Source: Candidatus Omnitrophota bacterium | GTDB lineage: Bacteria > Omnitrophota > Omnitrophia > Omnitrophales > Aquincolibacteriaceae | Assembly: GCA_022711115.1 (NCBI GenBank) | Contig: JAKLFP010000005.1 | Span: 72,572 to 136,571 of the forward strand | DNA length: 64,000 bases | Direction of reading: 5' to 3' | In this document: positions 1 through 64,000 of the stretch, piece after piece | Numbering within the stretch: the first letter of the stretch is position 1 | Layout: every line of letters starts with the position of its first letter | The notes under the pieces: generated by a model | Told to the model about the DNA's origin: nothing | The model's input: only the letters and a program-made list of their open reading frames with translations | Databases searched by the model: none | Program-made: the position numbers and the translations under genes

Positions 1-1451
1 TAGGCGCAGGGGATGAAAGGCTTGCGAGTGAAAATCTTGTTCATTTTCCGATGCTGATCCATGAGAAACCTAAAAAAGTCCTCCTGATTGGGACAGGATT
101 CAACGGTGTTTTGAGGGAAATCTTAAAATATCAACCCGACAGGGTTCAGGATGTCGAACTCGATCCTGCACAAGTGGAAATGGCAAAAAAATATATTTCT
201 TTGGAATTACGGCGTGTCTTGGATGATAAGCGTGTGGCAATCTGGACAGGGGATATTCGAGATTTCTTCAGGAAATCTTCAAATGCTTTTGATGTGGTGA
301 TCGTTAATGAACCCAACCCTTCAACGGTCCTCATCAATCGCCAATACACTACGGAATTCTTTCAGTGGATCAAGGAGCATCTTTCGCCAGGCGGGATTGT
401 CGCAGTCCGTTTAAAATTCGCTCCTGATTATATAACCTCCGAGCTTGAAAACCTGGCGGCATCAGTCTACAAGACGTTGAAGCGTTCATTCTCAAACGTT
501 CTTCTCTTGCCTGAAGACACGCTTTATGTCATGGCTTCCATGGTTCCGCTTATGCAGGATCCCACGGTTCTGGTAAACCGCCTTGAAAGCCGCGGGATTC
601 GAAATGATTTTGTGACGTCGGCTTATATTCGATACCGCTTGGGGAATGACCGTGTTGCTAAGGTGCGGGATCTTTTGGAGAAAAACAGCGTTGCAAAGAT
701 CAACGAGGATTCCACGCCGCGGGGTTATTTTTACGAATTTCTTTACTGGGTCAGTTCTTTTCATTTAACACTTGCGAGATTTTTTTTCTTCATCTTGAAA
801 GTACCTTTTGCTGTTGTTCTTGGTGTTCTGTTGTCGGGGATGTTAGGGGCAGGATTTTTTCTTAGAGCACGTCTGCCGGCAAGTACGGCAATGGCTTCGG
901 GCGGGTTCTCGCTGATGGCAACCGAGATCATTTTAATTTACGGTTTTCAGGTTTTTTTCGGCAATCTTTATTATCGGATCGCGTGGATCATCACGGCTTT
1001 CATGGCGGGTATGGGATTCGGGGTATGGATTGGGAATTGCAAACTTCTCAGAGACCCAAGCCGGATGTTAAGCCGCCTGCATGTTTTGACGGCAGGTTAT
1101 TTTCTGCTTCTTACGGTAGGATGGTGGTTTTTATCGCAGCATTCTGCCGCAGGACCGTTATTGGGAGAAGGTGCTTTTCTCTTGATGGCAGGGCTTATAG
1201 GCGGTCTTGTCGGCCTTGAATTTTCATGGGTGACCCAATATTTTGTCGATCATGCCGGCGCAAAAGACATGAGAACGGGAAAAGTCTATGCTGCGGATCT
1301 TTTCGGATCTTGCCTTGGGGCGTTCCTTACGGCAAGTTTTTTCATTCCTGTGTGGGGTGTTTACAGGACACTGATATTTCTTGCTTTTTTGAACGGCGGA
1401 ATCAGTCTACTTCTTCTCTTCGGAAAAAACCTCGGCCGTAAAAACCTGTAA
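1..1451 (+). CDS. Spermidine/spermine synthase-like aminopropyltransferase domain fused to a C-terminal polytopic membrane domain. The 5' end is partial: the ORF is open to base 3 with no in-frame stop.
   Basis: N-terminal region matches the spermidine synthase fold (…VLLIGTGFNGVLREI…; DVELDPAQVEMAKKY; VIVNEPNP). The C-terminal ~200 aa is strongly hydrophobic with multiple helices. Reading the frame back from ATG 51 gives no stop to the window start. Confidence 0.7.
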   Translation, partial: GAGDERLASENLVHFPMLIHEKPKKVLLIGTGFNGVLREILKYQPDRVQDVELDPAQVEMAKKYISLELRRVLDDKRVAIWTGDIRDFFRKSSNAFDVVIVNEPNPSTVLINRQYTTEFFQWIKEHLSPGGIVAVRLKFAPDYITSELENLAASVYKTLKRSFSNVLLLPEDTLYVMASMVPLMQDPTVLVNRLESRGIRNDFVTSAYIRYRLGNDRVAKVRDLLEKNSVAKINEDSTPRGYFYEFLYWVSSFHLTLARFFFFILKVPFAVVLGVLLSGMLGAGFFLRARLPASTAMASGGFSLMATEIILIYGFQVFFGNLYYRIAWIITAFMAGMGFGVWIGNCKLLRDPSRMLSRLHVLTAGYFLLLTVGWWFLSQHSAAGPLLGEGAFLLMAGLIGGLVGLEFSWVTQYFVDHAGAKDMRTGKVYAADLFGSCLGAFLTASFFIPVWGVYRTLIFLAFLNGGISLLLLFGKNLGRKNL

Positions 1452-2981
1452 CTTTACGGACGGATCTTTCCAGCAGTTTCTTGGCAATCCAGCCTTTTGC
1501 GAGCAAAGTTCGCTTAAAAATTCTTCCTTGCTCCAGCCTGTTTCCGTGGCCACTTGCGGCAAAAAAACGCCGTGGTGAAAACCCTTGGAGACCGTGACGC
1601 CATGTTTACCGATGACGATCTCGTCTGCGCTTTCAATATCCCGGAGCGGGCTCAGCACAGAGATCTCATACTCCAGTTTGCCGAGTTCGTCAGGGCTTAC
1701 CGGTCTGAATCGTGGGTCCTGGGTTGCGGCGGCAATGGCCATTTGTGAGATCACTTCATAAAGCGGTATGTCCGGCTCGAATCGACCGATACAACCGCGT
1801 AACTGGCCATATTCGTTCAGGGTTACGAACGCTCCGAGCTTTTGTTGTAAAGTTTGAGATGTCGGTGTTAGCGTCGGTACCTTTTGTGTTCGGACATAAC
1901 TTTCAACCGTGGACCGTGCCATGGCAAGAAGTTCTTCCCGCTCCGCATTATTTAATAAATTTTCCTCTGACAAAGGTTTGGGTTTGTCGGCCTCGCTTTC
2001 TCCGGATTTTGTAAAGGCAAAAGAGGAATAACCCACTACGCGGCTTTTATCTCCCATGAAAGAGTCTCCCGAATTTGCATAGTTGAGAAAATGAACGTTC
2101 GAAAATCCAAGGGTTTGAGAGACCAGCAATAAAGTTCGGACGCCGCTCACTCCGCATAAAAATGTTTCCGCGTTCGGGACTCTTTCACCGCCAAGCTTTT
2201 TCAGTGTCGCGTCGAGATTTTCGGCCTTCCCTGTCTGGATTGCTTGAATAGTTTGGTGATCAGCAGTCGAGGCTGCATCGTAAGGAGGATAATGAGACAT
2301 ATCCGTGCTGGCCACGATAAGCGTCTTGTCATCAATGTTCTTTTTTAACGCATCTGCCAGCAGCGTCGTAAGTGCCGAATCGTCATTGCCAAAAACGAGC
2401 GGCACAATTTTAAAGTTTTTTAACACACGCTGCAAAAAAGGAAGCTGGACTTCCAGGGTATGCTCGCGCATGTGAGCGCTGGGCCGTTCAATAATGACTT
2501 TGGGGCTTGCGGCCATGATCTTTTCTGCGAAAGCTTTGTCGATTTCGACGAGACCTAACGGTGTTTCAAAAGAACCTTCTTTGTAGATAGAAATCCCGCT
2601 AAACCAATCGGTGTGGCTGTTGGAAAGGATAATGACGGTTTTGATATCCTGGCCTTTCAATGCTTTATAAGCGTAGGCTGCGACCGGGCCTGAGTAGATA
2701 TAACCCGCATGCGGAACGATAATGCCTCGGATGTTTCCTTTGATCACAGGGGGGGTGGTCTGGCGTAGCATGGTATCCACGAAATTTTCAAGCTCCGGTT
2801 TTGAACCGGGATAAAATCCCCCGGCGACGGCAGCTTTTCTGATCGGTAAAGACGAGTCTGCGGCACTGCTAAGGGAACTATCCAGGGTTAGTAAAAGAAA
2901 AACTGACAACAAGGTAAGGATCGAAAATAATATTTTATTTCCAAATACCAGGAATTTTTTCTCCATCGGGGCATGCTCCAT
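1407..2981 (-). CDS. Fused AmmeMemoRadiSam system protein B (MEMO1 family) and protein A (AMMECR1 domain), with an N-terminal signal/anchor sequence
   Basis: Memo-like motif GIIVPHAGYIYSGPVAAYAYKAL in the N-terminal half. AMMECR1 core (…LRGCIGRFEPDIPLYEVISQMAIAAATQDPRFRPV…) in the C-terminal half. Hydrophobic N-terminus MEKKFLVFGNKILFSILTLLSVFLLLT. Start chosen at the internal Met, which overlaps the upstream rSAM gene by about 45 nt. The full ORF extends to 3095. Confidence 0.75.
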   Translation of the reverse strand: MEHAPMEKKFLVFGNKILFSILTLLSVFLLLTLDSSLSSAADSSLPIRKAAVAGGFYPGSKPELENFVDTMLRQTTPPVIKGNIRGIIVPHAGYIYSGPVAAYAYKALKGQDIKTVIILSNSHTDWFSGISIYKEGSFETPLGLVEIDKAFAEKIMAASPKVIIERPSAHMREHTLEVQLPFLQRVLKNFKIVPLVFGNDDSALTTLLADALKKNIDDKTLIVASTDMSHYPPYDAASTADHQTIQAIQTGKAENLDATLKKLGGERVPNAETFLCGVSGVRTLLLVSQTLGFSNVHFLNYANSGDSFMGDKSRVVGYSSFAFTKSGESEADKPKPLSEENLLNNAEREELLAMARSTVESYVRTQKVPTLTPTSQTLQQKLGAFVTLNEYGQLRGCIGRFEPDIPLYEVISQMAIAAATQDPRFRPVSPDELGKLEYEISVLSPLRDIESADEIVIGKHGVTVSKGFHHGVFLPQVATETGWSKEEFLSELCSQKAGLPRNCWKDPSVKLQVFTAEVFSEEKK

Positions 2982-4065
2982 TTTTAAGATTATTAACAAC
3001 GACAAAATGTCCTTGCCGGATGATAATTTTTTCTTTAGATTTCGTGCAGTAAGTTGCCTCGGCTTCCATATCTGCAATATTCCCGGTATAAACAAATTTC
3101 AAACCTTCCTCCATGGCAATCTTGCGTGCACGGACCATAGTCTCAGACGGCGTGGGTGGCAGGTTCTGTAATTTATACTGTGGAAAAAAACGGCTGAAAT
3201 GAAGAGGTACGTCGTCGCCGAGGTTTATTTTGATCCAGCGGGCCATGGTTCGGAACTCTTCATCGCTGTCATTTTCGCCGGGGATGATCAGGGTTACGAT
3301 CTCAAGCCAGACACCGCTTTGCTTGATTATCTTTAAAGTATTTAATACGGCATCCAAATGTCCGCCCGTAAGTTTTTTGTAAAATTTTTCTTGGAATGCT
3401 TTCAGGTCTATTTTATAAGCATCGATATAAGGCAGTAATTCTCTAAGCGGTTTCTCCTCAATATAACCGCTTGAGACCATCAATGTCTTCAGCCCTTTGG
3501 ATTTCGCGAGTTTGGCGATATCCAGTACATATTCGTAAGCAATCGACGGCTCATTGTAGGTGAAGGCGATGGACTCTGCGTCGCTAGCCTTGGCAGCGGA
3601 CACGACTTGCTCGGGGGTCATAGGCTGGGCTGAAATATCCCCTGGAAATGACTGGGAGATTTCCCAGTTTTGACAAAAGAGACAACGCATATTGCATCCG
3701 GTGGTGGCCACAGAAAAAGCCTTGCTGCCCGGGAGTACATGGAAAAACGGTTTTTTTTCAATCGGATCTACATGGGCGGTCGCGATCTTGCCATAGACCA
3801 TGGAATATAATTTTCCATCGATATTTTTCCGGGCCTTGCAGGCTCCCCAGCCTCCGGGTGCTATTGCGCAACGGTTGGGACAAAGAAAACACTGCACGGA
3901 TTTGTCGGACAAGGATTCATAATAGCGGGCTATCTGAAGAGATGAAACGATGGGGGATGCATCGGCTCGAAACGAGCGTTCACGTCGACAGATGAATAAA
4001 ATAAGAGCGCCTAGCATCGCTGCAAAAAACAGGAATGAAGCTGTTTTTTTTAAAAAAGACGCCAT
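2935..4065 (-). CDS. AmmeMemoRadiSam system radical SAM enzyme (PFL-activase-like) with an N-terminal hydrophobic extension
   Basis: CxxxCxxC radical-SAM motif (TTGCNMRCLFCQNWEIS). N-terminal ARYYESLSDKSVQCFLCPNRCAIAPGGWGAC is typical of the TIGR04337 family. It sits directly upstream of, and overlaps, the Memo/AMMECR1 gene. Residues 9-26 (ASFLFFAAMLGALILFIC) are hydrophobic. Confidence 0.8.
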   Translation of the reverse strand: MASFLKKTASFLFFAAMLGALILFICRRERSFRADASPIVSSLQIARYYESLSDKSVQCFLCPNRCAIAPGGWGACKARKNIDGKLYSMVYGKIATAHVDPIEKKPFFHVLPGSKAFSVATTGCNMRCLFCQNWEISQSFPGDISAQPMTPEQVVSAAKASDAESIAFTYNEPSIAYEYVLDIAKLAKSKGLKTLMVSSGYIEEKPLRELLPYIDAYKIDLKAFQEKFYKKLTGGHLDAVLNTLKIIKQSGVWLEIVTLIIPGENDSDEEFRTMARWIKINLGDDVPLHFSRFFPQYKLQNLPPTPSETMVRARKIAMEEGLKFVYTGNIADMEAEATYCTKSKEKIIIRQGHFVVVNNLKNGACPDGEKIPGIWK

Positions 4066-4110
4066 CTTTTCAATCCTCTTTTTAAGAACAAATCCATTTC
4101 CTTCTTTTTC

Positions 4111-4731
4111 TCAGTGAATATTATGAAGAATCGAATAAATTCCGTAAATGAAAAAGATCCCTGCGACCACGAAACCGCTGAGTCGGGCCATGAATCGGAA
4201 TTCTTTGGTCCGCGCCAGAAATCCCACAAAGATGAGCGGCAGGAAGTAAATAGAACTTGAAAGGAAAAAAAGAAAAAAATAGATCATGCCGTACAGGACA
4301 TAATGTTGGGAGATGACATAGGAAACAGCCAGGAGAAAAGGAGGACAGAGGTTGATTCCCATCAAAAATCCCATGGTAAAAGGACTTTTCCCCTTGAGAC
4401 GAGCAGAGCCAGCGCAGAGCGGATTTTTTTCACGGACCAAACCAACCAAATAAAGAAACAGGATGAGCGATAACAGGAGAAAAGAAATATCGGTCATGAG
4501 TCGCAGCAATCCAGAGTTTAATTTCTCTCCCGAATAACCTGCAAGGATCCCGATGCAAAGATAGCCCGCAAGGCGTCCTCCCAAAAATTGCAAGACAATC
4601 AATGTGTTTTTTTTAAAGGGGCGGTCTTCAACGGTGAGAAAGGAGCCCATGAAAGGGAAGCAGTAAGTCAGGCAGAAAGCCCCCACTGAAAGTCCGGCCA
4701 GCAAAGGTTGAAAGATCATCTCGCTTGTCAT
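4111..4731 (-). CDS. Polytopic membrane protein, possibly a CcdA/DsbD-like thiol-disulfide transfer family protein
   Basis: About six predicted TM helices. Cys residues are embedded in helices (FCLTYCFPF … INLCPPFLL), resembling the two half-site Cys motifs of CcdA. The family assignment is uncertain. Confidence 0.35.
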   Translation of the reverse strand: MTSEMIFQPLLAGLSVGAFCLTYCFPFMGSFLTVEDRPFKKNTLIVLQFLGGRLAGYLCIGILAGYSGEKLNSGLLRLMTDISFLLLSLILFLYLVGLVREKNPLCAGSARLKGKSPFTMGFLMGINLCPPFLLAVSYVISQHYVLYGMIYFFLFFLSSSIYFLPLIFVGFLARTKEFRFMARLSGFVVAGIFFIYGIYSILHNIH

Positions 4732-4907
4732 GGCTTCTATAGTAACAGAAAACGTTCCTTTTCTGGAAGAGCTCCTTTAGAGCGATTGTGGGAATATAAT
4801 GCGGAAAGGAAGCCATTGAATGCAGAAATCATCAACGATTACAATCACAAAAAGTTCTCAATACGGGTCCAAATGCCACCGATAAAGCTAATGAACGAAA
4901 GGTGGTT

Positions 4908-6221
4908 ATGAAAAATTTTTATCAGGGACATATTTTGAAAAATCACGCTGAGCTTTTTAAAACAGCCCATCGCTATCTTGTCGGAGGTGTGAATAGCCCG
5001 GTTAGATCCTTTAAGCCAATAGGGGGGGATCCGGTTTTTTTGAAACAGGCCAAAGGTTCCAAGATTTACGCCGAAGACGGACGTAAACTGACCGATTATT
5101 GTCTTTCCTGGGGGGCGATGATCCTAGGACATGCTTATCGAGAAGTTGTTGAGGCGTTGGAGCATGCGGTGAGACAAGGCACCAGTTATGGAATGCCCAC
5201 TTGCCTGGAAACCGAATTAGCAAAATTGATTGTTGATGCCATTCCTTCGATGGAACAAGTCCGGCTAACAAATTCCGGAACCGAGGCGGTAATGGGTGCG
5301 ATCCGTGTCGCCCGGGCTCATACCCAAAGGGACAAGGTCGTCAAATTCGAAGGTTGTTATCACGGCCATGCGGATCATCTTTTGGTCAAAACCGGATCGG
5401 GTGCGAACACTTTGGGAATTCCCGATAGCCTTGGAGTTCCTGCTGATTTTTCCAAGCATACCCTGGTTGTTTCTTACAATAATATCGAGCAAGTAAAAGA
5501 AACTTTTCAGCAGTATTACAATGAAATCGCGGCGGTTATTGTCGAACCTGTGGCAGGCAGTATGGGAGTCGTGATGCCCGAGCCAAATTTTCTTAAAGGA
5601 CTTAGAACGCTTTGTGATGAACACGGAGCTTTGCTGATTTTTGACGAAGTGACTACGGGTTTTAGGCTTATGTATGGCGGGGCTCAAAATTATCTCGGTA
5701 TTCTGCCAGATCTGACCTGTCTTGGGAAGATCATCGGTGGGGGCATGCCGATTGGAGCGTTCGGCGGACCACGTGAGATAATGAAAGTGCTGGCACCTTT
5801 GGGTGGCGCTTACCAGGAGGATACCTTGTCCGGGAATCCCATAGTGGTGACAGCAGGCATTGCGACTTTGAAATGTCTGAATCGTCTTCAGCCTTACTCG
5901 AAGTTGGCCTCTGCAACTCAAAAATTGTGCAAAGGAATCCAAGACGCGGCAGATTTTGAAGGGTTTAAGATCCGTATCAATGCGGCAGGATCCATGTTTT
6001 CCTTTTTCTTTACAGATCAAAAAGTAGTTCATTATCAGTCCGCAGCTTGCCAGGATACGGATTCTTTTCGGGAGTTTTATCAAGAACTTCTGCAGAGAAA
6101 TATTTATTTCTCGCCGTCACCTTTTGAAGCCAATTTCGTTTCTGTTGCCCATTCCGAAAAGGATCTTGAAAATACCCTTCAAGCTGTTCGGAATATTTTT
6201 AAAAAAATGAGAAAACAATAA
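4908..6221 (+). CDS. hemL: Glutamate-1-semialdehyde 2,1-aminomutase
   Basis: GGVNSPVRSFKPIGG, SWGAMILGHA, LIFDEVTTGFR and class-III aminotransferase architecture. A GTG at 4902 is an alternative start; the ATG at 4908 follows GAAAGG. Confidence 0.9.
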   Translation: MKNFYQGHILKNHAELFKTAHRYLVGGVNSPVRSFKPIGGDPVFLKQAKGSKIYAEDGRKLTDYCLSWGAMILGHAYREVVEALEHAVRQGTSYGMPTCLETELAKLIVDAIPSMEQVRLTNSGTEAVMGAIRVARAHTQRDKVVKFEGCYHGHADHLLVKTGSGANTLGIPDSLGVPADFSKHTLVVSYNNIEQVKETFQQYYNEIAAVIVEPVAGSMGVVMPEPNFLKGLRTLCDEHGALLIFDEVTTGFRLMYGGAQNYLGILPDLTCLGKIIGGGMPIGAFGGPREIMKVLAPLGGAYQEDTLSGNPIVVTAGIATLKCLNRLQPYSKLASATQKLCKGIQDAADFEGFKIRINAAGSMFSFFFTDQKVVHYQSAACQDTDSFREFYQELLQRNIYFSPSPFEANFVSVAHSEKDLENTLQAVRNIFKKMRKQ

Positions 6222-6246
6222 AGAACTTTTCGATGCGGAGTTTTGT

Positions 6247-7767
6247 ATGACAGATGCCTTTTTGAGTCAATCTCAAGAAGATTCCTCCGACCCTTTTTGC
6301 AGCGATCTGCCCTGCAGGCCCAATCCCCGGATGGGTAAAATTCTGGTGACGGGTGCTTCCGGGTATATAGGCGGCAGGTTGGTTCCTGAATTATTGTCAC
6401 GCGGGTATCAGGTAAGGGCCATGGTCCGGCGTGCCTCGCCGGAATATCAGGCGCGTTGGCCCCTTGCGGAGATCGTTGTTGCGGATGCCTTGGACGAAAA
6501 AACAGAGGCTCTTGGAAAAGCGCTTGCCGGGATCCATACAGCCTATTACTTGCTCCATTCTCTTTATTTGGGGCCGGAGCAATTCGAAGCCGCTGATATC
6601 AAAGCGGCCGAAAACTTCAGAAAAGTTGCTCAGGAACAGCAAATCCGACGGATAATTTATTTAGGAGGACTCGGTGATATCCAAAGTTCTCTTTCTTCGC
6701 ATTTGAGAAGTCGCATCGAAGTGGCCGAAGAATTGAAACGCAGTCAAATTTCCGTGACGATCCTTCGGGCCGGTATCATTATCGGTTCGGGAAGCGCTTC
6801 CTATGAAATTATTCAGCATCTCGTGCGGCGACTCAGCATAATTTTAGTGCCTTCTTGGGCTAAAAACAGATGCCAGCCGATTGCCATCCGGGATGTGATC
6901 AAATATCTCGTGGGGATGTTGGAAGTTCCTGAGACCGAAGGTAAAAATTTCGACATCGGTGGGAAAGATATTTTGACTTATGAAGCCATGCTGAAAAAGT
7001 TAAGCGGGATTTTAAATAAAAAAGTTTTTTTCATTCCCTTTCCGGTTTCCGGCACTCGCGGTTTTGCTTATCTCTCAAGCTTGTTCACGCCAGTGCCGGC
7101 TTCCATCACGCAATGTTTAATGGACAGTCTGAAAAATGAAGTGGTTTGCCAGGAAGATAATGTTAAACGGTATGTGCCGTTCGAACCCATGTCCTACAAA
7201 GAGGCGATTGTGAGAGCTTTGACGCGTGAAGACCAGGACCGGGTCTATACGAGATGGTCGGATGCTTATCCTCCTGCCCATGAACTTGCGCTCAAACTTC
7301 ATGAACTGAGTATCGGCCCAGCTTTCGGCGTTCGCTATTTTTTGGCCACGAAAAAGAATTCCCAATCGATTTTTAAATCCATCTGTAATGTCGGCGGCAA
7401 GGAGGGATGGTTCAACCATAATTGGTTATGGCGCACGCGCGGGATGATCGACCGTATCTTAGGCGGTGTGGGGTCGTCCCGGGGCCGGCGGAGCTATACC
7501 AAGCTAATCATTAACGACGTGATTGATTTTTGGCGCATCGAAGATCTTCAGGACGGGGAGCGGCTTCTCCTGCGATCCGAAATGAAATTACCCGGTAAGG
7601 CGTGGCTTGAATTCACGATTGAAGATAAGGGTGATGAAAGAAAATTAGCGTTGACCGCTTTCTATGATACCCAGAGTCTTTGGGGAAAAATTTACTGGTA
7701 TGCCTGCCTTCCTTTTCACCATATCATCTTTAAGAATCTTCTTTTTGATATCGAGAAAAGAAGCTGA
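6247..7767 (+). CDS. NAD(P)-binding NmrA/SDR-like domain fused to a DUF2867-type C-terminal domain
   Basis: Rossmann motif ILVTGASGYIGGRLVPELLSRGYQVRAMVR. Long C-terminal domain typical of DUF2867 fusions. GGAG lies 6 nt upstream of ATG 6247; an alternative start is 6331. Confidence 0.7.
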   Translation: MTDAFLSQSQEDSSDPFCSDLPCRPNPRMGKILVTGASGYIGGRLVPELLSRGYQVRAMVRRASPEYQARWPLAEIVVADALDEKTEALGKALAGIHTAYYLLHSLYLGPEQFEAADIKAAENFRKVAQEQQIRRIIYLGGLGDIQSSLSSHLRSRIEVAEELKRSQISVTILRAGIIIGSGSASYEIIQHLVRRLSIILVPSWAKNRCQPIAIRDVIKYLVGMLEVPETEGKNFDIGGKDILTYEAMLKKLSGILNKKVFFIPFPVSGTRGFAYLSSLFTPVPASITQCLMDSLKNEVVCQEDNVKRYVPFEPMSYKEAIVRALTREDQDRVYTRWSDAYPPAHELALKLHELSIGPAFGVRYFLATKKNSQSIFKSICNVGGKEGWFNHNWLWRTRGMIDRILGGVGSSRGRRSYTKLIINDVIDFWRIEDLQDGERLLLRSEMKLPGKAWLEFTIEDKGDERKLALTAFYDTQSLWGKIYWYACLPFHHIIFKNLLFDIEKRS

Positions 7768-7897
7768 GGCGTGATAATGCAAAGAAACTGTTTAGATTCT
7801 TGCGTGCCGTATAAACTCCACTTGTCTGCCAGCTTTTTGTATAATGCCCCAATGAGGCGCGTATGATTTTTAAAAGGCAAATAAAAAAAGAGCGACG

Positions 7898-9292
7898 ATG
7901 AATACGGATTTATTGTTGATCAAGCCTGATTTCCATGATATCGCGATCATGCCACCGATCGGGCTTGGATACTTATCCTCAATTCTTCGAAAAAAAGGTG
8001 TTTCCGTTGCCATTCATGATAATACCCTTCTTGGTTTTGATGACAAACGATTGGAAGCCCTGATTCGGGAACTTCGGCCCAGGATCATTGGTCTTTATGC
8101 TGCAACGCCGATGATCAAACGAGCTGAAGCGATTGTCCAACTCGCCAAACGTATTGATCCCGAGATCCTGGTGGTGCTTGGCGGGCCGCATCCCACCTGT
8201 ACTGTCGAAGAAACACTTGTCTATGCCGATGCTGTTGTGATGGGAGAAGGGGAAGAGACATTTCCCCCCATGGTGGAAAGATTTTTGGGAGGTTCGCGCG
8301 ATTTTTCGGGTATTGCTGGTTGTGCTTTCAAGGAGATGGGCGGGCAGGTGAAAATTAATCCCGCGAGGGATATCATCCGAGATCTGGACTTGCTTCCGTT
8401 TCCGGATTTTGAACATATGCCGATCTCAACCTATTTGAGTCAGGGAAATACTTTCGGTATCACTCAGAGGACAGCCCGGAGCTTGCCCATCATGGCTTCC
8501 AGGGGTTGTCCGTCCAACTGTACTTTCTGCCAGCGGTTTTTAGGAAAAAAATTCCGTATCCGTAGCGCTCAAAATGTGGTGGAGGAACTGACGCATTGGA
8601 AGGATAAGTACCAAGTGGATGAATTTAACTTTCTTGATGATAATTTCACACTTGTCAAAAAAAACGTTCTGGATGTTTGCGATCAGATCCACCGTAAAGG
8701 ACTCCATATCAAGTTCCGTTTTCCGAACGGTGTCCGGGAAGATTATCTGGATGAGGAGATCTTGGAGGCCCTTAAATCCGTGGGATGTTATCACCTTGAT
8801 TTCGGGATCGAAAGCGGCAGCCAGAAGGTTTTGGACCTCATGAAAAAGGGAAAAAAACTGGAGGATATCGTCGCGAAAGTTCATCTTTGCAAAAAGGCAG
8901 GCTTCAAAGTGTCCTCCTCATTCCTTTTCGGAACTCCGGGAGAAACCCTGGAGGATATGAAACAAACGATCCGTTTCGCGATATCCTTACCGTTAGACAG
9001 CGCTTGTTTCAGCCTCGTGATGCCGTTTCCTGGGACCGAAGTGCGTAAGGAAGCGGAAGCGAAAGGTTACTTGGCGCATAGTGATTATGAGGATTACACG
9101 ATGAGTCTTGAAAATATGAGACCCCCGTTGCAGACGCCCGATTGGAGCGGAAAGGATATTCTCTTTATGATTCGAAAGGCGAACCGGGATTTCTTTCTTC
9201 GCCCAAAACAGATCATGACGCTTTTACCAAGCATGCTCAATCCCGTGAATATAAAGCGATATGCCGTATCTTTTTTAAAAACGTTAAAATAA
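7898..9292 (+). CDS. B12-binding domain radical SAM protein (class B rSAM)
   Basis: N-terminal B12-binding-like region (LLLIKPDF…PPIGLGYLSSIL…). rSAM motif SRGCPSNCTFCQRF. Has the elongated C-terminal region seen in this family. Confidence 0.85.
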   Translation: MNTDLLLIKPDFHDIAIMPPIGLGYLSSILRKKGVSVAIHDNTLLGFDDKRLEALIRELRPRIIGLYAATPMIKRAEAIVQLAKRIDPEILVVLGGPHPTCTVEETLVYADAVVMGEGEETFPPMVERFLGGSRDFSGIAGCAFKEMGGQVKINPARDIIRDLDLLPFPDFEHMPISTYLSQGNTFGITQRTARSLPIMASRGCPSNCTFCQRFLGKKFRIRSAQNVVEELTHWKDKYQVDEFNFLDDNFTLVKKNVLDVCDQIHRKGLHIKFRFPNGVREDYLDEEILEALKSVGCYHLDFGIESGSQKVLDLMKKGKKLEDIVAKVHLCKKAGFKVSSSFLFGTPGETLEDMKQTIRFAISLPLDSACFSLVMPFPGTEVRKEAEAKGYLAHSDYEDYTMSLENMRPPLQTPDWSGKDILFMIRKANRDFFLRPKQIMTLLPSMLNPVNIKRYAVSFLKTLK

Positions 9293-9310
9293 TTTAGAAT
9301 CCTAAAAACA

Positions 9311-10156
9311 ATGTTTTTTAGAAAACCGAGGTTCGCGAAAATGTCGACGGAACGTATGCCTATTGTTTCGGTTGTGATGCCTTGCTATAACGCGGCAAGA
9401 TTTTTGAGAGAAGCCGTTGAAAGTATTTTGTCGCAAAGCTTTAGCGATTTAGAACTCATAGTTGTGAATGATGCTTCCACGGATGCCACCAAGGAAATTT
9501 TGATGGAATATCAGGCGAAAGATGGGCGCGTGGTATATGCGGAGCACGTGGCGAACCGCGGCGTGAGTGAGTCGCTGAATACAGGCCTGCGCCTTGTCCG
9601 CGGGGAATTCGTCGCCCGTATGGATGCGGATGATATTGCGGAACCGGAGCGTCTGGCGAAACAAGTCGCTTTACTTCGCAGAGATCCGGAAATTGTTGTG
9701 TGCGGTACTTTTCTTACCCTGATCGATGAAAACGGGAAAAAGATCGGAAAACGTGATTATGATGTGGATAGTGAGGTCATTAAAAAAAGATTTATGCGCC
9801 GGAGCCCTGTAGCCCATCCATCGGTTGTGATACGAAAGCAAATTCTGAATGCCCACCATTTAGAATACAGGCGCAAATATTTTTCCGCAGAAGATTATGA
9901 CCTTTGGCTACGGCTTATGCCTTATGGGAAGTTTGCGAATGTCGGAGAACCGCTTCTTCGGTACCGGCTTTCCAGCGATGCTCTCACGGTTCGTCGTTGC
10001 AAGACGGCGCTTTGGAGCACCATTCGCTTGAAATGGAGGTATTTGCGCTATGCGGATCTTGCGTCCTATGGTAATTTGATGTTGGAAATGATCTTGATGC
10101 TATTGCCGAAAAATGGAATCCTTTTTTTATACCGAAAATTCCATGGAGTCCAGTAA
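9311..10156 (+). CDS. Family 2 glycosyltransferase
   Basis: VSVVMPCYNAARFLREAVESILSQSF…ELIVVNDASTD and a DAD-type motif (RMDADDIAE). Alternative start at 9341. Confidence 0.85.
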   Translation: MFFRKPRFAKMSTERMPIVSVVMPCYNAARFLREAVESILSQSFSDLELIVVNDASTDATKEILMEYQAKDGRVVYAEHVANRGVSESLNTGLRLVRGEFVARMDADDIAEPERLAKQVALLRRDPEIVVCGTFLTLIDENGKKIGKRDYDVDSEVIKKRFMRRSPVAHPSVVIRKQILNAHHLEYRRKYFSAEDYDLWLRLMPYGKFANVGEPLLRYRLSSDALTVRRCKTALWSTIRLKWRYLRYADLASYGNLMLEMILMLLPKNGILFLYRKFHGVQ

Positions 10157-11596
10157 ATGAAAATCTGTTTCCTTGTCCCGCCGCCCCTAGATGGAAAACC
10201 AGCCGCGGAGCGTATTTTTGGCTGCAACTACGGGGTTTACAACCAGCCTAATATTTTTATGCTTTATGTGGCGACAGTCCTTCAAAAAGCCGGGCATGAA
10301 GTGCTGATCAAGGATTGTGTGATTGAGCATGCTTCTGTGAGTGCTTTTCAAAAATTCATCACTGAGAACTCTTCTGATATTTATTTTTTGGGAACGGTAT
10401 TTCTTTCCAAAACGACTGATTTAAAAGCCCGAGAAATGATCCGTCTCTTACAGCCGCATGCCAGATTTTGTTACTATTCCACAGAGCCGACAGCTCATCC
10501 GGAAGATTTTGCTGCGGAAGATACCGTGATCATCCGTGGAGAACCGGAAATGACCTCGCAAGAGGTTGTTGCCGCATTGGAAAAGAAAACGCTGCTGCAA
10601 GATATCCGCGGGATCGTATTTTCTTCCGGAGGGAAGTTGGTAGATACGGGATATCGTGAACCTCTCGAAAATTTGGACGTATTACCTTTTCCTGACCGCT
10701 CCCTTTTGCTAAAAAGAAATTACAATAATCCCAAATTATCGGTTTATCCTTTTACCACGATCCTTACTTCCCGGGGATGTCCGTATCGCTGCTATTACTG
10801 TGTCCCGAATTCGCTTTCTTTTTCCAGAGAGATCGATCTTAAAAAAAAGACTGGGGCTTTCCTGAAGCCTCGCTTTCGTTCCCGTTCGGTGGACAATGTG
10901 GTTCAGGAGGTCAGGATGTTGGCCCGCCAGGGTTATCGTTCTTTTTCCATTCTGGATGATCTGTTTGCTTTTGATAACCAGTGGACGATCGATTTTTGCC
11001 AGAAGATTCAAGATCTCAGGATGGAATGGTCCTGTCTTTCTCGTGCGGATCACATGACGGATCCCGCCATGGTTCAGGCGATGGGAAAGGCGGGTTGTAA
11101 ATTTGTGGCAATGGGGATCGAATCCTTCCACCAGGATATTTTGAAATTTGTCAGAAAGGATCTGGATCTCGGAACCGTACCAGTAGCGGTTCAAAATATG
11201 AAAAAAGCGGGTATTGAAGTTGTGATCAATGTGCTTTTTGCTTCCTGTGATTTAGAAACCGAAAAGACAATCCTTGAGACTTACCGCACTCTGAAACAAT
11301 TGGATCCGGATTATGTGCTTTTTTCCGCATGTACGCCGTTTCCCTATACGGAATTTAATCAAATCGCCAGGGAAAAAGGGTGGATGGTTGAGCCTGAATA
11401 CCGGCCTGTAGATCCGATGAAATCAGCCTTCATATCTTACTCGCATCTTTCCAAGGAGAGAATCGAAAAGCTATTGCGACGGGTTTATATCGGCTTTTAT
11501 TTCCGTCCAAGCTATCTCTGGAAGAAGCTTTGCAAGGTCAAAAGTCCGTTGGATTTTATCAATAAAATCAAAGCAGCTTTGAACATATTTCGCTAA
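10157..11596 (+). CDS. B12-binding domain radical SAM protein (class B rSAM)
   Basis: MKICFLVPP… B12-binding-like N-terminus. rSAM motif SRGCPYRCYYCVPN. The ATG directly abuts the stop of the GT2 gene (TAAATG). Confidence 0.85.
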   Translation: MKICFLVPPPLDGKPAAERIFGCNYGVYNQPNIFMLYVATVLQKAGHEVLIKDCVIEHASVSAFQKFITENSSDIYFLGTVFLSKTTDLKAREMIRLLQPHARFCYYSTEPTAHPEDFAAEDTVIIRGEPEMTSQEVVAALEKKTLLQDIRGIVFSSGGKLVDTGYREPLENLDVLPFPDRSLLLKRNYNNPKLSVYPFTTILTSRGCPYRCYYCVPNSLSFSREIDLKKKTGAFLKPRFRSRSVDNVVQEVRMLARQGYRSFSILDDLFAFDNQWTIDFCQKIQDLRMEWSCLSRADHMTDPAMVQAMGKAGCKFVAMGIESFHQDILKFVRKDLDLGTVPVAVQNMKKAGIEVVINVLFASCDLETEKTILETYRTLKQLDPDYVLFSACTPFPYTEFNQIAREKGWMVEPEYRPVDPMKSAFISYSHLSKERIEKLLRRVYIGFYFRPSYLWKKLCKVKSPLDFINKIKAALNIFR

Positions 11597-11612
11597 TGCG
11601 GTAAACCTTTTC

Positions 11613-12221
11613 ATGAAGCACGCTTCTTCGACCCAGGCAACCCGCTCTCAAGATTACACAGACTATCTTGCAAAGGATTCACAAATATGGTGGAAACGTC
11701 TGTTTCATGTTCAGGCACCTTATGCCTGGAATTTACGACGGCTTAAACCAGGTTTTACTTTAGAAATAGGCTGTGGGATTGGCCGCCAGTTGCTTTATCT
11801 TTACGGGAATGGAGTCGGTATTGACCACAACGCAGCGTCAGTTCAGGGCGCAAGAAAACAGGGGCTTCAAGCTTTTACTCCGGAACAATTTCAAGCTTCT
11901 TCTTTTAACAAACCTTGCAGTTTCGATTCTTTGCTCTTAGCTCATGTTGCAGAACATATGACAAAAGGCCAAGTGATCGATCTTTTGAGCCGGTACGTCG
12001 GCCTTTTAAGGTCTCACGGAAAATTAATCCTGATCACACCTCAGGAATTGGGTTTTCAGAAGGATCCCTCGCATGTGGAATTCATGGATTTGTTGAAAAT
12101 GCGGGAAATAGCGGAAACGCTTGGGTTTCAAATTGTTAAGCAATATTCTTTCCCATTTCCCAGAGTTTGCGGAAAGTTTTTTAGACATAATGAATTTGTC
12201 TCAGTCGGGATAAAAAAGTAG
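11613..12221 (+). CDS. Class I SAM-dependent methyltransferase
   Basis: Motif I LEIGCGIGRQL and Methyltransf_11/12-like spacing. Last gene of the +strand operon. Confidence 0.8.
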   Translation: MKHASSTQATRSQDYTDYLAKDSQIWWKRLFHVQAPYAWNLRRLKPGFTLEIGCGIGRQLLYLYGNGVGIDHNAASVQGARKQGLQAFTPEQFQASSFNKPCSFDSLLLAHVAEHMTKGQVIDLLSRYVGLLRSHGKLILITPQELGFQKDPSHVEFMDLLKMREIAETLGFQIVKQYSFPFPRVCGKFFRHNEFVSVGIKK

Positions 12222-12280
12222 ACAATATTCATTTTAAATCTTGTTGGAAATCGCGACGGTCAAATCACCCGACAAATTCT

Positions 12281-15200
12281 TTAAAGAGAGTTTTTTGAAT
12301 GGGTTTCTTCGGTGGCAAGTGAGTTTAAGATCTCAATGGCTTCGCGATGTTCTTTTTCGTGACGATGCGACTCAAAGCGGCTCACAAGACTGTAAAAGCA
12401 CGGCACAACAAACAGGGTTAACAATGTTGAAACAGCCGTACCCCAGATGATCACGGTCGCCATCGGTGCGCGTTGTTCAGCGCCTGGCCCCAGATTCATG
12501 ACTGCCGGCAGGGCGCTCGCGATGACCGCAAATGTTGTCATTAGAATCGGACGAAGGCGCAGCGGGCAAGCTTCAAGCAAAGCTTCGTTGACACCGAGAC
12601 CTTCCTCACGTCTTTGATTGGTAAAATCTACGAGGAGAATCGAATTTTTCTTTACGATTCCCATGAGTAACAAAAGACCGATGAAACTTAACATGTTGAG
12701 CGAATGGTTCATTAAAAAGAGTCCCAAAAATGCACCGGAAGCGGAGAAGGGGAGTGCTAAAAGAATTGTCAAGGGATGGAGAAAGGAATTGAACTGCGCT
12801 GCCAGGATCATATAGGCAATAAAGATCCCGAGGATCAACGCGAAAGAAAGCTGTTGGAAGGATTCTCGGAACCGTTCAGCACTTCCGGACATCACCAAAT
12901 GGTACTCTTTGGGGAATTCCTTTCGGGCAATTTTTTCAGCAAGTTCCAAGGCTGTTGCTTGTGATTTTCCACGAGCCACATTTCCGAACACATGCACAGC
13001 CCTCTCGCGGTTTTCGCGTGAGATCAGCATCGGTTCCGGAGTTTCAACCGTGTGTGTCACTTCCGAAAGGCGGACCATTTCACCCCGCTGATTGCGCACC
13101 CAAAGCAGATTGATATTTTCAAGCTTACGCCGGTTTTCATCCGTAAGACTAATCCGAACATCATAACGGCGATCGCCTTCCGTATACTTTGCGACTTTGA
13201 CACCACCCATGGCGACCTGGATGGTTGTTGCGATTGATTCTGTGGTAACCCCGCGTTCCGATGCCTTGACGCGGTCCGGGATGACATGCACTTCAGGAAT
13301 GTCGATGAGATAATCCGTGTCCATGTCCATGACCAATCCCGATTCTTGGAGACGCGATATGAGAAGGTTTGCCAGTTCACCCAGTTTTTTCCAATCAGGT
13401 CCCTTAATGGAAATGTCGATGGGGTAGTCTCTCGCCCCGGCAGCCGAGGCCGTTGAGAGGTCCTGGAGTGTCGCGCGCATGACCCCCGGGATTAGATTAA
13501 ACTCCTTGCGGCATATATCCATGAGATCTTTTTGTGACAGGCGGCGTCCTAGGATTTTATCCTTGGGACGGTCGTGAGGTTTTTTCAGGGTAACAAGCAA
13601 GATGCCGGCATTGACGTCACTTCCCGTGCCAGTTCCACCGGCGACCGCAAAATAGATTTCAACCTCGGGTCGTTTTGAAAGAAAGTCTTCTGCTTTTTTC
13701 AAGACCTCATCGGTTGCGGCCAAAGATGAGCCTGGTGGGGTTTGGATACGGACAAGAAAACGGCTGATGTCATGCACGGGGATGAACTCCTTGCGGATCA
13801 GGGGCATAAAAAAAAGCGAGGCTACAAAAAAAACGAGGGCGAAAGCCACCACTTTCCCGCGATGACGTAATGCTGCTGTGAGCGCGCTCGAATATAAAGA
13901 ACGCAAATGATTCATAATGTTATCTGCGACGCGTCCGACTCGTGTATCATGTCCAACTTTTAAGAATTGACTGCAACGAGAGGGTGTCAAGGTGACGGCT
14001 TCCAAGAGCGAAAAGGCAACGGCTGCGGAAACTGTGATGCCAAATTGAAAGAAAAATTTACCGATGAGGCCTTGCATGAATGCCGTTGGCAGGAAAATGG
14101 CGATGACTGCAAGCGAAATGACTGCGACGGCAAATATGATTTCCCTGGAGCCTACGATAGCTGCAAGGACGCGGGTTTTTCCCATTTCATAATGGCGCGC
14201 AATGTTTTCAAGCACCACAATCGCGTCGTCCACCACAATTCCAACCACCATCGAAAGTCCTAAGAGCGTTACATTATTGAGCGTAAATCCCATGAAATAC
14301 ATGACAATAAACGCGCCGCCCAAGGCCGTGGGAATTGCCAAAACGACGTTAATCGTTGAACTAATGGAACCTAGAAAAAACCAGCAAACGATACCCGTGA
14401 AAAGTATTGCCAAAATGATCGTCAATTCCAGTTCATGGACCGTTTCTTTGGTCTGTTCCGTACTGTCAAAATTGATCGTCAATCGGAGGTCTTTGGGTAA
14501 TTCGGCCGAGAGTTCTTTGACGCGTTTTTTGACGGCATTAGCTACTTCGACGGCATTGGTTCCGCGCTGTTTGCGGATGCCCAGCCCTACCGAAGTTTTT
14601 CCTAAGACGCGAGCCTTTCGTCGGACATCTTCAAGACCGTCTTCTACAATTGACACATCGCTTAAACGGAAGGTTTTCCAAAGATAGCCTTCCCTGACGC
14701 GGCTGGGGATTACCAATCTGCTCAGCTCCTCGACATTTTTAGTCTCTCCTAATACCCGGATATTCCGTTCTGTTTTTTCGGTGGTCAGACGGCCGGCAGG
14801 GAGTTCCGTATGCTGTGCTTGAATGGTGGCCATCACGTCTTCTGCGGTGAGGGACAGCGCTTCGAGCTTATGGGCGTCCAGCCAGACACGCATGCTTGGT
14901 TCGGCAAACCCTCCAAGAGTGATTTCTCCCACATTGGGAACTGTTGCGAATTGATCTTTAATATGATCCTTGATATATTCGACCAATTCGCGAAGGGAGC
15001 GATCTCCCGAAAGTCCCACCCAAATGATGGGCTGGTCATCGGGGTTGACTTTGGTAATGATCGGAGCATCCATATCCTCTGGCAGATTACGTTGTGCTTG
15101 CGCGATCTTCGTTTGAATTTCTTGGACGGCCACATCGATATCCTTGGACAGCTCAAATTCCGCAGTGATATTGGCACTGCCAAACCGGGAACTAGAAGTG

Positions 15201-15439
15201 ATCTTTTTAATTCCTTCAATGGACATCAGCGATTCCTCGATAATGTCCACTACTTCGGTTTCCATGACCTCAGGAGCGGCACCCTCCCAGGTCACACTAA
15301 TATTGGCGTAAGGGAAGTCAATGTCCGGCATCTGAGAAACGCCCATACGCATAAAGCTGATGCCGCCGAAGATCAAGAGCGCCGACATGATCATCCAGGC
15401 GAAAACCGGTTTTTTTATTGAAACATCCGAAAGACTCAT
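12281..15439 (-). CDS. Efflux RND transporter permease (HAE1/AcrB family)
   Basis: 1052 aa, N-terminus MSLSDVSIKKPVFAWMIMSALLIFGGISF… 12-TM architecture with two large periplasmic loops. Its ATG overlaps the TGA of the upstream TolC gene (ATGA). Confidence 0.92.
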   Translation of the reverse strand: MSLSDVSIKKPVFAWMIMSALLIFGGISFMRMGVSQMPDIDFPYANISVTWEGAAPEVMETEVVDIIEESLMSIEGIKKITSSSRFGSANITAEFELSKDIDVAVQEIQTKIAQAQRNLPEDMDAPIITKVNPDDQPIIWVGLSGDRSLRELVEYIKDHIKDQFATVPNVGEITLGGFAEPSMRVWLDAHKLEALSLTAEDVMATIQAQHTELPAGRLTTEKTERNIRVLGETKNVEELSRLVIPSRVREGYLWKTFRLSDVSIVEDGLEDVRRKARVLGKTSVGLGIRKQRGTNAVEVANAVKKRVKELSAELPKDLRLTINFDSTEQTKETVHELELTIILAILFTGIVCWFFLGSISSTINVVLAIPTALGGAFIVMYFMGFTLNNVTLLGLSMVVGIVVDDAIVVLENIARHYEMGKTRVLAAIVGSREIIFAVAVISLAVIAIFLPTAFMQGLIGKFFFQFGITVSAAVAFSLLEAVTLTPSRCSQFLKVGHDTRVGRVADNIMNHLRSLYSSALTAALRHRGKVVAFALVFFVASLFFMPLIRKEFIPVHDISRFLVRIQTPPGSSLAATDEVLKKAEDFLSKRPEVEIYFAVAGGTGTGSDVNAGILLVTLKKPHDRPKDKILGRRLSQKDLMDICRKEFNLIPGVMRATLQDLSTASAAGARDYPIDISIKGPDWKKLGELANLLISRLQESGLVMDMDTDYLIDIPEVHVIPDRVKASERGVTTESIATTIQVAMGGVKVAKYTEGDRRYDVRISLTDENRRKLENINLLWVRNQRGEMVRLSEVTHTVETPEPMLISRENRERAVHVFGNVARGKSQATALELAEKIARKEFPKEYHLVMSGSAERFRESFQQLSFALILGIFIAYMILAAQFNSFLHPLTILLALPFSASGAFLGLFLMNHSLNMLSFIGLLLLMGIVKKNSILLVDFTNQRREEGLGVNEALLEACPLRLRPILMTTFAVIASALPAVMNLGPGAEQRAPMATVIIWGTAVSTLLTLFVVPCFYSLVSRFESHRHEKEHREAIEILNSLATEETHSKNSL

Positions 15440-16791
15440 GATACTTCTCCAATTGCAACTTTGAGCCGTGCTTCATCCTGTTTCATTTGATAGAAAGCCT
15501 GATTGGCATTCTGTTGTGCCTGGCTCAGTGACTGTAAGGCTGTAAGGACGTCTAGGTTGCTGACAAGGCTTCGCCGGTATTCATCACTTTGCAATTTATA
15601 ATTTTCTTCTGCGGATGCCACAGCTTCCTTGAACGCCAGATATTGTTCCTTAGAGTAGCGCCAGCCCTCATAGCTTTGTTTAACCTGCAGATCCGCCTGG
15701 CGTTTTGCGATGGATAGTAAATGTTTTTTTTGCTTGAGGATGCTGATCGATTCCTTGACCAGACCGACCGTGGCTCCGCCTGAAAAAAGAGGAACATCAA
15801 ATTTAAAAAGCGTGTCCCAGTCGACGCTGGCATTAAAACCTTCGCGACGCATATATTGATTATGGGCAAGCGAGATAGTCGGCCAGAACCCGCTTTGGGC
15901 CACCAGGATTCCGCGCCAGGCCGTTTTTACAGCTTGTTCTGCGGCCTGAACATCGGAACGGCTGTAAGCTATTTTGAGGTAATCCGTCATCGCTCGATGA
16001 GAAGGGGCCTGATCGTCATCATCCTGAAGTTTTTTGTCGACAATACTCATGCCGATCAGGAATTCCAGCAGATATTGATAGTTTGCCAGTGTGCCTTTTG
16101 CCCCTGCCAGATTCGACTCCAGATTTTTCATCCCTGTGGTAGCCGTAGCTATTTCGCTTAGCCGGGAACGGCCTATTTTTTCTCGTTCCTCCAGTTCCTT
16201 AATACGTTCACCGAGAAGCTTATGGATTTCCCGAATGATCCTAATCTCCTTTTGAAAGCGGAGGATGCCATAAAAAGCACGGGCAACGTCTTCATAAAGA
16301 AGTTCTTTCGATCGAAGCCAGAGTTCTTTTTGTTCTCTTTTATAGCTCCCGGCACCCGTGATAGCTCCCACGGCTTTGAATCCTTGAAAAAGAGGCTGGC
16401 TGATCGTGAATTTATTTTCTGTTCTATCCGGATCGACAAAAGAACTGCCTAAAGAACCGCCGGCGCTGTTTCCCGATTCCATATTTTCCTGAAGGGAGCG
16501 TGAGACAATGAAGTCCACATTTCCAAGAGCCTGGCTTGCGGCGGTGAACATTTGTGCGTTAGCACGAGCGATGGCTTCTTTTTGGATGGCGACGGCATCA
16601 CTTTCTTCGAGCGCCAGTCTGTAACAATCCTCCAAAGTAAGCGGAGGAGCGTCTGTTGCCGGGTATGGGGAATAGGATCCTTTTTGGGACTGAGATTCCG
16701 CAGCCTGGGTTTGAAATAAAGGAGCATTGAAGAGGCAAACCGACAAGATCAAAAATAATGCGAAGGACTTAAAGAAGATATTATTTTTCAT
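15436..16791 (-). CDS. TolC-family outer membrane efflux protein
   Basis: OEP repeat architecture. Signal peptide MKNNIFFKSFALFLILSVCLFNAPLFQTQA when started at the internal Met. The longer ORF extends to 16980 and would overlap the marR-like gene. Confidence 0.85.
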   Translation of the reverse strand: MKNNIFFKSFALFLILSVCLFNAPLFQTQAAESQSQKGSYSPYPATDAPPLTLEDCYRLALEESDAVAIQKEAIARANAQMFTAASQALGNVDFIVSRSLQENMESGNSAGGSLGSSFVDPDRTENKFTISQPLFQGFKAVGAITGAGSYKREQKELWLRSKELLYEDVARAFYGILRFQKEIRIIREIHKLLGERIKELEEREKIGRSRLSEIATATTGMKNLESNLAGAKGTLANYQYLLEFLIGMSIVDKKLQDDDDQAPSHRAMTDYLKIAYSRSDVQAAEQAVKTAWRGILVAQSGFWPTISLAHNQYMRREGFNASVDWDTLFKFDVPLFSGGATVGLVKESISILKQKKHLLSIAKRQADLQVKQSYEGWRYSKEQYLAFKEAVASAEENYKLQSDEYRRSLVSNLDVLTALQSLSQAQQNANQAFYQMKQDEARLKVAIGEVS

Positions 16792-17230
16792 GTTTTGTTC
16801 TCGCAAGAAATTCATCCATGGCTTTTGAAAGAGCGGCATAAAAGCGACTGATGGTCTGATGCTCCGAAACATTGAATTGATCATAGGCCTTGAGTAAAAG
16901 AGACAAGCTGGAAGTCTGTATTTCCGCAAGAATTTTCTTCCCTTTAGAAAGGATCTCGAGAAGAATGATGCGGCGGTCATTGGGGTGGGGACTACGTCTC
17001 AAGAACCTCTTTGTTTCAAGGCGATCCACAAGGTTTGTAACGGCGGGTTTGGTAATCCGGAGCTTTTCGCTGATCTCGGTCATGGAGATTGGCCCCAAAT
17101 GTTCCAGCTGGTTTAGCAGCGCGTACTGTGGCAGAGTGAGATTGACCCTGTTCAAGATGGTGGTGTAAAGGCGGGTGAATTTCGGATGAATTTCTCTGAA
17201 ATTCGCGACGAATTCTTCGCGTATGTTCAT
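16781..17230 (-). CDS. MarR-family transcriptional regulator
   Basis: wHTH core LTLPQYALLNQLEHLGPISMTEISEKLRITKPAVTNLVDRLE. 149 aa. Located immediately upstream of the tolC-RND pair. Confidence 0.88.
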   Translation of the reverse strand: MNIREEFVANFREIHPKFTRLYTTILNRVNLTLPQYALLNQLEHLGPISMTEISEKLRITKPAVTNLVDRLETKRFLRRSPHPNDRRIILLEILSKGKKILAEIQTSSLSLLLKAYDQFNVSEHQTISRFYAALSKAMDEFLARTKHEK

Positions 17231-17347
17231 AAGCTTTTACCTTGTTGTTTCAATTAATAGTTAAAATATTAAACTGTTTATGCTTTTAATTATATGCAAA
17301 GAAAAAAGGAAAACAAGGGGTTTTATTTACAAAAGAGGGCGGTGGGA

Positions 17348-17980
17348 TTAGCTGAAAAGTCCTGTGGCCAGAAGCCCGTTCAAAATGAATTGAACTGCAA
17401 TGGCCGCAAGGATGAGTCCCATCAAACGTGCCATAATCTTAATGGCAATAACGCTTAAGCTTTTTGATTTGATGGCTACAATCCATAAGATGAAAAAAGT
17501 CAGAAGCGAGACCAAAACGATATTTCCCAAGAGCACCAAATGAAAGGCAAGAGTCTCAGCTTTGTTTTTCAGAAGGATCACAGCAGTGATGGCGCCTGGC
17601 CCCGCAAGCATGGGGATGGCCATCGGGGTAATCGCAACATCATGTTTGGTCATGCCTTCAGCTTTTTCTTCCTGGGTTTCTTTGGTCGCGGTGCGTCGAG
17701 CTTGTAACATATCCAAAGCGACCAGCAGGAGCACGATACCGCCGGCAATCTCAAATGCGGGCAATGAAATTCCGAACGCATTAAGGAGCGCCTGGCCCGC
17801 AAAAAAACTAAGCATTAAAATAAAAAAAGTGATCATGGCAGCCATAAGCGCCATGCGTGCCCGTTCCTGAATAGTGTTTTCATGAGTCATCGCCAAAAAA
17901 GCGGGGATAAGGCCGATGGGATCGACGATCACAAAAAGAGAAGCGAATGATAAAATCGTGAAATCGAGTAAGGTATTCAT
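17348..17980 (-). CDS. MarC-family (UPF0056) integral membrane protein
   Basis: MNTLLDFTILSFASLFVIVDPIGLIPAFLAMT… is typical of the MarC family. Start taken at the internal Met 10 codons into the ORF. Confidence 0.8.
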   Translation of the reverse strand: MNTLLDFTILSFASLFVIVDPIGLIPAFLAMTHENTIQERARMALMAAMITFFILMLSFFAGQALLNAFGISLPAFEIAGGIVLLLVALDMLQARRTATKETQEEKAEGMTKHDVAITPMAIPMLAGPGAITAVILLKNKAETLAFHLVLLGNIVLVSLLTFFILWIVAIKSKSLSVIAIKIMARLMGLILAAIAVQFILNGLLATGLFS

Positions 17981-18085
17981 CTTGGTAAAGCATCGGCAGA
18001 AAAAGAACACGCCTTTATCTTTTTGGTGGAAAATGCTCCTGAAAATTAATGATAGGTCAGATGCCTTGTGGCATAATATAAAATC

Positions 18086-19543
18086 ATGTTAATTTTGAGG
18101 AAAATCCTTTTTTATATTTTTGCTTCGGTTTATTTAGTTTTATGCCCCCTGATCATTCTCTATGCGCTTGGGTATATTTTTACGCCTAAGGTAGAAGAGG
18201 GATTTGCTAAAACCGGTTTGATTCATCTTGAAACCTTGCCCGAGGGGGCTTCCATTTCCATAGCAAATAAACACTCTGCCGAAAAAACGCCTGCGACTAT
18301 TCGGAACCTTCTGGCCGGGAAATATGAAATCAGGATTTCCTTGCGCGGATATCGTCCCTGGATCCAAAAGGTAGTCGTGGAGCCTGGGAAAGCGGTGGCT
18401 TTTGATAAGGTGCTGCTGATCCGGGAGAGACTTCAAAAAAAGACCTTGATCCAGGAATCATTTGCGAATTTGTTTCCTGTTTCGGGCACTCGTTTTTTAT
18501 TGCTCATGAAATCCAAAAAGATAAAAGATTTTTTTGTCTTTGATTGGAAGAGCGAAGCTTCTCGCCCTCTCTTGTCGGAAGGATCACCTTTGGAGGATGC
18601 AGAGCTTAGTCGGTTTTATATGTCGAAGCAAAGTCCTTTTGTTCTGCTTCAGGTCAAATGGAATAACGCGGTGAAATTTCTTGGCTGCCAGCTGGATAAA
18701 GAAAAACCGGAAATCAAGGATATCTCACGGCTTTTTTTAAAAGGAGAACCGTCGGAAATCCGGTGGGAGGGAGGGGCGCCAGATTACCTTTTTGCGGCCT
18801 ATGGCGATCACCTTTATCGATTCGATCTTGAAAAAATGATCGTTTTTCCGAATTTTTTGAAAAAAATCCAGGGGTTCGGACTTTATAAAGGCAAGGTCTA
18901 TGCGCTTCGGTCTTTTTCCATCGTGCGTTTGAACTTTAATGCCAAAACAAGCCAAGAGACGGTGGTTGAAAAAGGTTCTTTTCTGGAAAACCTTTTTCAC
19001 GAGTCGGGCCATTACAAAATCGATTTTTTATCAAGAAATACGATCTGTTTTTTAGGAAAGAATGGAGCATTGTTGGCTAATGTGCTTCCTTACCGTTTTA
19101 TCGAAGAGGGACTGAAGGGGTATCAGGAGGATGCCGCAGGGAAGAAAATCGTGTTTTGGCAGGATGAAAAACTGGGTATTCTTGATTTCAGCAGGTCCGA
19201 AAGGAGAAGGGAAATTTTTGAACCGGGACCCGAGATCGATTGGGCTTTAAATGATGGGACGATGATTGAACAGGCCTATTTTGTTTATGATGCCTCCCAC
19301 GTGCTATTTCGGGATCAGGATGAAGTGATGATGCTTGCTTTAAGGCGGGGAGACCGTTCTTTGCAAAAAATTGTAAAATTATTCAGAAATAGTTCTATGT
19401 TTTATTCTGATGACACCGGCCGTCTTTTCTATCTTGAACCTAACACGGGATATTTGACGTCAACCGAGATTCTCCCGGAGGGATTTAGTTTCTCCGGTGT
19501 TCTCAGCGAATTTGAAAAAGAAACCAAAGAGGTCTTGAAGTGA
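18086..19543 (+). CDS. PEGA domain-containing membrane-anchored protein
   Basis: N-terminal TM helix followed by a PEGA-like module (…PEGASISIANKHSAEKTPATIRNLLAGKYEIRISLRGYRPW…). The rest has no recognisable catalytic motif. Confidence 0.6.
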   Translation: MLILRKILFYIFASVYLVLCPLIILYALGYIFTPKVEEGFAKTGLIHLETLPEGASISIANKHSAEKTPATIRNLLAGKYEIRISLRGYRPWIQKVVVEPGKAVAFDKVLLIRERLQKKTLIQESFANLFPVSGTRFLLLMKSKKIKDFFVFDWKSEASRPLLSEGSPLEDAELSRFYMSKQSPFVLLQVKWNNAVKFLGCQLDKEKPEIKDISRLFLKGEPSEIRWEGGAPDYLFAAYGDHLYRFDLEKMIVFPNFLKKIQGFGLYKGKVYALRSFSIVRLNFNAKTSQETVVEKGSFLENLFHESGHYKIDFLSRNTICFLGKNGALLANVLPYRFIEEGLKGYQEDAAGKKIVFWQDEKLGILDFSRSERRREIFEPGPEIDWALNDGTMIEQAYFVYDASHVLFRDQDEVMMLALRRGDRSLQKIVKLFRNSSMFYSDDTGRLFYLEPNTGYLTSTEILPEGFSFSGVLSEFEKETKEVLK

Positions 19544-21180
19544 AGTTTGTTTATTCTCGTCGAGGACTGAAAGGTAAAGACATGTTCTTTCAACGTGTCT
19601 TTGAGGTTCTTCCTGGTCTAACGAGTTGGTTTCTCGTTTTAGGGATCATCGCGGTTTCTTTTTGGAAGCCGATCATTTCTTCAATTCTGGTGATTGCTTT
19701 TCTGTTGGGATGGCTCCTCCGGCTTTTTTATCTCACAATCATTTTGATGCTTTCCTATTGCAGGCTGTCCCTTGAAAAAAATACGGATTGGCTTGCGAGG
19801 ATCCGTGGTTTGGATCGTTTGGATGTCTATCGAAAAGAACTCAGTAGGCTTGGTGGGGGAAAAGATTGGGCAAACAAACTTTCACTTTGGGCTCACAAGA
19901 AAGACCTTGAACGGCTAAAAAAATCAGGCAATATGCCGCCACGTTCCGGGGATATTTACCATCTTGTTGTGATTCCAGTGATTAAGGAATCGCCGGAAGT
20001 GGTGAGGAGTAATATTGCGGGAATTGCCAGCAATACGGTTTTAGCGAAGCAAATTCTTATTACGGTGGCGCTTGAATCAAGGGCTCAAGAATCGATGAAG
20101 GAAGCCATCCGCCAAATTGCGGCCGAATGGCAGCAGCATTTCATGGATCTTCTGGTTGTGGAACATCCGGATGGTCTGCCGGGCGAAGCGCGGGTGAAGG
20201 GCGCCAATACAAGTTATGCGGCACGAATTGCGGCAGCATATTATGAAAAGAAACATATCCCTTTTAAAAATATCATTGTTTCTTGTTTTGATGCGGATAC
20301 CGTCGTAAGCCCGCAATATTTCAGCTGTCTGACGTACAGTTTTATGATTTCACCGGACCGCCAGCGGGCAAGTTTTCAGCCGATACCCGTTTATTACAAT
20401 AATATCTGGGAAGTGCCAGGATTCGCGCGAGTAGTTGAGATAGGGTCTTCTTTTTTTCAACTAGTCGAGACGACAGATCCTGAGAAACTCGTGACCTTTT
20501 CCAGCCACAGCATGAGCTTTCAGGCGCTTGTAGAGGTGGGGTATTGGCCGGTCGATATGATTTCGGATGATTCTGGGATTTTTTGGAAATCCTATCTCTA
20601 TTTTGACGGGGAATATCGAGTGATCCCGTTACCGACCACATTATCCATGGACGTTGTAGATGCGGGAGCATGGTGGCGAACGGTGGTGAGTTTGTATAAA
20701 CAGAAACGGCGCTGGGCTTGGGGGGTGGAGAATTTTCCTCTTGTGATGCGCGGATTTATGAAGAGTAAAAAAATATCACTTTATAATAAGTTGCGACTTG
20801 GTTTTAAATTATTTGAAGGGCATATCACCTGGGCGGCTTTGCCGTTCCTGCTGACGCTTGTCGGATGGCTGCCGTTGATTTCTTCGGGGAATGAATTTTC
20901 AAGCACCGTCCTTTATTACAGCTCGAGCAGGCTGACGCAAATCATTTTCAGCCTTTCCTCGCTGGCACTTTTGAGTACGGTGGTGTTAAGTATATGGCTT
21001 TTGCCTAAAAAGAAGAAAAAATTCTCTTTGCTTTGGAACCTAATTCATTTTCTGGAATGGCTTCTGGTGCCTGCGATCCTCGTTTTTTTAAGTGCCATGC
21101 CGGCGTTGGATGCACAGACACGGTTAATGTTCAATCGCAGGATGGAATTCTGGGTATCTGAAAAAAGGCGCCTTTTATGA
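19540..21180 (+). CDS. Processive family-2 glycosyltransferase (cellulose/chitin-synthase-like), integral membrane
   Basis: D,D,D,QxxRW signature: FDADTV …, and QKRRWAWG after the catalytic domain. Multiple TM helices at both ends. The GTG start overlaps the PEGA gene stop; an alternative ATG is at 19582. Confidence 0.75.
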   Translation: MKFVYSRRGLKGKDMFFQRVFEVLPGLTSWFLVLGIIAVSFWKPIISSILVIAFLLGWLLRLFYLTIILMLSYCRLSLEKNTDWLARIRGLDRLDVYRKELSRLGGGKDWANKLSLWAHKKDLERLKKSGNMPPRSGDIYHLVVIPVIKESPEVVRSNIAGIASNTVLAKQILITVALESRAQESMKEAIRQIAAEWQQHFMDLLVVEHPDGLPGEARVKGANTSYAARIAAAYYEKKHIPFKNIIVSCFDADTVVSPQYFSCLTYSFMISPDRQRASFQPIPVYYNNIWEVPGFARVVEIGSSFFQLVETTDPEKLVTFSSHSMSFQALVEVGYWPVDMISDDSGIFWKSYLYFDGEYRVIPLPTTLSMDVVDAGAWWRTVVSLYKQKRRWAWGVENFPLVMRGFMKSKKISLYNKLRLGFKLFEGHITWAALPFLLTLVGWLPLISSGNEFSSTVLYYSSSRLTQIIFSLSSLALLSTVVLSIWLLPKKKKKFSLLWNLIHFLEWLLVPAILVFLSAMPALDAQTRLMFNRRMEFWVSEKRRLL

Positions 21181-21222
21181 CTTTAAGATTATGGAAGTAT
21201 CTATTTTGAAAGGAGAATAAAT

Positions 21223-21468
21223 ATGAAGCTCAAATTAATCATGGTGGTTTTTACGGTGACAGCGCTGATTTTTCAAGGGTCTGCATTCGCCCTATCCATT
21301 ACAGATGTGAAAGCGGTGGCGGAGGATGCGGTTGAAGAAACAGAGAGCTCCTTGGTTGCGGGTTATGGTAAAGAAAAAGCGGCTTCCATGGAAGAACGCT
21401 CTGGATCTTCAGAAAATAGTGTCAAAGAGGTGATCAAGAAAGCTGTTAAAGAAACCGAGCCTGTTTAA
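21223..21468 (+). CDS. Small secreted acidic protein (hypothetical)
   Basis: Strong RBS AAGGAGAATAAATATG. Signal peptide MKLKLIMVVFTVTALIFQGSAFA. Acidic mature part. Confidence 0.55.
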   Translation: MKLKLIMVVFTVTALIFQGSAFALSITDVKAVAEDAVEETESSLVAGYGKEKAASMEERSGSSENSVKEVIKKAVKETEPV

Positions 21469-21625
21469 AGCTTTTTCAAAAAGAGCAAGGATGATTTTAA
21501 AAACCCCGAGTGATAAATATATTTAAATGAGTCTCTTGGTTAAAACCGATAAATGCATTAGAATCCGCTAACTCTTGTCATGATTAAAGGGGATAGAAAA
21601 AGCGGACTCGCAGAAAGGGTTGAAA

Positions 21626-22549
21626 ATGATCGCGTGGTTGGGATTTGGTGTGTTGGTGGCAGTGATGCTAGCCTTGGATCTTGGTGTGTTCCATCGAAAG
21701 GAACACGAAGTCCGGATGAAGGAAGCGATCCTTTGGAGCGTTCTCTGGACGGTTGTAGCGCTGATTTTTAACGGGGGTATTTATCTGGTCCAGGGGCGGG
21801 AACTTGCCATGCAGTTTCTCGCAGGCTACATTCTGGAAAGAACACTGAGCTTTGATAACCTTTTCGTGTTTCTTCTTGTTTTTAATTATTTTCAACTGCC
21901 TGCCCGCTATCATCATAAAGTTCTTTTTTGGGGGATTTTCGGGGCGCTTTTATTTCGCGCCATTTTTATCGGGTTTGGGTTAGGTCTCTTGCACTATTTT
22001 ACGTGGATGATCTATGTTTTTGGAGCCATTTTGATCTGGACAGGAGCGAAGCTGGCTCTTGAAAAAGACAAAAAAGTCGAGCCTGAAAAAAATATTTTTG
22101 TGCGGTGGTTTCGAAAGTTTTTTGCCGTGACTGATGATTATTGCGAGGGGAAGTTCTTTGCGAGAATTCGCGGAGTTTTGTACGCAACACCTCTGATGGT
22201 GATCTTGCTGGTGATTGAATCCACGGATGTGGTATTTGCCATTGATTCCATACCGGCTATTCTCGCTATTTCGCAGAATATTTTTATTGTTTACACCTCC
22301 AATATTTTCGCGATCTTGGGTCTTCGCTCGCTTTATTTTGCCATCGCAGAACTGATGAAGCTTTTCCACTTCTTGCATTACGGCCTTTCGCTCATTTTAG
22401 TGCTGATTGGTGTTAAGATGCTGATCGCTCATTTTTATCATTTGCCGACTGTGGCTGCGTTAGGGAGTATATTATTAATCTTGGTGCTTTCGGTGATCGC
22501 ATCTATCCTTTGGCCTCAAAAATCAGGCGAAACAAACCCGAGTTCCTGA
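21626..22549 (+). CDS. TerC-family integral membrane protein
   Basis: MIAWLGFGVLVAVMLALDLGVFHRK… and DNLFVFLLVF / SIPAILAIS repeats diagnostic of TerC/Alx-type proteins. The ORF track starts at a TTG at 21620. Confidence 0.85.
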   Translation: MIAWLGFGVLVAVMLALDLGVFHRKEHEVRMKEAILWSVLWTVVALIFNGGIYLVQGRELAMQFLAGYILERTLSFDNLFVFLLVFNYFQLPARYHHKVLFWGIFGALLFRAIFIGFGLGLLHYFTWMIYVFGAILIWTGAKLALEKDKKVEPEKNIFVRWFRKFFAVTDDYCEGKFFARIRGVLYATPLMVILLVIESTDVVFAIDSIPAILAISQNIFIVYTSNIFAILGLRSLYFAIAELMKLFHFLHYGLSLILVLIGVKMLIAHFYHLPTVAALGSILLILVLSVIASILWPQKSGETNPSS

Positions 22550-22714
22550 CCTTTCGGAACAAGAACTGCATTTTTGCCGCATTTCAAAAGCTGCCTATAT
22601 TTCTCGGAGAGTTTTTAACACTTCGTCGTGGAAAGCCGTTACCGATGGATCGTTCTGGGGAGTCGTTTGATAAGCCAGATATTTTTGAATATTATGGAAG
22701 TGAGTCAATAATAA

Positions 22715-22750
22715 AAAAGCGCAGGATCTACGGATCCTGCGCTTTTCGAT
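22715..22750. terminator. Bidirectional rho-independent terminator between convergent TerC and H+-PPase genes
   Basis: Perfect 10-bp stem GCGCAGGATC-tac-GGATCCTGCGC flanked by A-run (AAAAAA) 5' and T-run (TTTT) 3', so it is functional on both strands. Confidence 0.7.
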
Positions 22751-22769
22751 ATCCTCTTGATAGAAAGGG

Positions 22770-25223
22770 TCAAGCCTTTGTTCTTACCGGGATCCGCATC
22801 TTGTAAAAGGACCGTCGGACAAAGAACAGTCCTGCAATAAAAAAGACTGCACCGCTGATGCGGGTCGTTGCCGGGTTCATCTTGATCGCGATCTCGACGG
22901 CCAGCATGCCGAAGAGGGTCGAGAATTTGATGATCGGGTTGAGGGATACTGACGTGGTGTCCTTGAACGGATCTCCCACCGTGTCGCCGATAACGGTTGA
23001 GGCATGAATCGGCGTGTTTTTCTCTCCCAAATCTACCTCCACAACCTTCTTTGCATTGTCCCACGAGCCGCCCGCGTTGGCCATAAACATAGCCTGAAAA
23101 AGCCCGAAGGTGGCGATGGCGATGAGGTAGGCGATAAAGAAGTAAGGGTCGAACATCGCGAAGGAGAGCGTGAGCATAAGCAGACCGACAAAAATATTCC
23201 ACATCCCTTTTTGAGCATACTCGGTGCAGATCTGCACGACCTTGATCGAATCCGCGCGATCGGCCTCTTTCTTATCAAGATTCAAATTTTTCTTGATGTA
23301 CTCAACAGCAGAATAGGCCCCCGTCACCACGGCTTGAATGGAAGCGCCGCAGAACCAGTAGATCACAGCGCCGCCGCACAGAATTCCCAAAAGGACTGGT
23401 GCGGCCGTAAGGGATTCTTTTTCGTTTAGAAGAATTTCTCCTATATTTGTGGGAAGAAGCTTGCCCCCCGCCGCCGCGATTGCGGCCGTCTGGAGATGCT
23501 CCTGGAGAAGCAATATAATCGAAAAGATCATGGTGGTGGCTCCGGCGACCGCGGTTCCAATCAGCACCGGTTTGGCTGTAGCTTTAAAGGTGTTGCCTGC
23601 CGAGTCGTTGGCCTCCAGGTAGTGTTTTCCCATTTTAAAGTCAGGTTTGAAACCGAAATCATTCTCGATCTCTTTTTCGATCCCGGGGATCGACTCAGTC
23701 TGGGCCAATTCGAAGATCGATTGGGCGTTATCCGTCACCGGGCCGTAGGAATCCACCGCGATATTGACGGGGCCCATGCACAGAAAGCCGTAAGCCACAA
23801 GGCCGAAAGCGAAAATGGGCGCGTGTGGCATGATGTTCTGGAGCCCCGTTCCCGCGATGAGGAAGGCCCCGAACATCAGACCCGCGATGAGGATACCCTT
23901 CCAGAATGCCGAGAAGTATCCCGCCACAAGTCCCGAGAGGATCGTGAGCGATGCGCCGCCTTCGCGCGAAGCGGTTACGATCTCCTGAACATGCCGCGAG
24001 TGGGAAGAGGTGAAGACCTTGGTGAACTCCGGAATGAGGTAAGCTGCCAAAGTTCCGCAAGTGATGATTGAGGCAAGTTTCCACCAGAGAGTTGGATCCG
24101 GGAGGTCGCCCACGAGCAGGTAAGACATCCCGAACGAGGTGGTGATACAGAGGGCTGACGCGATCTGGATCAGGCGCGTGAGCGGCTCCTCGAAATCAAA
24201 TTCTTTCAAGCCCTTGTACTTACGCTCGGAAATGGCTTGATTGATGAAATACGAAACGCCTGACATGAAGTCCATCAAAAAGCGCATGGCGAAAATCCAA
24301 ACAATGAGCTTTGCTTGAAGCGAGGGATCTTTGATCGCGAGGGTGATGAACGAAATGAGTGCGACGCCGGTAACGCCGTAGGTTTCAAAACCGTCTGCGG
24401 TAGGTCCCACTGAGTCCCCGGCATTATCGCCCGTGCAGTCGGCAATGACGCCCGGGTTACGAGGATCATCCTCTTTGACCTTGAAGACGATCTTCATGAG
24501 GTCCGAGCCGATATCGGCGATCTTGGTGAAAATGCCACCCGCGATCCTCAAAGCGCTTGCCGCCAGCGATTCTCCAATGGCAAACCCCAAAAAGCAGTAT
24601 CCGACGATGTCTCGCGGCACGAAGAGCAAGATAATGACCATCATGACCAACTCGATAGAGATCAGGAAAAGACCGACGGACATTCCGGAGCGCATGGGGA
24701 TATTGACCACATCCCAAGGCTTTCCGCGCAGGGAGGCGAACGCGGTTCTTGCGTTGGCATAGGTGTTCACGCGGATTCCGTAATACGCCACCAGGGAAGA
24801 TCCCGCCATGCCCACGATCGAGAAAAAGAGGACTAATCCCAGGGTTGTGAGAGGCTCATGCTTGAGTCCCAGGAAGTAATAACTCATCGCAGATGCAATG
24901 ATTGCGAACAGGATCGTGAGAAACTTTACCTGCTGTTTAAGGTAAGTCTTACAGGTCTGGAAGATCGTTTCCGCGATATCGAGCATTGATTTATGAGCCG
25001 GAAGCGATTTGACTTTCATGAATTGATAAAGAGAAACGCCCACTGTCCCGAGGATCACTAGGGCGCCGTAAAGAAGGATCTGGAAGCCCGAAAGACCACC
25101 CAGTAGATTGAAATGCCCCTCATGGAGATCCGGGATCTTCAGATCCGCTTCACTGGCCCATGTAACAGTTTGTCTCAGGAAAAATACGCCTATTATTGAG
25201 AGTTGTGTAAAAAGTTTTTTCAT
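22770..25223 (-). CDS. hppA: Membrane-bound proton/sodium-translocating pyrophosphatase
   Basis: GDNAGD-type motif (DCTGDNAGDSVGP) and DTVGDPFKDTTSVSLNPIIKF C-terminal motif. 817 aa, polytopic. RBS GGAG upstream of the ATG. Confidence 0.92.
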   Translation of the reverse strand: MKKLFTQLSIIGVFFLRQTVTWASEADLKIPDLHEGHFNLLGGLSGFQILLYGALVILGTVGVSLYQFMKVKSLPAHKSMLDIAETIFQTCKTYLKQQVKFLTILFAIIASAMSYYFLGLKHEPLTTLGLVLFFSIVGMAGSSLVAYYGIRVNTYANARTAFASLRGKPWDVVNIPMRSGMSVGLFLISIELVMMVIILLFVPRDIVGYCFLGFAIGESLAASALRIAGGIFTKIADIGSDLMKIVFKVKEDDPRNPGVIADCTGDNAGDSVGPTADGFETYGVTGVALISFITLAIKDPSLQAKLIVWIFAMRFLMDFMSGVSYFINQAISERKYKGLKEFDFEEPLTRLIQIASALCITTSFGMSYLLVGDLPDPTLWWKLASIITCGTLAAYLIPEFTKVFTSSHSRHVQEIVTASREGGASLTILSGLVAGYFSAFWKGILIAGLMFGAFLIAGTGLQNIMPHAPIFAFGLVAYGFLCMGPVNIAVDSYGPVTDNAQSIFELAQTESIPGIEKEIENDFGFKPDFKMGKHYLEANDSAGNTFKATAKPVLIGTAVAGATTMIFSIILLLQEHLQTAAIAAAGGKLLPTNIGEILLNEKESLTAAPVLLGILCGGAVIYWFCGASIQAVVTGAYSAVEYIKKNLNLDKKEADRADSIKVVQICTEYAQKGMWNIFVGLLMLTLSFAMFDPYFFIAYLIAIATFGLFQAMFMANAGGSWDNAKKVVEVDLGEKNTPIHASTVIGDTVGDPFKDTTSVSLNPIIKFSTLFGMLAVEIAIKMNPATTRISGAVFFIAGLFFVRRSFYKMRIPVRTKA

Positions 25224-25517
25224 ATTTCTCCGGCTTAATTAATAACTCAAATTTTGCGGGCTGTGAGGCATGACTTCTCATTTCAATGGATACGGAGCTC
25301 ACAAATCAACACAAAACCTAAGCTAAGAATTATCTTTTTTTAGGTTAAACAAGCTTTTTAAAGCATGACATGCTGAATAAATTGTTATGATAGCGCAATG
25401 CTCAAAAAATACCATCCAAATTTTATTCTTATGAAAAAGCGGAACAAAGTTGGATGAACATCGTCAACATCTATATTATTGATTATGTATTTGCTTCTGC
25501 TATATTAAGGCCTTCCT

Positions 25518-27245
25518 ATGGCAATGATAATCAAACGGGTCGAAAGACCGCGTGAACTCAAGTGGTATCATGCAGGCGCCATGCTCTACGGCGACTGGGG
25601 CACGAGCAAGGCCTATGTGCTTGGCATTGCCTTTGCCCTGGCCGGCCATGCCTCTTGGTTCTTTCTCGGTCTTATGTCGCTTCTCATGATTTTGATCGGA
25701 GTTTGCTACATGATCATTTGCCGCATTTATCCCGATGGCGGCGGTGTTTACTCTTCGGTCAAACAGCGTTCCCAGACTCTTGCGGTGATCGGCGCTTTTC
25801 TGTTAATTGCGGATTATGTTGTTACCGCTTCTCTAAGCGTGTTGGATGCCTTCCATTATTTTAACGTCCCCAATCCGGAATTATGGGCAGTGATCGCGAT
25901 TCTTATCATCGGCGCTATGAGTTGGGTTGGACCTGCAAAAGGAGGTGCTGCTGCGGCCGTGATCGCTGTTCTTGCTTCACTGACAGCTTTAATCCTTTTT
26001 GTTTTTACCGTACCGCATCTTCCGCACGTTGAACTTACAATGCCGGCTGGGGGATTTATAAAAAATTGGCCGGTATTTGTCGGCATTGTGCTTGCACTTT
26101 CGGGTGTGGAAGCGATCGCGAACTTGACCGGTGTGATGGTGGAACCCGTTAAAAAGACCTCACGCCGGGCGATTATGCCTGTATTGATCGAAGTAGCGGT
26201 TCTGACATTTCTCTTGGGTGTTGCCATGAATGCCATTCCGGGGTTGACGGGGCATACGGAAGATATGTTGCGGGCAATCGGGAACCATTTTATTGGTCCG
26301 TGGTATGGAACTTTGATTTCAATTATTTTCGGATTCCTACTTTTATCGGCCGGAAATACGGCGATCATGGGTCTTGTGAGCATTCAATTTACCATGGCTA
26401 AGGATCGCGAATTGCCGCCGATTTTCTCGAAACTTAACCGCTTCGGCATGCCATGGCTTGCGCTGATTGTCGCTACGCTGGTGCCGATTGTCGTCCTTGT
26501 TGTAGAAAAAGATATCGTTCACCTGGCAGCCTTGTACGCCATCGGTGTTGTGGGAGCTATCGCACTTAATCTCGCGACAAGCGCCACAAATTTTTCAATA
26601 CCGTTGAAACTTTGGGAAAGGATCCTTCTTCTTTTGGGTGCGGTCATTACGCTTTTCATCGAGCTGACGATCGCCATTGAGAAGCAAAATGCCCTTTTCT
26701 TTGTTCTGACTGTTTTGGGAGTAGGCCTGGTACTACGTCACGTTGCGAAAGTGGTTGTGTCGGCACCGATGCCGGAACTTGCTTCGACGGTCAATATGTT
26801 GACTGTAAGTGAGGCTAAAGAGCTTGCGTCGCTTTATAAAAGTTCTTCACTCGTTGCCTTGAAGTCTTTTAACCCTGTGCTGCTTGAAGAAGCCGCACTT
26901 CATGTGAAAGCCCTCGGGGAGAATTCAGTCTATCTGAGTTATGTGGAAGAAACTCCGCCGTCTCCGGAGTTGCCGACGGAAATGGAGCCTTCACGCGAAT
27001 CGCTGGAAGTCCTCTCGAAAGCGCAAGTCAAAATGGAAGAACTGGGTCTTACCGCCGTCCCGGTCTGGCAGGTTGGAGAAAATCCCGGGCGTTTGATTGC
27101 AAGCGCTGCCAAGACCCTCGACGTGAATACGGTCGTGATCGGTTCCACCAAACGGAGTGCGCTCATCAATCTTTTGCGCGGCGATGTGCTGCGTGCGCTT
27201 GCTCATAATCTTCACAAAAGCTGTCATTTATTAATTGTCGGATAG
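25518..27245 (+). CDS. APC-superfamily permease (KimA-like N-terminus) with a C-terminal universal stress protein (UspA) domain
   Basis: N-terminal LYGDWGTSKAYVLGIAFAL resembles the KimA/APC N-terminus. About 11 TM helices. The C-terminal ~120 aa (…TVVIGSTKRSALINLLRGDVLRALAHNLHKSCHLLIVG) form a Usp fold. Confidence 0.7.
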   Translation: MAMIIKRVERPRELKWYHAGAMLYGDWGTSKAYVLGIAFALAGHASWFFLGLMSLLMILIGVCYMIICRIYPDGGGVYSSVKQRSQTLAVIGAFLLIADYVVTASLSVLDAFHYFNVPNPELWAVIAILIIGAMSWVGPAKGGAAAAVIAVLASLTALILFVFTVPHLPHVELTMPAGGFIKNWPVFVGIVLALSGVEAIANLTGVMVEPVKKTSRRAIMPVLIEVAVLTFLLGVAMNAIPGLTGHTEDMLRAIGNHFIGPWYGTLISIIFGFLLLSAGNTAIMGLVSIQFTMAKDRELPPIFSKLNRFGMPWLALIVATLVPIVVLVVEKDIVHLAALYAIGVVGAIALNLATSATNFSIPLKLWERILLLLGAVITLFIELTIAIEKQNALFFVLTVLGVGLVLRHVAKVVVSAPMPELASTVNMLTVSEAKELASLYKSSSLVALKSFNPVLLEEAALHVKALGENSVYLSYVEETPPSPELPTEMEPSRESLEVLSKAQVKMEELGLTAVPVWQVGENPGRLIASAAKTLDVNTVVIGSTKRSALINLLRGDVLRALAHNLHKSCHLLIVG

Positions 27246-27315
27246 TTCGTTTTTTAGTATTCTATGACTGTGTTGTTTCAGCTTGTATTTTTCAATCTCG
27301 AGGCTCAGAACGACC

Positions 27316-27633
27316 ATGAAGTATTTTAAAATCCTTCTCATCTTTTTTTTAGTGGGGATGTCTTTTTCGGCCGCGGCTCACGCGGAGTGGTTCGATGGAG
27401 AAGTCAAAAAAGTCGATATCAAGACAGGAATGATCACCATCAGTGAGATTGATCCCATCACAGAAACCGAAGAGTCCGAAGAGTTCGTTGTCGGAAGTGA
27501 AACGGTTTTTTCAGGCGTGAAATCCCTGGAAGAAATCCATGTAGATGACGATGTTTCGATTGAAGCCAAATACGATGAACCCAGCGATTCCTGGAAAGCC
27601 GTTTCTGTAGAAGTGCCGGAAGCGGGAGATTAA
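27316..27633 (+). CDS. Small secreted acidic protein (hypothetical)
   Basis: Signal peptide MKYFKILLIFFLVGMSFSAAAHA. D/E-rich mature region. The ORF track starts 11 codons earlier. Confidence 0.5.
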   Translation: MKYFKILLIFFLVGMSFSAAAHAEWFDGEVKKVDIKTGMITISEIDPITETEESEEFVVGSETVFSGVKSLEEIHVDDDVSIEAKYDEPSDSWKAVSVEVPEAGD

Positions 27634-27642
27634 AAAGGGGCT

Positions 27643-28533
27643 ATGACACGCCCCAAGACCTCGCGCTATACTTTCGGCTTGCTCACCACCGTTTCCAAAG
27701 ATATTTTTCGCTCGCGCTATCACGCTGAAATCCTTTCCGGGATTTTTCACCGGATCGGATCGCTTGGGCACGCACTGAAGATATTCACACTTTCCGACGA
27801 ACCTTGTCTTTCTCTGGAGCGGATGCTTCAGCGATATGATTTGGATGGACTGCTCATTTTGACCTGGCGTTGGATCCGTCCGGATTTTGCCGAGCTCATT
27901 GAAACCACCCGGCATGAACGCGTGCTTGTTTTTAACGATCCCGTGCCGGGCTTGCAGTGTAATATTCTTTATACAGATGTAGAAGCGGGCATGGCGCAGG
28001 CTGTCGAACATCTTGCGAAAAGAGGTTATCGCAAGATTGGTATGTTGCATGGTCCCAGGGATGTGATCTTCAAAGATAAGGGTAAAAAAATAAAATCACC
28101 TTTTATTGATACCCATCTTAAGACAGAAGGATTCTTAAGAGCCATGAAAGCACATCGGTTCCAAGTCAGAGGATCATGGATTCGGGAGACCATGGCCAAT
28201 ACTGAACCCGAAGGTTATCGGGTGATGCGGAGATGGCTTCGTGAAAAGAAACTGCCTGAGGCGATGATCTGTGGCAATGATGATCTCGCGCTGGGTGTTC
28301 TGGAAGCTTTGAAAGAATTCGGTAAAGCTGTTCCTCGGGATCTAGCGGTGGTTGGATTTGACGACAATGATCATGCTAAGAATTCTAGGCCGTTGCTGAC
28401 GACAATCCGCCAGCCGCTTTTCCAAATGGCGCAAGATGCCATCAATATTTTGATCAAAAGGATCGAAAGGCCAGAGCTTGCTCCCGCAACTCAAAAATAC
28501 CCGCCCAAACTAATCGTCAGAAAGACAACCTAA
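27643..28533 (+). CDS. LacI-type periplasmic-binding-fold ligand-binding domain protein lacking the N-terminal HTH
   Basis: Begins directly with the LBD (YTFGLLTTVSKDIFRSRYHAEILSGIF …; DLAVVGFDDNDHAKNSRPLLTTIRQPLFQMAQDAINILIKRI). There is no room upstream for a DNA-binding domain because the preceding gene ends 10 nt away. Confidence 0.7.
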   Translation: MTRPKTSRYTFGLLTTVSKDIFRSRYHAEILSGIFHRIGSLGHALKIFTLSDEPCLSLERMLQRYDLDGLLILTWRWIRPDFAELIETTRHERVLVFNDPVPGLQCNILYTDVEAGMAQAVEHLAKRGYRKIGMLHGPRDVIFKDKGKKIKSPFIDTHLKTEGFLRAMKAHRFQVRGSWIRETMANTEPEGYRVMRRWLREKKLPEAMICGNDDLALGVLEALKEFGKAVPRDLAVVGFDDNDHAKNSRPLLTTIRQPLFQMAQDAINILIKRIERPELAPATQKYPPKLIVRKTT

Positions 28534-28667
28534 AATGGCTTGCTATCAATTTTGAGGCCGGTTTAGCCGTAATATAAACTGATCCAGAATTTTTTTAAAC
28601 CCGCTGAGGATTGCGCTGGAAATAGTGTTCCGGAAGCATCCGTTTTCACTGACTCAGGAAAAGGTTC

Positions 28668-29456
28668 ATGCTGATTACGATTATTGCGATGATCATTGCG
28701 TTAGGTTATTTTTTCTATCCGCCTAAATTCGCCTGGCTAAAACTAGCCCTGAAATACCTGATCGGTGTTTTTTGCGCTTGGGCGGCATTGTTGTTTGCCG
28801 TTCCGGTGGTGGAAGATAGGTTCGCTCATATGACCGGCTTGTTTATTCTTTTGCTTGCAGGGGGTCTGATATGTGCGGATATGCTTGGCTCGATAGGTTT
28901 GTGGTTTGTTGAGCGGGTGTGGGGTTTTTTAAAAAAATCACCCCAGCTTTCGGGATACTTAATGGAAATCTGGACGGCTCTGGAGCGGATGGCATCCCGC
29001 AAAGTCGGAGCCTTGATTATTCTTCAGCGCAAACAGCCTCTTCGTCCCTACATGAAAGGAGGCATGTCGTTTGACGCCGAAATCCGTTCGGAGATTCTTG
29101 TGCCGCTTTTTCTGACTTCTTCTCCTGTGCACGACGGTGCTTTGATAGTTCATAAAGGAAGGATTCAAACCGTAAAGGGTATTTTGCCATTGGCGTCACT
29201 TTCGAACCTTGCGCCGAATTTCGGGACGAGACACCGCGCGGCAATCGGGATTACTGAAAAAACAGATGCCATCGCGCTTGTAGCCTCAGAAGAGCGCGGG
29301 CAAATTAGCATCGCTTATCGCGGGTGTCTTGTTCATATCCGTGACCAAGAGGAATTCTTCAAAGCGATGCAATGGGTTCTAAAAGGAAGAAATATCCTGA
29401 AACTCAAGAACGCGAGATTTATCGTTACCACAAAGATCCTGAACGATTTAGCCTGA
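28668..29456 (+). CDS. cdaA: Diadenylate cyclase (c-di-AMP synthase), membrane-anchored CdaA type
   Basis: Three N-terminal TM helices plus a DAC domain (…HDGALIVHKGRIQTVKGILPL…GTRHRAAIGITEKTDAIALVASEERGQISIAYRG). Confidence 0.85.
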   Translation: MLITIIAMIIALGYFFYPPKFAWLKLALKYLIGVFCAWAALLFAVPVVEDRFAHMTGLFILLLAGGLICADMLGSIGLWFVERVWGFLKKSPQLSGYLMEIWTALERMASRKVGALIILQRKQPLRPYMKGGMSFDAEIRSEILVPLFLTSSPVHDGALIVHKGRIQTVKGILPLASLSNLAPNFGTRHRAAIGITEKTDAIALVASEERGQISIAYRGCLVHIRDQEEFFKAMQWVLKGRNILKLKNARFIVTTKILNDLA

Positions 29457-29504
29457 TCTTTTTTCTGGGCGGGATTTTGGGCGATTACTAGGCAGCCATG
29501 GAAG

Positions 29505-31001
29505 GTGGTTTTCTTGAACAAAAAATATATTCTTTCCATTGACCAAGGTACAACAGGATCTCGGGCTTTTCTTTTTGATGCAAGCGGTAAAGTGTTTGCC
29601 AGCGCTTACCAGGAATTCAAGCAATACTTTCCTAAACCGGGCTGGGTCGAACATGATGCCGAAGAGATTTGGCTCTCTTGTGTGGCCGTGATCCAAAAAG
29701 CAATTGTCAAAAGCAAGATCCATCCCGAAGAAATTGCCGCGATCGGGATTACCAACCAGCGTGAAACCACCGTGATTTGGGACCGCAAGACTTCCAAACC
29801 TGTTTATCATGCGATCGTTTGGCAATGCCGCCGCACCACACCGATTTGCGAAGATCCAGAATATAAAAAATTTGAGCCCCTACTCCGGGAAAAAACAGGG
29901 CTTGTCCTGGATCCTTATTTCTCAGGGACCAAGATCAAATGGCTCCTGGAGCATGTCCCCGGATTGCGACGTAAAGCCGATCGGGGAACTGTGGCTTTTG
30001 GCACGATCGATAGCTGGCTCATCTGGAAGTTAACCGGAGGGCAGTCGCATGTGACGGATTTCACAAATGCCTCCAGGACTTTGCTTCTCAATATCAAAAC
30101 GAAAAAGTGGGATCCTAAGCTTCTTCGGATCTTTGATATTCCGAAAAAAATTCTTCCAAAACTTCAGAAGTCCGGTTCCATTTTTGGAAGGACCATAGAT
30201 ATTAAAGGACTTCCGTCAGGAATTCCAATCGCGGCGGTTATGGGCGATCAACAGGCTGCGCTTTATGGCCAGGGGTGTTATGATTCAGGGACAAGCAAAA
30301 ACACTTACGGGACAGGCTGTTTTATGATGCTCAATACCGGCAAGAAACGGGTTTATTCGAAGCATGGGCTTCTCACGACGCTGGCGTGTGATTTTAGAGG
30401 CGAAGCGGTATATGCTTTGGAAGGGGCTGTGTTTATCGCCGGCGCGGTTGTCCAATGGCTGCGCGATGGATTGAAAGTGATCAAAAAGTCTTCGGACAGC
30501 GAGTTCGCAATTCGAGGTTTGAAAAATACAGGAGGGGTGTATGTTGTGCCTGCCTTTGTCGGACTTGGGGCCCCTTACTGGGCCAGCGAAGCACGTGGAC
30601 TTATTACCGGAATCACGCGTGGGACCACGTTGCAGCATATCATCCGGGCGAGTCTTGAAGCGATTGCTTACCAGAGTAAAGATGTTTTTGATGCGATGCG
30701 GAAAGAATTCGGTCACCATATACGGGAACTTAAAGTGGACGGCGGTGCGTGTAAAAATAATTTTCTCATGCAATTTCAGGCCGATGTCCTGGGAGCCGAA
30801 ATCATAAGACCTGCGGTGGTGGAACTGACGGCCCAAGGGGTGGCGCATCTTGCAGCGGTGACTATGAATTTGTGGGGATCTGCCACAGAAGTAAAAAAAA
30901 GATACAGGATCGATAAAGTCTTCCACCCGGCAATCAGCGTGAAAAAACGAGGTGAACTTTACAGGGGATGGCAAAAAGCGGTTCAGAGGGCCATGCTGTG
31001 A
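29505..31001 (+). CDS. glpK: Glycerol kinase
   Basis: ILSIDQGTTGSRAFLFD, FGTIDSWLIWKLTGG, GDQQAALYGQGC and the FGGY kinase fold. The start may be the TTG at 29514, which is preceded by GGAAGGTGG. Confidence 0.92.
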   Translation: MVFLNKKYILSIDQGTTGSRAFLFDASGKVFASAYQEFKQYFPKPGWVEHDAEEIWLSCVAVIQKAIVKSKIHPEEIAAIGITNQRETTVIWDRKTSKPVYHAIVWQCRRTTPICEDPEYKKFEPLLREKTGLVLDPYFSGTKIKWLLEHVPGLRRKADRGTVAFGTIDSWLIWKLTGGQSHVTDFTNASRTLLLNIKTKKWDPKLLRIFDIPKKILPKLQKSGSIFGRTIDIKGLPSGIPIAAVMGDQQAALYGQGCYDSGTSKNTYGTGCFMMLNTGKKRVYSKHGLLTTLACDFRGEAVYALEGAVFIAGAVVQWLRDGLKVIKKSSDSEFAIRGLKNTGGVYVVPAFVGLGAPYWASEARGLITGITRGTTLQHIIRASLEAIAYQSKDVFDAMRKEFGHHIRELKVDGGACKNNFLMQFQADVLGAEIIRPAVVELTAQGVAHLAAVTMNLWGSATEVKKRYRIDKVFHPAISVKKRGELYRGWQKAVQRAML

Positions 31002-32491
31002 TCCGGGATATCCTTCGTTTTAAAAAAAATCATTATGATCTTCTTGTGATCGGTGGCGGCATCAACGGAGCTGCGATCGCTCATTTGGCTGCCAAGCGTT
31101 ACAAGACGGTTGCTTTGCTGGAACAGGGCGATTTTGGAAGCGGCACTTCAAGTAAATCCACCAAGCTCATTCACGGTGGTATCCGCTATCTCGAAAATTT
31201 TGAGCTCGATCTTGTCTATGAATCTCTCCGCGAACGCTTTCTTCAGCTTCAGGTTGCACCGCATCTCGTGAAGCCTCTTGGGTTCGTGATTCCAGTTTAC
31301 AAGGGGAGCGGGCGGCCTCTTTGGATGATGCGATTTGGCGTATTTCTTTACGACCTCCTGGCCGGACCTTATAAAGTGCAACCGCACAAGAGTTTGACTG
31401 CAGAAGAAGTCTTGGAGCTTGAACCGGGAATCAAAAAAGCCGGGTTACAGGGCGGGGTCATTTACTATGACGCGCAAATGGATGATGCAAGACTTTGTCT
31501 GGAAAATGTCATGATGGCTGGGGAGTATGGAGCTCATGTAGCCAATTATGCAAAGGTTGTTTCCTTCCTGAAAGAAAATGGCAGGGTCGTGGGTGTGAGG
31601 GCGCATGACCTTCTTGGTATTCATGAATTCGAGGTGCGTGCCAAAAAAGTAGTTTGTGCAGCCGGTCCATGGACCAATGAACTGCTTCGGTTGGATGCTC
31701 CGCGGGCTCAGGAAAAGGTCCGCACCACCAAAGGGATCCATATCGTTTACAAAGGACAGATTTCCAACCATGCGCTCCTTTTGGGTTCGCAAAGCGATGG
31801 GCGGATCTTCTTTGTCATTCCATGGATGGGGAATTCGCTGATCGGGACTACGGACACGGATTACACCGGAAGCCCCGATAACGTCAAAGTGGAGAAAGAA
31901 GATATGGATTATTTGATCCATGAATCCAAACGTGTTTTCCCGGGCCTTGAATTTGACCGGGAAAAGATAGTAACAACCTTTGCGGGGTTGCGGCCGCTTA
32001 TTCGCAAAAAAGGTTCACCACACAAAGTTTCCCGGAAGCATCTTTTTTACCAGACACCGTCCGGACTTATCTCAGTAGTCGGAGGAAAGTATACGACTTA
32101 TCGTAAAGTGGCGGAAGATTGTATCCACAAGATTTGGGGGCCGCTTGAGGGTCAAAGTTTTAAAGTTTATGGAAGCGGCATGATTCAAGAGACCGCGGGG
32201 ACAGTGGCGGGCCGTTATGGTCTGGAAAAAGACGTTGTTCAGTCTCTGATGGATCTGTATGGAAGCCGGTATGGGGATGTTCTCAAACTGATTGAGAAAG
32301 ATCCGAGCCTCAAGGAAAAAATATCCGACCATCCCTCCGTCATCAAAGCCCAGCTTGTCTACAGCGTTCAAACTGAAATGGCGCGGACAGTAGAAGATGT
32401 TACAGAGAGGCGTCTTTCGCTTGTCTTCCGTGGTCCGGTGTCCGAATCCTGTCTGACGGCTATTTATACCACTATAGCCAGTTCTAAATAA
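30998..32491 (+). CDS. glpD: FAD-dependent glycerol-3-phosphate dehydrogenase
   Basis: YDLLVIGGGINGAAIAHLAAKRYKTVALLEQGDFGSGTSSKSTKLIHGGIRYLE. A GTG start overlaps the glpK stop (GTGA). An alternative ATG is at 30968. Confidence 0.88.
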   Translation: MIRDILRFKKNHYDLLVIGGGINGAAIAHLAAKRYKTVALLEQGDFGSGTSSKSTKLIHGGIRYLENFELDLVYESLRERFLQLQVAPHLVKPLGFVIPVYKGSGRPLWMMRFGVFLYDLLAGPYKVQPHKSLTAEEVLELEPGIKKAGLQGGVIYYDAQMDDARLCLENVMMAGEYGAHVANYAKVVSFLKENGRVVGVRAHDLLGIHEFEVRAKKVVCAAGPWTNELLRLDAPRAQEKVRTTKGIHIVYKGQISNHALLLGSQSDGRIFFVIPWMGNSLIGTTDTDYTGSPDNVKVEKEDMDYLIHESKRVFPGLEFDREKIVTTFAGLRPLIRKKGSPHKVSRKHLFYQTPSGLISVVGGKYTTYRKVAEDCIHKIWGPLEGQSFKVYGSGMIQETAGTVAGRYGLEKDVVQSLMDLYGSRYGDVLKLIEKDPSLKEKISDHPSVIKAQLVYSVQTEMARTVEDVTERRLSLVFRGPVSESCLTAIYTTIASSK

Positions 32492-33277
32492 ATGATGCTG
32501 ATCGACGCGCACATACACCTGCAGGCCATTCAAGATCTCAAAACACGTACGACGCTTCTAGATCAAATAGCGAAAGTTCACGTCGAAAAATTGATATGCA
32601 ATGGTATTCAGCCAGAAGACTGGAGCGGGGTGGATGAAATTGCGCAAGGGAATGAACGGGTTCTTCCTTTTTTCGGCGTGCATCCCTGGTATGCCGATAA
32701 AGTTGTTTCGGGTTGGGATGCGGTGCTTGAGCATTTCTTAAAAAAAACAGAGGCCGGAATCGGGGAAGTCGGTCTTGATAAATTGAGAACAGAAATCGAC
32801 TGGAGGAAACAAATCGAAGTTTTTCAGCGGCAGCTTCAAATCGCGAAAGAACTTTCAAAACCTTTGGCGATTCATTGTGTGCGCGCATGGGGCGATTTGC
32901 TTCTTCTTTTGAAACAACATCTTTCTTCCGGAATGAGATTTATGACCCACTCTTATCGCGGCTCACTTGAGGTCATGCGAGAACTTTTGGATCTTGGGGC
33001 TTATATTTCTTTTTCATGGAAAAGTTTTCAGCATCAAACAGGTACTGTGAACGACCTTATTAAGGAAGTACCTTTGGAACGACTACTTCTAGAAACGGAT
33101 TTTCCGTATATAGAGCCCCATAAAATAGGAACGGACATCAGTGTTGAAAGATATTTTGAATGTCTTCGCGGGACCTATGCTCTTGCGGCGCGTGCGAAGG
33201 GAATGAACGAAACAGAATTAGAAAAGGCGGTTTGGGAAAATGGGCAGGCTTTTTTGCATCGAACTACTGCTCGGTAA
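32492..33277 (+). CDS. TatD-family metal-dependent hydrolase
   Basis: MLIDAHIHLQ…, ...IGEVGLD…, HCVRAW and TIM-barrel metal-ligand pattern. Confidence 0.85.
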   Translation: MMLIDAHIHLQAIQDLKTRTTLLDQIAKVHVEKLICNGIQPEDWSGVDEIAQGNERVLPFFGVHPWYADKVVSGWDAVLEHFLKKTEAGIGEVGLDKLRTEIDWRKQIEVFQRQLQIAKELSKPLAIHCVRAWGDLLLLLKQHLSSGMRFMTHSYRGSLEVMRELLDLGAYISFSWKSFQHQTGTVNDLIKEVPLERLLLETDFPYIEPHKIGTDISVERYFECLRGTYALAARAKGMNETELEKAVWENGQAFLHRTTAR

Positions 33278-33998
33278 AGAAAAGGTCGAGCGGCTGAAAA
33301 AATCTTTCGTGGTCGTTATTGGAATCGGTGCGGTAGGAAGTTACGCGACCGAGGCCTTGGCGCGCAGCGGTGTCGGTCGTCTACGGCTCATTGATTTTGA
33401 TGTGATCAAGGAGACCAACTTTAACCGTCACATCCTCGCGATCGAGTCCAATTTGGGTAAACTGAAGGCAAAGGCGGCTCAGGAACGTATTTTACAAATT
33501 AATCCGCATTGCAAGGTTGAAGCTCTCGCCGAATTCGCAGCTGAAGAAACCATGGAACAGCTTCTCAGCGGAAATCCGGATCTTGTGGTCGATGCCGTAG
33601 ATTCCGTAAATCCCAAAACCTATATCCTCGCATTTTGCCATCAAAAAAAGATCCCGATTATCTCCTCAATGGGGGCCGCACTTCGGACTGATATTTTTAG
33701 CATCAAAGCCGGTGATCTTTTCAAGACGCACGGTTGCCCGCTTGCCAAGCAGATGCGTTCGCGTCTTCGACGGCGGGGAATCAAAAAAGGGATTTTCTGT
33801 ATTTATTCCGATGATCCGGTGTCACTGGAAATTCGGGAAAATCTCAAGGCGCGGAAGCTTTTAAATGAGGAAGAAAATTATGACCGCGGTCGCAAGCGCC
33901 AGAAACTCGGCAGCCTACCGACCGTGACTGCAGCTTTCGGCCTTGCGCTTGCCCACCACGCTATCCGCTATCTTACCGGAGATCTGAAGCTTTCATGA
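33240..33998 (+). CDS. tcdA: tRNA threonylcarbamoyladenosine dehydratase (ThiF/E1-like)
   Basis: VVVIGIGAVGSYATEALARSGVGRLRLIDFDVIKETNFNRH and E1-like Rossmann fold. Overlaps the end of tatD by 38 nt at the annotated start. Confidence 0.8.
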   Translation: MGRLFCIELLLGKEKVERLKKSFVVVIGIGAVGSYATEALARSGVGRLRLIDFDVIKETNFNRHILAIESNLGKLKAKAAQERILQINPHCKVEALAEFAAEETMEQLLSGNPDLVVDAVDSVNPKTYILAFCHQKKIPIISSMGAALRTDIFSIKAGDLFKTHGCPLAKQMRSRLRRRGIKKGIFCIYSDDPVSLEIRENLKARKLLNEEENYDRGRKRQKLGSLPTVTAAFGLALAHHAIRYLTGDLKLS

Positions 33999-34078
33999 CA
34001 AACCAGCTTATTTCTTCTATAATAAAATAGATCTCAGTATTTTTTTTCATAATGATTCTTCTTTGAAGGAGTATATTC

Positions 34079-34906
34079 ATGAGTCCATCTGAAAATTCAA
34101 CGCCTAAAAATCCAACTTCGCATCTCCATGCTCTCAATCTGATAGTTGCCCTTCTGGCCGGAGTTGTTTCGATCACCGGCGGAATCTTTACCCTTAAGAC
34201 CAACCTTTTTTCTTCCCAGCAGTATGGAAGTCTTCAAGGAACCGTTCGGGATGAAAAAATTGCCAAACCTTTATTGCTTACCGCGGTCGAAGTTTCAGGA
34301 ACGGATGGGGCCGTAGTGAATACGGTTAATACGGATGAGAATGGTCAGTATCGGATCGAAGCTGTTAAGACAGGAAATTATGTTATTAAATTTATTGCCC
34401 CACGCCATGTGGTTCAGACAAAAACTGTGAAAATCGAAAAAGATTTAACGTCTACCGTGAACGTGGATCTCGTTCCTGAAGAGCAGCCTTCAGTGAGACT
34501 TCCCTTGGAAACGGTCCCGCAGAATGCCAGGTCGGTTTATTCTTCCGGGGCATTTCAGAATCCTGCTCCCACAACTTCGAGTATGATTCAGCAAGGATCC
34601 GGAACTGTTGCAACCTCTGCGGTGTCTAATATTTATATGCCGGCGCAGAAAAATATGCTTAACCAGCAGACAACATCTTCCATGCATTCTCAATCATATG
34701 GACAAGAGACGGAAAGGTCCGGTTTCCCCGAACCGCCGCCTCCGCCAAGGGTTTTTTCTCACCGCGGGCGGCACAGCGCTTATGATGGCTTAGAGGATAA
34801 TTCTTCAAACGCTTCCCAGAGTCAGGGGAGTGCCTTGGCTGAAGTTGGAATGCAACTGCTTCAAAATTATATGGTCAAAAAAGGTGAAAATAATTCCTCG
34901 TCGTAA
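34079..34906 (+). CDS. Membrane-anchored protein with a CarboxypepD_reg-like beta-sandwich domain and a Q/S/P-rich disordered tail (hypothetical)
   Basis: Signal-anchor ALNLIVALLAGVVSITGGIF, then GSLQGTVRDE…NGQYRIEAVKTGNYVIKFIAPRH (CarboxypepD_reg-like). The tail is low complexity (…PEPPPPPRVF…). Confidence 0.55.
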   Translation: MSPSENSTPKNPTSHLHALNLIVALLAGVVSITGGIFTLKTNLFSSQQYGSLQGTVRDEKIAKPLLLTAVEVSGTDGAVVNTVNTDENGQYRIEAVKTGNYVIKFIAPRHVVQTKTVKIEKDLTSTVNVDLVPEEQPSVRLPLETVPQNARSVYSSGAFQNPAPTTSSMIQQGSGTVATSAVSNIYMPAQKNMLNQQTTSSMHSQSYGQETERSGFPEPPPPPRVFSHRGRHSAYDGLEDNSSNASQSQGSALAEVGMQLLQNYMVKKGENNSSS

Positions 34907-34934
34907 TAAGTTTATCCAAAAGAGTTTTTTAAAG

Positions 34935-36260
34935 ATGAAACACTTGGGGCAATTCCTTTTTCTGATAATCGGCATTGGTGTTTCAGGCTGTTTGACTGTG
35001 GAGTTGCCCAAAGTCCAAATCGACAAGGGAACAGAATCAAAATCGCTAACATGGCCATTTCTTGTACGCCAATCGCTTGCCTATAATCCGGATCTCCAGG
35101 AGGCCCGGTCCCTTGTAAGTTCCAGTGCTCGGAGCCGCGACATCGCTTTTGGAGATTATTTACCCTCAGTCGAGGGAGGACTTCAAAAAACTGTGGCGCG
35201 AACAACCAACACAAGCTCCACCGCAGATACTCTAGGCCTGAATCTGAGTGCGCGGCAGTCGCTTTTTGACGGCTTTGGCACAACGGGAGAATGGATGAAG
35301 GCACGGAAAAATCTCGAAGCCGTACAGCTTGCCTATATCGAAACAAGCGCGGATGTGAGGTACCAACTGCGGTCTGCTTATATTAACGTGATCCGGTTTC
35401 AAAGACTTTTTCAAACGAATCAGTTGATTTATCAGAGACGGAAACAAAATGCGGAGCTGGTTCGCTTGCGCTATGAGGCGGGACGCGAGAATGTCGGATC
35501 CGCATTGCGGGCGGAAGCCATTGCGGAACAGGCTGCCTTTGACGTCCGGCAGACCGGAAGACTTTTGGAAAGCGAAGCATTGCGCCTTGCGCGTGAAAGT
35601 GGTGGGGAATTTGTGATTCCGATCCGCATCGAGGATGATCTAGAAAAAATGCTGGGAGAGGTTCGGTTGGCTGAGGCGGATTATGTGGTTTTGGCCGAAC
35701 GAACGCCGACGGTTTTGCGGATCGTCAAGACTGCCGAAGCGGCCAAAGCGGCTGTTCTTTCAGCGCAATCCGATGTCTGGCCGCAAGTGAATGGTACTTA
35801 TGATTATGGCTATACAGGCGACCGGGCCGAACATTTACGGGATAAAAGTTCGCTGGGGCTTAGCGTCACGGTTCCTTTTTTTGAAGGCGGAAAGAATGTG
35901 GCTGCGATCCGAAAGGCGAAATCCGATTATGATGCCGCCAAGAAAGCGGCCCAAAGCGCCCGTGATGAAGCGATTGCAGCGCTTGCGGCTGCCTGGGTTC
36001 CATATAAAGACGCAATCGAGTCCGTGGAGGTTAAAAAGAAATTTCTTGATGCGGCACAAAAACGTGCCGAAATTATTCGTGCGGAATACACAACCGGACT
36101 TGTGAATTTTACGGATTTTGATGCGGCTGAGCAGGAAAATGCGAACGCTGAAAAAGAATATGTCGAAAGTCTTGCGAGGGTTTTTACGCAGAAAGCCAAC
36201 TGGGAAAAGACGCAAGGTGCTACTTTGGAGGATGCTTATGATGAAATTCAAAACCAATAA
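34935..36260 (+). CDS. TolC-family outer-membrane efflux lipoprotein
   Basis: Lipoprotein signal MKHLGQFLFLIIGIGVSGC (lipobox VSGC). OEP repeats. The ORF track starts 35 codons earlier at 34830. Confidence 0.85.
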   Translation: MKHLGQFLFLIIGIGVSGCLTVELPKVQIDKGTESKSLTWPFLVRQSLAYNPDLQEARSLVSSSARSRDIAFGDYLPSVEGGLQKTVARTTNTSSTADTLGLNLSARQSLFDGFGTTGEWMKARKNLEAVQLAYIETSADVRYQLRSAYINVIRFQRLFQTNQLIYQRRKQNAELVRLRYEAGRENVGSALRAEAIAEQAAFDVRQTGRLLESEALRLARESGGEFVIPIRIEDDLEKMLGEVRLAEADYVVLAERTPTVLRIVKTAEAAKAAVLSAQSDVWPQVNGTYDYGYTGDRAEHLRDKSSLGLSVTVPFFEGGKNVAAIRKAKSDYDAAKKAAQSARDEAIAALAAAWVPYKDAIESVEVKKKFLDAAQKRAEIIRAEYTTGLVNFTDFDAAEQENANAEKEYVESLARVFTQKANWEKTQGATLEDAYDEIQNQ

Positions 36261-37248
36261 ACTGTCGCATTGGGCGAAAATGGGGTTGGTGTTTGTCGCC
36301 CTAGTGGGCTTGATAAAGATTTTTTCCTCGTGTGAGGTTGCGGACCGTAATTTCCAGATCGTCCGCACCGTAAAGGTCTCAAGTGGCGATTTATCCGCCA
36401 AAGTCGATGCGACAGGGACCGTCAAACCCTATAATCGTGTTGAAATCAAGGCGCCGATCGCAGGCCGCATCGATGAAGTGCTGGTTCGCGAAGGAGAGGA
36501 GGTCAAGAAAGGACAGGTGTTGGCGCGGATGAGTTCTACGGAACGGGCTGTGCTGCTTGATGCCGCGCGTTCCCAAGGGGAGGATGTGGTCCGGCGATGG
36601 GAAGAGGCTTATAAGTCCGCGCCGCTTCTTGCGCCCCTGGATGGAACGATTATTGTTCGCTCCGTGGAACCCGGACAGACAGTGACCACGGCCGATCCCG
36701 TGATTGTGCTTTCTGACAGGTTGATTGTTGAAGCCTTGGTGGATGAAACCGATCTTGCATTGATCAAGCTTGGTCAATCTGTTGAAATTACGTTGGACGC
36801 GTATCGCGAAGAAATCATCCCTGGCAAAGTGGATCATATTTCATTTGAAAGCACGCTTGAAAATAACGTAAACGTCTACGCGGTCGATGTGGCTCCAAGG
36901 GAAGTGCGTGCATCTTTTCGAAGCGGGATGACCGCGAATGTCACGTTTATTGTCACGGACCGGAAAAACGTCCTGCTGGTTCCGTCCGAGGCTGTTGTGA
37001 CGTGGCCCCCCAATAAACCCAATCCTCAAAATGCGGATTTTGCTGTCTATAAAAAAACTTTCAGAGGAAATCTAGAACCCATAGCCATTAAACCAGGCGC
37101 AAGCGATGGAGGGATGACCGAAATTACAGAGGGGCTGACGGAAGGTCAGGAAATTGTGGTGGTTCGAAAAAAAGAAAAGGAAAAAACCGCCAACCTTTTT
37201 GGTCCTCCCAGGCTTTCCAGAAAAAACGCCCCGGCAAAATCCTCATGA
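36238..37248 (+). CDS. Efflux transporter periplasmic adaptor subunit (HlyD/MacA family)
   Basis: N-terminal TM anchor, lipoyl/beta-barrel MFP domains (…VKPYNRVEIKAPIAGRIDEVLVREGEEVKKGQVLARM…). GGAGG lies 6 nt upstream of ATG 36238. Overlaps the tolC end; ATGA-coupled to the downstream MacB gene. Confidence 0.82.
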   Translation: MMKFKTNKLSHWAKMGLVFVALVGLIKIFSSCEVADRNFQIVRTVKVSSGDLSAKVDATGTVKPYNRVEIKAPIAGRIDEVLVREGEEVKKGQVLARMSSTERAVLLDAARSQGEDVVRRWEEAYKSAPLLAPLDGTIIVRSVEPGQTVTTADPVIVLSDRLIVEALVDETDLALIKLGQSVEITLDAYREEIIPGKVDHISFESTLENNVNVYAVDVAPREVRASFRSGMTANVTFIVTDRKNVLLVPSEAVVTWPPNKPNPQNADFAVYKKTFRGNLEPIAIKPGASDGGMTEITEGLTEGQEIVVVRKKEKEKTANLFGPPRLSRKNAPAKSS

Positions 37249-39206
37249 AATTGCTTGAAGCGGAGCATATATCGAAGACCTACAAAATCGGGGAAGTCGA
37301 AGTCCGGGCGCTTCAAGATGTTTCTCTTGTCATTGAAAAAGGGGAATTTGTTGCCATTATGGGACCTTCCGGTTCCGGAAAATCGACGCTAATGCATCTT
37401 CTCGGATTTCTCGACACTCCGGATTCCGGAAATTTTTGTTTGATAGGAAAAGACACCTCAGGATTACGGGAAGAAGAATACGCTTTTCTTCGCAATCGCG
37501 TCATCGGTTTTGTTTTTCAGCAATTTAATCTCATGACTCGTTCCACGGCCCTTGAAAATGTTTGTCTCCCGCTTCTTTATTCCGATGGTCGGATCGGGGA
37601 TATTTCCCGTTCCCGTGAAATGCTTGAGAACGTGGGACTCGGCGCTCGAATGGAACACCGCCCGAATGAACTTTCCGGCGGGCAACAGCAGCGCGTAGCG
37701 ATTGCCAGAGCGTTGGTCAACCGGCCGCTGATGATCCTTGCGGATGAACCTACCGGGAATCTGGATTCAAAATCAGGGGCAGAGATTCTCAGAATTTTTA
37801 AGAGCCTCCATGAACAAGGAATGACCATTGTCCTTGTAACACATTCCGAGGAGGTGGGCGCAGCGGCTGAGCGAATCATCCGCATGCACGATGGCCGGAT
37901 CGTGAGCGATGAAAGGCAAGGCCAACAAAGAAAACAGGATTCAAAAGAAAATGGTATTGTTGATCTCTGGCGGGAAGCACCCAAAAAAAAATATAATATT
38001 GAAGAATTCCAGGAACACTTCAAACAGGCAAGCCGGGTGATTCTAACCAACAAGTTAAGGTCTTTTCTTTCCATGCTGGGGGTGCTGATCGGAGTGGCTT
38101 GTGTGATTACCATGCTGGCCCTTGGTCGTGGAGCCGGCGAATCAATCAAAGAGGATCTTTCCCGGATGGGATCCAATCTTCTGGTGGTGAGGCCAGGATC
38201 AACCAAAGTTCATGGGGCAAGCGTTGAAGCGGCAACAAGATTGACGCATGAAGATGCCAAGGCCATAGGAAAAATCCCGTTAGTGAAACGAGTAGCATCG
38301 CAAGTGACGGGACAGGGACAACTCATTTTTAGAGATAAAAACTGGAATACCCGAATCATTGGATCGACACCAGAGTATGCCCCAATGAAAAATCAGGAAC
38401 CCGTGGCCGGCCGTTTTTTTACCGCTGAAGAGAATCAAAACCGTCGACGGGTTGCTTTAATTGGTCAGACAGTCCAGCGGTCTTTGTTTGGTGAAGAGGA
38501 TCCTATCGGAAAAACATTCAAAATCAATCGCGTCAGCTTTCAAGTGATCGGGATTCTGCCTTCCTTGGGGGCCAGCCCGTTTCATGACCAGGATGACGTG
38601 GTAGTGATACCCCTTATGACCGCGATGAAGCGGCTTTTGGGGAAGGATTATCTTGATGAAATTGACGCGGAAATAAGCGAATTAAGCCAGATGCCGGCCG
38701 CACAGAAGGCGATCAATGATCTGATCATCCAGCGGCATCGCCTGACTCCCGAGCGTTATGAAAGCTTCAATATCCGCAACTTTGCGGATATTCAGGAGGC
38801 TCTCCAAAATACGACAAGGACTTTCGGGATCCTATTGGGAAGTGTTGCGGCGATTTCACTCATAGTCGGAGGAATCGGCATCATGAATATTATGTTAGTT
38901 TCGGTGAAAGAAAGGACGCGTGAGATCGGTCTCAGGAAAGCCCTTGGTGCGACGCCTCGTGATATCCTGATGCAATTCCTTGTGGAGGCCGTCATGATTA
39001 CGTTTCTTGGAGGACTGACGGGGATCATGCTTGCCGTCGGCGTGTCTTGGCTGATTTCCGCTTTGGCACGCTGGAAAATGGTGATTACGCTAGGTTCCTT
39101 GTTTCTGGCTTTTTGTTTTTCCGCATCCGTGGGCATTGTTTTCGGTCTTTGGCCGGCCCAACAAGCTGCCCGTCTGGATCCGATCCGGGCGTTGCGATAC
39201 GAATAA
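37245..39206 (+). CDS. macB: MacB-type ABC transporter: fused ATPase and FtsX-like permease
   Basis: Walker [10 protein letters not shown], signature [15 protein letters not shown], Walker [13 protein letters not shown]-terminal 4-TM FtsX domain with a large periplasmic loop. Confidence 0.9.
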
Positions 39207-39262
39207 CTTTGTTTATGGGTTTTCCGTTCACTTTGCTTTCTTTCCAGAGAAAATTTAAAATC

Positions 39263-40552
39263 ATGTTTCGCGCCTTGAACCATCGCAACTACCGTCTCTT
39301 TTTCTTCGGTCAGGGGATTTCTCTGATCGGAACCTGGATGCAGCAAATCGCATTGAGCTGGCTGGTTTACCGGATGACGAACTCCCCGTTTATGTTGGGG
39401 ATCGTTGGTTTTGTGGGGCAGATCCCGACATTTATGATCTCCCCGGTAGCTGGCGTGATGGCGGACCGGTATGATCGCCGAAAAATGTTGATCATCACCC
39501 AAAGTCTTTCCATGTTGCAGGCGTTTCTCTTAGCGTTACTGGTTTTGACTCACCAGATCCAGGTATGGCATGTCATCGTGCTGAGCGCGCTTATCGGGGT
39601 TGTCAATTCATTCGACGTTCCCACACGCCAGGCCTTTACCATTGAAATGATCGACGATCCTCGGGATCTTGGAAATGCCATTGCGCTCAATTCTTCGTTG
39701 TTGAATGCCTCGCGGCTTCTCGGTCCGTCGATAGCCGGTCTTCTGATTGCGTTGGTCGGGGAAGGCATATGTTTTCTTTTAAATGCCATCAGCTACATTG
39801 CGGTGCTCTTTTCTTTGATCACGATGAAAATCTTTAAGCCTTCGTTCAATACCTCTAAACGACACATCTTTCTGGAATTAAAAGAAGGACTTAAATACGC
39901 TTTATATTTTCCACCCATTAAATGGATCCTGCTGCTTTTAGGCCTGGTCAGTTTGATGGGAGTTCCTTTTCAAGTACTGATGCCGATCTTTGCCAAGGAT
40001 GTTTTTCATGGAGGAGCGCACACCCTCGGATTTTTAATGGCGATGACTGGTTGTGGTGCTTTGGTCGGAGCTCTTTATCTGGCCGCTCGGAAAAGTGTGA
40101 TCGGTCTTGGGAAGATCATCGGGTTAGCGGCCGTTTTATTCGGTGTGACCATGATCGTTTTTTCGATATCTCGGACTTTCATAGTTTCCATGTTTATTCT
40201 TTTTGTTTCCGGTTTCGGATTGATGGTCCATATGGCTTCCTGTAACACCATTCTTCAAACAATCGTGGAAGAAGACAAGCGTGGCCGGGTGATGAGTTTT
40301 TATACGATGTCCTTTATGGGCATGATGCCTTTCGGCAGTTTATTGGCAGGAGGTTTGGCCAGTAAGATCGGGGCTCCTGTCACCGTTTTGTTTGGGGGCA
40401 TCTGCTGCATGATGGGAGCGTTTGTTTTTTTGAAAAAACTTCCTTTGATTCGGTCAAAGATCCGGCCTATCTATGCGCAAAAAGGTATCATTCCTGAAGT
40501 AGCCATGGGGATTCAATCTGCCGTAGATCTTGGGGGTTTTTCAAAGGATTGA
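39263..40552 (+). CDS. MFS transporter
   Basis: 12 TM helices. MFRALNHRNYRLFFFGQGISLIGTWMQ… is typical of the EntS/DHA3-like MFS subfamily. Start taken at the internal Met; the track ORF begins at 39047 inside macB. Confidence 0.8.
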   Translation: MFRALNHRNYRLFFFGQGISLIGTWMQQIALSWLVYRMTNSPFMLGIVGFVGQIPTFMISPVAGVMADRYDRRKMLIITQSLSMLQAFLLALLVLTHQIQVWHVIVLSALIGVVNSFDVPTRQAFTIEMIDDPRDLGNAIALNSSLLNASRLLGPSIAGLLIALVGEGICFLLNAISYIAVLFSLITMKIFKPSFNTSKRHIFLELKEGLKYALYFPPIKWILLLLGLVSLMGVPFQVLMPIFAKDVFHGGAHTLGFLMAMTGCGALVGALYLAARKSVIGLGKIIGLAAVLFGVTMIVFSISRTFIVSMFILFVSGFGLMVHMASCNTILQTIVEEDKRGRVMSFYTMSFMGMMPFGSLLAGGLASKIGAPVTVLFGGICCMMGAFVFLKKLPLIRSKIRPIYAQKGIIPEVAMGIQSAVDLGGFSKD

Positions 40553-40577
40553 TCGGCAAGATTTACTTTAAAATCAA

Positions 40578-40605
40578 TTGCATTTCATGCTTTTTTCTTT
40601 ATACT
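40578..40605 (+). promoter_or_regulatory. Candidate sigma70 promoter for the riboswitch-btuB operon
   Basis: TTGCAT-16 nt-TATACT, about 20 nt upstream of the first conserved riboswitch stem. Confidence 0.45.
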
Positions 40606-40624
40606 GAGGCCATTGTTCTTTGAA

Positions 40625-40880
40625 GAATTAAATAACAGGCGTATCAGGGAAGCGAGCCCCGCAAGTATTTACGGGGACTCCACGGTGCCGCCGCTGTCGA
40701 CAGGGACGAAAGCGAAAATGCCACTGCCTTGTGAAAGGTGGGAAGGTTCGCGAGTAGGTTTGTACTTGTCTAGTCAGAATACCAGCCTGTGATCTCAACA
40801 TTCAAATTCCAAGTCCTCCGAGCAGAGGTAAAGCCAGGTGAACCCTTTCTTGCCCATGCCGAGGCGGAAAGGGTTTTTTT
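40625..40880 (+). ncRNA. Cobalamin (AdoCbl) riboswitch with intrinsic-terminator expression platform
   Basis: B12-box GCCACTG at 40720-40726. Upstream it has …CAGGGAAGCGAGCCCCGCAAG…GGTGCCGCCGCTGTCGACAGGGACGAAAGCGAAAATGCCACTGCC, typical of Cbl aptamers. Terminator hairpin CCCTTTC…GAAAGGG+TTTTTTT at 40843-40880, immediately before the TonB-dependent receptor start. The operon context (btuB/F/C/D, cobO) matches. Confidence 0.8.
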
Positions 40881-43172
40881 GTGTTCAAAGGTTTTAAATC
40901 CCGGAACGAGCGATTCCGGAAAATCGGCAATGTATTGTTCCTCTTGTGTTTCATTCAGTTGGGGTGGAGTTTCCCATTTTTTCATAAAGAAGAAAACAAA
41001 ACCTCTTCTGTCTCCAGCACACAAGATTCAAAATCAGCTTCGCAAACATCCGGCCCTGGCATTAGCACGGCGAAACAGAATATCGACAACCTAAAATCCG
41101 CGGATCTTTTATCTGTAGACGTTATTGCGTCCCGTCTTCCGAGTGTGACAGAAAACATCCAGGATATGCCGTCGAACGTGACCTTTAAAAGTGAGAAAGA
41201 ACTTCACGAAGCACACCCGCAAACCTTTCAAGATGCGGTGCGGGATATCGAAGGGGCTGTTTTTTATGATGAGGTCGGTAACGGTGTTGATTCAACATTT
41301 TCACTTAGGGGATTTAACAATTCAAGCGCCGTAGTTTTTCTGGTGGATGGTGTTCGTGTGAACGAAGTCGATAACAATGCGGTGAATTTTCCACTGATCC
41401 CGATGCGGGATGTACAATCTATTCAGATCGAGAGGGGTTCTTCCTCTGCTGTTTATGGAAGTAATGCCTTTGCCGGCGTGGTCAATATCACGACCGGTCA
41501 AGCAAGCCCCAAACCGATGCATCTTTTCGGTGGTTTGGAATGGACGAGTTTTCACGGTCTTCGTTTTAACCAAGGAGTCAGCGGGACGATCCAGGACAAG
41601 ATCACGCCTCTCGGCGGTCGTTTCACTTACTATTTCAATGGTGAACGTGATAACACGCAGGGATACCGGAATCATTCGGAGTTCCGCTTCACTTCATTTG
41701 ATATCAAAACGGCGTATGAACTTCCTGAGGGCCAGGGACGTTTTTATGTGAACATCAAGCACATGGTCGACGGAGATCATACTCCCGGAGAGATCACGCT
41801 GGAAAAATTTCAAAGTGGAGACCTTCGAAGCTGTAACAAGCCTTACGACGGCCGTAAATTTTTTAATACGATCGTCTCGCTGGGCGGAGACAAGCGTTTT
41901 TGGGATGACCGGATCCTTGCTTCGATCCTTTACAGCGATCGCATGAATAAACGGAACATTTATACGACTTACGGGACCTTTACTCCTTGGCTCTACCCCC
42001 AGTTTGATCCTTACACGTCATTTCTTAATATGAAAAGTCGCGATCGCGATTTAACATGGCAGCTAAAATATGACGATCAGTGGAAAGGGCTGGGAAATGA
42101 ATCGCTCTTAGGCATGGAGGTCCGCAACAGCCGTCAGACCTCCGCCGAACGGTACGCCTATCTGGGGAATATCCAGGAGTTTTTGCCTCCCACCACGGAC
42201 CACAGCGCCCGCTACAATAATGCCGCGATCTTCTGGCGCGAGACCTTGAAAATTTGCGACAAAATCATTCCTTTCTTCGGAATGCGGCATGATTTTAACT
42301 GGCTGCATACAGCGGATGCCATTACTCCGACGAATAACGTAAGCCAAAGATATGATAAATCCACTTTATCGACCGGAATGACGGTGAAGCCGTTTCAATG
42401 GGCTGATGTTTTCGGGAACTATTCCCAGGGTTTTCGGGTTCCGACCATGGACGAAACAACGCCGTATGCCGGGGCCAATCAAGTCAGTTTAAAACCGGAA
42501 AGTTCGGACAGCTACGAAGTCGGGATAAGGCTGCGCTATAAGGAAATGGCGGCCTACAAGTTCAGCTATTTTTTAATTGATGTGAATGATGAAATCCAAT
42601 GGGACAATTTGAGGAACCAATATTTCAATATCGCCCAGACGCGTCGATACGGTATTGAACAGCGCGTGGATTTTATGCCGATCCAGGAAATAAAACTTTA
42701 CGGCAGTTACACCTGGATGGCCGCATATGTTCTCAGCGGAGGAACAAGCAGTCTTGTTGAAGGCCGCGCGCTGGGACAGATCCCCGCGAACCGGTTTACT
42801 CTTGGAGTTACGTCCACGCCTTTGCGGCGATGGGGTTCTCCTTATGAGGGTTTCAGGATCGGGATGAACGGTGAGTTTACGGGCAGGCAACATCCATCCA
42901 ACTATGAGACATCCAGTCAAGCGGTTTTAGACACGACCGGAAAAGCAGGACACTGGATCCCGGGATATTCGGTTTGGAATTTCATCACGTCGTATAACTG
43001 GAAACAACAAGAGATTTATTTCAAGATCAACAACCTGTTTGGGGAAAAGTATTATTCACGATCCTATTCCGGGACCTCGTGGGGAAGTTCTCTTTACCCG
43101 GCAGGAACTTATACTTGGGTCAACCCGGGTTCCGGGCGGGAATTTGTCTTGGGAACCAAATGGGAATTCTAA
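40881..43172 (+). CDS. btuB: TonB-dependent outer-membrane receptor (cobalamin/BtuB-like)
   Basis: Plug domain (…VVFLVDGVRVNEVDNNAVNFPLIPMRDVQSIQIERGSSSAVYGSNAFAGVVNITT). 22-strand barrel. C-terminal …TKWEF with terminal aromatic. The GTG start is uncertain. Confidence 0.85.
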   Translation: MFKGFKSRNERFRKIGNVLFLLCFIQLGWSFPFFHKEENKTSSVSSTQDSKSASQTSGPGISTAKQNIDNLKSADLLSVDVIASRLPSVTENIQDMPSNVTFKSEKELHEAHPQTFQDAVRDIEGAVFYDEVGNGVDSTFSLRGFNNSSAVVFLVDGVRVNEVDNNAVNFPLIPMRDVQSIQIERGSSSAVYGSNAFAGVVNITTGQASPKPMHLFGGLEWTSFHGLRFNQGVSGTIQDKITPLGGRFTYYFNGERDNTQGYRNHSEFRFTSFDIKTAYELPEGQGRFYVNIKHMVDGDHTPGEITLEKFQSGDLRSCNKPYDGRKFFNTIVSLGGDKRFWDDRILASILYSDRMNKRNIYTTYGTFTPWLYPQFDPYTSFLNMKSRDRDLTWQLKYDDQWKGLGNESLLGMEVRNSRQTSAERYAYLGNIQEFLPPTTDHSARYNNAAIFWRETLKICDKIIPFFGMRHDFNWLHTADAITPTNNVSQRYDKSTLSTGMTVKPFQWADVFGNYSQGFRVPTMDETTPYAGANQVSLKPESSDSYEVGIRLRYKEMAAYKFSYFLIDVNDEIQWDNLRNQYFNIAQTRRYGIEQRVDFMPIQEIKLYGSYTWMAAYVLSGGTSSLVEGRALGQIPANRFTLGVTSTPLRRWGSPYEGFRIGMNGEFTGRQHPSNYETSSQAVLDTTGKAGHWIPGYSVWNFITSYNWKQQEIYFKINNLFGEKYYSRSYSGTSWGSSLYPAGTYTWVNPGSGREFVLGTKWEF

Positions 43173-43194
43173 AACCCAGGATGAGGACATTGTC

Positions 43195-43674
43195 ATGCGG
43201 AAACACGTAATTTTTCTAGTAATTTTGTTTTTATTTTGCGCTTCCAGGGCTTCGGCGGGGGAGAATTTTATTCTGGATCCTTCCACAGGATTTGGAGTCC
43301 AGCAGGATGCGGAGGGACCGAATTTTCGCGCGAGAACGGATTTTTCTTCAAAAGAAAAAACAAGTTTTGGAGATACTTTTGAGGCTTCGAAAGAAACCGT
43401 TCCTCCTTATGTGGTCGCGATGCCGAAAAACATCCGATATCCTTCCTGGGCCAGGCGCGAAGGTTTTCAGGGGAAGTTGGTGGTTGCGATAGAAATTCTT
43501 GAGGATGGAAATGTCGGAAAGTGGCGCATTGCGCGATCAACGGGGAATGAAAAACTTGATCAGAGCACGGTAGAATCCATTTTAACCTGGAAATTCCAGC
43601 CGGCTATGAAACAAGGCAGACCTATTAGGACCTTTATCGAAGTCCCCGTCAATTTCGAGCTGATCCGGAACTGA
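43195..43674 (+). CDS. tonB: Energy transducer TonB
   Basis: Signal anchor MRKHVIFLVILFLFCASRASA. C-terminal TonB domain (YPSWARREGFQGKLVVAIEILEDGNVGKWRIARSTGNEKLDQSTVESILTWKFQPAMKQGRP). The track ORF starts earlier, inside btuB. Confidence 0.8.
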   Translation: MRKHVIFLVILFLFCASRASAGENFILDPSTGFGVQQDAEGPNFRARTDFSSKEKTSFGDTFEASKETVPPYVVAMPKNIRYPSWARREGFQGKLVVAIEILEDGNVGKWRIARSTGNEKLDQSTVESILTWKFQPAMKQGRPIRTFIEVPVNFELIRN

Positions 43675-43678
43675 TCTT

Positions 43679-44545
43679 ATGCTGCTAAAAAACACCTTGA
43701 TGATAGTCCTGTTTTTTTTGATGACGCCCAATGCTTTTGCAGCAGATTCTATAACTGCCAAAATTCAAACAAAGCCCGGAACTAGTCCTCAGCGGATTGT
43801 TTCTGTCAATTTGTGTACCGACGAACTTTTGCTGCGTCTCGTTTCTCCGGAACGAGCGGCCGCAGTGACCAAACACAGCGCCAATTCTTCGATCTCGACC
43901 GTTGCTGAGCAAACGACAACAATCAAAAAGATCCAGGGAACTGTTGAAGATGTGATGTCCTGTAAAGCCGATCTTTTGATCGGCGGCAAATTCAGCAACA
44001 AACAAACGCTCCACTTTTTTCAATATTCAGAAATCCCTGTGCTTATCTTTGGGGTGCCTAAGAATTTCGAAGATATTTACGCAGATATCCAGAAATTGGC
44101 AAAAGCTGTCGGCGAGTCCGAAAAAGGAGAGCAGATCATCAAGGGGATGGAAGAGGATCTTTTAAAGATTCGGAGGGATATAAAATCAAAGACGCCAAAG
44201 CGCGCGGTATTTTTTCAGAGCGGGAATTATGTGCCGGGTTCCGGTACTTTTGAAAATGCGATCATGGAAGCAGCCGGGCTTGAGAACATCGCTGTGCCGC
44301 TTGGTATCAAGGAATATGGCAATTTGCCTCTGGAAAAACTCATTGAAGCAAAACCCGATGTGATGATTTTTGCGGGGGATCAAAAACGCGGTACTACGGT
44401 GAGAGGGGAAGTGCTTTCGCATCCTGCCATGAACCAAGCGCTTCCCGATTTAAAGGTTGTGGAAATCCCATCTTCCATGCTGAATTGCGGATCGCCTGCT
44501 TCCATCGAAGCGGTCCGTATTCTTGTCCGAGAAACCAGCGTATGA
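43679..44545 (+). CDS. btuF: ABC transporter periplasmic substrate-binding protein, cobalamin/siderophore class (BtuF-like)
   Basis: Signal peptide. IVSVNLCTDELLLRL motif. Class III SBP fold. Confidence 0.82.
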   Translation: MLLKNTLMIVLFFLMTPNAFAADSITAKIQTKPGTSPQRIVSVNLCTDELLLRLVSPERAAAVTKHSANSSISTVAEQTTTIKKIQGTVEDVMSCKADLLIGGKFSNKQTLHFFQYSEIPVLIFGVPKNFEDIYADIQKLAKAVGESEKGEQIIKGMEEDLLKIRRDIKSKTPKRAVFFQSGNYVPGSGTFENAIMEAAGLENIAVPLGIKEYGNLPLEKLIEAKPDVMIFAGDQKRGTTVRGEVLSHPAMNQALPDLKVVEIPSSMLNCGSPASIEAVRILVRETSV

Positions 44546-45570
44546 GACACCCTAAAAGTGATAGCCAATCACGAGGTCTTATTAAAGAAATGTCTCCATG
44601 GCTTCTTCATGGATCTCTTTGGATAGGGTTAGTCACTGCTTTTTTGATTTCCATCGATGTCGGCAATATCAAGATATCCTTTTTAGAAATGCTTTTTCAA
44701 CCAGCTCACTCGGACGCCTCTGTGGTATTTTGGGATATTCGGTTACCTAGGGCGCTTCTTGGATTGCTTGTAGGTGCGACGTTAGGTCTCTCGGGTGCTG
44801 CGATGCAGGGTTTTCTCCGGAATCCTTTGGCTGAACCTGGGGTTTTAGGTGTGACAGGCGGCGCTGCACTTGGCGCGGTGCTTGTATTTTACACGGGAAT
44901 CTTTTCAGTTTTTTCTATGGCTTTGCCGTTGGGTGGTATCTTCGGAGCATTTCTTTCTGTCCTTTTTCTCTATCTCCTAGCAGGGAGCATGAGCAGCGTT
45001 CAGACATTAATACTTGCGGGAGTTTCCATGAATGTCATTGCTTTTTCCGGAACATCGCTTGCGCTCAACCTGTCTAAAGATCCGTATGCGGTGCTTGATA
45101 TCGTGTTTTGGCAGATGGGTTCTCTCGCAGATCGGAGTTTCCACCATGTTTTCCTGATTTTACCTTTTATTCTAATCGGATGGGTGTTGCTTCTGTGGGA
45201 TCGACGCGCCTTGGATGCCTTAAGTCTAGGCGAAGAAGCAGCGGCCAGTCTTGGCATTAATCTGAAAAAAATGCAATTGCGGATGATTATTGGAACGGCA
45301 TTTTGTGTAGGTGCAGCGGTTTCAGTCTGCGGCAGTATCGGATTTGTAGGACTTGTGGTGCCCCATCTTTTAAGGCCTTTGGTGGCGAATCAACCCGGGA
45401 AACTTCTTGTTGTAAGCGCCTTGGGTGGAGCGATCCTGTTGCTTTTATCGGATATTGCCGTGCGGCTGATTCCTGTAGCGGTAGAACTTAAGCTCGGAGT
45501 CCTGACATCCCTTGTCGGAGCGCCCTTTTTTATGATACTTATTTTACAAATGAGGCGGAAACTTTTATGA
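44542..45570 (+). CDS. btuC: FecCD-family ABC permease (BtuC-like)
   Basis: About 9-10 TM helices; ...LALNLSKDPY…; ATGA overlap with btuF. The track ORF starts upstream at 44485. Confidence 0.85.
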   Translation: MRHPKSDSQSRGLIKEMSPWLLHGSLWIGLVTAFLISIDVGNIKISFLEMLFQPAHSDASVVFWDIRLPRALLGLLVGATLGLSGAAMQGFLRNPLAEPGVLGVTGGAALGAVLVFYTGIFSVFSMALPLGGIFGAFLSVLFLYLLAGSMSSVQTLILAGVSMNVIAFSGTSLALNLSKDPYAVLDIVFWQMGSLADRSFHHVFLILPFILIGWVLLLWDRRALDALSLGEEAAASLGINLKKMQLRMIIGTAFCVGAAVSVCGSIGFVGLVVPHLLRPLVANQPGKLLVVSALGGAILLLLSDIAVRLIPVAVELKLGVLTSLVGAPFFMILILQMRRKLL

Positions 45571-46325
45571 AATGGATCGAAGCGAATCAGATCAGCATTT
45601 CATTGGATGGGTTTCCGATCCTGGAGAATGTGGATCTTGATCTTGAAAAGGGTGAAATGCTTGGTCTGATCGGACCGAACGGAGCCGGAAAAACAACTCT
45701 TCTTAGAATCTTGGCCAGACTTCTTGAGCCGGATACAGGTTCCGTATTTATGGGTGATCACATCCGAGCTGAAGATTTTTCAAAAAAAGTTTCCTACCTC
45801 GCTCAATCTCAGGAGATCCATTGGCCGATCAGTGTTCGAAGACTGGTTTCGCTAGGGCGTATCCCGCATCTTATGCCTTGGCAGCAACTCGGTCCGGAAG
45901 ATGAAGAAGCGATTGAGCAGGCTATGAAGGTGACGGATGTTTTTCATTTAGGGGATCGTTCCGTGGATCATTTAGCAGGTGGCGAAAAGCGTCTCGTGCT
46001 TTTAGCTCGGGCACTGGCAACCCGGCCGTCCATTATCCTGGCGGACGAACCGGTTCAGGGGCTTGATCCGGCGCATGGGCTTCAGGTGATGGAACTTTTG
46101 AAACAGTTTACTGCTTCGGGATGTGGGGTGATTGCAGTCCTTCATGACCTTACGCTGGCTGCGCGTTTTTGTCATCGAATCATGCTTCTTGACCATGGCA
46201 AGGTTTTGGCCGTAGGCCGTCCCAACGAAGTTCTTACAGCGGAAAATCTTCGGAAGAGTTATCATGTGGAAGCAAAATACGGAACTACGGACGGGTTTTA
46301 TGTAATACCTTGGAGAAAGTTATGA
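45567..46325 (+). CDS. btuD: ABC transporter ATP-binding protein (BtuD/FecE-like)
   Basis: Walker A GPNGAGKTT, signature LAGGEKRLVLLARAL, Walker B ILADEP. ATGA overlap with btuC. Confidence 0.88.
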   Translation: MKWIEANQISISLDGFPILENVDLDLEKGEMLGLIGPNGAGKTTLLRILARLLEPDTGSVFMGDHIRAEDFSKKVSYLAQSQEIHWPISVRRLVSLGRIPHLMPWQQLGPEDEEAIEQAMKVTDVFHLGDRSVDHLAGGEKRLVLLARALATRPSIILADEPVQGLDPAHGLQVMELLKQFTASGCGVIAVLHDLTLAARFCHRIMLLDHGKVLAVGRPNEVLTAENLRKSYHVEAKYGTTDGFYVIPWRKL

Positions 46326-46846
46326 AGAAACAAAAAAATAAAGGACTTATTATTGTTTTTACAGGCAACGGCAAAGGAAAAACAACGGCTGCGTTGGGTG
46401 TGGCCATGCGCATGATCGGGCATGGGAAAAAAGTTGTGATGGTGCAGTTTCTGAAATCAGGGAGCGGCGAATCCCAGGCGGCTAAGAAATTCGGGAGTGC
46501 TTTTAAAATCTGGAGCTTGGGAAAGGGATTTACATGGCAGCATTCTCCGGCAGAAAATAAAAAGATAGTGCGAGAGGCATGGCGCAAATGTCGTGAAATC
46601 CTAAAGGACCCTCGCTATGCTTTGGCCATTTTTGATGAAATTAACTATTGTATGGAATATAAACTGCTTGATCCTCAAAAAGTAATACAAGAACTCCGGA
46701 AAAAAACCAATGCCAAACACGTGATCCTTACGGGCAACGGTTTGCCGGGAGAGATTTTAGATGTGGCGGATCTTGTTACCGAGATGAAATGCATCCGTCA
46801 TCCTTTCCAGAATTCCCTTCCGGCTCAAGCGGGCATTGAATTCTAA
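46322..46846 (+). CDS. cobO: Cob(I)yrinic acid a,c-diamide / cob(I)alamin adenosyltransferase (CobO/BtuR family)
   Basis: KGLIIVFTGNGKGKTTAALGVAMRMIGHGKKVVMVQFLK P-loop that is characteristic of CobA/CobO. ATGA overlap with btuD. Confidence 0.85.
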   Translation: MKKQKNKGLIIVFTGNGKGKTTAALGVAMRMIGHGKKVVMVQFLKSGSGESQAAKKFGSAFKIWSLGKGFTWQHSPAENKKIVREAWRKCREILKDPRYALAIFDEINYCMEYKLLDPQKVIQELRKKTNAKHVILTGNGLPGEILDVADLVTEMKCIRHPFQNSLPAQAGIEF

Positions 46847-46892
46847 AACCATTTCTAGTAGTCCGATCAAAGTTGGAGTATAATCCATCTCT

Positions 46893-48977
46893 ATGTCAAT
46901 TCAGGAAAATCCCAATCAGGTCTATTCTTGTCTCTGTGCGGAAGCTTCAAGGGAAGCCCAAGGCGCAAGCCCTGTCTCCGGTCATCGGTATAAGCATTTT
47001 CATCTCTACTTGATTAAACCCTCCAAATACGATGATGACGGGTACGTGATCCGGTATTGGAAAGGCGTTCTTCCAAGCAATACCCTCAGCTGTCTTAATG
47101 GGTTGAGTGAGGATGTGCGGGAACGGGGTATTCTTGGTAAGGATCTGCAATGGAAAACGGAGTTGATTGACGACACGGTTCAGAAAATTCCTTACCAGCG
47201 CATTATTCGAGACAGTCGTTGTACGGATACGAAAACCGTTGTTTGTCTCGTGGGTGTTCAGACAAACCAATTTGTGCGCGCTTCCGATCTGGCTTTAAAA
47301 TTTCGTAAGGCCGGTGTTACGGTTATGATCGGCGGCTTTCATATCAGTGGGATTATGTCAACGCTTCCTGATTTATCGCCGGAATTGGTAATACTCCGGA
47401 ATGCGGGCGTGACGTTAGTGGCTGGGGAAGGCGAAGGCGGTCACTGGGAAAAAATTCTTATTGATGCCTTCCACGGCAAACTTTTACCCGTTTATAATTT
47501 TCTGAATGACCTGCCGGATCTTTCTAGGGCCGCTTTTCCGAAGATTAACCCCCAACTTCAAAACAATTATGCCCTGAAGCATTTCGGAACTTTGGATTGC
47601 GGCAGGGGATGCCCGTTTGGGTGCAGTTTTTGCACGGTCATTAATGTGCAGGGTAGACGCATGCGTTTTCGTGATGTGGATTCTTTGATCCAGAAAATCA
47701 GGGACGATTACCGTCAGCACGATGTTTCTCATTATTTTTTTACGGATGATAATTTTTGCCGTAACAAAAATTGGGAAATCATCCTGGATCGCATCATCGA
47801 GCTTCGTGAAAAAGAAAAAATCCCGTTCCATTTCATGATGCAATTGGATACGCAATCCCACCTCGTTCCTAATTTTCTGGAAAAATCTGCTAAAGCAGGT
47901 TGCCGGCAGGTTTTTATCGGAATGGAAAGCTTAAATCAGGAAAATCTCAAGGCTGCCAAGAAGAATCAAAATGACATTGCTAATTTTAAAGCGCTTGTGG
48001 ATGCCTTTCATGATGTTGGGATTGTTTGCCATTTGGCCTACATCATCGGCTTTCCCTTAGACACCAAAGAATCGGTTAAAAAAGATATTGAAATGCTGAT
48101 GTCCCTTGGAGCCGAACAAACCTCTTTTTTTATGATGACGCCTTTGCCAGGTTCTATGGATTATAAACAAGCTGTGGCAAAAGGGCAGATTATGGATGCG
48201 GATCTTAATAATTATGACACCTTCCATGAGACGCACCGTCATGCTCGAATGAAACCGGGGGAGTGGCAGGAAGCCTATGAGGCCGCCTGGAAGAGTTTTT
48301 ATAGTATTGAAAATATGAAGAATATTTTACGGCAGCCGATGCCCTTTGAAAACTACTGGGGAGTGATCACTAATTTTATATGGTATAAAAATAGCATCGA
48401 GGTGGAAGGCGGGCATCCTATGATTCATGGTTTTGTTCGTCTTAAAGGACGTTTGGAACGGCGTCCTGATTATCCCGTGGAAAATCGATGGCAGTATTGC
48501 AAGCGTCGTTTTTATGACATTCTCGGAGAAATCAAAGGCTGGTGGAAGTTAACTTTGGAAATTGAAGAAGTTTGGCTTGCGACGCGTCGCCGTGGCCCGC
48601 TTGAGGCACGCGTGGTTGCGGAACTGGCGCGTCTGACACAGTCTGCTCGGGAATGGCGTGATCTTCGGTGTTCGGAAATCCATCATCTCTACCAAAAGGC
48701 CGCGATCGCTTTGGAGAAAAAAGGCCTTTATCGTTTGCGCATTCCGTCACGTTTTCAGATCTGGCTGCACAAATGGAACTTTATTACGGATCCGCTCTCA
48801 GCGACGCGAAAACCTTTCGAACGGTTCTGGAGAAAGGTCTATATTGCCTTTCGAAGGAGAGAGTTTTTGCGTATCAACTACTTTCGGATTTTTTGGGTAG
48901 GCTTTGAAGAGTTCATTTTATTTTGCAGGTTTTTTATTTCCATTGTGATTACAGGCCTTTTTATCCATAAACACTGA
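46893..48977 (+). CDS. B12-binding domain radical SAM protein (large, 694 aa; DUF4070-type C-terminus likely)
   Basis: N-terminal B12-binding-like region (…HFHLYLIKPSKYDDDGYVIRYW…VCLVGVQTNQF…VMIGGFHIS). rSAM motif LDCGRGCPFGCSFCTV. Long C-terminal extension. Confidence 0.82.
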   Translation: MSIQENPNQVYSCLCAEASREAQGASPVSGHRYKHFHLYLIKPSKYDDDGYVIRYWKGVLPSNTLSCLNGLSEDVRERGILGKDLQWKTELIDDTVQKIPYQRIIRDSRCTDTKTVVCLVGVQTNQFVRASDLALKFRKAGVTVMIGGFHISGIMSTLPDLSPELVILRNAGVTLVAGEGEGGHWEKILIDAFHGKLLPVYNFLNDLPDLSRAAFPKINPQLQNNYALKHFGTLDCGRGCPFGCSFCTVINVQGRRMRFRDVDSLIQKIRDDYRQHDVSHYFFTDDNFCRNKNWEIILDRIIELREKEKIPFHFMMQLDTQSHLVPNFLEKSAKAGCRQVFIGMESLNQENLKAAKKNQNDIANFKALVDAFHDVGIVCHLAYIIGFPLDTKESVKKDIEMLMSLGAEQTSFFMMTPLPGSMDYKQAVAKGQIMDADLNNYDTFHETHRHARMKPGEWQEAYEAAWKSFYSIENMKNILRQPMPFENYWGVITNFIWYKNSIEVEGGHPMIHGFVRLKGRLERRPDYPVENRWQYCKRRFYDILGEIKGWWKLTLEIEEVWLATRRRGPLEARVVAELARLTQSAREWRDLRCSEIHHLYQKAAIALEKKGLYRLRIPSRFQIWLHKWNFITDPLSATRKPFERFWRKVYIAFRRREFLRINYFRIFWVGFEEFILFCRFFISIVITGLFIHKH

Positions 48978-49021
48978 AAAATTCAAAAAACGATCCTTCA
49001 AAACAAGAAAGCCAAAACATC

Positions 49022-50662
49022 TTGAAAGTTTATTTGATTAACCCGCGTTTTGCGCCCACGATATGGTCTTTCGAAGGTCTGCAGCCGCTGACCGGGACTC
49101 GTTTTTCCACAACTCCGTTGGGCCTTGCCACGGTGGCCGCTCTTACGCCCCCTTCCTGGGACGTGGAAATTGCCGACGAGAATGTTGAAGACATTAATTT
49201 TGAGACGACGGCAGATTTGATTGGAATCAGCGCCTTCAATGTTCAATATCACCGGGCGCTTGAGATTATCGCGGAATTCAAGAAACGAGGAAAGAAGATT
49301 GCGGTGGGTGGGCCCTACAACAGCCTCTTTCCGGAGGCGTTCGAGGGGAAATGTGATTATCGGATTGTGGGAGAAGCTGAGGAGATTTGGCCGGAATTCC
49401 TTCGTGATTTTGAGTTTGGAACTCCGCGGGAGCTTTATAAAGCCAATGGCAAGGTGGATATCCGCAAAAGCCCTGTGCCGCGTTATGACCTTATTCGGGG
49501 AGAACGCTACAACATGTTTTCACTTCAAACAAGCCGCGGATGCCCGTTTAACTGCGAATTTTGCGACATTATCATCATGGATGGCCGCGTCCCGCGTACT
49601 AAGACGATTCCTCAAGTGCTTGCCGAAGTGGATCATTGCGTCAAACAGGGGGCTCATTATATTGTTTTTGGTGATGCAAATTTCATCGGCAATATTCCAT
49701 TCGCGCGAGAACTTCTTAAGGCGCTGGCAGATTACTCAAAAAAGAACAACTACCCGATAGAATTCTCCTGTGAATTAACTATCAATGTGGCGCATCACCC
49801 GGATCTTTTGGAATTGCTCCAGGCCGCGAATTTTTATTCGGTATTTGTTGGGATCGAAACACCGCGCCGTGAAAGTCTCGTGGAATCAGGGAAGATTCAA
49901 AATACGCGTGAAAATATTCTCGAGGATGTTAAGCGCATTCATGCCTATCATATTACGGTGGTGGCTGGAATGATCGTGGGTTTCGATGCGGATGATAAAA
50001 GAATATTCAAAGAACACTACGATTTTCTTCAAGAACTCGGGATTCCTTTCACGACTTGCGGGACGCTTATGGCGCTTCCGAATACGCCGTTGATCAAGAG
50101 GCTTGAAAAAGAAGGGCGTCTCTTGGATCTGGCATGGACGGAAATGAACGGACATGGTTCTTCGGACTGCAATTTTATTCCAAAGAACATGACGCTCGAA
50201 GAACTTCATCAGGGGTACAACTGGCTGAGTCGATGTCTTTATCGCTACGACAGTTACGGAGACCGTTTGGTGACGGCTCTCAACCGCTTCCGAAATCTTA
50301 ATCCCGAACACAAACGAGCGTCTCTGGATTTAAAATTTTCTTATCTTTTGATAAAACTACTAGGTTATTATCTTCTGACTTTCGATTTAGCACGCATGAA
50401 GTTTTTTACAGGGACTTTTTGGCGTGTTGCGAAGGGGGGGCCGTTTTCCGTGAGCAAATGGCTGGAGTTCTTTCGTTGGATTGCGACCCACCGAGCTTTT
50501 CGCCAATACATCATCGAAACTCAGGGCATTCCCGAAGGGCAGGACCCGAATCATCCGCCTTTTGCTGTTGCTGAGGACTTTCTGAAAAGTGATGATTTCA
50601 AAGAGAAGATTTTTCACCCCGAAGAAGTAGAATCAAAATCGGTTTCAACAGCAACTCTCTAA
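49022..50662 (+). CDS. B12-binding domain radical SAM protein (546 aa)
   Basis: (TTG)MKVYLINPRF… is typical of class B rSAM N-termini (…ADLIGISAFNVQYHRALEIIAEFKKRGKKIAVGGP). rSAM motif SRGCPFNCEFCDII. Its stop overlaps the psd ATG by 1 nt (TAATG). Confidence 0.82.
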   Translation: MKVYLINPRFAPTIWSFEGLQPLTGTRFSTTPLGLATVAALTPPSWDVEIADENVEDINFETTADLIGISAFNVQYHRALEIIAEFKKRGKKIAVGGPYNSLFPEAFEGKCDYRIVGEAEEIWPEFLRDFEFGTPRELYKANGKVDIRKSPVPRYDLIRGERYNMFSLQTSRGCPFNCEFCDIIIMDGRVPRTKTIPQVLAEVDHCVKQGAHYIVFGDANFIGNIPFARELLKALADYSKKNNYPIEFSCELTINVAHHPDLLELLQAANFYSVFVGIETPRRESLVESGKIQNTRENILEDVKRIHAYHITVVAGMIVGFDADDKRIFKEHYDFLQELGIPFTTCGTLMALPNTPLIKRLEKEGRLLDLAWTEMNGHGSSDCNFIPKNMTLEELHQGYNWLSRCLYRYDSYGDRLVTALNRFRNLNPEHKRASLDLKFSYLLIKLLGYYLLTFDLARMKFFTGTFWRVAKGGPFSVSKWLEFFRWIATHRAFRQYIIETQGIPEGQDPNHPPFAVAEDFLKSDDFKEKIFHPEEVESKSVSTATL

Positions 50663-51306
50663 TGAATAAAATCCCTCTCGATAAACGAGTTTGGCCAGGG
50701 GTTGTTTTGCTCGGTCTTCTCATGATCGTGCAATTATTTCTGGCTATTCCGTTTGCGACGCCTATCCTTATGGTTCTTTTTTTTGCACATCTCCTTTTTT
50801 TTCGGGACCTGGAGCCGCAAGCCTTGCATGAAGAGGGGCTGCTTTCACCGGCAGATGGCAAGGTAGTGGAGATCAGCGAGATCTTTGAAGATAAATTTCT
50901 TCATGAGCAGGCAGTGCGTATCCGTATTTTCCTTTCGATTTTTAATGTTCACGTAACGCGTTCACCGTTTTCGGGCATTGTGAAATACCAGCAGTATGTC
51001 CGGGGGAAGTTTTTGAATGCTCTCCGGAAGATGTCCTTTGAACATAATGAGTCGAATTGGATCGGCATTGAAAATCATGAAAGGCGAGTCTTGATACGTC
51101 AAATGTCAGGTGCTATTGCACGGCGGATTTATTCCGATGTGGTGGTAGGCCAAGTTGTTGGTCGCGGAGAGAAGCTCGGCATGATTTGTTATGGCTCGGG
51201 GGTAGAAATGTTTGTGGCAAAAAGGTTTTTTGAACCGAGCATCCAAGTAGGGCAACATGTGTCAGTCGGTGCGACCCTTCTTGGCCAATGGATTCGTGAA
51301 GCATAA
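50662..51306 (+). CDS. psd: Phosphatidylserine decarboxylase proenzyme (archaeal-type/short form)
   Basis: FLSIFNVHVTRSPFSGIV and self-cleavage G-S motif (MICYGSGVEMFV). 214 aa. Confidence 0.85.
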   Translation: MNKIPLDKRVWPGVVLLGLLMIVQLFLAIPFATPILMVLFFAHLLFFRDLEPQALHEEGLLSPADGKVVEISEIFEDKFLHEQAVRIRIFLSIFNVHVTRSPFSGIVKYQQYVRGKFLNALRKMSFEHNESNWIGIENHERRVLIRQMSGAIARRIYSDVVVGQVVGRGEKLGMICYGSGVEMFVAKRFFEPSIQVGQHVSVGATLLGQWIREA

Positions 51307-51310
51307 AGCC

Positions 51311-52048
51311 ATGAAAAACCGTTTTTATTTCACAGCAGCAGCATTTCCGAATATGATCACCATGCTCAATCTTATCGCCGGTTTTTTCTCCGTGATCATG
51401 AGTATTCAAGAAAGATACGAGTATGCGGTCTGGCTTGTATTTTTGGCATTGGTGTTGGATTCCCTGGACGGGCATGTGGCACGAATTTTTGGTAATGAAA
51501 CGGAATTCGGACGCGAATTGGATTCTTTGGCCGATACGGTTTCTTTTGTAGTCGCGCCTTGTATTTTTGTCACGAAGGCATTGTTCGGGAATGCTTCTCT
51601 GGTGGTATTGCTAGTGGTTATTGTTTATCTTTGCGCGGGTGTTTTTCGTTTAGCACGTTTTAACGTCAATCCGACTTGTACTGGATGTTTTGAAGGGCTT
51701 CCGACACCCGCTGCAGCACTGACGCTGATGATGACCATGCTGGCTTTTCGAGAGAACCATTGGGTGGAGCATTCTTTTTCGCTTGTCAGTGTGGTGTTTC
51801 TCATGACGGCGCTAGGGTTTCTTATGGTGAGCGATATCCCTTACCCCAAGGTATCAGCGATCAAATTCCGCACTTGGCGGACACTTTTTTTTGTTCAAGT
51901 GGTAGTGTTTGGAACGATTTTTTATCTTTTAAATCTAGAGAGTGCTATTGCAACAATTTTTCTGACGTTTCTTGTTCTTTCTCCTTTTTATTGTGCCCCC
52001 CTAGGAGCAAGCTTTTCATCTGAGGATCAAGAAGGAGATGATGCCTAA
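51311..52048 (+). CDS. pssA: CDP-diacylglycerol--serine O-phosphatidyltransferase (CDP-alcohol phosphatidyltransferase family)
   Basis: DSLDGHVARIFGNETEFGRELDSLADTVSF matches DG(x)2AR(x)8G(x)3D(x)3D. Start at the internal Met just after the psd stop; the track ORF begins at 51257. Confidence 0.85.
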   Translation: MKNRFYFTAAAFPNMITMLNLIAGFFSVIMSIQERYEYAVWLVFLALVLDSLDGHVARIFGNETEFGRELDSLADTVSFVVAPCIFVTKALFGNASLVVLLVVIVYLCAGVFRLARFNVNPTCTGCFEGLPTPAAALTLMMTMLAFRENHWVEHSFSLVSVVFLMTALGFLMVSDIPYPKVSAIKFRTWRTLFFVQVVVFGTIFYLLNLESAIATIFLTFLVLSPFYCAPLGASFSSEDQEGDDA

Positions 52049-52654
52049 ATGTTGCTGGGAGTCTTAACCGGTTTTCTGGGCTCGGCATTAAGCTGGCAGA
52101 TTAATCTGATTGCTATCCAGCGTGGTTTGCAGCGGGGACGAGTGGCGGCATTTCTGGTTGGTTGCGGTGCCGTGACGGCAGATATGATTTTCCTCTGGGT
52201 CGCTTTCACCGGAGCGAAACCCCTTCTCAATCATCCGGAATGGTGGCGAAATATTCGGTGGCTGGGGATTGCAGTGCTGCTCTTTTTGGCAGCCAGACTT
52301 TTAGTGAGGCATGGTCGCCCGCGTAGGCAGGATGAAGAGGTCAATAAACGAAATCCGAGCAAAAATTTCCTTGTAGGATTTCTTGTGGTGGGCACTAATC
52401 CTGCCGTGTTGCTTATATGGGCAGGGGTGATCAGCTTTTTGCTTTCTCAGTTTCCTGAAGCGCGGCAACCTTTTTTTAAGGAATTTTTTCTTTCCGGTTT
52501 TTTAATCGGAGCTTTGGGTTGGTTTTTCCCACTCACTTTTGTTTTTCTTGAAAAGTTGGAGGGATGGAGCAAGAAGAATCATGAATTGCTTTCAAGGGTT
52601 TCTGCATCTGCGCTTATCTTGGTTGCGTTTTATCTCATGTTCCAAAAATGCTAG
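52049..52654 (+). CDS. LysE/RhtB-family translocator
   Basis: Six TM helices (LysE-type layout); N-terminus MLLGVLTGFLGSALS…. ATG immediately follows the pssA stop. Confidence 0.7.
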   Translation: MLLGVLTGFLGSALSWQINLIAIQRGLQRGRVAAFLVGCGAVTADMIFLWVAFTGAKPLLNHPEWWRNIRWLGIAVLLFLAARLLVRHGRPRRQDEEVNKRNPSKNFLVGFLVVGTNPAVLLIWAGVISFLLSQFPEARQPFFKEFFLSGFLIGALGWFFPLTFVFLEKLEGWSKKNHELLSRVSASALILVAFYLMFQKC

Positions 52655-52857
52655 GGAAAATGGGGCTATGGCTATATAAAACAATATTAAATTTCAGTTG
52701 TTGCTATGTTTTTTAACTTTTGATATATTATCCATGTTTCCTCCCGGTCTTCATGAACTTGAACTATTTTTTTAGTTGTAATTATTTTCTTTATTTAATT
52801 TTACCGTTCATGAACCAATAAGAGTGTTTTTAAAATGTTCTAAAAAGGATCGGGAAA

Positions 52858-53901
52858 ATGTCCTCGTTTTTTCGCAAAAAGAAACAAACAAAAGAAAAAG
52901 AGAATCAGAAAAAAGAACCAAAACCAACCCTTGAAAAAAGAGCTGATGCAGCCCATAAGGCTGCGGTTCGATATCCTAAGCGGGTCCCCGTCACAGAAAG
53001 AATTGTTCCCGTTCCTTCCAAAGTAAAAGATTCCGAGCAAGTTTCCGAAGTTTCTGCGCAGCCGGAAATTATTTCCAGATCGTTCCAGGAAATGCCTCGC
53101 GAGCTTCCGGATAATTACGGTGATAATCAGGTTTATCTTTTAGTACGGGATCCCTATTGGCTCTATACCTACTGGGAAATTCAAAAAGATCTTCAAGAGG
53201 CAAATCTGGCGAAATTAGGGGGCAGTTGGGATGTGGTGGTTTCTGTCTTACGGGTTTATGACGTTACGGATGAGAAAAAGGGAACGCCTTTTTTTGACAT
53301 CCTTCTTCAGAATATGGCCAGGAGCTGGTATGTCAACACCCAACCGAATCGCAGTTATTTTGTGGAAATCGGTCTCCTGCATCGAGATGGCCGCTTTATA
53401 TGCCTTGCGCGTTCAAATCGAGTGACCACGCCTCGATCCGGCATGTCCGAAATCATCGACGAACAATGGATGGGGATTGATTTTGACAAGATGTATGCGC
53501 TTTCGGGTGGTTTTCAGGTAGGTAAGAGTTCGGCTGAACTCAGCAAAATGATGGAGGAGCGTCTGAAAAGCGCTATCAGCTCCGGTTCTGGTGCTGGTGC
53601 TGTTTCGAGTATTTCGAGTCCGGTCAAGATTCAAAAACGCGGTTTTTTCTTCTGGCTGGAATGTGAATTGATCATTTACGGCGGTACGGAACCCGATGCC
53701 AAAGTGACAATGCAGGGAAGACCGGTCAAGCTTCGCCCCGATGGAACTTTTTCTTTTCGCTATGCGCTCCCAGACGGAAGGTTTATTTTTGATTGCCATG
53801 CCGAATCCTCGGACGGTATCGAAGAACGAGTCATCACGCCGGTTGTGAGTCGAAATACCGAAAGGCCCGCGCCTGTTTTTAAGACAGGTAAGAAAAAATA
53901 G
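52858..53901 (+). CDS. DUF4912 domain-containing protein
   Basis: Lys/Glu-rich N-terminus, then YGDNQVYLLVRDPYWLYTYWEI, the hallmark of DUF4912 proteins that accompany GH57 genes. Confidence 0.75.
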   Translation: MSSFFRKKKQTKEKENQKKEPKPTLEKRADAAHKAAVRYPKRVPVTERIVPVPSKVKDSEQVSEVSAQPEIISRSFQEMPRELPDNYGDNQVYLLVRDPYWLYTYWEIQKDLQEANLAKLGGSWDVVVSVLRVYDVTDEKKGTPFFDILLQNMARSWYVNTQPNRSYFVEIGLLHRDGRFICLARSNRVTTPRSGMSEIIDEQWMGIDFDKMYALSGGFQVGKSSAELSKMMEERLKSAISSGSGAGAVSSISSPVKIQKRGFFFWLECELIIYGGTEPDAKVTMQGRPVKLRPDGTFSFRYALPDGRFIFDCHAESSDGIEERVITPVVSRNTERPAPVFKTGKKK

Positions 53902-53903
53902 CG

Positions 53904-55481
53904 ATGGAAAAAGGATTTCTTTCCATAGTACTTCACGCGCATCTCCCTTTTGTTCGTCATCCTGAGCACGAATTTTTCCTCGAAGAAACCTGGCTTTACG
54001 AAGCAATCACGGAAACTTACATCCCTCTCATTCACATGTTTGAAGCCCTTGAGAGGGATCATGTGCCGTGGCGTCTGACGATGTCGCTTACGCCTTCGCT
54101 TATGTCGATGCTTCGGGACCCGCTTTTGCAGGATCGTTATCTCAATCATCTGAACAAGCTTATTGAACTGGCTAATAAAGAAATCGAAAGAACTCGCTTC
54201 CAGCCGCAGTTCCATGAAACAGCACTTCATTATTATTGGGAATTCACACGGGCGAAGGATACGTTTCTGAACCGTTGGGGGAAAGATATCACGCAGGCTT
54301 TCCGAAAGTTTCAGGACCATGGCCATTTGGAGATCATTACTTGTGCGGCAACGCATGGGTTCTTGCCTTTAATCAGCCGCAACGAGGGAACTGTTCGCGG
54401 GCAGATCAAAACAGCCGTGGAACTTTATGAAAAAGTCCTCGGTCGTCGTCCCGTTGGAATATGGCTCCCGGAGTGCGGCTATTATGCGGGTGTAGATAAA
54501 TACTTAAAAGAACAGGGGATCCGTTATTTCCTGACCGATACGCACGGTATTTTGCATGCATCCCCGCGTCCGAAGTTCGGTGTTTTTGCGCCGATCTTTT
54601 GTCCGAGTGGTGTGGCAGCTTTCGGTCGCGATGTGGAATCCTCGAAACAGGTGTGGTCGGCTATTGAAGGATATCCAGGCGATCCGGATTATCGGGAGTT
54701 TTACCGCGACATCGGTTTTGAATTGGATTTTGATTATATCCGTCCTTACATCTCTCCGGACGGTTTGCGTGTGAATACGGGTATTAAATACCAGCGTATT
54801 ACCGGAAATACACATGACAAACAGCCTTATGTCCGTGCGTGGGCCATGGAAAAAGCGGCCAGCCATGCCGGCAACTTCATGTTTAATCGGGAAAAACAAG
54901 TGGAATATCTTTATGATTTTATGGGCCGTAAGCCGCTGATTGTGGCACCCTATGATGCGGAACTTTATGGGCATTGGTGGTACGAGGGACCCGAATTTTT
55001 GAATTTTTTTGTACGAAAAATGGCCTTTGACCAGAAAACGGTTCGCCTTATCGCACCCTCGGATTATTTTAAGGAATATCCGGTCAATCAGGTTTCAACG
55101 CCGTGTTTTTCAAGTTGGGGTTGGAAAGGGTATAGCGAGACTTGGTTATCGGGTGCGAACGATTGGATTTATCGTCATTTGCACAAGGCTTCGCTGCGTA
55201 TGACAGAGATGACACACAAGTTCCGCGGTCAAAATGGAGTTGTCGCACAAGCCTTGAAACAAGCCGCGCGGGAGCTTTTCCTTGCGCAGTCAAGCGACTG
55301 GGCGTTTATTATGCATACAGGAACCATGGTGCCTTATGCCGTCAAACGGACCAAAGACCATCTGCTCAATTTTACGAAAATCTATGAGGATCTTATGAAC
55401 AATCGTCTGGATGAGGGCTGGTTGAGGGAGATTGAAGGGAAGAATAATATTTTCCCGGATGTGGATTACGAAGTTTTTTGA
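53904..55481 (+). CDS. GH57-family 1,4-alpha-glucan branching enzyme
   Basis: FLSIVLHAHLPFVRHPEHEFFLEETWLYEAITETYIPL, catalytic-region WLPECGYY, C-terminal helical domain (DUF1957-like). Confidence 0.88.
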   Translation: MEKGFLSIVLHAHLPFVRHPEHEFFLEETWLYEAITETYIPLIHMFEALERDHVPWRLTMSLTPSLMSMLRDPLLQDRYLNHLNKLIELANKEIERTRFQPQFHETALHYYWEFTRAKDTFLNRWGKDITQAFRKFQDHGHLEIITCAATHGFLPLISRNEGTVRGQIKTAVELYEKVLGRRPVGIWLPECGYYAGVDKYLKEQGIRYFLTDTHGILHASPRPKFGVFAPIFCPSGVAAFGRDVESSKQVWSAIEGYPGDPDYREFYRDIGFELDFDYIRPYISPDGLRVNTGIKYQRITGNTHDKQPYVRAWAMEKAASHAGNFMFNREKQVEYLYDFMGRKPLIVAPYDAELYGHWWYEGPEFLNFFVRKMAFDQKTVRLIAPSDYFKEYPVNQVSTPCFSSWGWKGYSETWLSGANDWIYRHLHKASLRMTEMTHKFRGQNGVVAQALKQAARELFLAQSSDWAFIMHTGTMVPYAVKRTKDHLLNFTKIYEDLMNNRLDEGWLREIEGKNNIFPDVDYEVF

Positions 55482-55519
55482 TCTTATGAACCTAATCATT
55501 TAAAGGAAAGGGATTTTTC

Positions 55520-55732
55520 ATGCAAGAACAATATTATGGTATTGGTGAAACGGCAGGCAAGATTTACAAATTTCTCGAGCTCAAAGGCGAACAAACCTTA
55601 GCGAAGGCTGAAAAGGAGATTGGTGTGGAATCTGATCTTTTTAATCAAGCGATCGGCTGGCTGGCCCGGGAAAATAACATCAATTTCAGCAAAATTGGTA
55701 AGAACGTTAAGATTTCATTGCTCAAAGATTAA
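55520..55732 (+). CDS. Small winged-helix domain protein (DUF2582-like)
   Basis: 70 aa, YGIGETAGKIYKFLELKGEQTLAKAEKEIGVESDLFNQAIGWLARENNI. Good RBS GGAAAGGG. It is embedded in the glycogen cluster. Confidence 0.65.
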   Translation: MQEQYYGIGETAGKIYKFLELKGEQTLAKAEKEIGVESDLFNQAIGWLARENNINFSKIGKNVKISLLKD

Positions 55733-55757
55733 TTATTGCTCTGACGCCAGAACCTTT

Positions 55758-55803
55758 CAAAGGCGTGGAGCGGCGAAGCCGCTTCACGCCTTTGTTGTTT
55801 TTG
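55758..55803 (+). terminator. Rho-independent terminator after the wHTH gene
   Basis: AAAGGCGTGGAGCGGC-gaa-GCCGCTTCACGCCTTT (one G·U) followed by GTTGTTTTT. Confidence 0.7.
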
Positions 55804-55911
55804 AATAGAAAAGACGGTCCAAGGGGTTTCATTAAGAAAAGAATTTTAAAACCGATACTATATTATAGTTTAAGCACTATATTTTGATAAATTCTTTTGA
55901 AAGAAAGAACT

Positions 55912-57387
55912 ATGCGTAAATACCCTCATCTTTTAGAGTTAAATGCTTTTTTCTTTATTTCTCGGATGTCGGAGAAATATGGGCGGAAACTCACGCTTGC
56001 TACTGTTCCCAATGACGAATGGAAATCCCTTGGCGACCAAGGGTTTGATTACCTTTGGCTCATGGGCGTTTGGAAACGGAGTCCTGGTTCTCGATCACAT
56101 GCGTTAAAGGAACCCAACCTTTGTCATGCATATGATCTGATACTTCCTGATTGGAAAAGAGAGGATGTGACCGGCTCACCCTATGCGATTTTCAGCTATG
56201 AGTTAGATCCGTATTTGGGAAGGGAAGAAGAACTTTTGCAGCTTAAAATGAAGCTGAATGGCATGGGGATTGGGCTTATTCTGGATTTTGTACCGAACCA
56301 TTTGGCTTTTGATCATCCCTGGACCGTCCAGCATCCTGAGCGCTTTGTCTCATGTAAGCCGGAAACCTTGAAAGTACATCCCGAATGGTCTTTTATCACT
56401 CTTGAAGGGAAAAAACTTGCGCATGGCCGTGATCCTTATTTTGCACCGTGGATCGATACGGTGCAGGTCAATTTCTGGTCTGAAGCACTGCGGCATGCTT
56501 GGCTGGAGGTACTTCTCAAAATTGCTAGGGTTGCGGATGGAGTTCGTTGTGATATGGCCATGCTAGGGCTCAATGATATCTTTCAACAGGTGTGGGGTGA
56601 CCATATTCAAACCGTCCGTGCTGAGACGGAGTTCTGGGCCGAAGTGATTCCAGAGGTTAAAAAAGCATCGCCCAGCTTTATTTTTATCGCCGAAGTCTAT
56701 TGGGATTTGGACTGGACACTGCAGCAACTCGGGTTTGATTTTACCTATGACAAGCGGCTCTACGACCGACTGTTTTATGATTCGCCGCTTTCAGTGCGAG
56801 ACCATCTGAAAGCCGAGCCGGTTTATCGGGATAAATGTTTGCGGTTTATCGAGAACCATGATGAGGAACGTGCCCCCGTAAGTTTTGGTAAGAAAAAATC
56901 TCAGGCTGCCGGCATTGTCATGGCCACCATCCCGGGTCTTCGGTTTTTCCATGAAGGTCAAATGGAAGGCCGGCGGATACGTACGCCTGTCCATTTGCGG
57001 CGCGAACCCAAAGAATCCGTGGATTCCGAAACGGCAAGTATTTACCGGAAACTTTTTAAATTTATCCAAAACCCTATCACCCATGAAGGAGACTGGACTT
57101 TTCTCGCTAGCTATCCCGCATGGGAAAAGAGCCAGACGTATTTGGGAATCATGGCTTGGGCTTGGGTTCATGGTCAAAACTGCAAGCTGGTTATTATCAA
57201 TTATTCCATGCTACGCACCCAGGGCATCATCCATCTTCCGGAATTTTTGACTCGGAGATTTTTTGTCCAATTTCACGATGCCCTAACGGATAAAATATAT
57301 GACAGGACAGGCGAGGAGCTTTTTCAGAAGGGGCTTTACGTAGATCTCCAGCCGTGGCAGGCACATCTCTTTGATGTTGTCACGTAA
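55912..57387 (+). CDS. Alpha-amylase family (GH13) glycoside hydrolase
   Basis: LILDFVPNHLAFDHPW (GH13 region II-like), GVRCDMAMLGLN, ENHDEERA. The TTG at 55897 is the alternative start used in the track. Confidence 0.8.
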   Translation: MRKYPHLLELNAFFFISRMSEKYGRKLTLATVPNDEWKSLGDQGFDYLWLMGVWKRSPGSRSHALKEPNLCHAYDLILPDWKREDVTGSPYAIFSYELDPYLGREEELLQLKMKLNGMGIGLILDFVPNHLAFDHPWTVQHPERFVSCKPETLKVHPEWSFITLEGKKLAHGRDPYFAPWIDTVQVNFWSEALRHAWLEVLLKIARVADGVRCDMAMLGLNDIFQQVWGDHIQTVRAETEFWAEVIPEVKKASPSFIFIAEVYWDLDWTLQQLGFDFTYDKRLYDRLFYDSPLSVRDHLKAEPVYRDKCLRFIENHDEERAPVSFGKKKSQAAGIVMATIPGLRFFHEGQMEGRRIRTPVHLRREPKESVDSETASIYRKLFKFIQNPITHEGDWTFLASYPAWEKSQTYLGIMAWAWVHGQNCKLVIINYSMLRTQGIIHLPEFLTRRFFVQFHDALTDKIYDRTGEELFQKGLYVDLQPWQAHLFDVVT

Positions 57388-57469
57388 ATCCATGCTTGGA
57401 AGGGAAGTCATTATCTGCTAAACTATAAAATCAAAATACATTTATTATCAAAATAGATCAGGAGCTCGG

Positions 57470-59968
57470 ATGCCTCAGGCGAAGAAAAAAAAAGGACAAA
57501 ACGAAGTGAAAGAACTTTGGCATATCGAGCATAAAGATATGACCAAGGACGGGATTAAGTCATCCTTCAGTTCTGGCCTTCAATACGGTCTTGCCAAAGA
57601 TCAATATACTGCAACTTCCCACGATAATTTCTGGGCCCTTGGCCTTGCGCTGAGAGATCGGTTGGTCGAACGTTGGATTACGACGCAACAACATTATCAT
57701 AAGAAAAATCTCAAACGTGTTTACTATCTTTCACTGGAGTTTCTCATCGGACGGTTGCTTGGGAATTTCATTCTCAATCTCGGACTTTGGGAGCAGACGC
57801 AGAAAGCGCTCGAGGAGTTTGGCCTCGATCTTGAAAAAACACGTGAAGAAGAGATGGATGCGGGACTTGGAAACGGCGGCTTGGGAAGGCTTGCCGCTTG
57901 TTTTCTTGATTCCATGGCAACGCTTGGCATTCCGGCTCATGGTTACGGCATTCGTTATGATTATGGTATTTTTAATCAGAAAATCGTGAATGGTTTTCAA
58001 GTAGAATCGCCGGACGAATGGCTCAAACGCGGTAATCCCTGGGAATTCGCCCGCCCCGAATATGCGCAAAAGATCAAGTTCTACGGCAATACGAACATGT
58101 ATCATGACAAATGCGGCAAGCTTTGTGTGGAGTGGGTCAACACAGAAGAGGTCATTGCCATGCCGTACGATATCCCGATTCCGGGCTTTCAAAATGATAT
58201 TGTGAACACCTTGCGTCTCTGGTCCGCCAGAAGTTCTGAAGAGTTTGATCTTCAGTATTTTAATAGCGGCGATTATGAACATGCGGTGTATGACAAGATG
58301 TTTACGGAAAACATATCCAAGGTTCTCTATCCCAATGACGCGACATCCATGGGAAGAGAACTGCGTTTGAAACAGGAATATTTTTTTACCACGGCATCCA
58401 TCGCGGACATTGTACGCCGTTTTAAAGAAGACAATGCGCAATTCAAACATTTTCCCGATAAGGCCGTGATCCAGCTTAATGACACACATCCCGCCCTTGC
58501 GATTCTGGAGTTTATGCGTATTCTCATCGACGATGAGCAAATGGATTGGGAGGCCGCATGGGATTTAACCGTACGGTCTTTTGCCTATACAAACCACACG
58601 GTGATGCCGGAAGCGCTTGAGAGTTGGCCGGTGCCTATGTTTGAAAAACTGCTGCCGCGTCACATCCAATTAGTCTATGAGATTAATGATCGCTTTATGA
58701 AAGAGATTTCCGCGGAATATCCCGGGGATCTGGATCGCATGAGGAGAATGTCGCTTATCGAAGAAGGGAACCCCAAAAAGATCCGGATGGCGTTTTTGGC
58801 AATCATCGGGTCTCATTCCGTCAACGGTGTTTCGGAATTGCATTCCAAACTTCTCAAGGAGCAGCTCTTCAGGGACTTCTATGAAGTGTTTCCGGAAAAG
58901 TTCAATAACAAAACAAACGGCATTACTCATCGCCGCTGGCTCATCAAGGCGAATCGCCCGCTTTCCGAACTTATCACAAAAAACATCGGAGATGACTGGC
59001 AGAAAAATCTTTTTGATTTGGAACAGCTTGTTTCTTTAAGAAAAAACAAGCTGTTCAGACAGAAATGGCATTTGGTAAAATGGGAAAACAAAAGGGTTTT
59101 GGCGGATATCATCCGTCAACAGACAGGCATTACGGTTAATCTGAATTCCATGTTTGACGTTCAGATCAAACGTATTCATGAGTATAAACGGCAAACGCTT
59201 TTTATACTCTATGCGATCTCCCAATATCTGAAGCTTCGCGAAAATCCGGGTGCGTCCATAACACCGCGTACTTTTATCTTTGGTGGGAAAGCGGCACCGG
59301 GTTATTTTATGGCCAAGCTTATCGTTAAATTTATCAATAATGTCGCGAACGTTATCAACCATGACAAAGTTAATCGGGATAAATTTAAAATTGTTTTTCT
59401 GGAAAATTACCGGGTTTCTCTGGCAGAAAAGATTTTTCCTGCAAGCGATCTTTCCGAACAGATCTCGACGGCTGGGACCGAAGCTTCGGGAACAGGATGT
59501 ATGAAATTCATGATGAACGGCGCTTTGACGGTTGGAACCCATGACGGCGCCAATATTGAGATCGCGGAGGCTGTCGGAAAAGAAAATATTTTTATGTTTG
59601 GGTTAAAAAGCCATGATGTGATGGAGCTGAAGAGCCATGGGTATTCCCCGCAAAGTTACATCCAAAAGTCTCTTTATCTGCAAACGATTTTCGATATGAT
59701 GAAACACGATTTTTTCTCGCCAATGGAACACGGGATATTCGATCCTCTTATTCACAATCTAAGCGTCGTCGATCCTTATCTTGTCTGTGCGGATTTTGAC
59801 GACTATTGCGCTATTCAGGACCGGATCTCCGAGGAGTATCGCGACCAGGATCAATGGATCGAAAAAGCGATTGTCAATGTGGCAAAAGCCGGGAAATTCT
59901 CAAGCGATCGAACGATTGTTGAATACAGCCGGGACATTTGGGATATTCCGGTGCGAGGCAATCCATAA
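57470..59968 (+). CDS. glgP: Glycogen/starch/alpha-glucan phosphorylase
   Basis: EASGTGCMKFMMNGALTVGTHDGANIEI (PLP-Lys site), ...LGNGGLGRLAACFLDS…, 832 aa. Confidence 0.93.
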   Translation: MPQAKKKKGQNEVKELWHIEHKDMTKDGIKSSFSSGLQYGLAKDQYTATSHDNFWALGLALRDRLVERWITTQQHYHKKNLKRVYYLSLEFLIGRLLGNFILNLGLWEQTQKALEEFGLDLEKTREEEMDAGLGNGGLGRLAACFLDSMATLGIPAHGYGIRYDYGIFNQKIVNGFQVESPDEWLKRGNPWEFARPEYAQKIKFYGNTNMYHDKCGKLCVEWVNTEEVIAMPYDIPIPGFQNDIVNTLRLWSARSSEEFDLQYFNSGDYEHAVYDKMFTENISKVLYPNDATSMGRELRLKQEYFFTTASIADIVRRFKEDNAQFKHFPDKAVIQLNDTHPALAILEFMRILIDDEQMDWEAAWDLTVRSFAYTNHTVMPEALESWPVPMFEKLLPRHIQLVYEINDRFMKEISAEYPGDLDRMRRMSLIEEGNPKKIRMAFLAIIGSHSVNGVSELHSKLLKEQLFRDFYEVFPEKFNNKTNGITHRRWLIKANRPLSELITKNIGDDWQKNLFDLEQLVSLRKNKLFRQKWHLVKWENKRVLADIIRQQTGITVNLNSMFDVQIKRIHEYKRQTLFILYAISQYLKLRENPGASITPRTFIFGGKAAPGYFMAKLIVKFINNVANVINHDKVNRDKFKIVFLENYRVSLAEKIFPASDLSEQISTAGTEASGTGCMKFMMNGALTVGTHDGANIEIAEAVGKENIFMFGLKSHDVMELKSHGYSPQSYIQKSLYLQTIFDMMKHDFFSPMEHGIFDPLIHNLSVVDPYLVCADFDDYCAIQDRISEEYRDQDQWIEKAIVNVAKAGKFSSDRTIVEYSRDIWDIPVRGNP

Positions 59969-60081
59969 AGATTTAAAGGGAATTTATGCGGCGCTCGCTT
60001 TTCATTGAATCTTTGAAGAAACCCGCACATTGAATATGTCGAAAGAGTCCTGGTTTTTTTCGTAAGAGCTCCTTTGTTTTT

Positions 60082-61449
60082 TTATTCAAACCAAGGTGTT
60101 TTTTTCAAAAAGGAAAGAATGTTCCAGTCGCGGCCTTTTTCCAGAAGAGGCTTTATCCCAACCACACTGAAAAAAAGTTCCAAGCTTGACACCTTTTGTG
60201 TATTGTTTCGCACTTCATGAAATTTCCTGGAAAGCACAAAGTGCGAAAGCATTCTTAGAACGGCGGAGAGAAGGAACAGGGACAAAATGCGGGAACCGTT
60301 TAAAGGCGGTAGCCGTTCCGCCAGATATCCCCCCAGGGAAGCTCCGAGAAAAGTTGCGACTCCATTAATAAAACTGAAATAACCCAAACAGCGGACGCGT
60401 TTGCCGGGACTGACTGCGTCAAAAATAAAGTTCAGGGCACATAAATTAAATCCACCCCAGACAAAACCTGAAAAAATTTCCACACAAAAAAGATAGAACA
60501 AATTGTCAGAAAAAGTCCAGAGCAGGGGGATAAGAGGGATCAGAAGGCTGGTGGTTTTGAGCACCTTGGCGTTGCCAATCGCGTCCGCATGTTTCCCCCA
60601 AATGGGGAAAGATATGAGGCCTGAAACCACGGCTCCTAAATGAATAAGCATGTAAGTAAAATAGCTGAAGCTGAGATCTTGGAGCATGTAGACACTGAAA
60701 TAGGGTGCGGCAAGAAGAGCGGCGAAGGTAATACTCGAAACATAAAGAACGAATTTTACGAAATTACTTTCCTTAAACCGCCGCAGAAACATAAAAAATG
60801 TGAAAGCATCCTCTTGTTTTTGCTGGTGCGGAATATTTTGCATGGTAGCCATAAGCTTTGCGGAAAGCAGACGAGCCACGACAGTAATCAGAAAAAGAAT
60901 AAAGAAACCTGTGCCCGTCGAAAAGGCCTTGAATGTATTAAGCAGAATTCCGCCCAGAACCGTAGCTGCCAATCCTGCAAAACCGACAATACGCGATCTC
61001 CAGCCGAAGTATTTTCCCCGTTCTTCGGGAGAAAGATAATCACTGGCCAGACTACCCCAAACGGTTGCGATAAGGTTTGCGAGAATCCGGAAAGCCGTCA
61101 CGAAAAAAATAAGGGCAAGAATTCTTGAAGGAAAAGAAAAAAGAGAAAAAAAAGCAATCGGGAGCAGTAGAAGCGCCTGGAGAACAGTGGCTTTGACCAG
61201 AAATCGGAGGCGGCTTCCGAGGAGGGCAACGATTCTGACTGCGAAAAATTGAGAAAAAGAACTAAGTAAGTGGGGAACAGCCACAAGAAAACCGATGTCC
61301 ATGGGTGTTGCTCCGAGGAAAAGTCCAAGTGGAATGAGATACTCATCGAACAAGGATTGCATGGTGTTTGAAGCAATGCCTTCTTTCCAGGAGGCATCCA
61401 GACTTTTACGGAATGGGTGTTGAGATAAGGATTTCTGAAGTGTTAGCAT
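60082..61449 (-). CDS. MFS transporter
   Basis: 12 TM helices. Convergent with glgP. Confidence 0.75.
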   Translation of the reverse strand: MLTLQKSLSQHPFRKSLDASWKEGIASNTMQSLFDEYLIPLGLFLGATPMDIGFLVAVPHLLSSFSQFFAVRIVALLGSRLRFLVKATVLQALLLLPIAFFSLFSFPSRILALIFFVTAFRILANLIATVWGSLASDYLSPEERGKYFGWRSRIVGFAGLAATVLGGILLNTFKAFSTGTGFFILFLITVVARLLSAKLMATMQNIPHQQKQEDAFTFFMFLRRFKESNFVKFVLYVSSITFAALLAAPYFSVYMLQDLSFSYFTYMLIHLGAVVSGLISFPIWGKHADAIGNAKVLKTTSLLIPLIPLLWTFSDNLFYLFCVEIFSGFVWGGFNLCALNFIFDAVSPGKRVRCLGYFSFINGVATFLGASLGGYLAERLPPLNGSRILSLFLLSAVLRMLSHFVLSRKFHEVRNNTQKVSSLELFFSVVGIKPLLEKGRDWNILSFLKKTPWFE

Positions 61450-61537
61450 GAAGCCCTTCGTGATCGTCTGCTTTTTATTTTCTAAACGAAATTTGGAAAA
61501 GAAGCTATAATTATATATCGCTAATTTTGAGGAAAAG

Positions 61538-64000
61538 ATGAGTCCCCAAAGAACGAAAAAAAAGAAGATACATTCTTTTCGCTGTAAGCAGAAATCCTCC
61601 TTATCAGCCTATTCTCGCGAAGCCCTTCGCTTGAAAAAAATCAACGAAAAACTCCATTCCCAGATATTTTATCAAAAAAAGACGATCAGCACACTTCAGC
61701 ATCATGCATCAAAATTTGGGCGATATCTTGATTTTAGCAATGCGATCCTAATGGTCTTGGATCGGTATGGCAAAGTGGCTTTTGTGAACGCCTATGGAGC
61801 AAAAATTCTAGGATACCCTAAAAAAGACATTCTCGGCAAACGCTGGTTTCGCAATTTTGTTCCTGCCCGGATCCGTCCTGCGGTTGAAACGGTTTTTCAT
61901 TTATTGATCAAAAGAAAAATCAAACCTTCCGGGGAATATTATGAAAATCCGATTGTGAATAGCCGTGGGGAAGAGAGGATCATCCGTTGGCATAATACGG
62001 TTCTTAAAAATGCGAAAGGTGAGATCGAGGGGGCTCTGAGTACCGGTCAAGATATCACGGAAAAAAGAAGGGCTGAAGACGCGTTACGGAAAAAACAACT
62101 TCGCTACCATGCGATTTTTGAACAAACCTATGGATTTATCGGCCTGATGAAGCCTGACGGAACTCTCCTGGAAGCCAACAAGACAGCTTTGCAGTTTGCC
62201 GGAGTGAAGGCGTCCGAAGTGCTTGGCAAGGTCTTCTGGAAAACCGCATGGTGGAAACATTCCAAAGAGGCGCAGGCGAAATTGCGTGTTGCGATCAAAA
62301 AGGCTGCACGGGGGGAGTTTATCCGATTTGAGACAACTGTTTCTTCAAGATACGGAGATTCACGGCCTATTGATTTTTCGCTGAAGCCTGTACGCGATGT
62401 GCAAGGGAAGGTAGTGCTTTTAATACCTGAAGGTCGTGATATTGCGGAACGCAAAGCCATGGAAGAATTGCTCCGTGAAAATGAGGAAAAATTCCGTTCT
62501 GTGGCCGAGCAATCGCCAAATATGATCTTTATCAATCAGGGCGGGCGGATCATCTATGCCAATAAAAAATGTGAAGAAATCATGGGATACAAGATCGAAG
62601 AATTCTATTCCCCGCGGTTCAATTTTTTGAATCTTATTCATCCGGAACAAGTGCCGATGGTTCGTCGTAATTTTCGCACGCACCAAGGAGGCAAAGAAGT
62701 GCCTCCCTATGAATATAAGTTGCTGACCAAAGATCATAAGACGCTTCATGCGATCCTGACCTCAAAACTGATCCATCTAAAAACGGGGCCAGCTATTCTG
62801 AGTATTATTACGGATATTACGGAACGTCAATGGGCAGAGACCGAACAAAAACAATCCCTCTCGCTTTTAAAGGCTACGTTGGAATCTACGGCCGACGGTA
62901 TTCTTGTGGTGAGTCAGTGGGGGAGGATCACAGGCTATAATGAACAGTTCAGGAAAATGTGGAATATCCCTAAGCCTATCATTGTTTCTCACGATGATAA
63001 AAAACTTTTGGCATTTGTTCTAAACCAATTAAAAGAACCCAAAAAGTTTCTCAGCAGAATTGAATGGCTGTATGCCCATCCAGAAGAGAACAGTTTTGAT
63101 ACGTTGGTCTTTAAAGACGGAAGGGTTTTTGAACGTTATTCGCGGCCGCAACGTCTTGAGGGACGGGTTGTGGGGAGGGTCTGGAGTTTTCGTGAAGTGA
63201 CCCTGCGTCGAAATATGGAAATCGGTCTTGCGGCATCGGCGGTTCGTTTTCGTCGGCTTTTTGAAGCAGCCCGGGATGGAATTTTGATTTTAAATTCAAA
63301 AACAGGTCAGGTTTTAGAGGTCAACCATTTTCTAATCGATATGCTCGGTTACTCCAGAGGAGAATTTCTTGGAAAGAAGCTATGGCAGCTTAGTGCTTTT
63401 AAAGATACCGAAAAGTGCAGAATGGCTTTCCATCTTTTGCAAAAAAAAGGATATATCCATTATGAGGATTTTCCTTTGAGAACTAAAAAAGGCGAAGCAA
63501 TTACTGCGGAGTTCGTGAGTAATAGCTATTTTGTGGGACAGGAAAAAGTCATTCAGTGCAACATCCGTGATATTACGGATCGCAAACGCGCCTTGGATCT
63601 GTTGCATCAGCGCGAGTCCTACTTGTCCGCCATTATCGAGAACCAGCCGGGGATGGTATGGCTCAAGGACAAAAAAGGAAAGTTTCTTGCCGTGAATCAT
63701 GTATTTGCTCAAGCTTGCGGCCTGCAAACAGCCACTCGCGTTGTGGGGAAAACGGATCTTGATATCTGGCCTTTGGCTCTTGCGCGAAAATACCGGACGG
63801 ATGATCAAAAGGTTATGAGAAGAAAAGGGTCTATGGCAGTGGAAGAGCCCATTTATGATCGAGGGGTCCGAAAGTGGTATGAAACATTTAAAACAGCTGT
63901 TTTGGATAAAACAGGGTCGGTCATCGGGACATCGGGTTATGCCTACGATGTCACGGAACGCAAAACAGCTGCTTTGGCGCTTTTGGAAAGTGAAGAAAAG
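61538..64000 (+). CDS. Multi-PAS-domain sensor protein. The 3' end is partial: it runs off the window, and the output domain (histidine kinase, GGDEF or similar) is not visible.
   Basis: Translated by hand: no stop codon from ATG 61538 (preceded by GAGGA, upstream stop TAA at 61508) to base 64000. At least five PAS/PAC repeats, e.g. RFRRLFEAARDGILILNSKTGQVLEVNHFLIDMLGYSRGEFLGKKLWQL. Absent from the supplied ORF track because the ORF lacks a stop inside the window. Confidence 0.8.
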   Translation, partial: MSPQRTKKKKIHSFRCKQKSSLSAYSREALRLKKINEKLHSQIFYQKKTISTLQHHASKFGRYLDFSNAILMVLDRYGKVAFVNAYGAKILGYPKKDILGKRWFRNFVPARIRPAVETVFHLLIKRKIKPSGEYYENPIVNSRGEERIIRWHNTVLKNAKGEIEGALSTGQDITEKRRAEDALRKKQLRYHAIFEQTYGFIGLMKPDGTLLEANKTALQFAGVKASEVLGKVFWKTAWWKHSKEAQAKLRVAIKKAARGEFIRFETTVSSRYGDSRPIDFSLKPVRDVQGKVVLLIPEGRDIAERKAMEELLRENEEKFRSVAEQSPNMIFINQGGRIIYANKKCEEIMGYKIEEFYSPRFNFLNLIHPEQVPMVRRNFRTHQGGKEVPPYEYKLLTKDHKTLHAILTSKLIHLKTGPAILSIITDITERQWAETEQKQSLSLLKATLESTADGILVVSQWGRITGYNEQFRKMWNIPKPIIVSHDDKKLLAFVLNQLKEPKKFLSRIEWLYAHPEENSFDTLVFKDGRVFERYSRPQRLEGRVVGRVWSFREVTLRRNMEIGLAASAVRFRRLFEAARDGILILNSKTGQVLEVNHFLIDMLGYSRGEFLGKKLWQLSAFKDTEKCRMAFHLLQKKGYIHYEDFPLRTKKGEAITAEFVSNSYFVGQEKVIQCNIRDITDRKRALDLLHQRESYLSAIIENQPGMVWLKDKKGKFLAVNHVFAQACGLQTATRVVGKTDLDIWPLALARKYRTDDQKVMRRKGSMAVEEPIYDRGVRKWYETFKTAVLDKTGSVIGTSGYAYDVTERKTAALALLESEEK

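Follow-up and report, generated by a model that had tools for sequence, protein, structure and literature searches.

We analyzed a 64,000-nucleotide stretch from the genome of an uncultured Omnitrophota bacterium (hereafter the window), and we lean toward the view that the AmmeMemoRadiSam system at one of its loci is an extracytoplasmic variant that faces the cell envelope. If this is true, oxygen-sensitive radical SAM (rSAM) chemistry takes place on the outside of the cell membrane and not in the cytoplasm. The operon comprises genes for a DsbD_2 membrane protein, an rSAM enzyme and a Memo–AMMECR1 (B–A) fusion, all on the minus strand where the initial annotation had placed them; next to it lies a convergent gene for a 14-TM spermidine-synthase-like (SpdSyn-like) protein (Table 1). 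The system had been correctly recognized there, since TIGR04335, TIGR04336 and TIGR04337 all match above their cut-offs. The domain identities are established and the catalytic motifs of rSAM, Memo and AMMECR1 are intact.

Table 1. Features of the locus, in window coordinates.
Feature	Position	Strand	Basis
DsbD_2-family (PF13386) six-helix membrane protein, 206 aa	4111..4731	-	PF13386 match 58.5 bits, cut-off 24.9
AmmeMemoRadiSam radical SAM enzyme (TIGR04337), 376 aa including N-terminal signal-anchor	2935..4065	-	383 bits, cut-off 220
rSAM N-terminal hydrophobic helix, residues 9-26, ASFLFFAAMLGALILFIC	3988..4041	-	probable uncleaved signal-anchor
Memo (B)–AMMECR1 (A) fusion, 519 aa from ATG 2966	1407..2966	-	TIGR04336 and TIGR04335 both above cut-offs
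Predicted Sec-type signal peptide of fusion, residues 1-35	2862..2966	-	n/h/c layout legible in sequence
Memo/LigB-fold domain, metal-site signature intact	2013..2840	-	PF01875 209 bits
AMMECR1 domain	1425..1934	-	PF01871 195 bits
Out-of-frame overlap of rSAM stop and fusion start, 32 nt	2935..2966	-	same 32 nt in L004, L005, L006
Spermidine-synthase-like polytopic membrane protein, 3' part (482 codons)	3..1451	+	PF01564 71.7 bits

Invariant residues of the rSAM are C59, C62, C66 and C76 (an auxiliary cluster motif) and C124, C128 and C131 (CX3CX2C). In a 28-sequence alignment of the fusion, they are H86, H118, D222, H225 and C271 of Memo (519-aa numbering) and the AMMECR1 motifs R390-G-C392-I-G and D417-x-R419-F420, as these motifs are defined in PMC2034487. 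The fusion itself offers no new clue to the system: all 120 of its nearest homologues are B–A fused, AMMECR1–dioxygenase (Memo) fusions were already reported in 2007 (PMC2034487), and the architecture is long known.

The N-terminal hydrophobic segments of both proteins, on the other hand, are genuine and conserved additions to the family models, as had been proposed. In profile searches TIGR04337 begins only at residue 46 of the rSAM, so its 45-aa extension, which contains a hydrophobic helix of about 20 residues, is real; in the fusion (ORF 1407..3095, 524-aa numbering) the TIGR04336/Memo match covers residues 48-323 (264 bits, cut-off 26) and the TIGR04335/AMMECR1 match residues 350-519 (186 bits, cut-off 99). 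A hydrophobic N-terminus is found in 120/120 of the nearest rSAM homologues, with an uncharged core of median 20 residues; in 111/120 of the nearest fusion homologues a hydrophobic core sits in an N-terminal extension of 18 aa or more, and a lipobox-like Cys is present in 30 of those 111. ORF-based starts are merely mechanical, and start codons placed too far upstream could produce such segments as an artefact; we give this explanation next to no credence and rejected it. No alternative start lies between the hydrophobic segments and the first family-model residues, ribosome-binding sites precede both proposed starts (AGAGGA in front of rSAM ATG 4065; GGAG 9 nt upstream of fusion ATG 2966), and hundreds of homologues keep the sequence pattern of the extensions, canonical SRRDFLK motifs among them. 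The only other in-frame rSAM starts ahead of the domain are M17, within the helix, and then L52 and V57, both within the TIGR04337 model.

For the fusion, ATG 2966 (MEKK...) is better placed than ATG 2981, which would give 524 aa and a 47-nt overlap with the rSAM gene. Nearly all fusion homologues begin at the equivalent of ATG 2966, and the 98%-identical P0001 was called at MEKK; the hydrophobic segment is present from either start. The overlap, initially put at about 45 nt, is 32 nt from the homologue-supported start, and it suggests translational coupling. The overlap also accounts for the conserved N-terminus MEKKSPASGNK, which comes from reading the conserved rSAM C-terminus ...CPDGEKIPGIWK in another frame. 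The gap between the DsbD_2 gene and the rSAM start is 45 nt.

Both N-termini had been described as anchors, which probably holds for the rSAM but not for the fusion, which appears to begin with a cleavable Sec signal peptide. This peptide can be divided into an n-region (MEKKFLVFGNK), a 17-aa h-region (ILFSILTLLSVFLLLTL) and a c-region (DSSLSSA), with a cut predicted before ADSS. Close homologues have VHA|A, ANA|A or LVA|A at this position, and more distant ones, verrucomicrobial orthologues among them, carry lipoboxes such as LLASC, LAAC and LTAC. An AF2 model of the fusion (pLDDT 88.7) has a helix at residues 11-29 followed by a disordered linker.

The rSAM helix, in which no signal-peptidase site was found, probably serves as a signal-anchor that stays uncleaved. 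KK precedes it and RRER follows it. Orthologues have a Tat or Sec signal peptide in its place, and P0241, P0244 and P0249 the last TM of a NapH-like module. The RRER cluster would suit an alternative that we think unlikely but not negligible: the fusion is exported while an N-out/C-in helix keeps the catalytic domain of the rSAM tethered on the cytoplasmic side, where it acts on the fusion or a lipid-linked substrate ahead of export or as export proceeds, like the anSME or HXS rSAM maturases. Such a division would make few biochemical demands, since the cytoplasm already offers SAM, reductant and Fe-S assembly, and rSAM maturation ahead of Tat export has a precedent (PMC13128918). However, net charge favors N-in: it is +1.9 for the N-flank versus +0.3 for the C-flank, and the N-flank is the higher of the two in 102/120 homologues. 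For the window rSAM, counting positive residues alone gives an ambiguous answer, and N-in is favored by net charge only.

We compared 78 related loci by rSAM signal class and neighboring genes, with topology read from Kyte-Doolittle hydropathy and K/R counts. This survey, which the initial annotation had called for, divided the rSAMs into 34 with Sec/anchor-type N-termini, 35 with Tat signals (SRRDFLK-type with AxA sites) and 9 with none. About 25 orthologous rSAMs carry what appear to be classic cleavable Sec-type peptides, and the B–A fusions are predicted to begin with Sec-like or lipobox N-termini in nearly all 78 loci. These apparently complete export signals on the rSAMs count against a cytoplasmic catalytic domain. 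The opposite is suggested by Nitrospirota loci L030, L043 and L054, where an rSAM without a signal is paired with a lipobox-bearing fusion; because of these, the two proteins need not share a compartment.

The survey also bears on the initial proposal that a cytoplasmic system is tethered to the membrane, with both helices anchoring enzymes at the inner leaflet, for example for a membrane lipid or isoprenoid. The rSAM and the fusion each have a single N-terminal helix without further TM segments, the biochemical requirements of radical SAM enzymes favor the cytoplasm, and Memo contexts have reportedly been linked to isoprenoid modification. We nevertheless consider this arrangement improbable, as the fusion has the n/h/c layout of a cleavable peptide, lipoboxes of orthologues imply export and acylation, orthologous rSAMs carry Tat and Sec signals, and in L001 the gene immediately preceding a lipoprotein B–A fusion encodes an exported thioredoxin (signal peptide and WCGWC). 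DsbD_2 and FMN_bind partners, moreover, make sense only for extracytosolic redox chemistry. Taken over the family, the Tat, Sec and lipoprotein signals and the fusions to FMN_bind, NapH-like, DsbD_2 and CBM domains point to export to the outer face.

These fusions in close rSAM homologues are arranged so that the rSAM is predicted to lie on the side of extracytosolic domains (DsbD_2, FMN_bind, NapH-like, CBM, beta-propeller). P0249 reads DsbD_2–FMN_bind–Fer4_5–TM–rSAM; P0241 (50% identical to the window rSAM) and P0244 read FMN_bind–Fer4_5–TM–rSAM; P0246 and P0263 read TM–FMN_bind–rSAM; and P0245 and P0262 read DsbD_2–rSAM without an extra TM. P0252 combines a signal peptide, CBM_11 and rSAM, and P0255 a signal peptide, a propeller and rSAM. 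The flavinylation motif DxxTGAT is kept in all FMN_bind domains. Applied to P0244 and P0249, the positive-inside rule yields a topology without internal conflict, in which FMN_bind and rSAM lie outside and the two CX3CP loops inside. NapH-like proteins that begin with an FMN-binding domain have been described as modules for extracytosolic electron transfer (PMC8238504). An rSAM domain held inside fits poorly with its direct fusion to FMN_bind and to the C-terminus of DsbD_2, which is predicted to lie outside, and with P0258 (signal peptide–Memo–AMMECR1–rSAM) and P0242, where a single N-terminal signal serves all three domains of one polypeptide.

The upstream gene, as the initial annotation suspected, encodes a Cys-bearing membrane protein of the DsbD/CcdA clan, and this protein and the system occur together. 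We found DsbD_2 in 31/34 Sec/anchor-type loci versus 2/35 Tat-type loci (Fisher p = 7e-14). Phylogeny partly confounds this association, as the signal types mostly follow clades. DsbD_2 is fused to the rSAM in P0245, P0262 and P0249. A 20-sequence alignment has invariant C20, C24 and P26 in TM1 and N127-C129-P130-P131-F132 in TM4. The predicted topology is N-out/C-out, and the AF2 model (pLDDT 74.6) has six long helices; a Foldseek search with the window protein found no structural match. We propose that it may be a transmembrane thiol-based electron conduit. NCBI names the window protein 'sulfite exporter TauE/SafE family'.

A fourth conserved partner of the system, missed in the initial annotation, is the SpdSyn-like protein. 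Its gene is cut by the window start (full protein about 750 aa), its 3' end and that of the fusion gene share 45 nt, and it scores 45.7 against NF037959 (fused MFS/spermidine synthase; cut-off 40). It occurs in 42/78 related loci, across all signal types, and its consensus topology is 7 TM, a spermidine-synthase-like Rossmann domain on the KR-poor, outer side, and 7 TM. Three sampled canonical loci, whose rSAM lacks a signal, had neither DsbD_2 nor this gene.

Under the extracytoplasmic reading, the B–A fusion would be exported by Sec in this organism and probably cleaved after SSA, while an uncleaved N-in/C-out signal-anchor would hold the rSAM at the outer face of the inner membrane. DsbD_2, with its Cys in TM1 and TM4, would carry reducing equivalents from the cytoplasm, and these may serve to prime the rSAM cluster or to maintain the many Cys ligands and the catalytic thiols, C392 of AMMECR1 and C271 of Memo, in the reduced state. 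Sister lineages may meet the need for reductant with DsbD_2–FMN_bind–NapH-like proteins, and Tat-type systems could be served by a Tat-exported DUF362 protein, whose gene is present in 10/35 Tat loci versus 0/34 Sec/anchor loci. More speculatively, the SAM-fold domain of the SpdSyn-like protein, predicted to be periplasmic, could supply or handle the adenosyl cofactor outside. The substrate might be a molecule of the envelope or of the cell's surroundings, perhaps a glycan or an aromatic polymer, an idea that comes from the rSAM fusions to CBM_11 and a propeller and from Memo's LigB-type fold. It counts against an extracytoplasmic rSAM that the cytoplasm is where SAM, low-potential reductants and the Fe-S assembly machinery are found, and a Sec-exported or anchor-type enzyme would need to gain two [4Fe-4S] clusters outside. 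Tat-like motifs can also be vestigial, as in NarG. We know of no radical SAM enzyme that functions outside the cytoplasm, and a literature search for one found none.

Compared with canonical AmmeMemoRadiSam, the window system shares adjacent genes, strong matches to all three models, the signatures (CX3CX2C plus N-terminal Cys cluster, RGCIG/DxRF, Memo His/Asp/Cys site) and a common B–A architecture. The canonical rSAM, however, is soluble with about 16 aa ahead of the first Cys (90/150 of the nearest 50%-identity cluster representatives), whereas the window proteins have export or anchor signals, a DsbD_2 gene in the operon and the conserved SpdSyn-like gene alongside. Like CcdA/DsbD transporters (PF02683; LysE/DsbD clan), the DsbD_2 protein has six TM segments with a conserved Cys then Pro in TM1 and TM4 and a gene adjoining exported Cys-dependent proteins, and its homologue P0486 gives a sub-threshold PF02683 match; unlike them, it belongs to PF13386 and has a CX3CxP pair, not a single Cys, in TM1. 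Relatives of the rSAM (P0241, P0244, P0249; loci L019, L023, L024) resemble ApbE-flavinylated systems in being fused or adjacent to FMN_bind (DxxTGAT) and Fer4_5/CX3CP membrane modules, an architecture described for supplying extracytosolic reductases with electrons (Méheust et al. 2021, PMC8238504), but the window has DsbD_2 only, without FMN_bind or Fer4_5. A term search of the main text of that paper found none of 'radical SAM', 'Memo' or 'AMMECR1'. The closest solved structures are pyruvate formate-lyase activating enzyme and other glycyl-radical enzyme activases (3c8f, E = 2e-12), which share the radical SAM core; the window rSAM, however, falls far under their family cut-offs (72 bits vs 232), has an extra N-terminal four-Cys motif and an export/anchor signal, and lacks a glycyl-radical enzyme partner. 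Finally, pre-export maturases such as anSME and HXS (PMC13128918) likewise tie radical SAM chemistry to periplasmic proteins, but their rSAM itself remains in the cytoplasm and a signal peptide is carried by the client alone, whereas the rSAMs of the window family themselves carry predicted Tat, Sec or anchor signals.

The AmmeMemoRadiSam components of the window are encoded together. The genes for the radical SAM enzyme (rSAM) and the Memo–AMMECR1 (B–A) fusion lie on the same strand and overlap by 32 nt, and the DsbD_2 ORF is packed tightly with them on the minus strand. By every sequence criterion this is a genuine AmmeMemoRadiSam locus. The rSAM scored 383.1 bits against TIGR04337 (cut-off 220), with residues 46-374 aligned to model positions 1-332, while the fusion combined in one polypeptide matches to TIGR04336 (264 bits, cut-off 26) and TIGR04335 (186.4 bits, cut-off 99) and also matched PF01875 and PF01871 in Pfam. 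Invariant residues include the rSAM cysteines C59/62/66/76 and C124/C128/C131 (CX3CX2C) and, in the Memo half of the fusion, H86/H118/D222/H225/C271, which we take to correspond to the metal ligands of human MEMO1. The AMMECR1 half keeps R390-G-C-I-G and D417/R419/F420, corresponding to the RGChG and DxRa motifs as defined in PMC2034487. Against the glycyl-radical enzyme (GRE) activases (PFL-AE, TIGR02493) the rSAM reached 71.9 bits, below the cut-off of 231.75, and a search for a GRE partner over roughly 14 kb revealed no such gene. A promoter and terminator scan of window positions 1200-5100 did no better than shuffled sequence.

Other genes lie close by. Neither the HemL-like ORF nor the NmrA/DUF2867 gene recurs in related loci. 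Two B12-binding radical SAM paralogues lie a few kilobases from the system, and the same family (cluster 9) adjoins the DsbD_2 or fusion gene in four more Omnitrophota/Verrucomicrobia-type loci; these neighbors may be a lineage-specific accessory, or their proximity may simply be synteny. The MiaB-like and RsmE genes that recur alongside a single sub-clade of Omnitrophota (clusters 6 and 7) were set aside as lineage synteny rather than system components.

Features of the window and of related sequences (L, related loci from the species-level survey; P, protein homologues or cluster representatives)
Feature	Sequence	Position	Strand	Remarks
DsbD_2 (PF13386) polytopic membrane protein, 206 aa	window	4111-4731	-	Pfam
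AmmeMemoRadiSam rSAM, 376 aa	window	2935-4065	-	TIGR04337
B–A fusion ORF	window	1407-3095	-	plausible starts ATG 2981 (524 aa), ATG 2966 (519 aa)
SpdSyn-like protein, 3' part of ~750-aa protein	window	3-1451	+	converges on and overlaps end of fusion gene
SpdSyn-like protein	L002	9573-11819	-	
HemL-like aminotransferase ORF	window	4902-6221	+	divergent from operon; recognised by eye
NmrA/NAD-binding + DUF2867 protein	window	6247-7767	+	after HemL-like ORF
B12-binding radical SAM paralogues	window	7898-9292; 10157-11596	+	PF02310 + PF04055
B12-binding radical SAM in related loci	L001; L004; L006; L008	4375-6177; 4406-5902; 3376-4839; 6320-7819		cluster 9
Signal-less Nitrospirota rSAM	L030; L043; L054	3663-4637; 7995-8969; 7923-8969		MPKTVQCELCP…, stop codons just upstream
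DUF362 protein, ~300-330 aa	L045; L062; L071; L075	7009-7905; 7058-7945; 6961-7857; 5287-6273		own twin-arginine signal; also in six more Tat-type loci
Thioredoxin-like protein, 152 aa	L001	7486-7944	+	signal peptide, WCGWC
~101-aa ORF	L002; L003; L004; L005; L008	6633-6938; 672-977; 6594-6899; 7633-7992; 5709-6014		
rSAM fusion	P0249			DsbD_2 – FMN_bind – 2×Fer4_5 (CX3CP) – TM – rSAM
rSAM fusions	P0241, P0244			signal-anchor – FMN_bind – Fer4_5 – TM – rSAM
rSAM fusions	P0246, P0263			one N-terminal TM – FMN_bind – rSAM
rSAM fusions	P0245, P0262			DsbD_2 – rSAM, no TM between
rSAM fusion	P0258			signal peptide – Memo – AMMECR1 – rSAM
rSAM fusion, 681 aa	P0252			signal peptide – CBM_11 – rSAM
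rSAM fusion, 919 aa	P0255			signal peptide – Reg_prop/PorZ-like beta-propeller – rSAM

The initial annotation described hydrophobic N-termini on both proteins, and these are not start-codon errors, given a ribosome-binding site at both starts, a conserved pattern, and a hydrophobic segment that either fusion start would include. The rSAM start, ATG 4065, has AGAGGA upstream, and M17, the only other in-frame start before the domain, falls within the hydrophobic helix. For the fusion, the 524-aa product first proposed is plausible, but ATG 2966, five codons downstream of ATG 2981, is favored by a GGAG 9 nt upstream and by the homologues, almost all of which are called from it (MEKK...). The resulting 32-nt overlap with the rSAM stop is also seen in related loci L004, L005, and L006, and because it reads the conserved rSAM C-terminus (...CPDGEKIPGIWK) in another frame, it accounts for the conserved MEKKSPASGNK N-terminus. 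Alignment to TIGR04337 and TIGR04336 confirmed that both extensions are additions to the family cores, since the models start only downstream of them, at rSAM residue 46 and fusion residue 43-48. The rSAM extension is 45 aa with a 20-residue hydrophobic core, and the fusion N-terminus is a signal-like 35-40 aa. Among the 120 nearest rSAM homologues, all have K/R, about 20 uncharged residues, and (Y/S)RE. The 120 nearest fusion homologues include 111 that are extended N-terminally by 18 aa or more, with a hydrophobic core in the extension. In contrast, 90 of the nearest 150 rSAM cluster representatives (50% identity) have the short N-terminus of the canonical type, MKEALFYxKLxxxKVQC.

The B–A fusion itself is present as first described but is not novel: B and A are fused in 120/120 best matches to the window protein, and Balaji and Aravind described AMMECR1–Memo fusions as early as 2007 (PMC2034487). 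What sets the locus apart is its departure from the canonical soluble form. Genuine triple fusions (P0242 and P0258) carry one N-terminal signal. Since P0026, a 900-aa rSAM–B–A protein with an internal MEKK… signal, is represented by one sequence on one JGI contig, we rejected it as probably the product of a frameshift in the 32-nt overlap; it is no evidence for partners on opposite membrane sides.

The fusion N-terminus is predicted to be a classical three-part Sec signal peptide, read from the sequence as n-region MEKKFLVFGNK, h-region ILFSILTLLSVFLLLTL, and c-region DSSLSSA/ADSS (slashes mark cut positions). It has the positive n-region, 10-20-residue h-region, and small residues at -3/-1 expected for SPase I. 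At the cut position its closest relatives have VHA/A, ANA/A, or LVA/A; lipoboxes are unmistakable in the Verrucomicrobia-type orthologues (LLASC, LAAC, and LTAC), and a third group has MKK followed by a long uncleaved anchor. In the AF2 model (pLDDT 88.7), a helix at 11-29 is followed by a disordered linker and then the Memo domain. The window rSAM has no peptidase site (…LILFIC/RRER) and no Tat motif S/T-R-R-x-F-L-K (...FLKK..., no RR before the helix), and its N-terminus looks like an uncleaved anchor. An N-in/C-out orientation is favored by net flank charge (+1.9 on the N side versus +0.3 on the C side, with N > C in 102/120 homologues), but the K/R count by itself is ambiguous. This ambiguity is a serious difficulty for an outward-facing enzyme and helps to keep alive a split topology, in which the rSAM would stay inside, B–A would act outside, and modification would precede export.

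To place these signals in the family, one genome per GTDB species was scanned with the rSAM alignment, and the resulting 80 loci, 78 of which had a usable rSAM, were annotated with our own ORF and HMM pipeline. The rSAM N-terminus was anchor/Sec-like in 34 loci and twin-arginine in 35, and had no extension in nine. Sec-like cleavable peptides include MKRLIYNLVVLAVWGSLFLPVAHA/EN and MKKSLLLLILLLSVLFPAIGA/DQ, and Tat-type peptides carry SRRDFLK, TRRxFL, or in some cases TKRDFLK, after which come a moderately hydrophobic stretch and an AxA site. Signal type largely follows clade, and the neighbor-joining tree shows about nine switches. Where a B–A fusion is found near the rSAM, its N-terminus is Sec-like or that of a lipoprotein in nearly all cases. 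The nearest 150 rSAM cluster representatives include 26 Tat-like, 5 hydrophobic Sec/TM-type, and 14 long N-terminal fusions, several of which join membrane or extracytosolic modules, so that exported or membrane-type rSAMs would make up as much as about a third of the set. P0261, P0319, and P0326, classed as "other extension," show RK- or RR-type motifs by eye. In five representatives of 710-823 aa (P0281, P0296, P0309, P0351, and P0376), ~400 aa interrupt the rSAM match immediately past the CX3CX2C region; in P0281 these residues form an intein that includes a LAGLIDADG endonuclease (PF14890, PF14528).

The main counter-example to both partners being outside is a set of three Nitrospirota/Thermodesulfovibrionales loci in which a signal-less rSAM accompanies a lipobox B–A fusion, with the SpdSyn-like gene present. 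These loci fit a split topology, and the signal-less enzymes look like a secondary loss of the Tat signal within a Tat clade.

The window DsbD_2 protein has six predicted long helices (AF2, pLDDT 74.6) and scored 58.5 bits against PF13386; an entry with 100% identity, deposited from a MAG of Candidatus Omnitrophota, is annotated as "sulfite exporter TauE/SafE family protein." Across 20 sequences, C20-x3-C24-x-P26 in TM1 and N127-x-C129-P-P-F in TM4 are invariant, and an N-out/C-out topology is suggested because loops 1, 3, and 5 are K/R-rich. Its description as "CcdA-like" holds at the clan level only: the window protein had no match to PF02683 (DsbD_TM), homologue P0486 fell short of that threshold (25.6 bits versus a cut-off of 27.1), and Foldseek returned no solved relative. 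The co-occurrence of this gene with the system, raised as a question in the initial annotation, is striking for one signal type: it is found in 31/34 Sec/anchor-type loci versus 2/35 Tat-type loci (Fisher p = 7e-14). Phylogeny accounts for part of the association, but the existence of gene fusions speaks for a connection in function as well.

Tat-type loci may have a counterpart of their own, a Tat-signal DUF362 (PF04015) protein whose gene lies immediately upstream of the rSAM gene in 10/35 of them versus 0/34 Sec/anchor-type loci. In related locus L001, a thioredoxin-like protein is encoded directly upstream of a lipoprotein B–A fusion, with the rSAM (P0234) elsewhere on the same 572-kb contig; an exported thioredoxin would fit a need for reduced catalytic thiols outside the cytoplasm. 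In its context, with this thioredoxin beside the B–A fusion and with DsbD_2 fused to FMN_bind and the rSAM elsewhere, a putative passage of electrons through DsbD_2 from cytoplasmic thioredoxin to periplasmic partners would be plausible. Between the DsbD_2 and rSAM genes of five loci there is an ORF of ~101 aa with three hydrophobic segments and conserved His (…YLHNKL…VLHVGIN…). It has no Pfam match, could be a small subunit that binds haem or a quinone, and is missing from the window, where the gap between the two genes is only 45 nt.

The long rSAM representatives were analyzed by Pfam scans, hydropathy, and the positive-inside rule, and their architectures bear on which face of the membrane the rSAM occupies. 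The window rSAM and P0241 share 50% identity. In P0244 and P0249, all K/R-rich loops, including both CX3CP loops, fall on one side, with FMN_bind and rSAM on the opposite side. The DxxTGAT flavinylation motif is kept in all FMN_bind domains of these rSAM relatives, and in related loci L019, L023, and L024 the DsbD_2–FMN_bind–NapH-like protein has a gene of its own directly upstream of the rSAM gene. In the description by Méheust et al. (PMC8238504), a NapH-like protein whose N-terminal part is an FMN-binding domain conducts electrons across the membrane to extracytosolic enzymes; "radical SAM," "Memo," and "AMMECR1" do not occur in the main text of that paper. The CBM_11 and propeller fusions of P0252 and P0255 hint at a polysaccharide or cell-surface substrate. 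The initial annotation had suggested membrane tethering of the whole system, but the Tat, Sec, and lipoprotein signals and the fusions point to the outer face rather than to the tethering of cytoplasmic enzymes.

The SpdSyn-like gene, encoding a spermidine-synthase-like membrane protein, was found in 42/78 loci of all signal types and is the most recurrent neighbor after the rSAM in clustering (48 loci versus 39 for B–A and 35 for DsbD_2). It reached the cut-off of NF037959, "fused MFS/spermidine synthase" (45.7 bits, cut-off 40), but its 75.1 bits against SpeE TIGR00417 are far below the equivalog cut-off of 249.55. Its domain motifs in the window and L002, GTGFNG/GNGING and NEPNP/NLPNP, presumably occupy the positions of SpeE GGGDG and of the SpeE catalytic D-S-x-D-P, and the protein is probably not a true aminopropyltransferase. 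Hydropathy averaged over 33 aligned orthologues gave 7 TM, a ~320-aa Rossmann domain, and 7 TM; per-sequence hydropathy was discarded as ambiguous (6 or 7 TMs before the domain), only the averaged profile being coherent. Because the N-tail, L2, L4, and L6, and then L8, L10, L12, and the tail, are K/R-rich, the SAM-fold domain is predicted with moderate confidence to face outside. Three sampled canonical loci with a signal-less rSAM, a small sample, had neither this gene nor DsbD_2. A 776-aa gene beside the canonical rSAM P0251 was considered and is not SpdSyn-like.

Taken together, a most likely model can be proposed for the Omnitrophota bacterium. Its B–A enzyme would be secreted into the periplasm, the rSAM would be anchored N-in/C-out on the outer face, and DsbD_2 would pass reducing equivalents outward; more speculatively, the SpdSyn-like protein might supply or handle the adenosyl cofactor, and the substrate might be an envelope or extracellular polymer. 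Extended to the family, the proposal is possible but doubtful: radical SAM catalysis would take place outside the cytoplasm of anaerobes, with the rSAM exported by Tat or, as here, by Sec or a signal-anchor, Fe-S loading of the Sec/anchor type periplasmic, reduction through DsbD_2 or DsbD_2–FMN_bind–NapH-like proteins, and the adenosyl cofactor obtained or recycled through the 14-TM protein with its periplasmic SAM-fold domain, so that together with exported Memo–AMMECR1 an envelope or extracellular substrate is modified. The extracytoplasmic source of SAM and Fe-S clusters is a serious difficulty, especially for Sec/anchor-type enzymes. An rSAM kept inside would avoid it, and because of this supply problem, the K/R pattern of the anchor, and the Nitrospirota loci, the split topology stays alive and some room is left for cytoplasmic-face tethering.

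AMMECR1 and MEMO1 are conserved in organisms as far apart as archaea and humans, both have been associated with disease in humans, and we know of no reaction for the prokaryotic three-gene system. AMMECR1 is the single most informative Pfam family for an anaerobic lifestyle, present in 51% of anaerobes versus 3% of aerobes (PMC13386939). An envelope-facing variant matters because the function of the system is a long-standing puzzle and no Pfam family marks anaerobes more strongly than AMMECR1; it gives a location, a partner set, and simple topology experiments. If the system is exported and connected to electron carriers that span the membrane, its substrate should be sought in the cell envelope or exterior, with DsbD_2, FMN_bind/NapH-like modules, Tat-exported DUF362, and the SpdSyn-like protein as concrete, testable partners. 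If the rSAM is truly active outside, then radical SAM chemistry, Fe-S loading, and SAM supply would no longer be confined to the cytoplasm. We found no description of exported members of this system, or of any extracytoplasmic radical SAM enzyme, in a literature search whose scope did not take in Burroughs et al. 2019 (JBC), reportedly the main comparative study of Memo gene contexts, and a prior description is possible.

Compared with known systems, the window proteins differ from the canonical AmmeMemoRadiSam form, which is soluble, cytoplasmic, and free of targeting signals. They also differ from NapH-like/FMN_bind electron transfer, the modules of which are present in P0241, P0244, P0249, L019, L023, and L024 but not in the window, where positions 1-14000 contain neither FMN_bind (PF04205, Dxx(S/T)GAT) nor a PF12801 membrane Fe-S protein. 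DsbD_2 resembles CcdA and DsbD in its paired Cys-Pro signatures, with conserved Cys in TM1 and TM4 of a six-TM core.

Follow-up and report, generated by a model that had tools for sequence, protein, structure and literature searches.

An operon of an uncultured Omnitrophota-like bacterium with a GT2 glycosyltransferase and radical SAM enzymes, probably for unusual, chemically modified sugars of the cell envelope

Results

Gene content and layout of the locus

The window, which is the whole 64,000-nucleotide stretch of DNA that was analysed, carries five open reading frames between positions 6247 and 12221, all on the + strand and exactly where a sequence-only reading had placed them, and each encoded protein passes a Pfam gathering threshold (GA). 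They correspond to an SDR/NmrA protein with a DUF2867 domain (6247–7767, 506 aa), a class-B (cobalamin-type) radical SAM enzyme, rSAM-A (7898–9292, 464 aa), a GT2 glycosyltransferase (9311–10156 as the longest frame, 281 aa), a second radical SAM enzyme with a Rossmann-like N-terminal domain, rSAM-B (10157–11596, 479 aa), and a small class-I SAM-dependent methyltransferase, MT (11613–12221, 202 aa). Measured between the longest frames, the intergenic gaps are 130, 18, 0 and 16 nt. The GT2 start is probably at position 9341, giving a protein of 271 aa, because orthologous GT2s begin 5–8 residues ahead of the VSVVMP motif and a GAGG sequence lies ~10 nt upstream of this ATG. With this start the gap between rSAM-A and GT2 is 48 nt; of the three gaps given earlier for the operon, those of 0 and 16 nt stand and that of 18 nt is probably too short. 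The GT2 stop codon abuts the rSAM-B start (TAAATG), and a Shine-Dalgarno-like GGAG lies 8 nt upstream of that start, within the GT2 gene. Scans of the locus for promoters and terminators gave no signal above the shuffled background. The genes for rSAM-A, GT2, rSAM-B and MT, on the same strand and closely spaced, are predicted to form a real four-gene operon, in agreement with the sequence-only reading.

The two radical SAM enzymes

The cluster motifs CPSNCTFC in rSAM-A (residues 204–211, nt 8507–8530) and CPYRCYYC in rSAM-B (residues 208–215, nt 10778–10801) were both confirmed. In rSAM-A the radical SAM domain (PF04055, 93.1 bits) is accompanied by a B12-binding domain whose assignment is solid at the level of the Pfam profile (PF02310, 79.3 bits against a GA of 32.1). 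The protein falls below every NCBIfam cutoff, including those for HpnJ (200/577.6 bits), ApyD (179/750), BchE (172/481), the P-methyltransferase (169/575) and the MgmA family (139/360). The AF2 model (pLDDT 88.8) has as its top fold matches MgmA (9ccb) and TsrM, both cobalamin-bound methylases, and the small or hydrophobic residues A69, T70 and P71 align with the lower-axial positions named for TsrM and TokK in PMC12931638. On balance, we slightly favour a C-methyltransferase function for rSAM-A.

In rSAM-B, the radical SAM domain is also well supported (PF04055, 60.3 bits) and PF02310 reaches 24.3 bits, which is under the GA of 32.1. NCBIfam cutoffs are again missed (HpnJ 161/577.6, BchE 132/481, AprD4 family 96/500), so that the earlier statement that neither enzyme fits a characterised subfamily holds. 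The closest PDB sequence is AprD4 (family profile E 1e-33, identity 23%), which is also the top fold match over the full length (TM 0.75/0.79) of an AF2 model with a pLDDT of 91.8; identity of either enzyme to any solved structure is 23% or less. Because PF02310 is sub-threshold in rSAM-B and its nearest structure, AprD4, does not bind cobalamin (PMC12931638), cobalamin dependence is secure for rSAM-A only, which leaves one of the two cobalamin-dependent enzymes proposed earlier. rSAM-B belongs to a single coherent family, unnamed and compact, present in 69 loci and with its hallmark found in ~27 clusters at 50% identity. This hallmark, PPPLDG..AERIFGCNYG..QPNIF (nt 10178–10258), includes an N-terminal loop, ER[IV]FGCNYG, that is near-invariant across the family.

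The glycosyltransferase, the methyltransferase and the SDR neighbour

GT2 has a GT-A fold (PF00535, Glycos_transf_2, 127.6 bits) with the motifs NDAS (nt 9467–9478) and DADD (DXD, nt 9623–9634), and its hydropathy profile shows no clear transmembrane helix. It misses the NCBIfam cutoffs, with EpsE (129.5/450) and TuaG (107/400) at the top and the HpnB model at 33.7 bits. The closest solved homologs are the GT2 domain of the chondroitin polymerase K4CP (E 5e-31), heparosan synthase, PglI and SpsA, placing the protein, as judged by sequence, nearest to polysaccharide-elongating GT-A enzymes.

MT matches PF08241 (Methyltransf_11, 28.9 bits, GA 21.2) and has motif I, LEIGCGIG, at nt 11760–11783. 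Its gene belongs to the same operon here, as had been proposed, but as an accessory member in this species, since it is not present in the two closest relatives (83% and 72% identity), though small class-I methyltransferases recur after rSAM-B elsewhere. Of 42 loci, 7 have one as the next gene after rSAM-B, and four of these seven are 23–26% identical to the window MT (E 1e-5 to 7e-9). Residues 102–202 of MT are also 31% identical to the methyltransferase domain of P0302, which is fused to a B12-rSAM.

The SDR protein (DUF2867 93.8 bits, NAD_binding_10 55.8 bits, GASGYIG at nt 6352–6372) is encoded 130 nt ahead of rSAM-A and had been regarded as the preceding gene of the operon. We judged it to be outside the conserved unit because the 83% and 72% relatives lack a homolog, as do all 117 other fetched loci. 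In the 83% relative a divergent DsbD_2 gene is followed directly by rSAM-A, with no HemL or SDR gene between them.

Conservation and genomic context in relatives

Species-level relatives with 83% and 72% identity retain the block rSAM-A–GT2–rSAM-B among wholly different flanking genes, and the adjacency of GT2 and rSAM-B is conserved across phyla; for these reasons the gene arrangement exceeds chance, and rSAM-A, GT2 and rSAM-B constitute the conserved unit. Neighbours were counted for 54 non-redundant rSAM-B orthologs, considering same-strand genes only (41 upstream, 42 downstream). Immediately upstream stands a GT2 in 26/41 cases and a glycosyltransferase of any kind in 31/41, and the downstream gene is a GT2 in 11/42. 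Spacing is tight, with 33 of the 41 upstream neighbours at 10 nt or less and 10 overlapping by exactly 4 nt. The upstream GT2s align over their full length with the window GT2 (31–47% identity). These data point to rSAM-B as the module's constant core enzyme. rSAM-A is a lineage-specific partner of the core pair GT2 and rSAM-B: its ortholog cluster covers 10 loci, four of which also contain rSAM-B, and true orthologs occur without rSAM-B too, once beside an archaeal ribosomal operon.

A census of 120 neighbouring genes contained 18 GT2s, 14 B12-rSAMs, ~10 class-I methyltransferases and 8 GT4s. Annotated long contigs of relatives carry Wzy_C, Bac_transf, Polysacc_synt_2, epimerases, GT4s, Acyl_transf_3 and TylF, along with GT2+DUF2304 pairs, YfhO, PMT_2, an AglB-like protein and carbamoyltransferase genes. 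From these annotations, the module in relatives sits within Wzy-dependent polysaccharide clusters, and its core recurs in surface-polysaccharide clusters of many uncultivated anaerobes. A single such cluster can hold as many as four B12-type rSAM genes, and one or more further class-B rSAMs, of a partner subfamily that varies, occur in 12 of the 22 loci whose flanks extend 3 kb or more in both directions. Gene fusions also join the component families: in P0253 a member of the rSAM-B family is fused to a Bac_transf phosphoglycosyl transferase, on one contig and with no recurrence among the 120 best homologs, and in P0302 and P0325 partner-type B12-rSAMs are fused to a class-I methyltransferase. 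TPR proteins, an AglB-like protein and pilins were seen near some orthologs.

Other radical SAM enzymes and B12 supply in the window

The sequence-only reading counted four class-B radical SAM enzymes in the window, of which only rSAM-A and a 546-aa protein pass PF02310; a 694-aa radical SAM protein gave no hit to this profile. Pairwise identities among the four are 19–28%, values that indicate old paralogs and not recent duplicates. The second pair (46.9–50.7 kb), previously counted together with the two enzymes of the operon, is a separate unit that sits between riboswitch-led B12-uptake genes and phospholipid head-group genes. The region at 40.6–46.8 kb contains a cobalamin riboswitch, a TonB receptor, BtuFCD-like genes and CobA, a gene content predicting that this genome imports B12. 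Near the cassette, the window lacks genes for an initiating transferase, a flippase or a polymerase, as well as nucleotide-sugar genes, so the link to a polymer in this lineage rests on the relatives.

Discussion

We propose, with a probability of roughly 0.6, that the cassette edits a polyprenyl-phosphate-linked cell-surface glycan in the cytoplasm, and that its core probably provides the envelope with unusual sugars that have been chemically edited. The target would be an O-antigen, exopolysaccharide, capsule or glycoprotein glycan, with initiation, flipping and polymerisation encoded elsewhere in the genome. The constant core consists of GT2 and rSAM-B, the translation of which would be coupled to that of GT2. 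In the order of steps that we infer, GT2, as an inverting GT-A enzyme carrying the DXD motif, would take a sugar from its nucleotide-activated form and attach it to an acceptor that is rather likely to be a lipid-linked glycan. rSAM-B would cleave SAM at its CX3CX2C [4Fe-4S] cluster, and the resulting 5'-deoxyadenosyl radical would take a hydrogen from the sugar added by GT2 or from its nucleotide-sugar precursor; a sugar is the favoured substrate, as the nearest characterised relatives, HpnJ by HMM and AprD4 by sequence and fold, edit sugar rings. The outcome, for which we give a non-methylating reaction an even chance, might be dehydration or deoxygenation, ring rearrangement, or epimerisation. 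rSAM-A would then C-methylate an unactivated carbon and, in this species, MT would add an O- or N-methyl group. Neither rSAM family has a characterised member, and we infer their chemistry from distant relatives. Of the products suggested by the sequence-only reading (small molecule, glycolipid or polysaccharide), the context favours a polysaccharide or other lipid-linked glycan; overall, that interpretation is partly supported.

In Wzy-dependent O-antigen, exopolysaccharide and capsule clusters, conventional tailoring is carried out by O-methyl-, O-acetyl- and carbamoyltransferases. In relatives the module is embedded among the genes of such clusters, whereas in the window lineage it is detached from any Wzy-type cluster. 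In the literature open to searching, we found no account of surface polysaccharides being tailored by a set of B12-rSAMs. With its B12-binding and rSAM domains, rSAM-A resembles the cobalamin class-B methylases MgmA/QCMT (9CCB), TsrM, TokK and CysS, but it meets no curated methylase cutoff and its substrate is probably a lipid-linked glycan, in contrast to the protein, peptide or antibiotic of those enzymes. GenK, GenD1 and MoeK5 are sugar C-methylases with which rSAM-A may be comparable. This last comparison draws in part on the enzyme list in PMC12931638.

A parallel in gene arrangement is HpnI/HpnJ, from the HpnI/HpnK/HpnJ pathway to bacteriohopanetetrol cyclitol ether (summarised in PMC13459092), where a GT2 also stands beside a class-B-like rSAM whose target is the sugar newly added to a lipid-anchored substrate. 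By analogy, GT2 could glycosylate a membrane lipid, with the hexose ring contracted to a carbocycle by rSAM-B, rSAM-A or both; HpnJ (TIGR03471) is the top curated model for both enzymes, with near full-length alignment, and the cassette of Omnitrophota, standing alone with one glycosyltransferase, fits single-sugar decoration. We nevertheless regard this as unlikely, given that both enzymes reach about a third of the HpnJ cutoff, that no shc, hpn (hpnH, hpnG) or HpnK-type deacetylase gene is present in the window, and that GT2 is like EpsE, TuaG, PglI and K4CP and not like HpnI or HpnB. Moreover, relatives from other phyla have the module embedded in Wzy-dependent polysaccharide clusters, not in the hopanoid-synthesis context of HpnJ. 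A soluble glycosylated natural product of the aminoglycoside or moenomycin type is less probable still. Here rSAM-B would act as a diol dehydratase like AprD4, the apramycin radical SAM 1,2-diol dehydratase (PDB 6FD2, NF033070), and the SDR protein encoded 130 nt upstream of rSAM-A as the reductase, like AprD3. AprD4, whose substrate is a sugar ring, is indeed the nearest solved relative of rSAM-B, shares with it a Rossmann-like N-terminal domain followed by the rSAM barrel, and pairs with an NADPH reductase that its type of deoxygenation requires (PMC5461906). However, rSAM-B misses the AprD4 family cutoff by a wide interval, has a near-invariant insertion of 20–25 residues (ER[IV]FGCNYG) in place of the short loop of AprD4, and, unlike AprD4 with AprD3 in an aminoglycoside cluster, occurs in surface-glycan contexts with no reductase found consistently adjacent. 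This missing partner, including the absence of the SDR from the closest relatives and all other loci, counts against AprD4-type deoxygenation. In addition, no cyclitol or aminosugar scaffold, resistance or exporter genes are linked to the cassette, and the conserved neighbours are surface-glycan genes.

The weakest case is that of four unrelated genes adjacent by chance. The flat promoter and terminator scans and the non-conserved MT and SDR neighbours would agree with it, but the gaps within the cassette are 0 to 48 nt, the rSAM-A–GT2–rSAM-B order persists in three species-level lineages whose flanks differ, and both the share of GT2s upstream of rSAM-B across phyla and the fusions oppose it; on these synteny statistics it is strongly disfavoured, and we find it hardly credible. 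Only a little more probable is modification of a peptide (RiPP) or protein, with C-methylation by the B12-rSAM and glycosylation by GT2. Among curated models, rSAM-A matches the RiPP enzyme ApyD second best and reaches 131 bits with TIGR03975, a model for RiPP C-methyltransferases; the TPR, AglB-like and pilin genes lie near some orthologs, and related anaerobes carry glycans on proteins, as in the heavily methylated O-glycan of the Kuenenia S-layer (PMC5088730). Against this, rSAM-A misses all RiPP model cutoffs (131/282 for TIGR03975), no leader peptidase or RiPP recognition element was found nearby, and there is no conserved precursor ORF, the sole small one in the upstream gap (31 aa, 7771–7866) lacking room in the 83% relative. 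If the target were a protein-linked glycan on a lipid carrier, the peptide or protein reading would merge into the editing of a lipid-linked surface glycan that we favour.

Gene content and conserved unit of the cassette

Calling of open reading frames (ORFs) returned five genes, all on the forward (+) strand and exactly where the sequence-only reading had placed them, and each of the five products passed a Pfam gathering threshold (GA). They encode an SDR/NmrA+DUF2867 protein (6247-7767), a radical SAM enzyme with the motif CPSNCTFC (rSAM-A, 7898-9292), a glycosyltransferase with a DADD motif (GT2, 9311-10156 as the longest ORF, probable start 9341), a second radical SAM enzyme with the motif CPYRCYYC (rSAM-B, 10157-11596) and a class-I methyltransferase with the motif LEIGCGIG (MT, 11613-12221); both CX3CX2C motifs claimed for the radical SAM enzymes are present. 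HemL lies upstream of the five ORFs and a convergent AcrB/OEP efflux pair downstream. The gap of 18 nt originally read after rSAM-A holds for the longest GT2 ORF, but the most likely start judging from the sequence is the ATG at 9341, and the gap is therefore 48 nt. GT2 orthologs start 5-8 residues ahead of a VSVVMP motif, a GAGG is located ~10 nt upstream of this ATG, and the same start was picked by gene callers on identical contigs. The GT2 stop abuts the rSAM-B start (TAAATG), with a GGAG within the end of the GT2 gene.

The genes have the features of an operon: they share one strand, the gaps are short or absent, and gene order is kept in relatives. Promoter and terminator scans gave the counts expected from shuffled sequence and were uninformative on the limits of the transcript, and an Rfam search revealed no regulatory RNA upstream of rSAM-A, a cobalamin riboswitch at 40.6 kb being its sole match in the window. 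Horizontal transfer of MT or of the cassette is not favoured, as GC and GC3 of the cassette genes are unremarkable and inside the range of the window (MT is lowest, GC3 0.40). By Kyte-Doolittle hydropathy, none of the four cassette proteins has a clear transmembrane helix. PADLOC found no defence system, only weak, generic matches (PDC-M51A, 57 and 24 bits; mad2, 24 bits), and a defence reading of the cassette was rejected on these grounds. Identical copies of rSAM-A were found on 10 metagenome contigs, and the closest named relatives of both rSAMs are Candidatus Omnitrophota MAGs, at no more than 71% identity. The source is thus probably an uncultured species of Omnitrophota, without a counterpart among the GTDB species representatives searched.

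Close relatives define what is conserved. In the homologous locus with 83% identity (L035), a block of rSAM-A, GT2 and rSAM-B is bounded by the divergent DsbD_2/AmmeMemoRadiSam genes, which directly precede it, and by a convergent gene at its end; HemL, SDR and MT are all absent. The same trio stands between unrelated genes in the 72% relative (L036), again without MT, and in a 70% relative (L039) the order is rSAM-B then rSAM-A. No homolog of the SDR-DUF2867 gene was detected in any other fetched locus. Because L035 and L036 keep rSAM-A, GT2 and rSAM-B without MT, and the SDR homolog is missing from the other fetched loci, the conserved unit in this lineage is A-GT2-B; MT is an accessory gene of this species, and the SDR gene, which had been described as preceding the set, is an unrelated neighbour.

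HemL and SDR-DUF2867 occupy the interval between DsbD_2 and rSAM-A in the window (4902-7767), and in L035 (5008-5759) DsbD_2 and rSAM-A are ~22 nt apart, indicating a local insertion or deletion of ~3 kb that separates close relatives at this site. The AmmeMemoRadiSam system (1407-4065, -) consists of a Memo+AMMECR1 fusion protein and an activating radical SAM enzyme; the latter is a fifth radical SAM gene of the window, and the system lies beside the cassette in L035 too.

GT2 and rSAM-B form a constant core across phyla

The neighbourhood comparison in related genomes that the sequence-only reading had proposed as a check uncovered both a coupling to GT2 and a glycan-cluster setting. It covered 63 loci with near-full-length rSAM-B orthologs (54 non-redundant at 95% identity). 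Among the 41 loci with a same-strand upstream neighbour, 26 had a GT2 there, 4 a GT4-type glycosyltransferase, 1 a WecA-type transferase, 3 a class-I MT and 2 a B12-rSAM. Downstream (n=42), the corresponding counts were 11, 6, 1, 7 and 4, with PMT_2 in a further 3. The upstream neighbour was at most 10 nt away in 33/41 and overlapped by exactly 4 nt in 10, although neighbours were always called as the longest same-strand ORF and some overlap lengths may be overestimates. Full-length alignments of the upstream GT2s to the GT2 of the window give 31-47% identity, so that the two genes are inherited together. A census of the flanks (±4.5 kb) on 19 long loci counted, among 120 further genes, 18 GT2, 14 B12-rSAMs, ~10 class-I MTs, 8 GT4-type enzymes and 3 DegT aminotransferases.

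Clustering of 130 class-B-like radical SAM ORFs at 38% identity gathered rSAM-B into one family of 69 loci. The partner most often seen with it comes from another class-B subfamily, in which 14 of 15 members adjoin rSAM-B. The rSAM-A subfamily of the window, with 10 loci, accompanies rSAM-B nowhere but in the Omnitrophota lineage and at one other locus, L007. As partner subfamilies vary among rSAM-B loci, GT2 plus rSAM-B is the constant core and the B12-rSAM partner is interchangeable.

rSAM-B belongs to an unnamed family with its own hallmark loop

Full-length orthologs of rSAM-B with 43-53% identity are numerous, and occur in Omnitrophota, Nitrospirota, Planctomycetota (among them the anammox genera Jettenia and Brocadia), Riflebacteria, Deltaproteobacteria, WOR-3 and Aenigmarchaeota. 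When 1.84 billion representative proteins were searched exhaustively with a profile, 10,486 proteins reached E<=1e-30, but only ~27 clusters (50% identity) scored roughly 390 bits or more and aligned from residue 1. The weaker matches mostly begin near residue 31-35, because an insertion in the N-terminal part is specific to the rSAM-B family. This hallmark, PPPLDG-x-P-AAER[IV]FGCNYG[IV]Y-x-x-PN (window nt 10178-10258, rSAM-B residues 8-34), separates β1 from α1 in the N-terminal Rossmann-like domain, where ordinary class-B enzymes (rSAM-A and AprD4 among them) show no more than a short loop. One Cys within the insertion is invariant, and the insertion is the sole low-confidence stretch of the rSAM-B AlphaFold model (pLDDT 91.8). 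The loop could be a substrate lid, a cofactor site or a hydrogen-atom donor. With this feature, rSAM-B represents a new, delimited and so far unnamed radical SAM family.

Both enzymes had been described as cobalamin-dependent. Domain content agrees with this for rSAM-A (PF02310, 79.3 bits), a predicted cobalamin-binding enzyme, but not for rSAM-B, whose PF02310 score of 24.3 bits falls short of the GA (32.1), leaving it outside class B by domain content; about half of its orthologs have a precomputed PF02310 match. The closest solved relative of rSAM-B by sequence and fold is AprD4 (TM 0.75/0.79, full length), a sugar 1,2-diol dehydratase. AprD4 does not bind cobalamin although it is placed in the B12-rSAM similarity network (PMC12931638), and it requires a reductase partner (PMC5461906). 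A candidate for an AprD3-type reductase is the SDR upstream in this window, absent in close relatives and in all other fetched loci; as it is not conserved with the module, it is an improbable partner of rSAM-B. By comparison with these distant relatives, rSAM-B is probably a non-methylating editor of sugar rings.

One protein from the profile search (P0259, 842 aa) is an rSAM-B homolog into which an intein carrying a LAGLIDADG homing-endonuclease domain is inserted. The insertion point is directly after the third Cys of CX3CX2C, with SRNCFGRCIYC before the intein, CHPD and AVSN at its two ends and CIPCS after it.

Relationships of rSAM-A, GT2 and MT

[quoted passage not shown] The top Foldseek matches of its AF2 model (pLDDT 88.8) were MgmA, TsrM, CysS, OxsB and TokK, the closest solved relatives being the cobalamin-bound methylases MgmA (9CCB; PMC11796369, PMC12931638) and TsrM. 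At the lower-axial positions, which together with stacking residues are relevant to cobalamin use (PMC12931638), rSAM-A aligns A69, T70 and P71, a methylase-compatible but weak match. TokK W215 falls in an insertion, and the same comparison gave no usable alignment for rSAM-B. These distant relatives suggest that rSAM-A is probably a B12-dependent C-methylase.

The sequence-only reading had found neither rSAM assignable to a characterised subfamily, and placement with NCBIfam agreed, since none of the five proteins scanned reached the cutoff of a curated family. For HpnJ (TIGR03471, cutoff 577.6 bits), rSAM-A and rSAM-B scored 200.1 and 161.4 bits; for BchE (TIGR02026, 481.35), 171.6 and 131.5; and for the AprD4 family diol dehydratases (NF033070, 500), 83.8 and 95.9. 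rSAM-A also stayed below ApyD (NF050148, 179 against 750), the RiPP methylase model TIGR03975 (131 against 282), the P-methyltransferase family (169 against 575) and the MgmA family (139 against 360). Membership in the HpnJ, BchE, AprD4, PhpK, MgmA, HpnR, KedN5, TsrM and RiPP families was rejected accordingly. The suggested paralogy check on the four rSAMs of the window gave only 19-28% identity, and a recent duplication among them was likewise rejected.

GT2 is a GT2/GT-A enzyme (PF00535, 127.6 bits, GA 23.3; DADD, a DXD motif, at aa 105-108). It is most similar to GT-A enzymes that elongate polysaccharides, namely the K4CP chondroitin polymerase domain (E 5e-31), heparosan synthase, PglI and SpsA, and remained below the cutoffs for EpsE (NF053739, 129.5/450 bits) and TuaG (NF047683, 107.3/400 bits). 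MT is a class-I enzyme (PF08241, 28.9 bits, GA 21.2), with LEIGCGIG as motif I at aa 50-57.

Association with surface-glycan genes

Orthologous modules lie among genes for polysaccharide assembly. On an annotated long contig (L120) the surroundings comprise two Wzy_C, GT4s, GT2s, a TylF methyltransferase, epimerases, Bac_transf, Polysacc_synt_2 and a GT2+DUF2304 pair, and a further locus (L119) holds YfhO, three further B12-rSAMs, Acyl_transf_3, methyltransferases and two GT2+DUF2304 pairs. Neighbourhoods of rSAM-A orthologs contain GT4, GT2, DUF2304, PMT_2, carbamoyltransferase, AsnB, Wzy_C and a WecA-type transferase; one ortholog, from Altiarchaeota, stands alone. YfhO, an AglB-like protein and pilus genes are further present at a Riflebacteria locus. 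In the window, no initiating phosphoglycosyl transferase, flippase or Wzy polymerase was found around the cassette, which does not qualify as a Wzy cluster. This machinery does surround orthologous modules in other phyla, so that in the present lineage the cassette is a tailoring module detached from it.

P0253 (L121:5991-8018), encoded by a single intact ORF of 675 aa, is an rSAM-B family enzyme with a phosphoglycosyl transferase (Bac_transf, PF02397) fused to its C-terminus. It has the hallmark loop, is 48-52% identical to other family members, carries a transmembrane helix at the junction and is overlapped by 4 nt by the preceding carbamoyltransferase gene. No second fusion of this type was detected among the 120 best homologs, and P0253 comes from one contig only; the fusion ties the rSAM-B family to undecaprenyl-phosphate-linked assembly, but as a single observation. 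Two partner-type B12-rSAMs of ~700 aa (P0302, P0325) are fused to a C-terminal class-I MT domain, that of P0302 being 31% identical to the MT of the window. Three proteins of ~1000 aa (P0270, P0277, P0282) are tandem double B12-rSAMs, checked with Pfam for P0270 and assigned for the others from length and two matched stretches. The MT-fused and tandem architectures suggest multi-step radical and polar methylation of one substrate.

A GT2 of 235-246 aa followed by a small DUF2304 membrane protein recurs beside the rSAM module (L005, L007, L038, L119, L120), often with a PMT_2 or YfhO GT-C enzyme or a polysaccharide deacetylase. This arrangement resembles Arn- or Gtr-like periplasmic glycan decoration via a polyprenyl-phosphate sugar.

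Proposed pathway and alternatives

We consider it likely, with a probability of about 60%, that the cassette tailors a lipid-linked surface glycan, any specific reaction being less probable. The tailoring pathway originally proposed for these genes is partly supported, the gene context in other phyla favouring a surface polysaccharide. In our model, GT2 would work on the cytoplasmic side of the membrane and add a sugar to a polyprenyl-diphosphate-linked glycan. rSAM-B, whose translation would be coupled to that of GT2, would generate a 5'-deoxyadenosyl radical and edit that sugar or its nucleotide-sugar precursor; rSAM-A would then C-methylate the edited sugar, and MT would add an O- or N-methyl group. 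Export and polymerisation would depend on genes located elsewhere. HpnJ and calditol synthase are rSAM precedents for the contraction of a lipid-linked hexose after a glycosyltransferase step (PMC13459092).

Remodelling of a glycolipid head group in the style of HpnI/J/K or Cds would fit a stand-alone cassette and the resemblance of the rSAMs to HpnJ. It is nevertheless unlikely, as shc and hpnH/G/I/K are missing from the 64-kb window and the fetched neighbourhoods, and there is neither an HpnK-type deacetylase nor an HpnI-like glycosyltransferase. A soluble natural-product pathway, with the SDR serving as an AprD3-like reductase, is quite improbable given that the SDR is not conserved. Modification of a RiPP is more improbable still: no precursor peptide accompanies the genes, the sole ORF in a gap (31 aa) is not conserved, and all family cutoffs were missed. 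That the genes are adjacent by chance is scarcely credible and is excluded by synteny.

Implications for envelope sugars

Radical SAM/B12 enzymes are well known as superfamilies and as tailoring enzymes for the sugars of antibiotics (gentamicin, apramycin, moenomycin) and of two lipid head groups (the hopanoid cyclitol ether and calditol). We know of no case from ordinary cell-surface polysaccharides, and no description of B12-rSAMs in polysaccharide, O-antigen or EPS clusters was found in the searchable full-text literature. The tight coupling of rSAM-B to GT2 is new, as is the presence of several B12-rSAMs in otherwise ordinary surface-polysaccharide clusters from uncultivated anaerobes.

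We tentatively propose that the GT2/rSAM-B pair represents a new radical-enzyme family that edits sugars on an undecaprenyl-diphosphate-linked glycan and, with interchangeable B12-rSAM partners, might make C-methylated, keto-deoxy or carbocyclic sugars that are not so far known from bacterial envelopes. Such chemistry could explain unidentified or 'over-methylated' glycan residues of uncultivated anaerobes, for instance the methylated reducing-end HexNAc and the 174-Da unit of Kuenenia. The S-layer O-glycan of this anammox organism is unusually heavily methylated and includes an unidentified 174-Da residue, its methyl groups having been assigned from mass alone (PMC5088730). This glycan offers a testable lead; rSAM-B orthologs are known from the related genera Jettenia and Brocadia, though not so far from Kuenenia itself.

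With its ER[IV]FGCNYG signature, the family is compact and easy to recognise, coupled to GT2 and surrounded by extra B12-rSAMs and methyltransferases. It is found in glycan clusters of Omnitrophota, Nitrospirota, anammox and other Planctomycetota, Riflebacteria, WOR-3 and some DPANN archaea. If the tailoring model holds, the envelopes of these largely uncultivated anaerobes bear sugars modified at unactivated carbons. This would matter for the determination of glycan structures, in which mass-only 'O-methyl' assignments may be wrong, and would bear on phage/host recognition, on how much cobalamin these organisms need and on enzyme discovery. With its three genes, the Omnitrophota cassette represents the system in minimal form, which makes it convenient to reconstitute in a heterologous host.

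Cobalamin supply, second rSAM pair and other genes of the window

At the head of a gene run on the + strand that extends to 52654 lies a cobalamin riboswitch (RF00174, 53.7 bits, 40620-40804). The run comprises a TonB-dependent receptor, TonB, BtuF-like, FecCD (BtuC-like) and ABC ATPase (BtuD-like) proteins and a CobA/BtuR adenosyltransferase, followed by the second rSAM pair (46.9-50.7 kb), phosphatidylserine decarboxylase, PssA (TIGR00473, 127 bits, cutoff 107) and LysE. As the riboswitch precedes the TonB receptor, TonB, BtuF/C/D-like and CobA genes, the genome can, by its predicted gene content, supply B12. The pair consists of a 694-aa protein and a 546-aa protein with B12-binding, rSAM and DUF4070 domains, neither of which reached an NCBIfam cutoff. 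Four class-B rSAMs had been counted in the window; the count stands for rSAM-A and the 546-aa protein, which have PF02310/B12-binding matches, but not for rSAM-B, which is sub-threshold, nor for the 694-aa protein, which has no PF02310 match. The run looks like one B12-sensing unit that would join B12 import, two rSAMs and PS/PE head-group synthesis, and the second-pair rSAMs may modify membrane lipids.

Six kb from the cassette (18086-21180, +), a PEGA-domain protein gene is followed, with stop and start overlapping, by a gene for a 546-aa Glyco_trans_2_3-type GT2 with weak similarity to PgaC; the two may constitute a processive exopolysaccharide synthase pair. A glycogen/alpha-glucan block (53904-59968, +) encodes a GH57 branching enzyme, an alpha-amylase-family protein and glycogen phosphorylase. 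Elsewhere, the window contains a DisA-type diadenylate cyclase (28668-29456) and GlpK/GlpD (29505-32491).

Follow-up and report, generated by a model that had tools for sequence, protein, structure and literature searches.

Two genes for radical SAM enzymes, denoted here rSAM1 and rSAM2, lie in the genome of an uncultured Omnitrophota bacterium directly between an operon for vitamin B12 (cobalamin) salvage and the genes for phosphatidylethanolamine synthesis, which raises the question of whether these enzymes modify the membrane phospholipids produced by their neighbors. Such a modification was hypothesized in an earlier note on the same DNA, which also stated that no described pathway has B12-dependent radical SAM enzymes in one operon with psd and pssA; our literature search agrees, in that no published pathway was found in which a B12 radical SAM enzyme is joined with psd/pssA (review PMC13459092). 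The locus holds a radical SAM pair of the B12 type in a tight operon with phosphatidylethanolamine synthesis genes, in one lineage of uncultured Omnitrophota. Below, the entire stretch of 64,000 nucleotides that was analyzed is referred to as the window.

Gene order and expression of the locus

All features of the locus, from the cobalamin riboswitch through btuB-tonB-btuF-btuC-btuD-cobO, rSAM1, rSAM2, psd and pssA to the lysE-like gene, are present on one strand, in the order originally described:

40620-40804, +, cobalamin riboswitch aptamer (Rfam RF00174, 53.7 bits against a gathering score of 31.5, full-length model match)
40881-43172, +, btuB-like TonB-dependent outer-membrane receptor (open reading frame; the ortholog in L176 has Plug and TonB_dep_Rec_b-barrel)
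43195-43674, +, tonB-like gene (TonB_C, PF03544; called on the identical contig L171 and mapped to the window)
43679-44545, +, btuF-like periplasmic binding protein (PF01497, Peripla_BP_2)
44542-45570, +, btuC-like permease (PF01032, FecCD)
45567-46325, +, btuD-like ABC ATPase (PF00005, ABC_tran)
46322-46846, +, cobO/btuR ATP:corrinoid adenosyltransferase (CobA_CobO_BtuR, 195.9 bits; TIGR00708, 182.8 against a cut-off of 167.75)
46855-46884, +, promoter-like motif CTAGTAGTC-N15-TATAAT, 8 nt before the rSAM1 ATG
46893-48977, +, rSAM1, radical SAM enzyme of 694 amino acids (Pfam Radical_SAM)
49022-50662, +, rSAM2, B12-binding, radical SAM and DUF4070 enzyme of 546 amino acids, TTG start (Pfam)
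50662-51306, +, psd, short-type phosphatidylserine decarboxylase (Pfam PS_Dcarbxylase)
51311-52048, +, pssA, CDP-diacylglycerol--serine O-phosphatidyltransferase (TIGR00473; CDP-OH_P_transf)
52049-52654, +, LysE-type translocator (Pfam LysE, 81.2 bits)

The pssA product exceeds the cut-off of the NCBIfam equivalog TIGR00473 (127.5 bits against 107), the CDP-alcohol phosphatidyltransferase motif DSLDGHVARIFGNETEFGRELDSLAD is visible in its translation, and the length of the homologs is consistent with its start at 51311. The psd product scores 112.8 bits against 22 for PF02666 and 180.9 bits against 225 for its best NCBIfam equivalog, NF003678; because the latter score is under the cut-off, psd is assigned at the family level only. 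The TTG start of rSAM2 is backed by the MKVYLINPRF consensus of its homologs.

Successive intergenic gaps from rSAM1 to the lysE-like gene are 44, -1, 4 and 0 nt, all on the same strand, and reading of the sequence confirmed each of the three tight junctions that had been reported. The rSAM2 stop codon TAA (50660-50662) and the psd ATG (50662-50664) share one A, forming TAATG; the psd stop ends at 51306, leaving a gap of 4 nt before the pssA ATG at 51311; and the pssA stop ends at 52048, so that the lysE ATG at 52049 abuts it. The lysE-like gene, which is followed by an AT-rich gap of 203 nt, is the final gene of the unit. The stop/start overlap between rSAM2 and psd (TAATG or ATGA) recurs in relatives and is kept even where their psd is only 62-69% identical.

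The motif CTAGYRGTC-N15-TAYAAT-N8-ATG precedes rSAM1 in the same register in six loci (the window, L001, L091, L092, L094 and L095) in which the genes 5' of it differ (cobO, an amine oxidase or others), and it occurs only once within the window. Judging by this conservation, the motif probably acts as the pair's own promoter, with a leaderless or near-leaderless start. Consensus scans yielded 15 promoter-like sites with 15.7 expected and 21 terminator-like sites with 15.3 expected, in neither case counted as an excess over shuffled sequence.

The region between 25518 and 59968 contains 28 co-directional genes with at least eight unrelated functions; of the same-strand neighbors, about half overlap or are separated by 4 nt or less, a proportion that is somewhat inflated by longest-ORF start calls, and unrelated genes abut as well, for example, glpD and tatD at 0 nt. 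A shared orientation and abutting neighbors are commonplace in this window. Nevertheless, with all genes in one orientation, too little space between them for signals and a promoter-like motif ahead of the first, rSAM1-rSAM2-psd-pssA-lysE seems to form a single expression unit in this lineage. The single transcription and translation unit proposed in the earlier note thus probably holds from rSAM1 to lysE, given the gaps and the conserved overlaps; from the B12 operon, rSAM1 is set apart by its promoter-like motif.

The two radical SAM proteins

The rSAM2 protein contains the B12-binding domain PF02310 (44.2 bits against a gathering score of 32.1), a radical SAM domain (PF04055, 68 bits) with an invariant CxxxCxxC motif (C174/C178/C181), and DUF4070 (PF13282, 44.3 bits); its AF2 model (pLDDT 84) has a class-B fold, and its Foldseek matches include AprD4 (the best), TsrM, CysS, MgmA, OxsB and TokK. 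Identity among the rSAM2 proteins within the phylum is 59-90%. By contrast, Radical_SAM (PF04055, 63.1 bits; C240/C244/C247, invariant in 26 sequences) is the sole Pfam domain of rSAM1, and the Pfam search of this protein detected no B12-binding domain. The class-B assignment of rSAM1 is predicted from weak, sub-threshold NCBIfam alignments that extend into residues 109-230 and from its AF2 model (pLDDT 79), in which a Rossmann-like N-domain precedes a radical SAM barrel and for which the top PDB fold matches are, again, AprD4, TsrM, MgmA, CysS, OxsB and TokK. Because the best fold match of both proteins is AprD4, which, to our knowledge, does not use cobalamin, rSAM1 can be regarded only as a putative user of B12. 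Of the two B12-binding enzymes claimed originally, rSAM2 is supported by its Pfam domain, whereas rSAM1 is a B12-binding protein by prediction only.

No NCBIfam family was reached at its cut-off by either protein, the best match of rSAM1 being HpnJ. The scores of rSAM1 and rSAM2, respectively, were 85.4 and 37.5 bits for HpnJ (TIGR03471, cut-off 577.6), 42 and 31 for HpnR (TIGR04367, cut-off 650), 68.5 and 71.3 for TIGR04072 (lipid-biosynthesis B12/radical SAM proteins of ladderane-type clusters, cut-off 360), and 44.8 and 22.9 for BzaD (TIGR04385, cut-off 450). Because all NCBIfam scores are far under the cut-offs, both enzymes fall outside the characterized families. The profile search for class-B and DUF4070 features that had been suggested at the outset thus recovered DUF4070 in rSAM2 and only Radical_SAM in rSAM1, with no characterized family reached by either.

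The C-terminal domain of rSAM1 is helical, comprises about 220 residues and is family-specific, being represented by only about 150 clusters at 50% identity. Its tail (residues 666-694) forms a hydrophobic helix (Kyte-Doolittle 2.17) that is transmembrane-like in most, although not all, members of the subclade discussed below; tail hydrophobicity does not follow psd synteny, with a value of 0.88 in L095, which is syntenic, and 1.78 in L097, which is not. On the whole, both enzymes appear to be of the class-B type, given the B12-binding domain of rSAM2, the predicted folds, and the B12 uptake genes next to rSAM1-family genes in L175/L176. The B12 uptake genes nearby in three of the 11 loci compared are circumstantial but reasonable evidence of B12 use by the enzymes.

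Neighborhoods of the pair and its homologs

The comparison set consisted of 11 loci of the paired (rSAM1-rSAM2) type, including the window, and the pair is kept together down to 61% rSAM1 identity. Directly 5' of it lie cobO (the window, L094 and L176), an amine oxidase (L001/L093, L091 and L092), a permease (L090 and L097) or other genes (L095/L178 and L177), so the B12 import block occupies this position in only three of the 11 loci. The upstream flank has been rearranged several times, the rSAM2/psd junction has not. On the 3' side, psd-pssA-lysE follows the pair in nine of the 11 loci, all of which fall into one subclade, with an rSAM1 identity of 65% or more. Among the relatives that come next, L090 and L097 (rSAM1 identity 61-62%), the pair is followed by ilvD, and in L097, psd-pssA-lysE persists intact, with the LysE-type gene still attached, as a separate block 6.8 kb from the pair. 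Judging from these arrangements, the B12 block, the rSAM pair and psd-pssA-lysE are three independently moving blocks. The argument that cofactor supply from the same locus reinforces a lipid link is therefore weak, considering that the B12 operon adjoins so few of the pairs and that the pair has a promoter-like motif of its own. The same subclade also keeps unrelated glycogen genes (DUF4912-GH57-amylase-phosphorylase) downstream, so that retention of the rSAM2/psd junction is not separable from general synteny; and because the psd-pssA adjacency is confined to this subclade, a functional link has just one inherited arrangement behind it.

Neither psd, pssA nor other phospholipid genes were found near 73 more distant rSAM1 homologs and 79 rSAM2 homologs. 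The earlier note had staked the lipid hypothesis on recurrent co-localization with psd/pssA; the survey found none in distant homologs and one subclade in all, and on this count, the hypothesis has largely lost its ground. In an unbiased Pfam census, the top families near rSAM1 homologs were TilS, aldo/keto reductase, 4HBT thioesterase and Crp, and no family recurred near rSAM2 homologs, of which those at 57-71% identity lie in unrelated contexts. Lipid genes occur sporadically near homologs: LuxC/LuxE/LPG_synthase_C, KASIII with a CFA-synthase-like methyltransferase, GDSL lipases, a fatty-acid desaturase, a 4HBT thioesterase and a lipid A acyltransferase. In Acidobacteriota, a family of rSAM1 paralogs is located upstream of tilS-hpt-ftsH, and one rSAM2 homolog is found within a natural-product-like cluster with P450, KASIII and methyltransferase genes.

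The 'solo' rSAM1 homologs, at 59% identity or less, are paralogs. One of them, P0240 (54% identical to the rSAM1 of the window), adjoins a btu operon that is itself followed by the paired P0132 on the overlapping contigs L175 and L176, from two runs, so that rSAM1-family genes flank the B12 uptake genes on both sides. Because the solo homologs are paralogs, the missing psd neighbors say little about the paired type, and the negative result for rSAM1 is weakened.

Readings of the locus and its likeness to known systems

The explanation that we favor, with about even confidence, is that a clade-specific operon fusion brought together three independently mobile blocks in an Omnitrophota genome that is compact and strongly co-directional. 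The first would be the riboswitch-controlled salvage operon btuB-tonB-btuFCD-cobO; the second, an autonomous class-B-type rSAM1-rSAM2 pair, probably with its own conserved promoter and an almost leaderless rSAM1 start; and the third, the housekeeping phosphatidylethanolamine genes psd-pssA-lysE, which would have been brought behind the pair in this subclade and are presumably co-transcribed and translationally coupled to rSAM2. Co-expression of the pair with psd-pssA would then stem from their being transcribed together, not from a common pathway. Counting against a plain fusion, the rSAM2/psd overlap persists more than a neutral accident strictly needs, and the junction stayed intact while the upstream flank was rearranged. 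In the mechanism that we propose for the pair, rSAM1 and rSAM2 would act in succession on one substrate, with a SAM-derived 5'-deoxyadenosyl radical and with cobalamin as the methyl carrier, to methylate an unactivated carbon; C-methylation of this kind is the commonest class-B reaction. A hydrophobic or membrane-associated substrate seems the likeliest, if at somewhat less than even confidence, and specific action on the phosphatidylserine or phosphatidylethanolamine made by the downstream genes is distinctly less likely.

Fusion of separate blocks has to be weighed against a lipid-tailoring operon, a live minority view, in which the pair modifies the PssA/Psd phospholipids by B12-dependent radical chemistry, be it mid-chain C-methylation, tail-to-tail C-C coupling of acyl or alkyl chains, or head-group C-methylation, and co-translation lets the modification keep pace with phosphatidylethanolamine synthesis. 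The conserved rSAM2-psd coupling, the placement of the entire unit behind one conserved promoter-like motif, the hydrophobic C-terminal helix of rSAM1, the sporadic lipid genes near homologs and the lack of a competing characterized family that would claim either protein all agree with this scenario, as does the domain architecture that rSAM2 shares with the lipid methylase HpnP. There are also precedents: several lipid-modifying radical SAM enzymes bind B12 and are encoded beside lipid genes (review PMC13459092), the known ones including GrsA/B, Gmm and HpnP/R (PMC11214058, PMC13459092). However, the adjacency reflects one evolutionary event, being lost in L090 and L097, and extends to the glycogen genes; the two unbiased censuses revealed no recurrent lipid family; the TIGR04072, HpnJ and HpnR scores are far too low; no similarity to Tes/GDGT-MAS is seen among the PDB sequence matches or the best 50 fold matches listed; and tail hydrophobicity does not follow psd synteny. 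The lipid hypothesis of the earlier note thus retains the apparent single unit, the conserved coupling and the lack of a published counterpart and, with one subclade and no distant recurrence, is possible only.

A non-lipid target (a protein or RiPP, an RNA or a natural product), with the position of the pair purely incidental, appears unlikely. The nearest folds do act on peptides or proteins (MgmA), tryptophan (TsrM), carrier-bound small molecules (CysS and TokK), nucleosides (OxsB) and aminoglycosides (AprD4), and both the tilS-hpt-ftsH context of the Acidobacteriota paralogs and the natural-product-like cluster point the same way, but genes for a precursor peptide, SPASM, TRAM or a carrier protein adjoin the pair in none of the 11 loci, no solved enzyme exceeds 20% identity, and the high conservation of rSAM2 in the phylum is more in keeping with a central cellular role than with a specialized natural product. 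Highly improbable is a role in corrinoid metabolism, whereby the pair would work with the upstream B12 block, for instance, as BzaD/BzaE-like methylases remodeling the lower ligand of salvaged corrinoids. Anaerobic benzimidazole (bza) operons do encode two B12-radical SAM methylases under riboswitch control, a pattern resembled by the two adjacent genes right after the btu-cobO operon in the window, L094 and L176 and by the further rSAM1 paralog across that operon in L175; nevertheless, the TIGR04385 scores are below those of several unrelated families, the locus is devoid of bzaA/B, bzaC and cobT, and the pair, with its own promoter-like motif, is away from the btu genes in eight of the 11 loci.

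Compared with known systems, the block from the riboswitch to cobO is a textbook cobalamin-riboswitch-controlled btuBFCD-cobO salvage operon, complete with the RF00174 aptamer, receptor, TonB, binding protein, permease, ATPase and adenosyltransferase; nothing in the block itself is odd, and it adjoins the rSAM pair in only three of the 11 relatives. Radical chemistry on inert lipid chains, the role first proposed here, is that of Tes/GDGT-MAS, Mss, GrsA/B, Gmm, HpnJ and TIGR04072. Sequence comparison with GDGT-MAS, TIGR04072 and HpnJ detected no close relative among these three: Tes/GDGT-MAS was absent from the PDB sequence matches of both proteins at E<=0.01, and GDGT-MAS from the best 50 Foldseek matches listed for either model. 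HpnP, the family of cobalamin-dependent C-2 methylases of hopanoids, which are membrane lipids, combines B12-binding, radical SAM and DUF4070 domains (Hoshino et al. 2023, PMC10697835); rSAM2 carries precisely this set of three Pfam domains, arranged identically, which defines it as 'HpnP-like' rather than HpnP proper, and for the 'HpnP-like' clades, the function is stated to be unknown (Hoshino et al. 2023, PMC10697835). The annotated genes of the window include neither a squalene-hopene cyclase (shc) nor hpn genes. Finally, both models share with TsrM, TokK, CysS, MgmA/QCMT, OxsB and AprD4 an N-terminal Rossmann domain and a radical SAM barrel with the CxxxCxxC motif (Foldseek E 1e-9 to 1e-18), whereas identity to these solved class-B enzymes and AprD4 is only 14-20%, and the C-terminal domains differ.

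Layout of the locus and its putative expression unit

In the window, two adjacent genes encoding radical SAM proteins, rSAM1 (694 aa) and rSAM2 (546 aa), lie between a B12 uptake operon and the genes of phosphatidylethanolamine (PE) synthesis. The gene order and identities that an earlier note had proposed from the sequence alone were borne out by ORF coordinates, Rfam, Pfam and NCBIfam, every gene of the locus being confirmed with Pfam and NCBIfam.

Features of the locus (window positions)
40620-40804, +, cobalamin riboswitch (Rfam, 53.7 bits; the single one found)
40881-43172, +, btuB
43195-43674, +, tonB
43679-44545, +, btuF
44542-45570, +, btuC
45567-46325, +, btuD
46322-46846, +, cobO
46893-48977, +, rSAM1
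49022-50662, +, rSAM2
50662-51306, +, psd
51311-52048, +, pssA
52049-52654, +, LysE-type gene

The junctions, too, read as claimed: the rSAM2 stop codon overlaps the psd start codon in the sequence TAATG, psd and pssA are 4 nt apart, and pssA abuts the LysE-type gene with 0 nt between them. The riboswitch-btu operon and psd-pssA are both ordinary.

In a 60-nt alignment of six relatives, the motif CTAGYRGTC-N15-TAYAAT-N8-ATG is found in a fixed register upstream of rSAM1 (window 46855-46884; homologous contig L001 6866-6895; the same register in L091, L092, L094 and L095). The motif occurs once in the window and is kept irrespective of whether the upstream gene is cobO, an amine oxidase or another gene, which suggests that the pair is transcribed from a promoter of its own and that the mRNA is leaderless or nearly so. 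With such a promoter, the unit would not depend on the riboswitch, with read-through possible. Stop/start overlaps between rSAM2 and psd (TAATG or ATGA) are also present in relatives, and, given these overlaps together with the motif, the view that rSAM1 through lysE form one transcription/translation unit is well supported at the sequence level. To that extent, the single unit envisaged in the earlier note holds for rSAM1 to lysE in this lineage. Consensus promoter and terminator scans of the window gave counts equal to those for shuffled sequence, and no boundary was mappable; a promoter-like match at 50645-50672 was rejected as a psd promoter because its -10 element lies within psd and so cannot serve this gene. 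The rSAM1-rSAM2 spacer is only 44 nt long in the window; in L001 (8995-9124), L093 (10351-10480) and L094 (12092-12216), it is ~130 nt long, carries repeated GTACTTAG-like words and may represent an insertion or a structured element.

Tight packing is the rule in this genome. From 25518 to 59968, the window contains an unbroken run of 28 + strand genes with at least eight unrelated functions. Among these are the btu genes, the rSAM1-lysE unit, a DisA-type diadenylate cyclase, glpK-glpD, tatD, thiF, an OEP-HlyD-MacB (MacAB-type) efflux system, an MFS_3 transporter and a set of glycogen genes (DUF4912, GH57 branching enzyme, amylase-like and glycogen phosphorylase), and unrelated genes abut within this run as well. 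At present, the chief value of the analysis is a warning: in compact, co-directional genomes, tight overlap alone is weak evidence for a shared pathway.

Gene neighbourhoods in relatives and distant homologues

Both rSAM1 and rSAM2 are well conserved within Omnitrophota. The paired type is represented by 11 distinct loci, whose rSAM1 proteins share at least 61% identity with that of the window. In all 11, rSAM2 directly follows rSAM1, and psd-pssA(-lysE) lies downstream of the pair in nine, in all of which rSAM1 is at least 65% identical and a few of which are on contigs that stop within psd or pssA. In every psd locus whose contig extends that far, DUF4912-GH57 comes next downstream, and the two longest also include the amylase and glycogen phosphorylase genes; the genes of this block have no relation to lipids. 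In L090 and L097 (rSAM1 61-62% identity), the pair is located between a permease gene and ilvD, and in L097, psd-pssA-lysE forms a separate block 6.8 kb upstream of the pair. The gene upstream of the pair is cobO in three of the 11 loci (the window, L094 and L176), a flavin amine oxidase gene in three, and another gene in the remainder. With both flanks varying between loci, the pair and the blocks on either side of it, three in all, move independently, and the rSAM2-psd junction traces to one ancestral arrangement.

Several features of these loci deserve mention in their own right. The psd-pssA-LysE-type trio is intact (window 50662-52654; L097 2520-4525) even when the radical SAM pair is elsewhere. 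Immediately 5' of the pair, three relatives carry a PF01593 flavin amine-oxidase/phytoene-desaturase-type gene (L093 6717-8150; also L001, L091 and L092), itself preceded by a gene for a chagasin-type peptidase inhibitor, and L177 (1-8849) has an ORF of >4334 residues that extends past the end of the locus. The btu operon of L176 (5129-6747) contains two genes between tonB and btuF, Asn_synthase-like and Diphthami_syn_2 PP-loop, that the window lacks. In L095 (3817-5426), rSAM2 is split into two ORFs, either by an assembly error or as a pseudogene; it is intact in L178 (11116-12726) of the same clade.

Recurrent co-localization with psd/pssA was sought among 80 rSAM2 loci from genome contigs and 80 rSAM1 loci from metagenome contigs, with clustering of flanking ORFs and two Pfam censuses; beyond the phylum, no phospholipid genes were found near the homologues of either enzyme in these loci. 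The 73 rSAM1 homologues with 45-59% identity, some of them from Acidoferrales-type Acidobacteriota, are all solo, and nothing recurs beside them except tilS-hpt-ftsH and genes for an aldo/keto reductase and a 4HBT thioesterase. In the Acidoferrales-type Acidobacteriota, whose loci derive from metagenomes of peat and soil, the gene of the rSAM1 family is immediately 5' of the housekeeping tilS-hpt-ftsH genes (L144 2121-5659 and about 16 further loci of the L098-L170 set). The solo homologues are paralogues, and their contexts are therefore no direct test of the paired type. This is shown by a close relative in which the paired copy, P0132, comes after the btu operon and a second rSAM1-family protein, P0240 (54% identical to rSAM1 of the window), is encoded on the opposite side of that operon, so that the B12 uptake genes are flanked by the rSAM1 family on both sides; the overlapping contigs L175 and L176, from two runs, show the arrangement. 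The P0240 gene is divergent and about 2 kb from btuB (L175 10001-11986, L176 1-81).

For 79 rSAM2 homologues from many phyla, the Pfam census yielded no recurrent neighbour. Homologues of rSAM2 with 57-71% identity belong to quite different clusters, and plasmid-borne ones (37-40% identical) are, for the most part, orphan genes. Two rSAM2 homologues are in lipid- or polyketide-flavoured clusters. The neighbours of P0119 (57% identical) are LPG_synthase_C, LuxC, a hexapeptide transferase, LuxE and a LuxD-like acyltransferase; in L081 (1070-10665), the homologue is 64% identical and is accompanied by genes for a P450, a hydrolase, a CFA-synthase-like methyltransferase and a KASIII that carries a fused haem-oxygenase-like domain, together with two further DUF4070 radical SAM genes.

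Domains and predicted folds of the pair

An Omnitrophota MAG protein in NCBI naming (P0121) is 100% identical to rSAM1. With Pfam, B12-binding, Radical_SAM and DUF4070 domains are recognizable in rSAM2, whereas the radical SAM core is the only domain seen in rSAM1, so that the description of both proteins as B12-binding fits the former but not, at this level, the latter. Both proteins stay below the curated cut-offs of all NCBIfam families: rSAM1 scores highest with HpnJ (85 bits vs a cut-off of 577.6) and rSAM2 with TIGR04072 (71 bits vs 360), with BzaD, HpnR, PhpK, BchE and the remaining models below. As all NCBIfam and Pfam matches to these and other characterized families are sub-threshold, such assignments were rejected. 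PDB sequence searches returned only weak, generic class-B matches (best E-values 1e-10 and 3e-10).

In the AlphaFold models (pLDDT 79 for rSAM1 and 84 for rSAM2), both proteins have a Rossmann domain at the N-terminus and, after it, a radical SAM barrel. The best Foldseek matches of both are AprD4, TsrM, CysS, MgmA, OxsB and TokK (14-20% identity), a generic class-B fold without functional discrimination, and the tetraether synthase GDGT-MAS is absent from these best matches. AprD4, the top match for each protein, is not known to use cobalamin, so that B12 use by rSAM1 is inferred. The helical C-terminal domain of rSAM1 (~220 residues) ends in a hydrophobic helix and is rare: of 1.84 billion representatives searched, only 150 clusters at 50% identity contain it. 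The presence of a TM-like tail tracks psd synteny imperfectly, and this correlation, therefore, is not used as evidence. The two proteins are uncharacterized members of a known superfamily.

Proposed operon fusion and possible lipid tailoring

With as much doubt as confidence, we favour the view that the locus arose by the fusion of autonomous blocks into an operon specific to this clade, in which the pair would probably perform B12-dependent radical methylation of a single, most likely hydrophobic substrate, and PE synthesis would be co-expressed without an implied shared pathway. A serious rival, albeit one that we consider possible rather than probable, is the lipid-tailoring operon of the earlier note, in favour of which speak the persistently coupled translation of rSAM2 and psd, the hydrophobic rSAM1 tail, an rSAM2 architecture like that of HpnP and the sporadic proximity of lipid genes to homologues. 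The coupling part of that proposal is supported by the conserved junction, but the pathway part is not supported, given the single ancestral arrangement and the lack of recurrent phospholipid neighbours among the more distant homologues surveyed. That rSAM1 and rSAM2 are dedicated tailoring enzymes for PS/PE from the co-translated PssA and Psd, introducing acyl/alkyl methyl branches, C-C cross-links or serine/ethanolamine C-methylation, seems doubtful. We deem it unlikely that the substrate is a non-lipid macromolecule or a small molecule, and a role of the pair in corrinoid remodelling appears highly improbable. Compared with these, operon fusion remains our preferred reading. As a lead for experiments, the finding is reasonable, but it does not amount to evidence for a new pathway.

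In the literature searched, no paper connects B12 radical SAM enzymes to phosphatidylserine decarboxylase or describes the coupling of the pair to psd/pssA, in agreement with the earlier note, and those that mention Omnitrophota lipids give only Mss/ElbD homologue counts. Should the coupling be functional, it would provide two candidate enzymes for B12-dependent phospholipid modification in an uncultured phylum and a gene pair that lipid geochemists could test, as several lipid methylation and cross-linking steps are not known to have assigned enzymes. If tailoring is true, bacterial membrane lipids would be modified by a new, B12-dependent route, and the rSAM1 paralogues of peat Acidobacteriota (Acidoferrales) could be candidates for unassigned steps, for example, the additional methylations seen in branched tetraether lipids. 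The leads are a conserved radical SAM module of two genes, the promoter-like motif of this module, where the start is probably leaderless, and a small rSAM1 family that is defined by the C-terminal domain and common to Omnitrophota and Acidobacteriota. Among known systems, the HpnP-like proteins are defined by the same three-domain architecture as that of rSAM2, and, within this group, function has been assigned only for the hopanoid C-2 methylase clade (PMC10697835).
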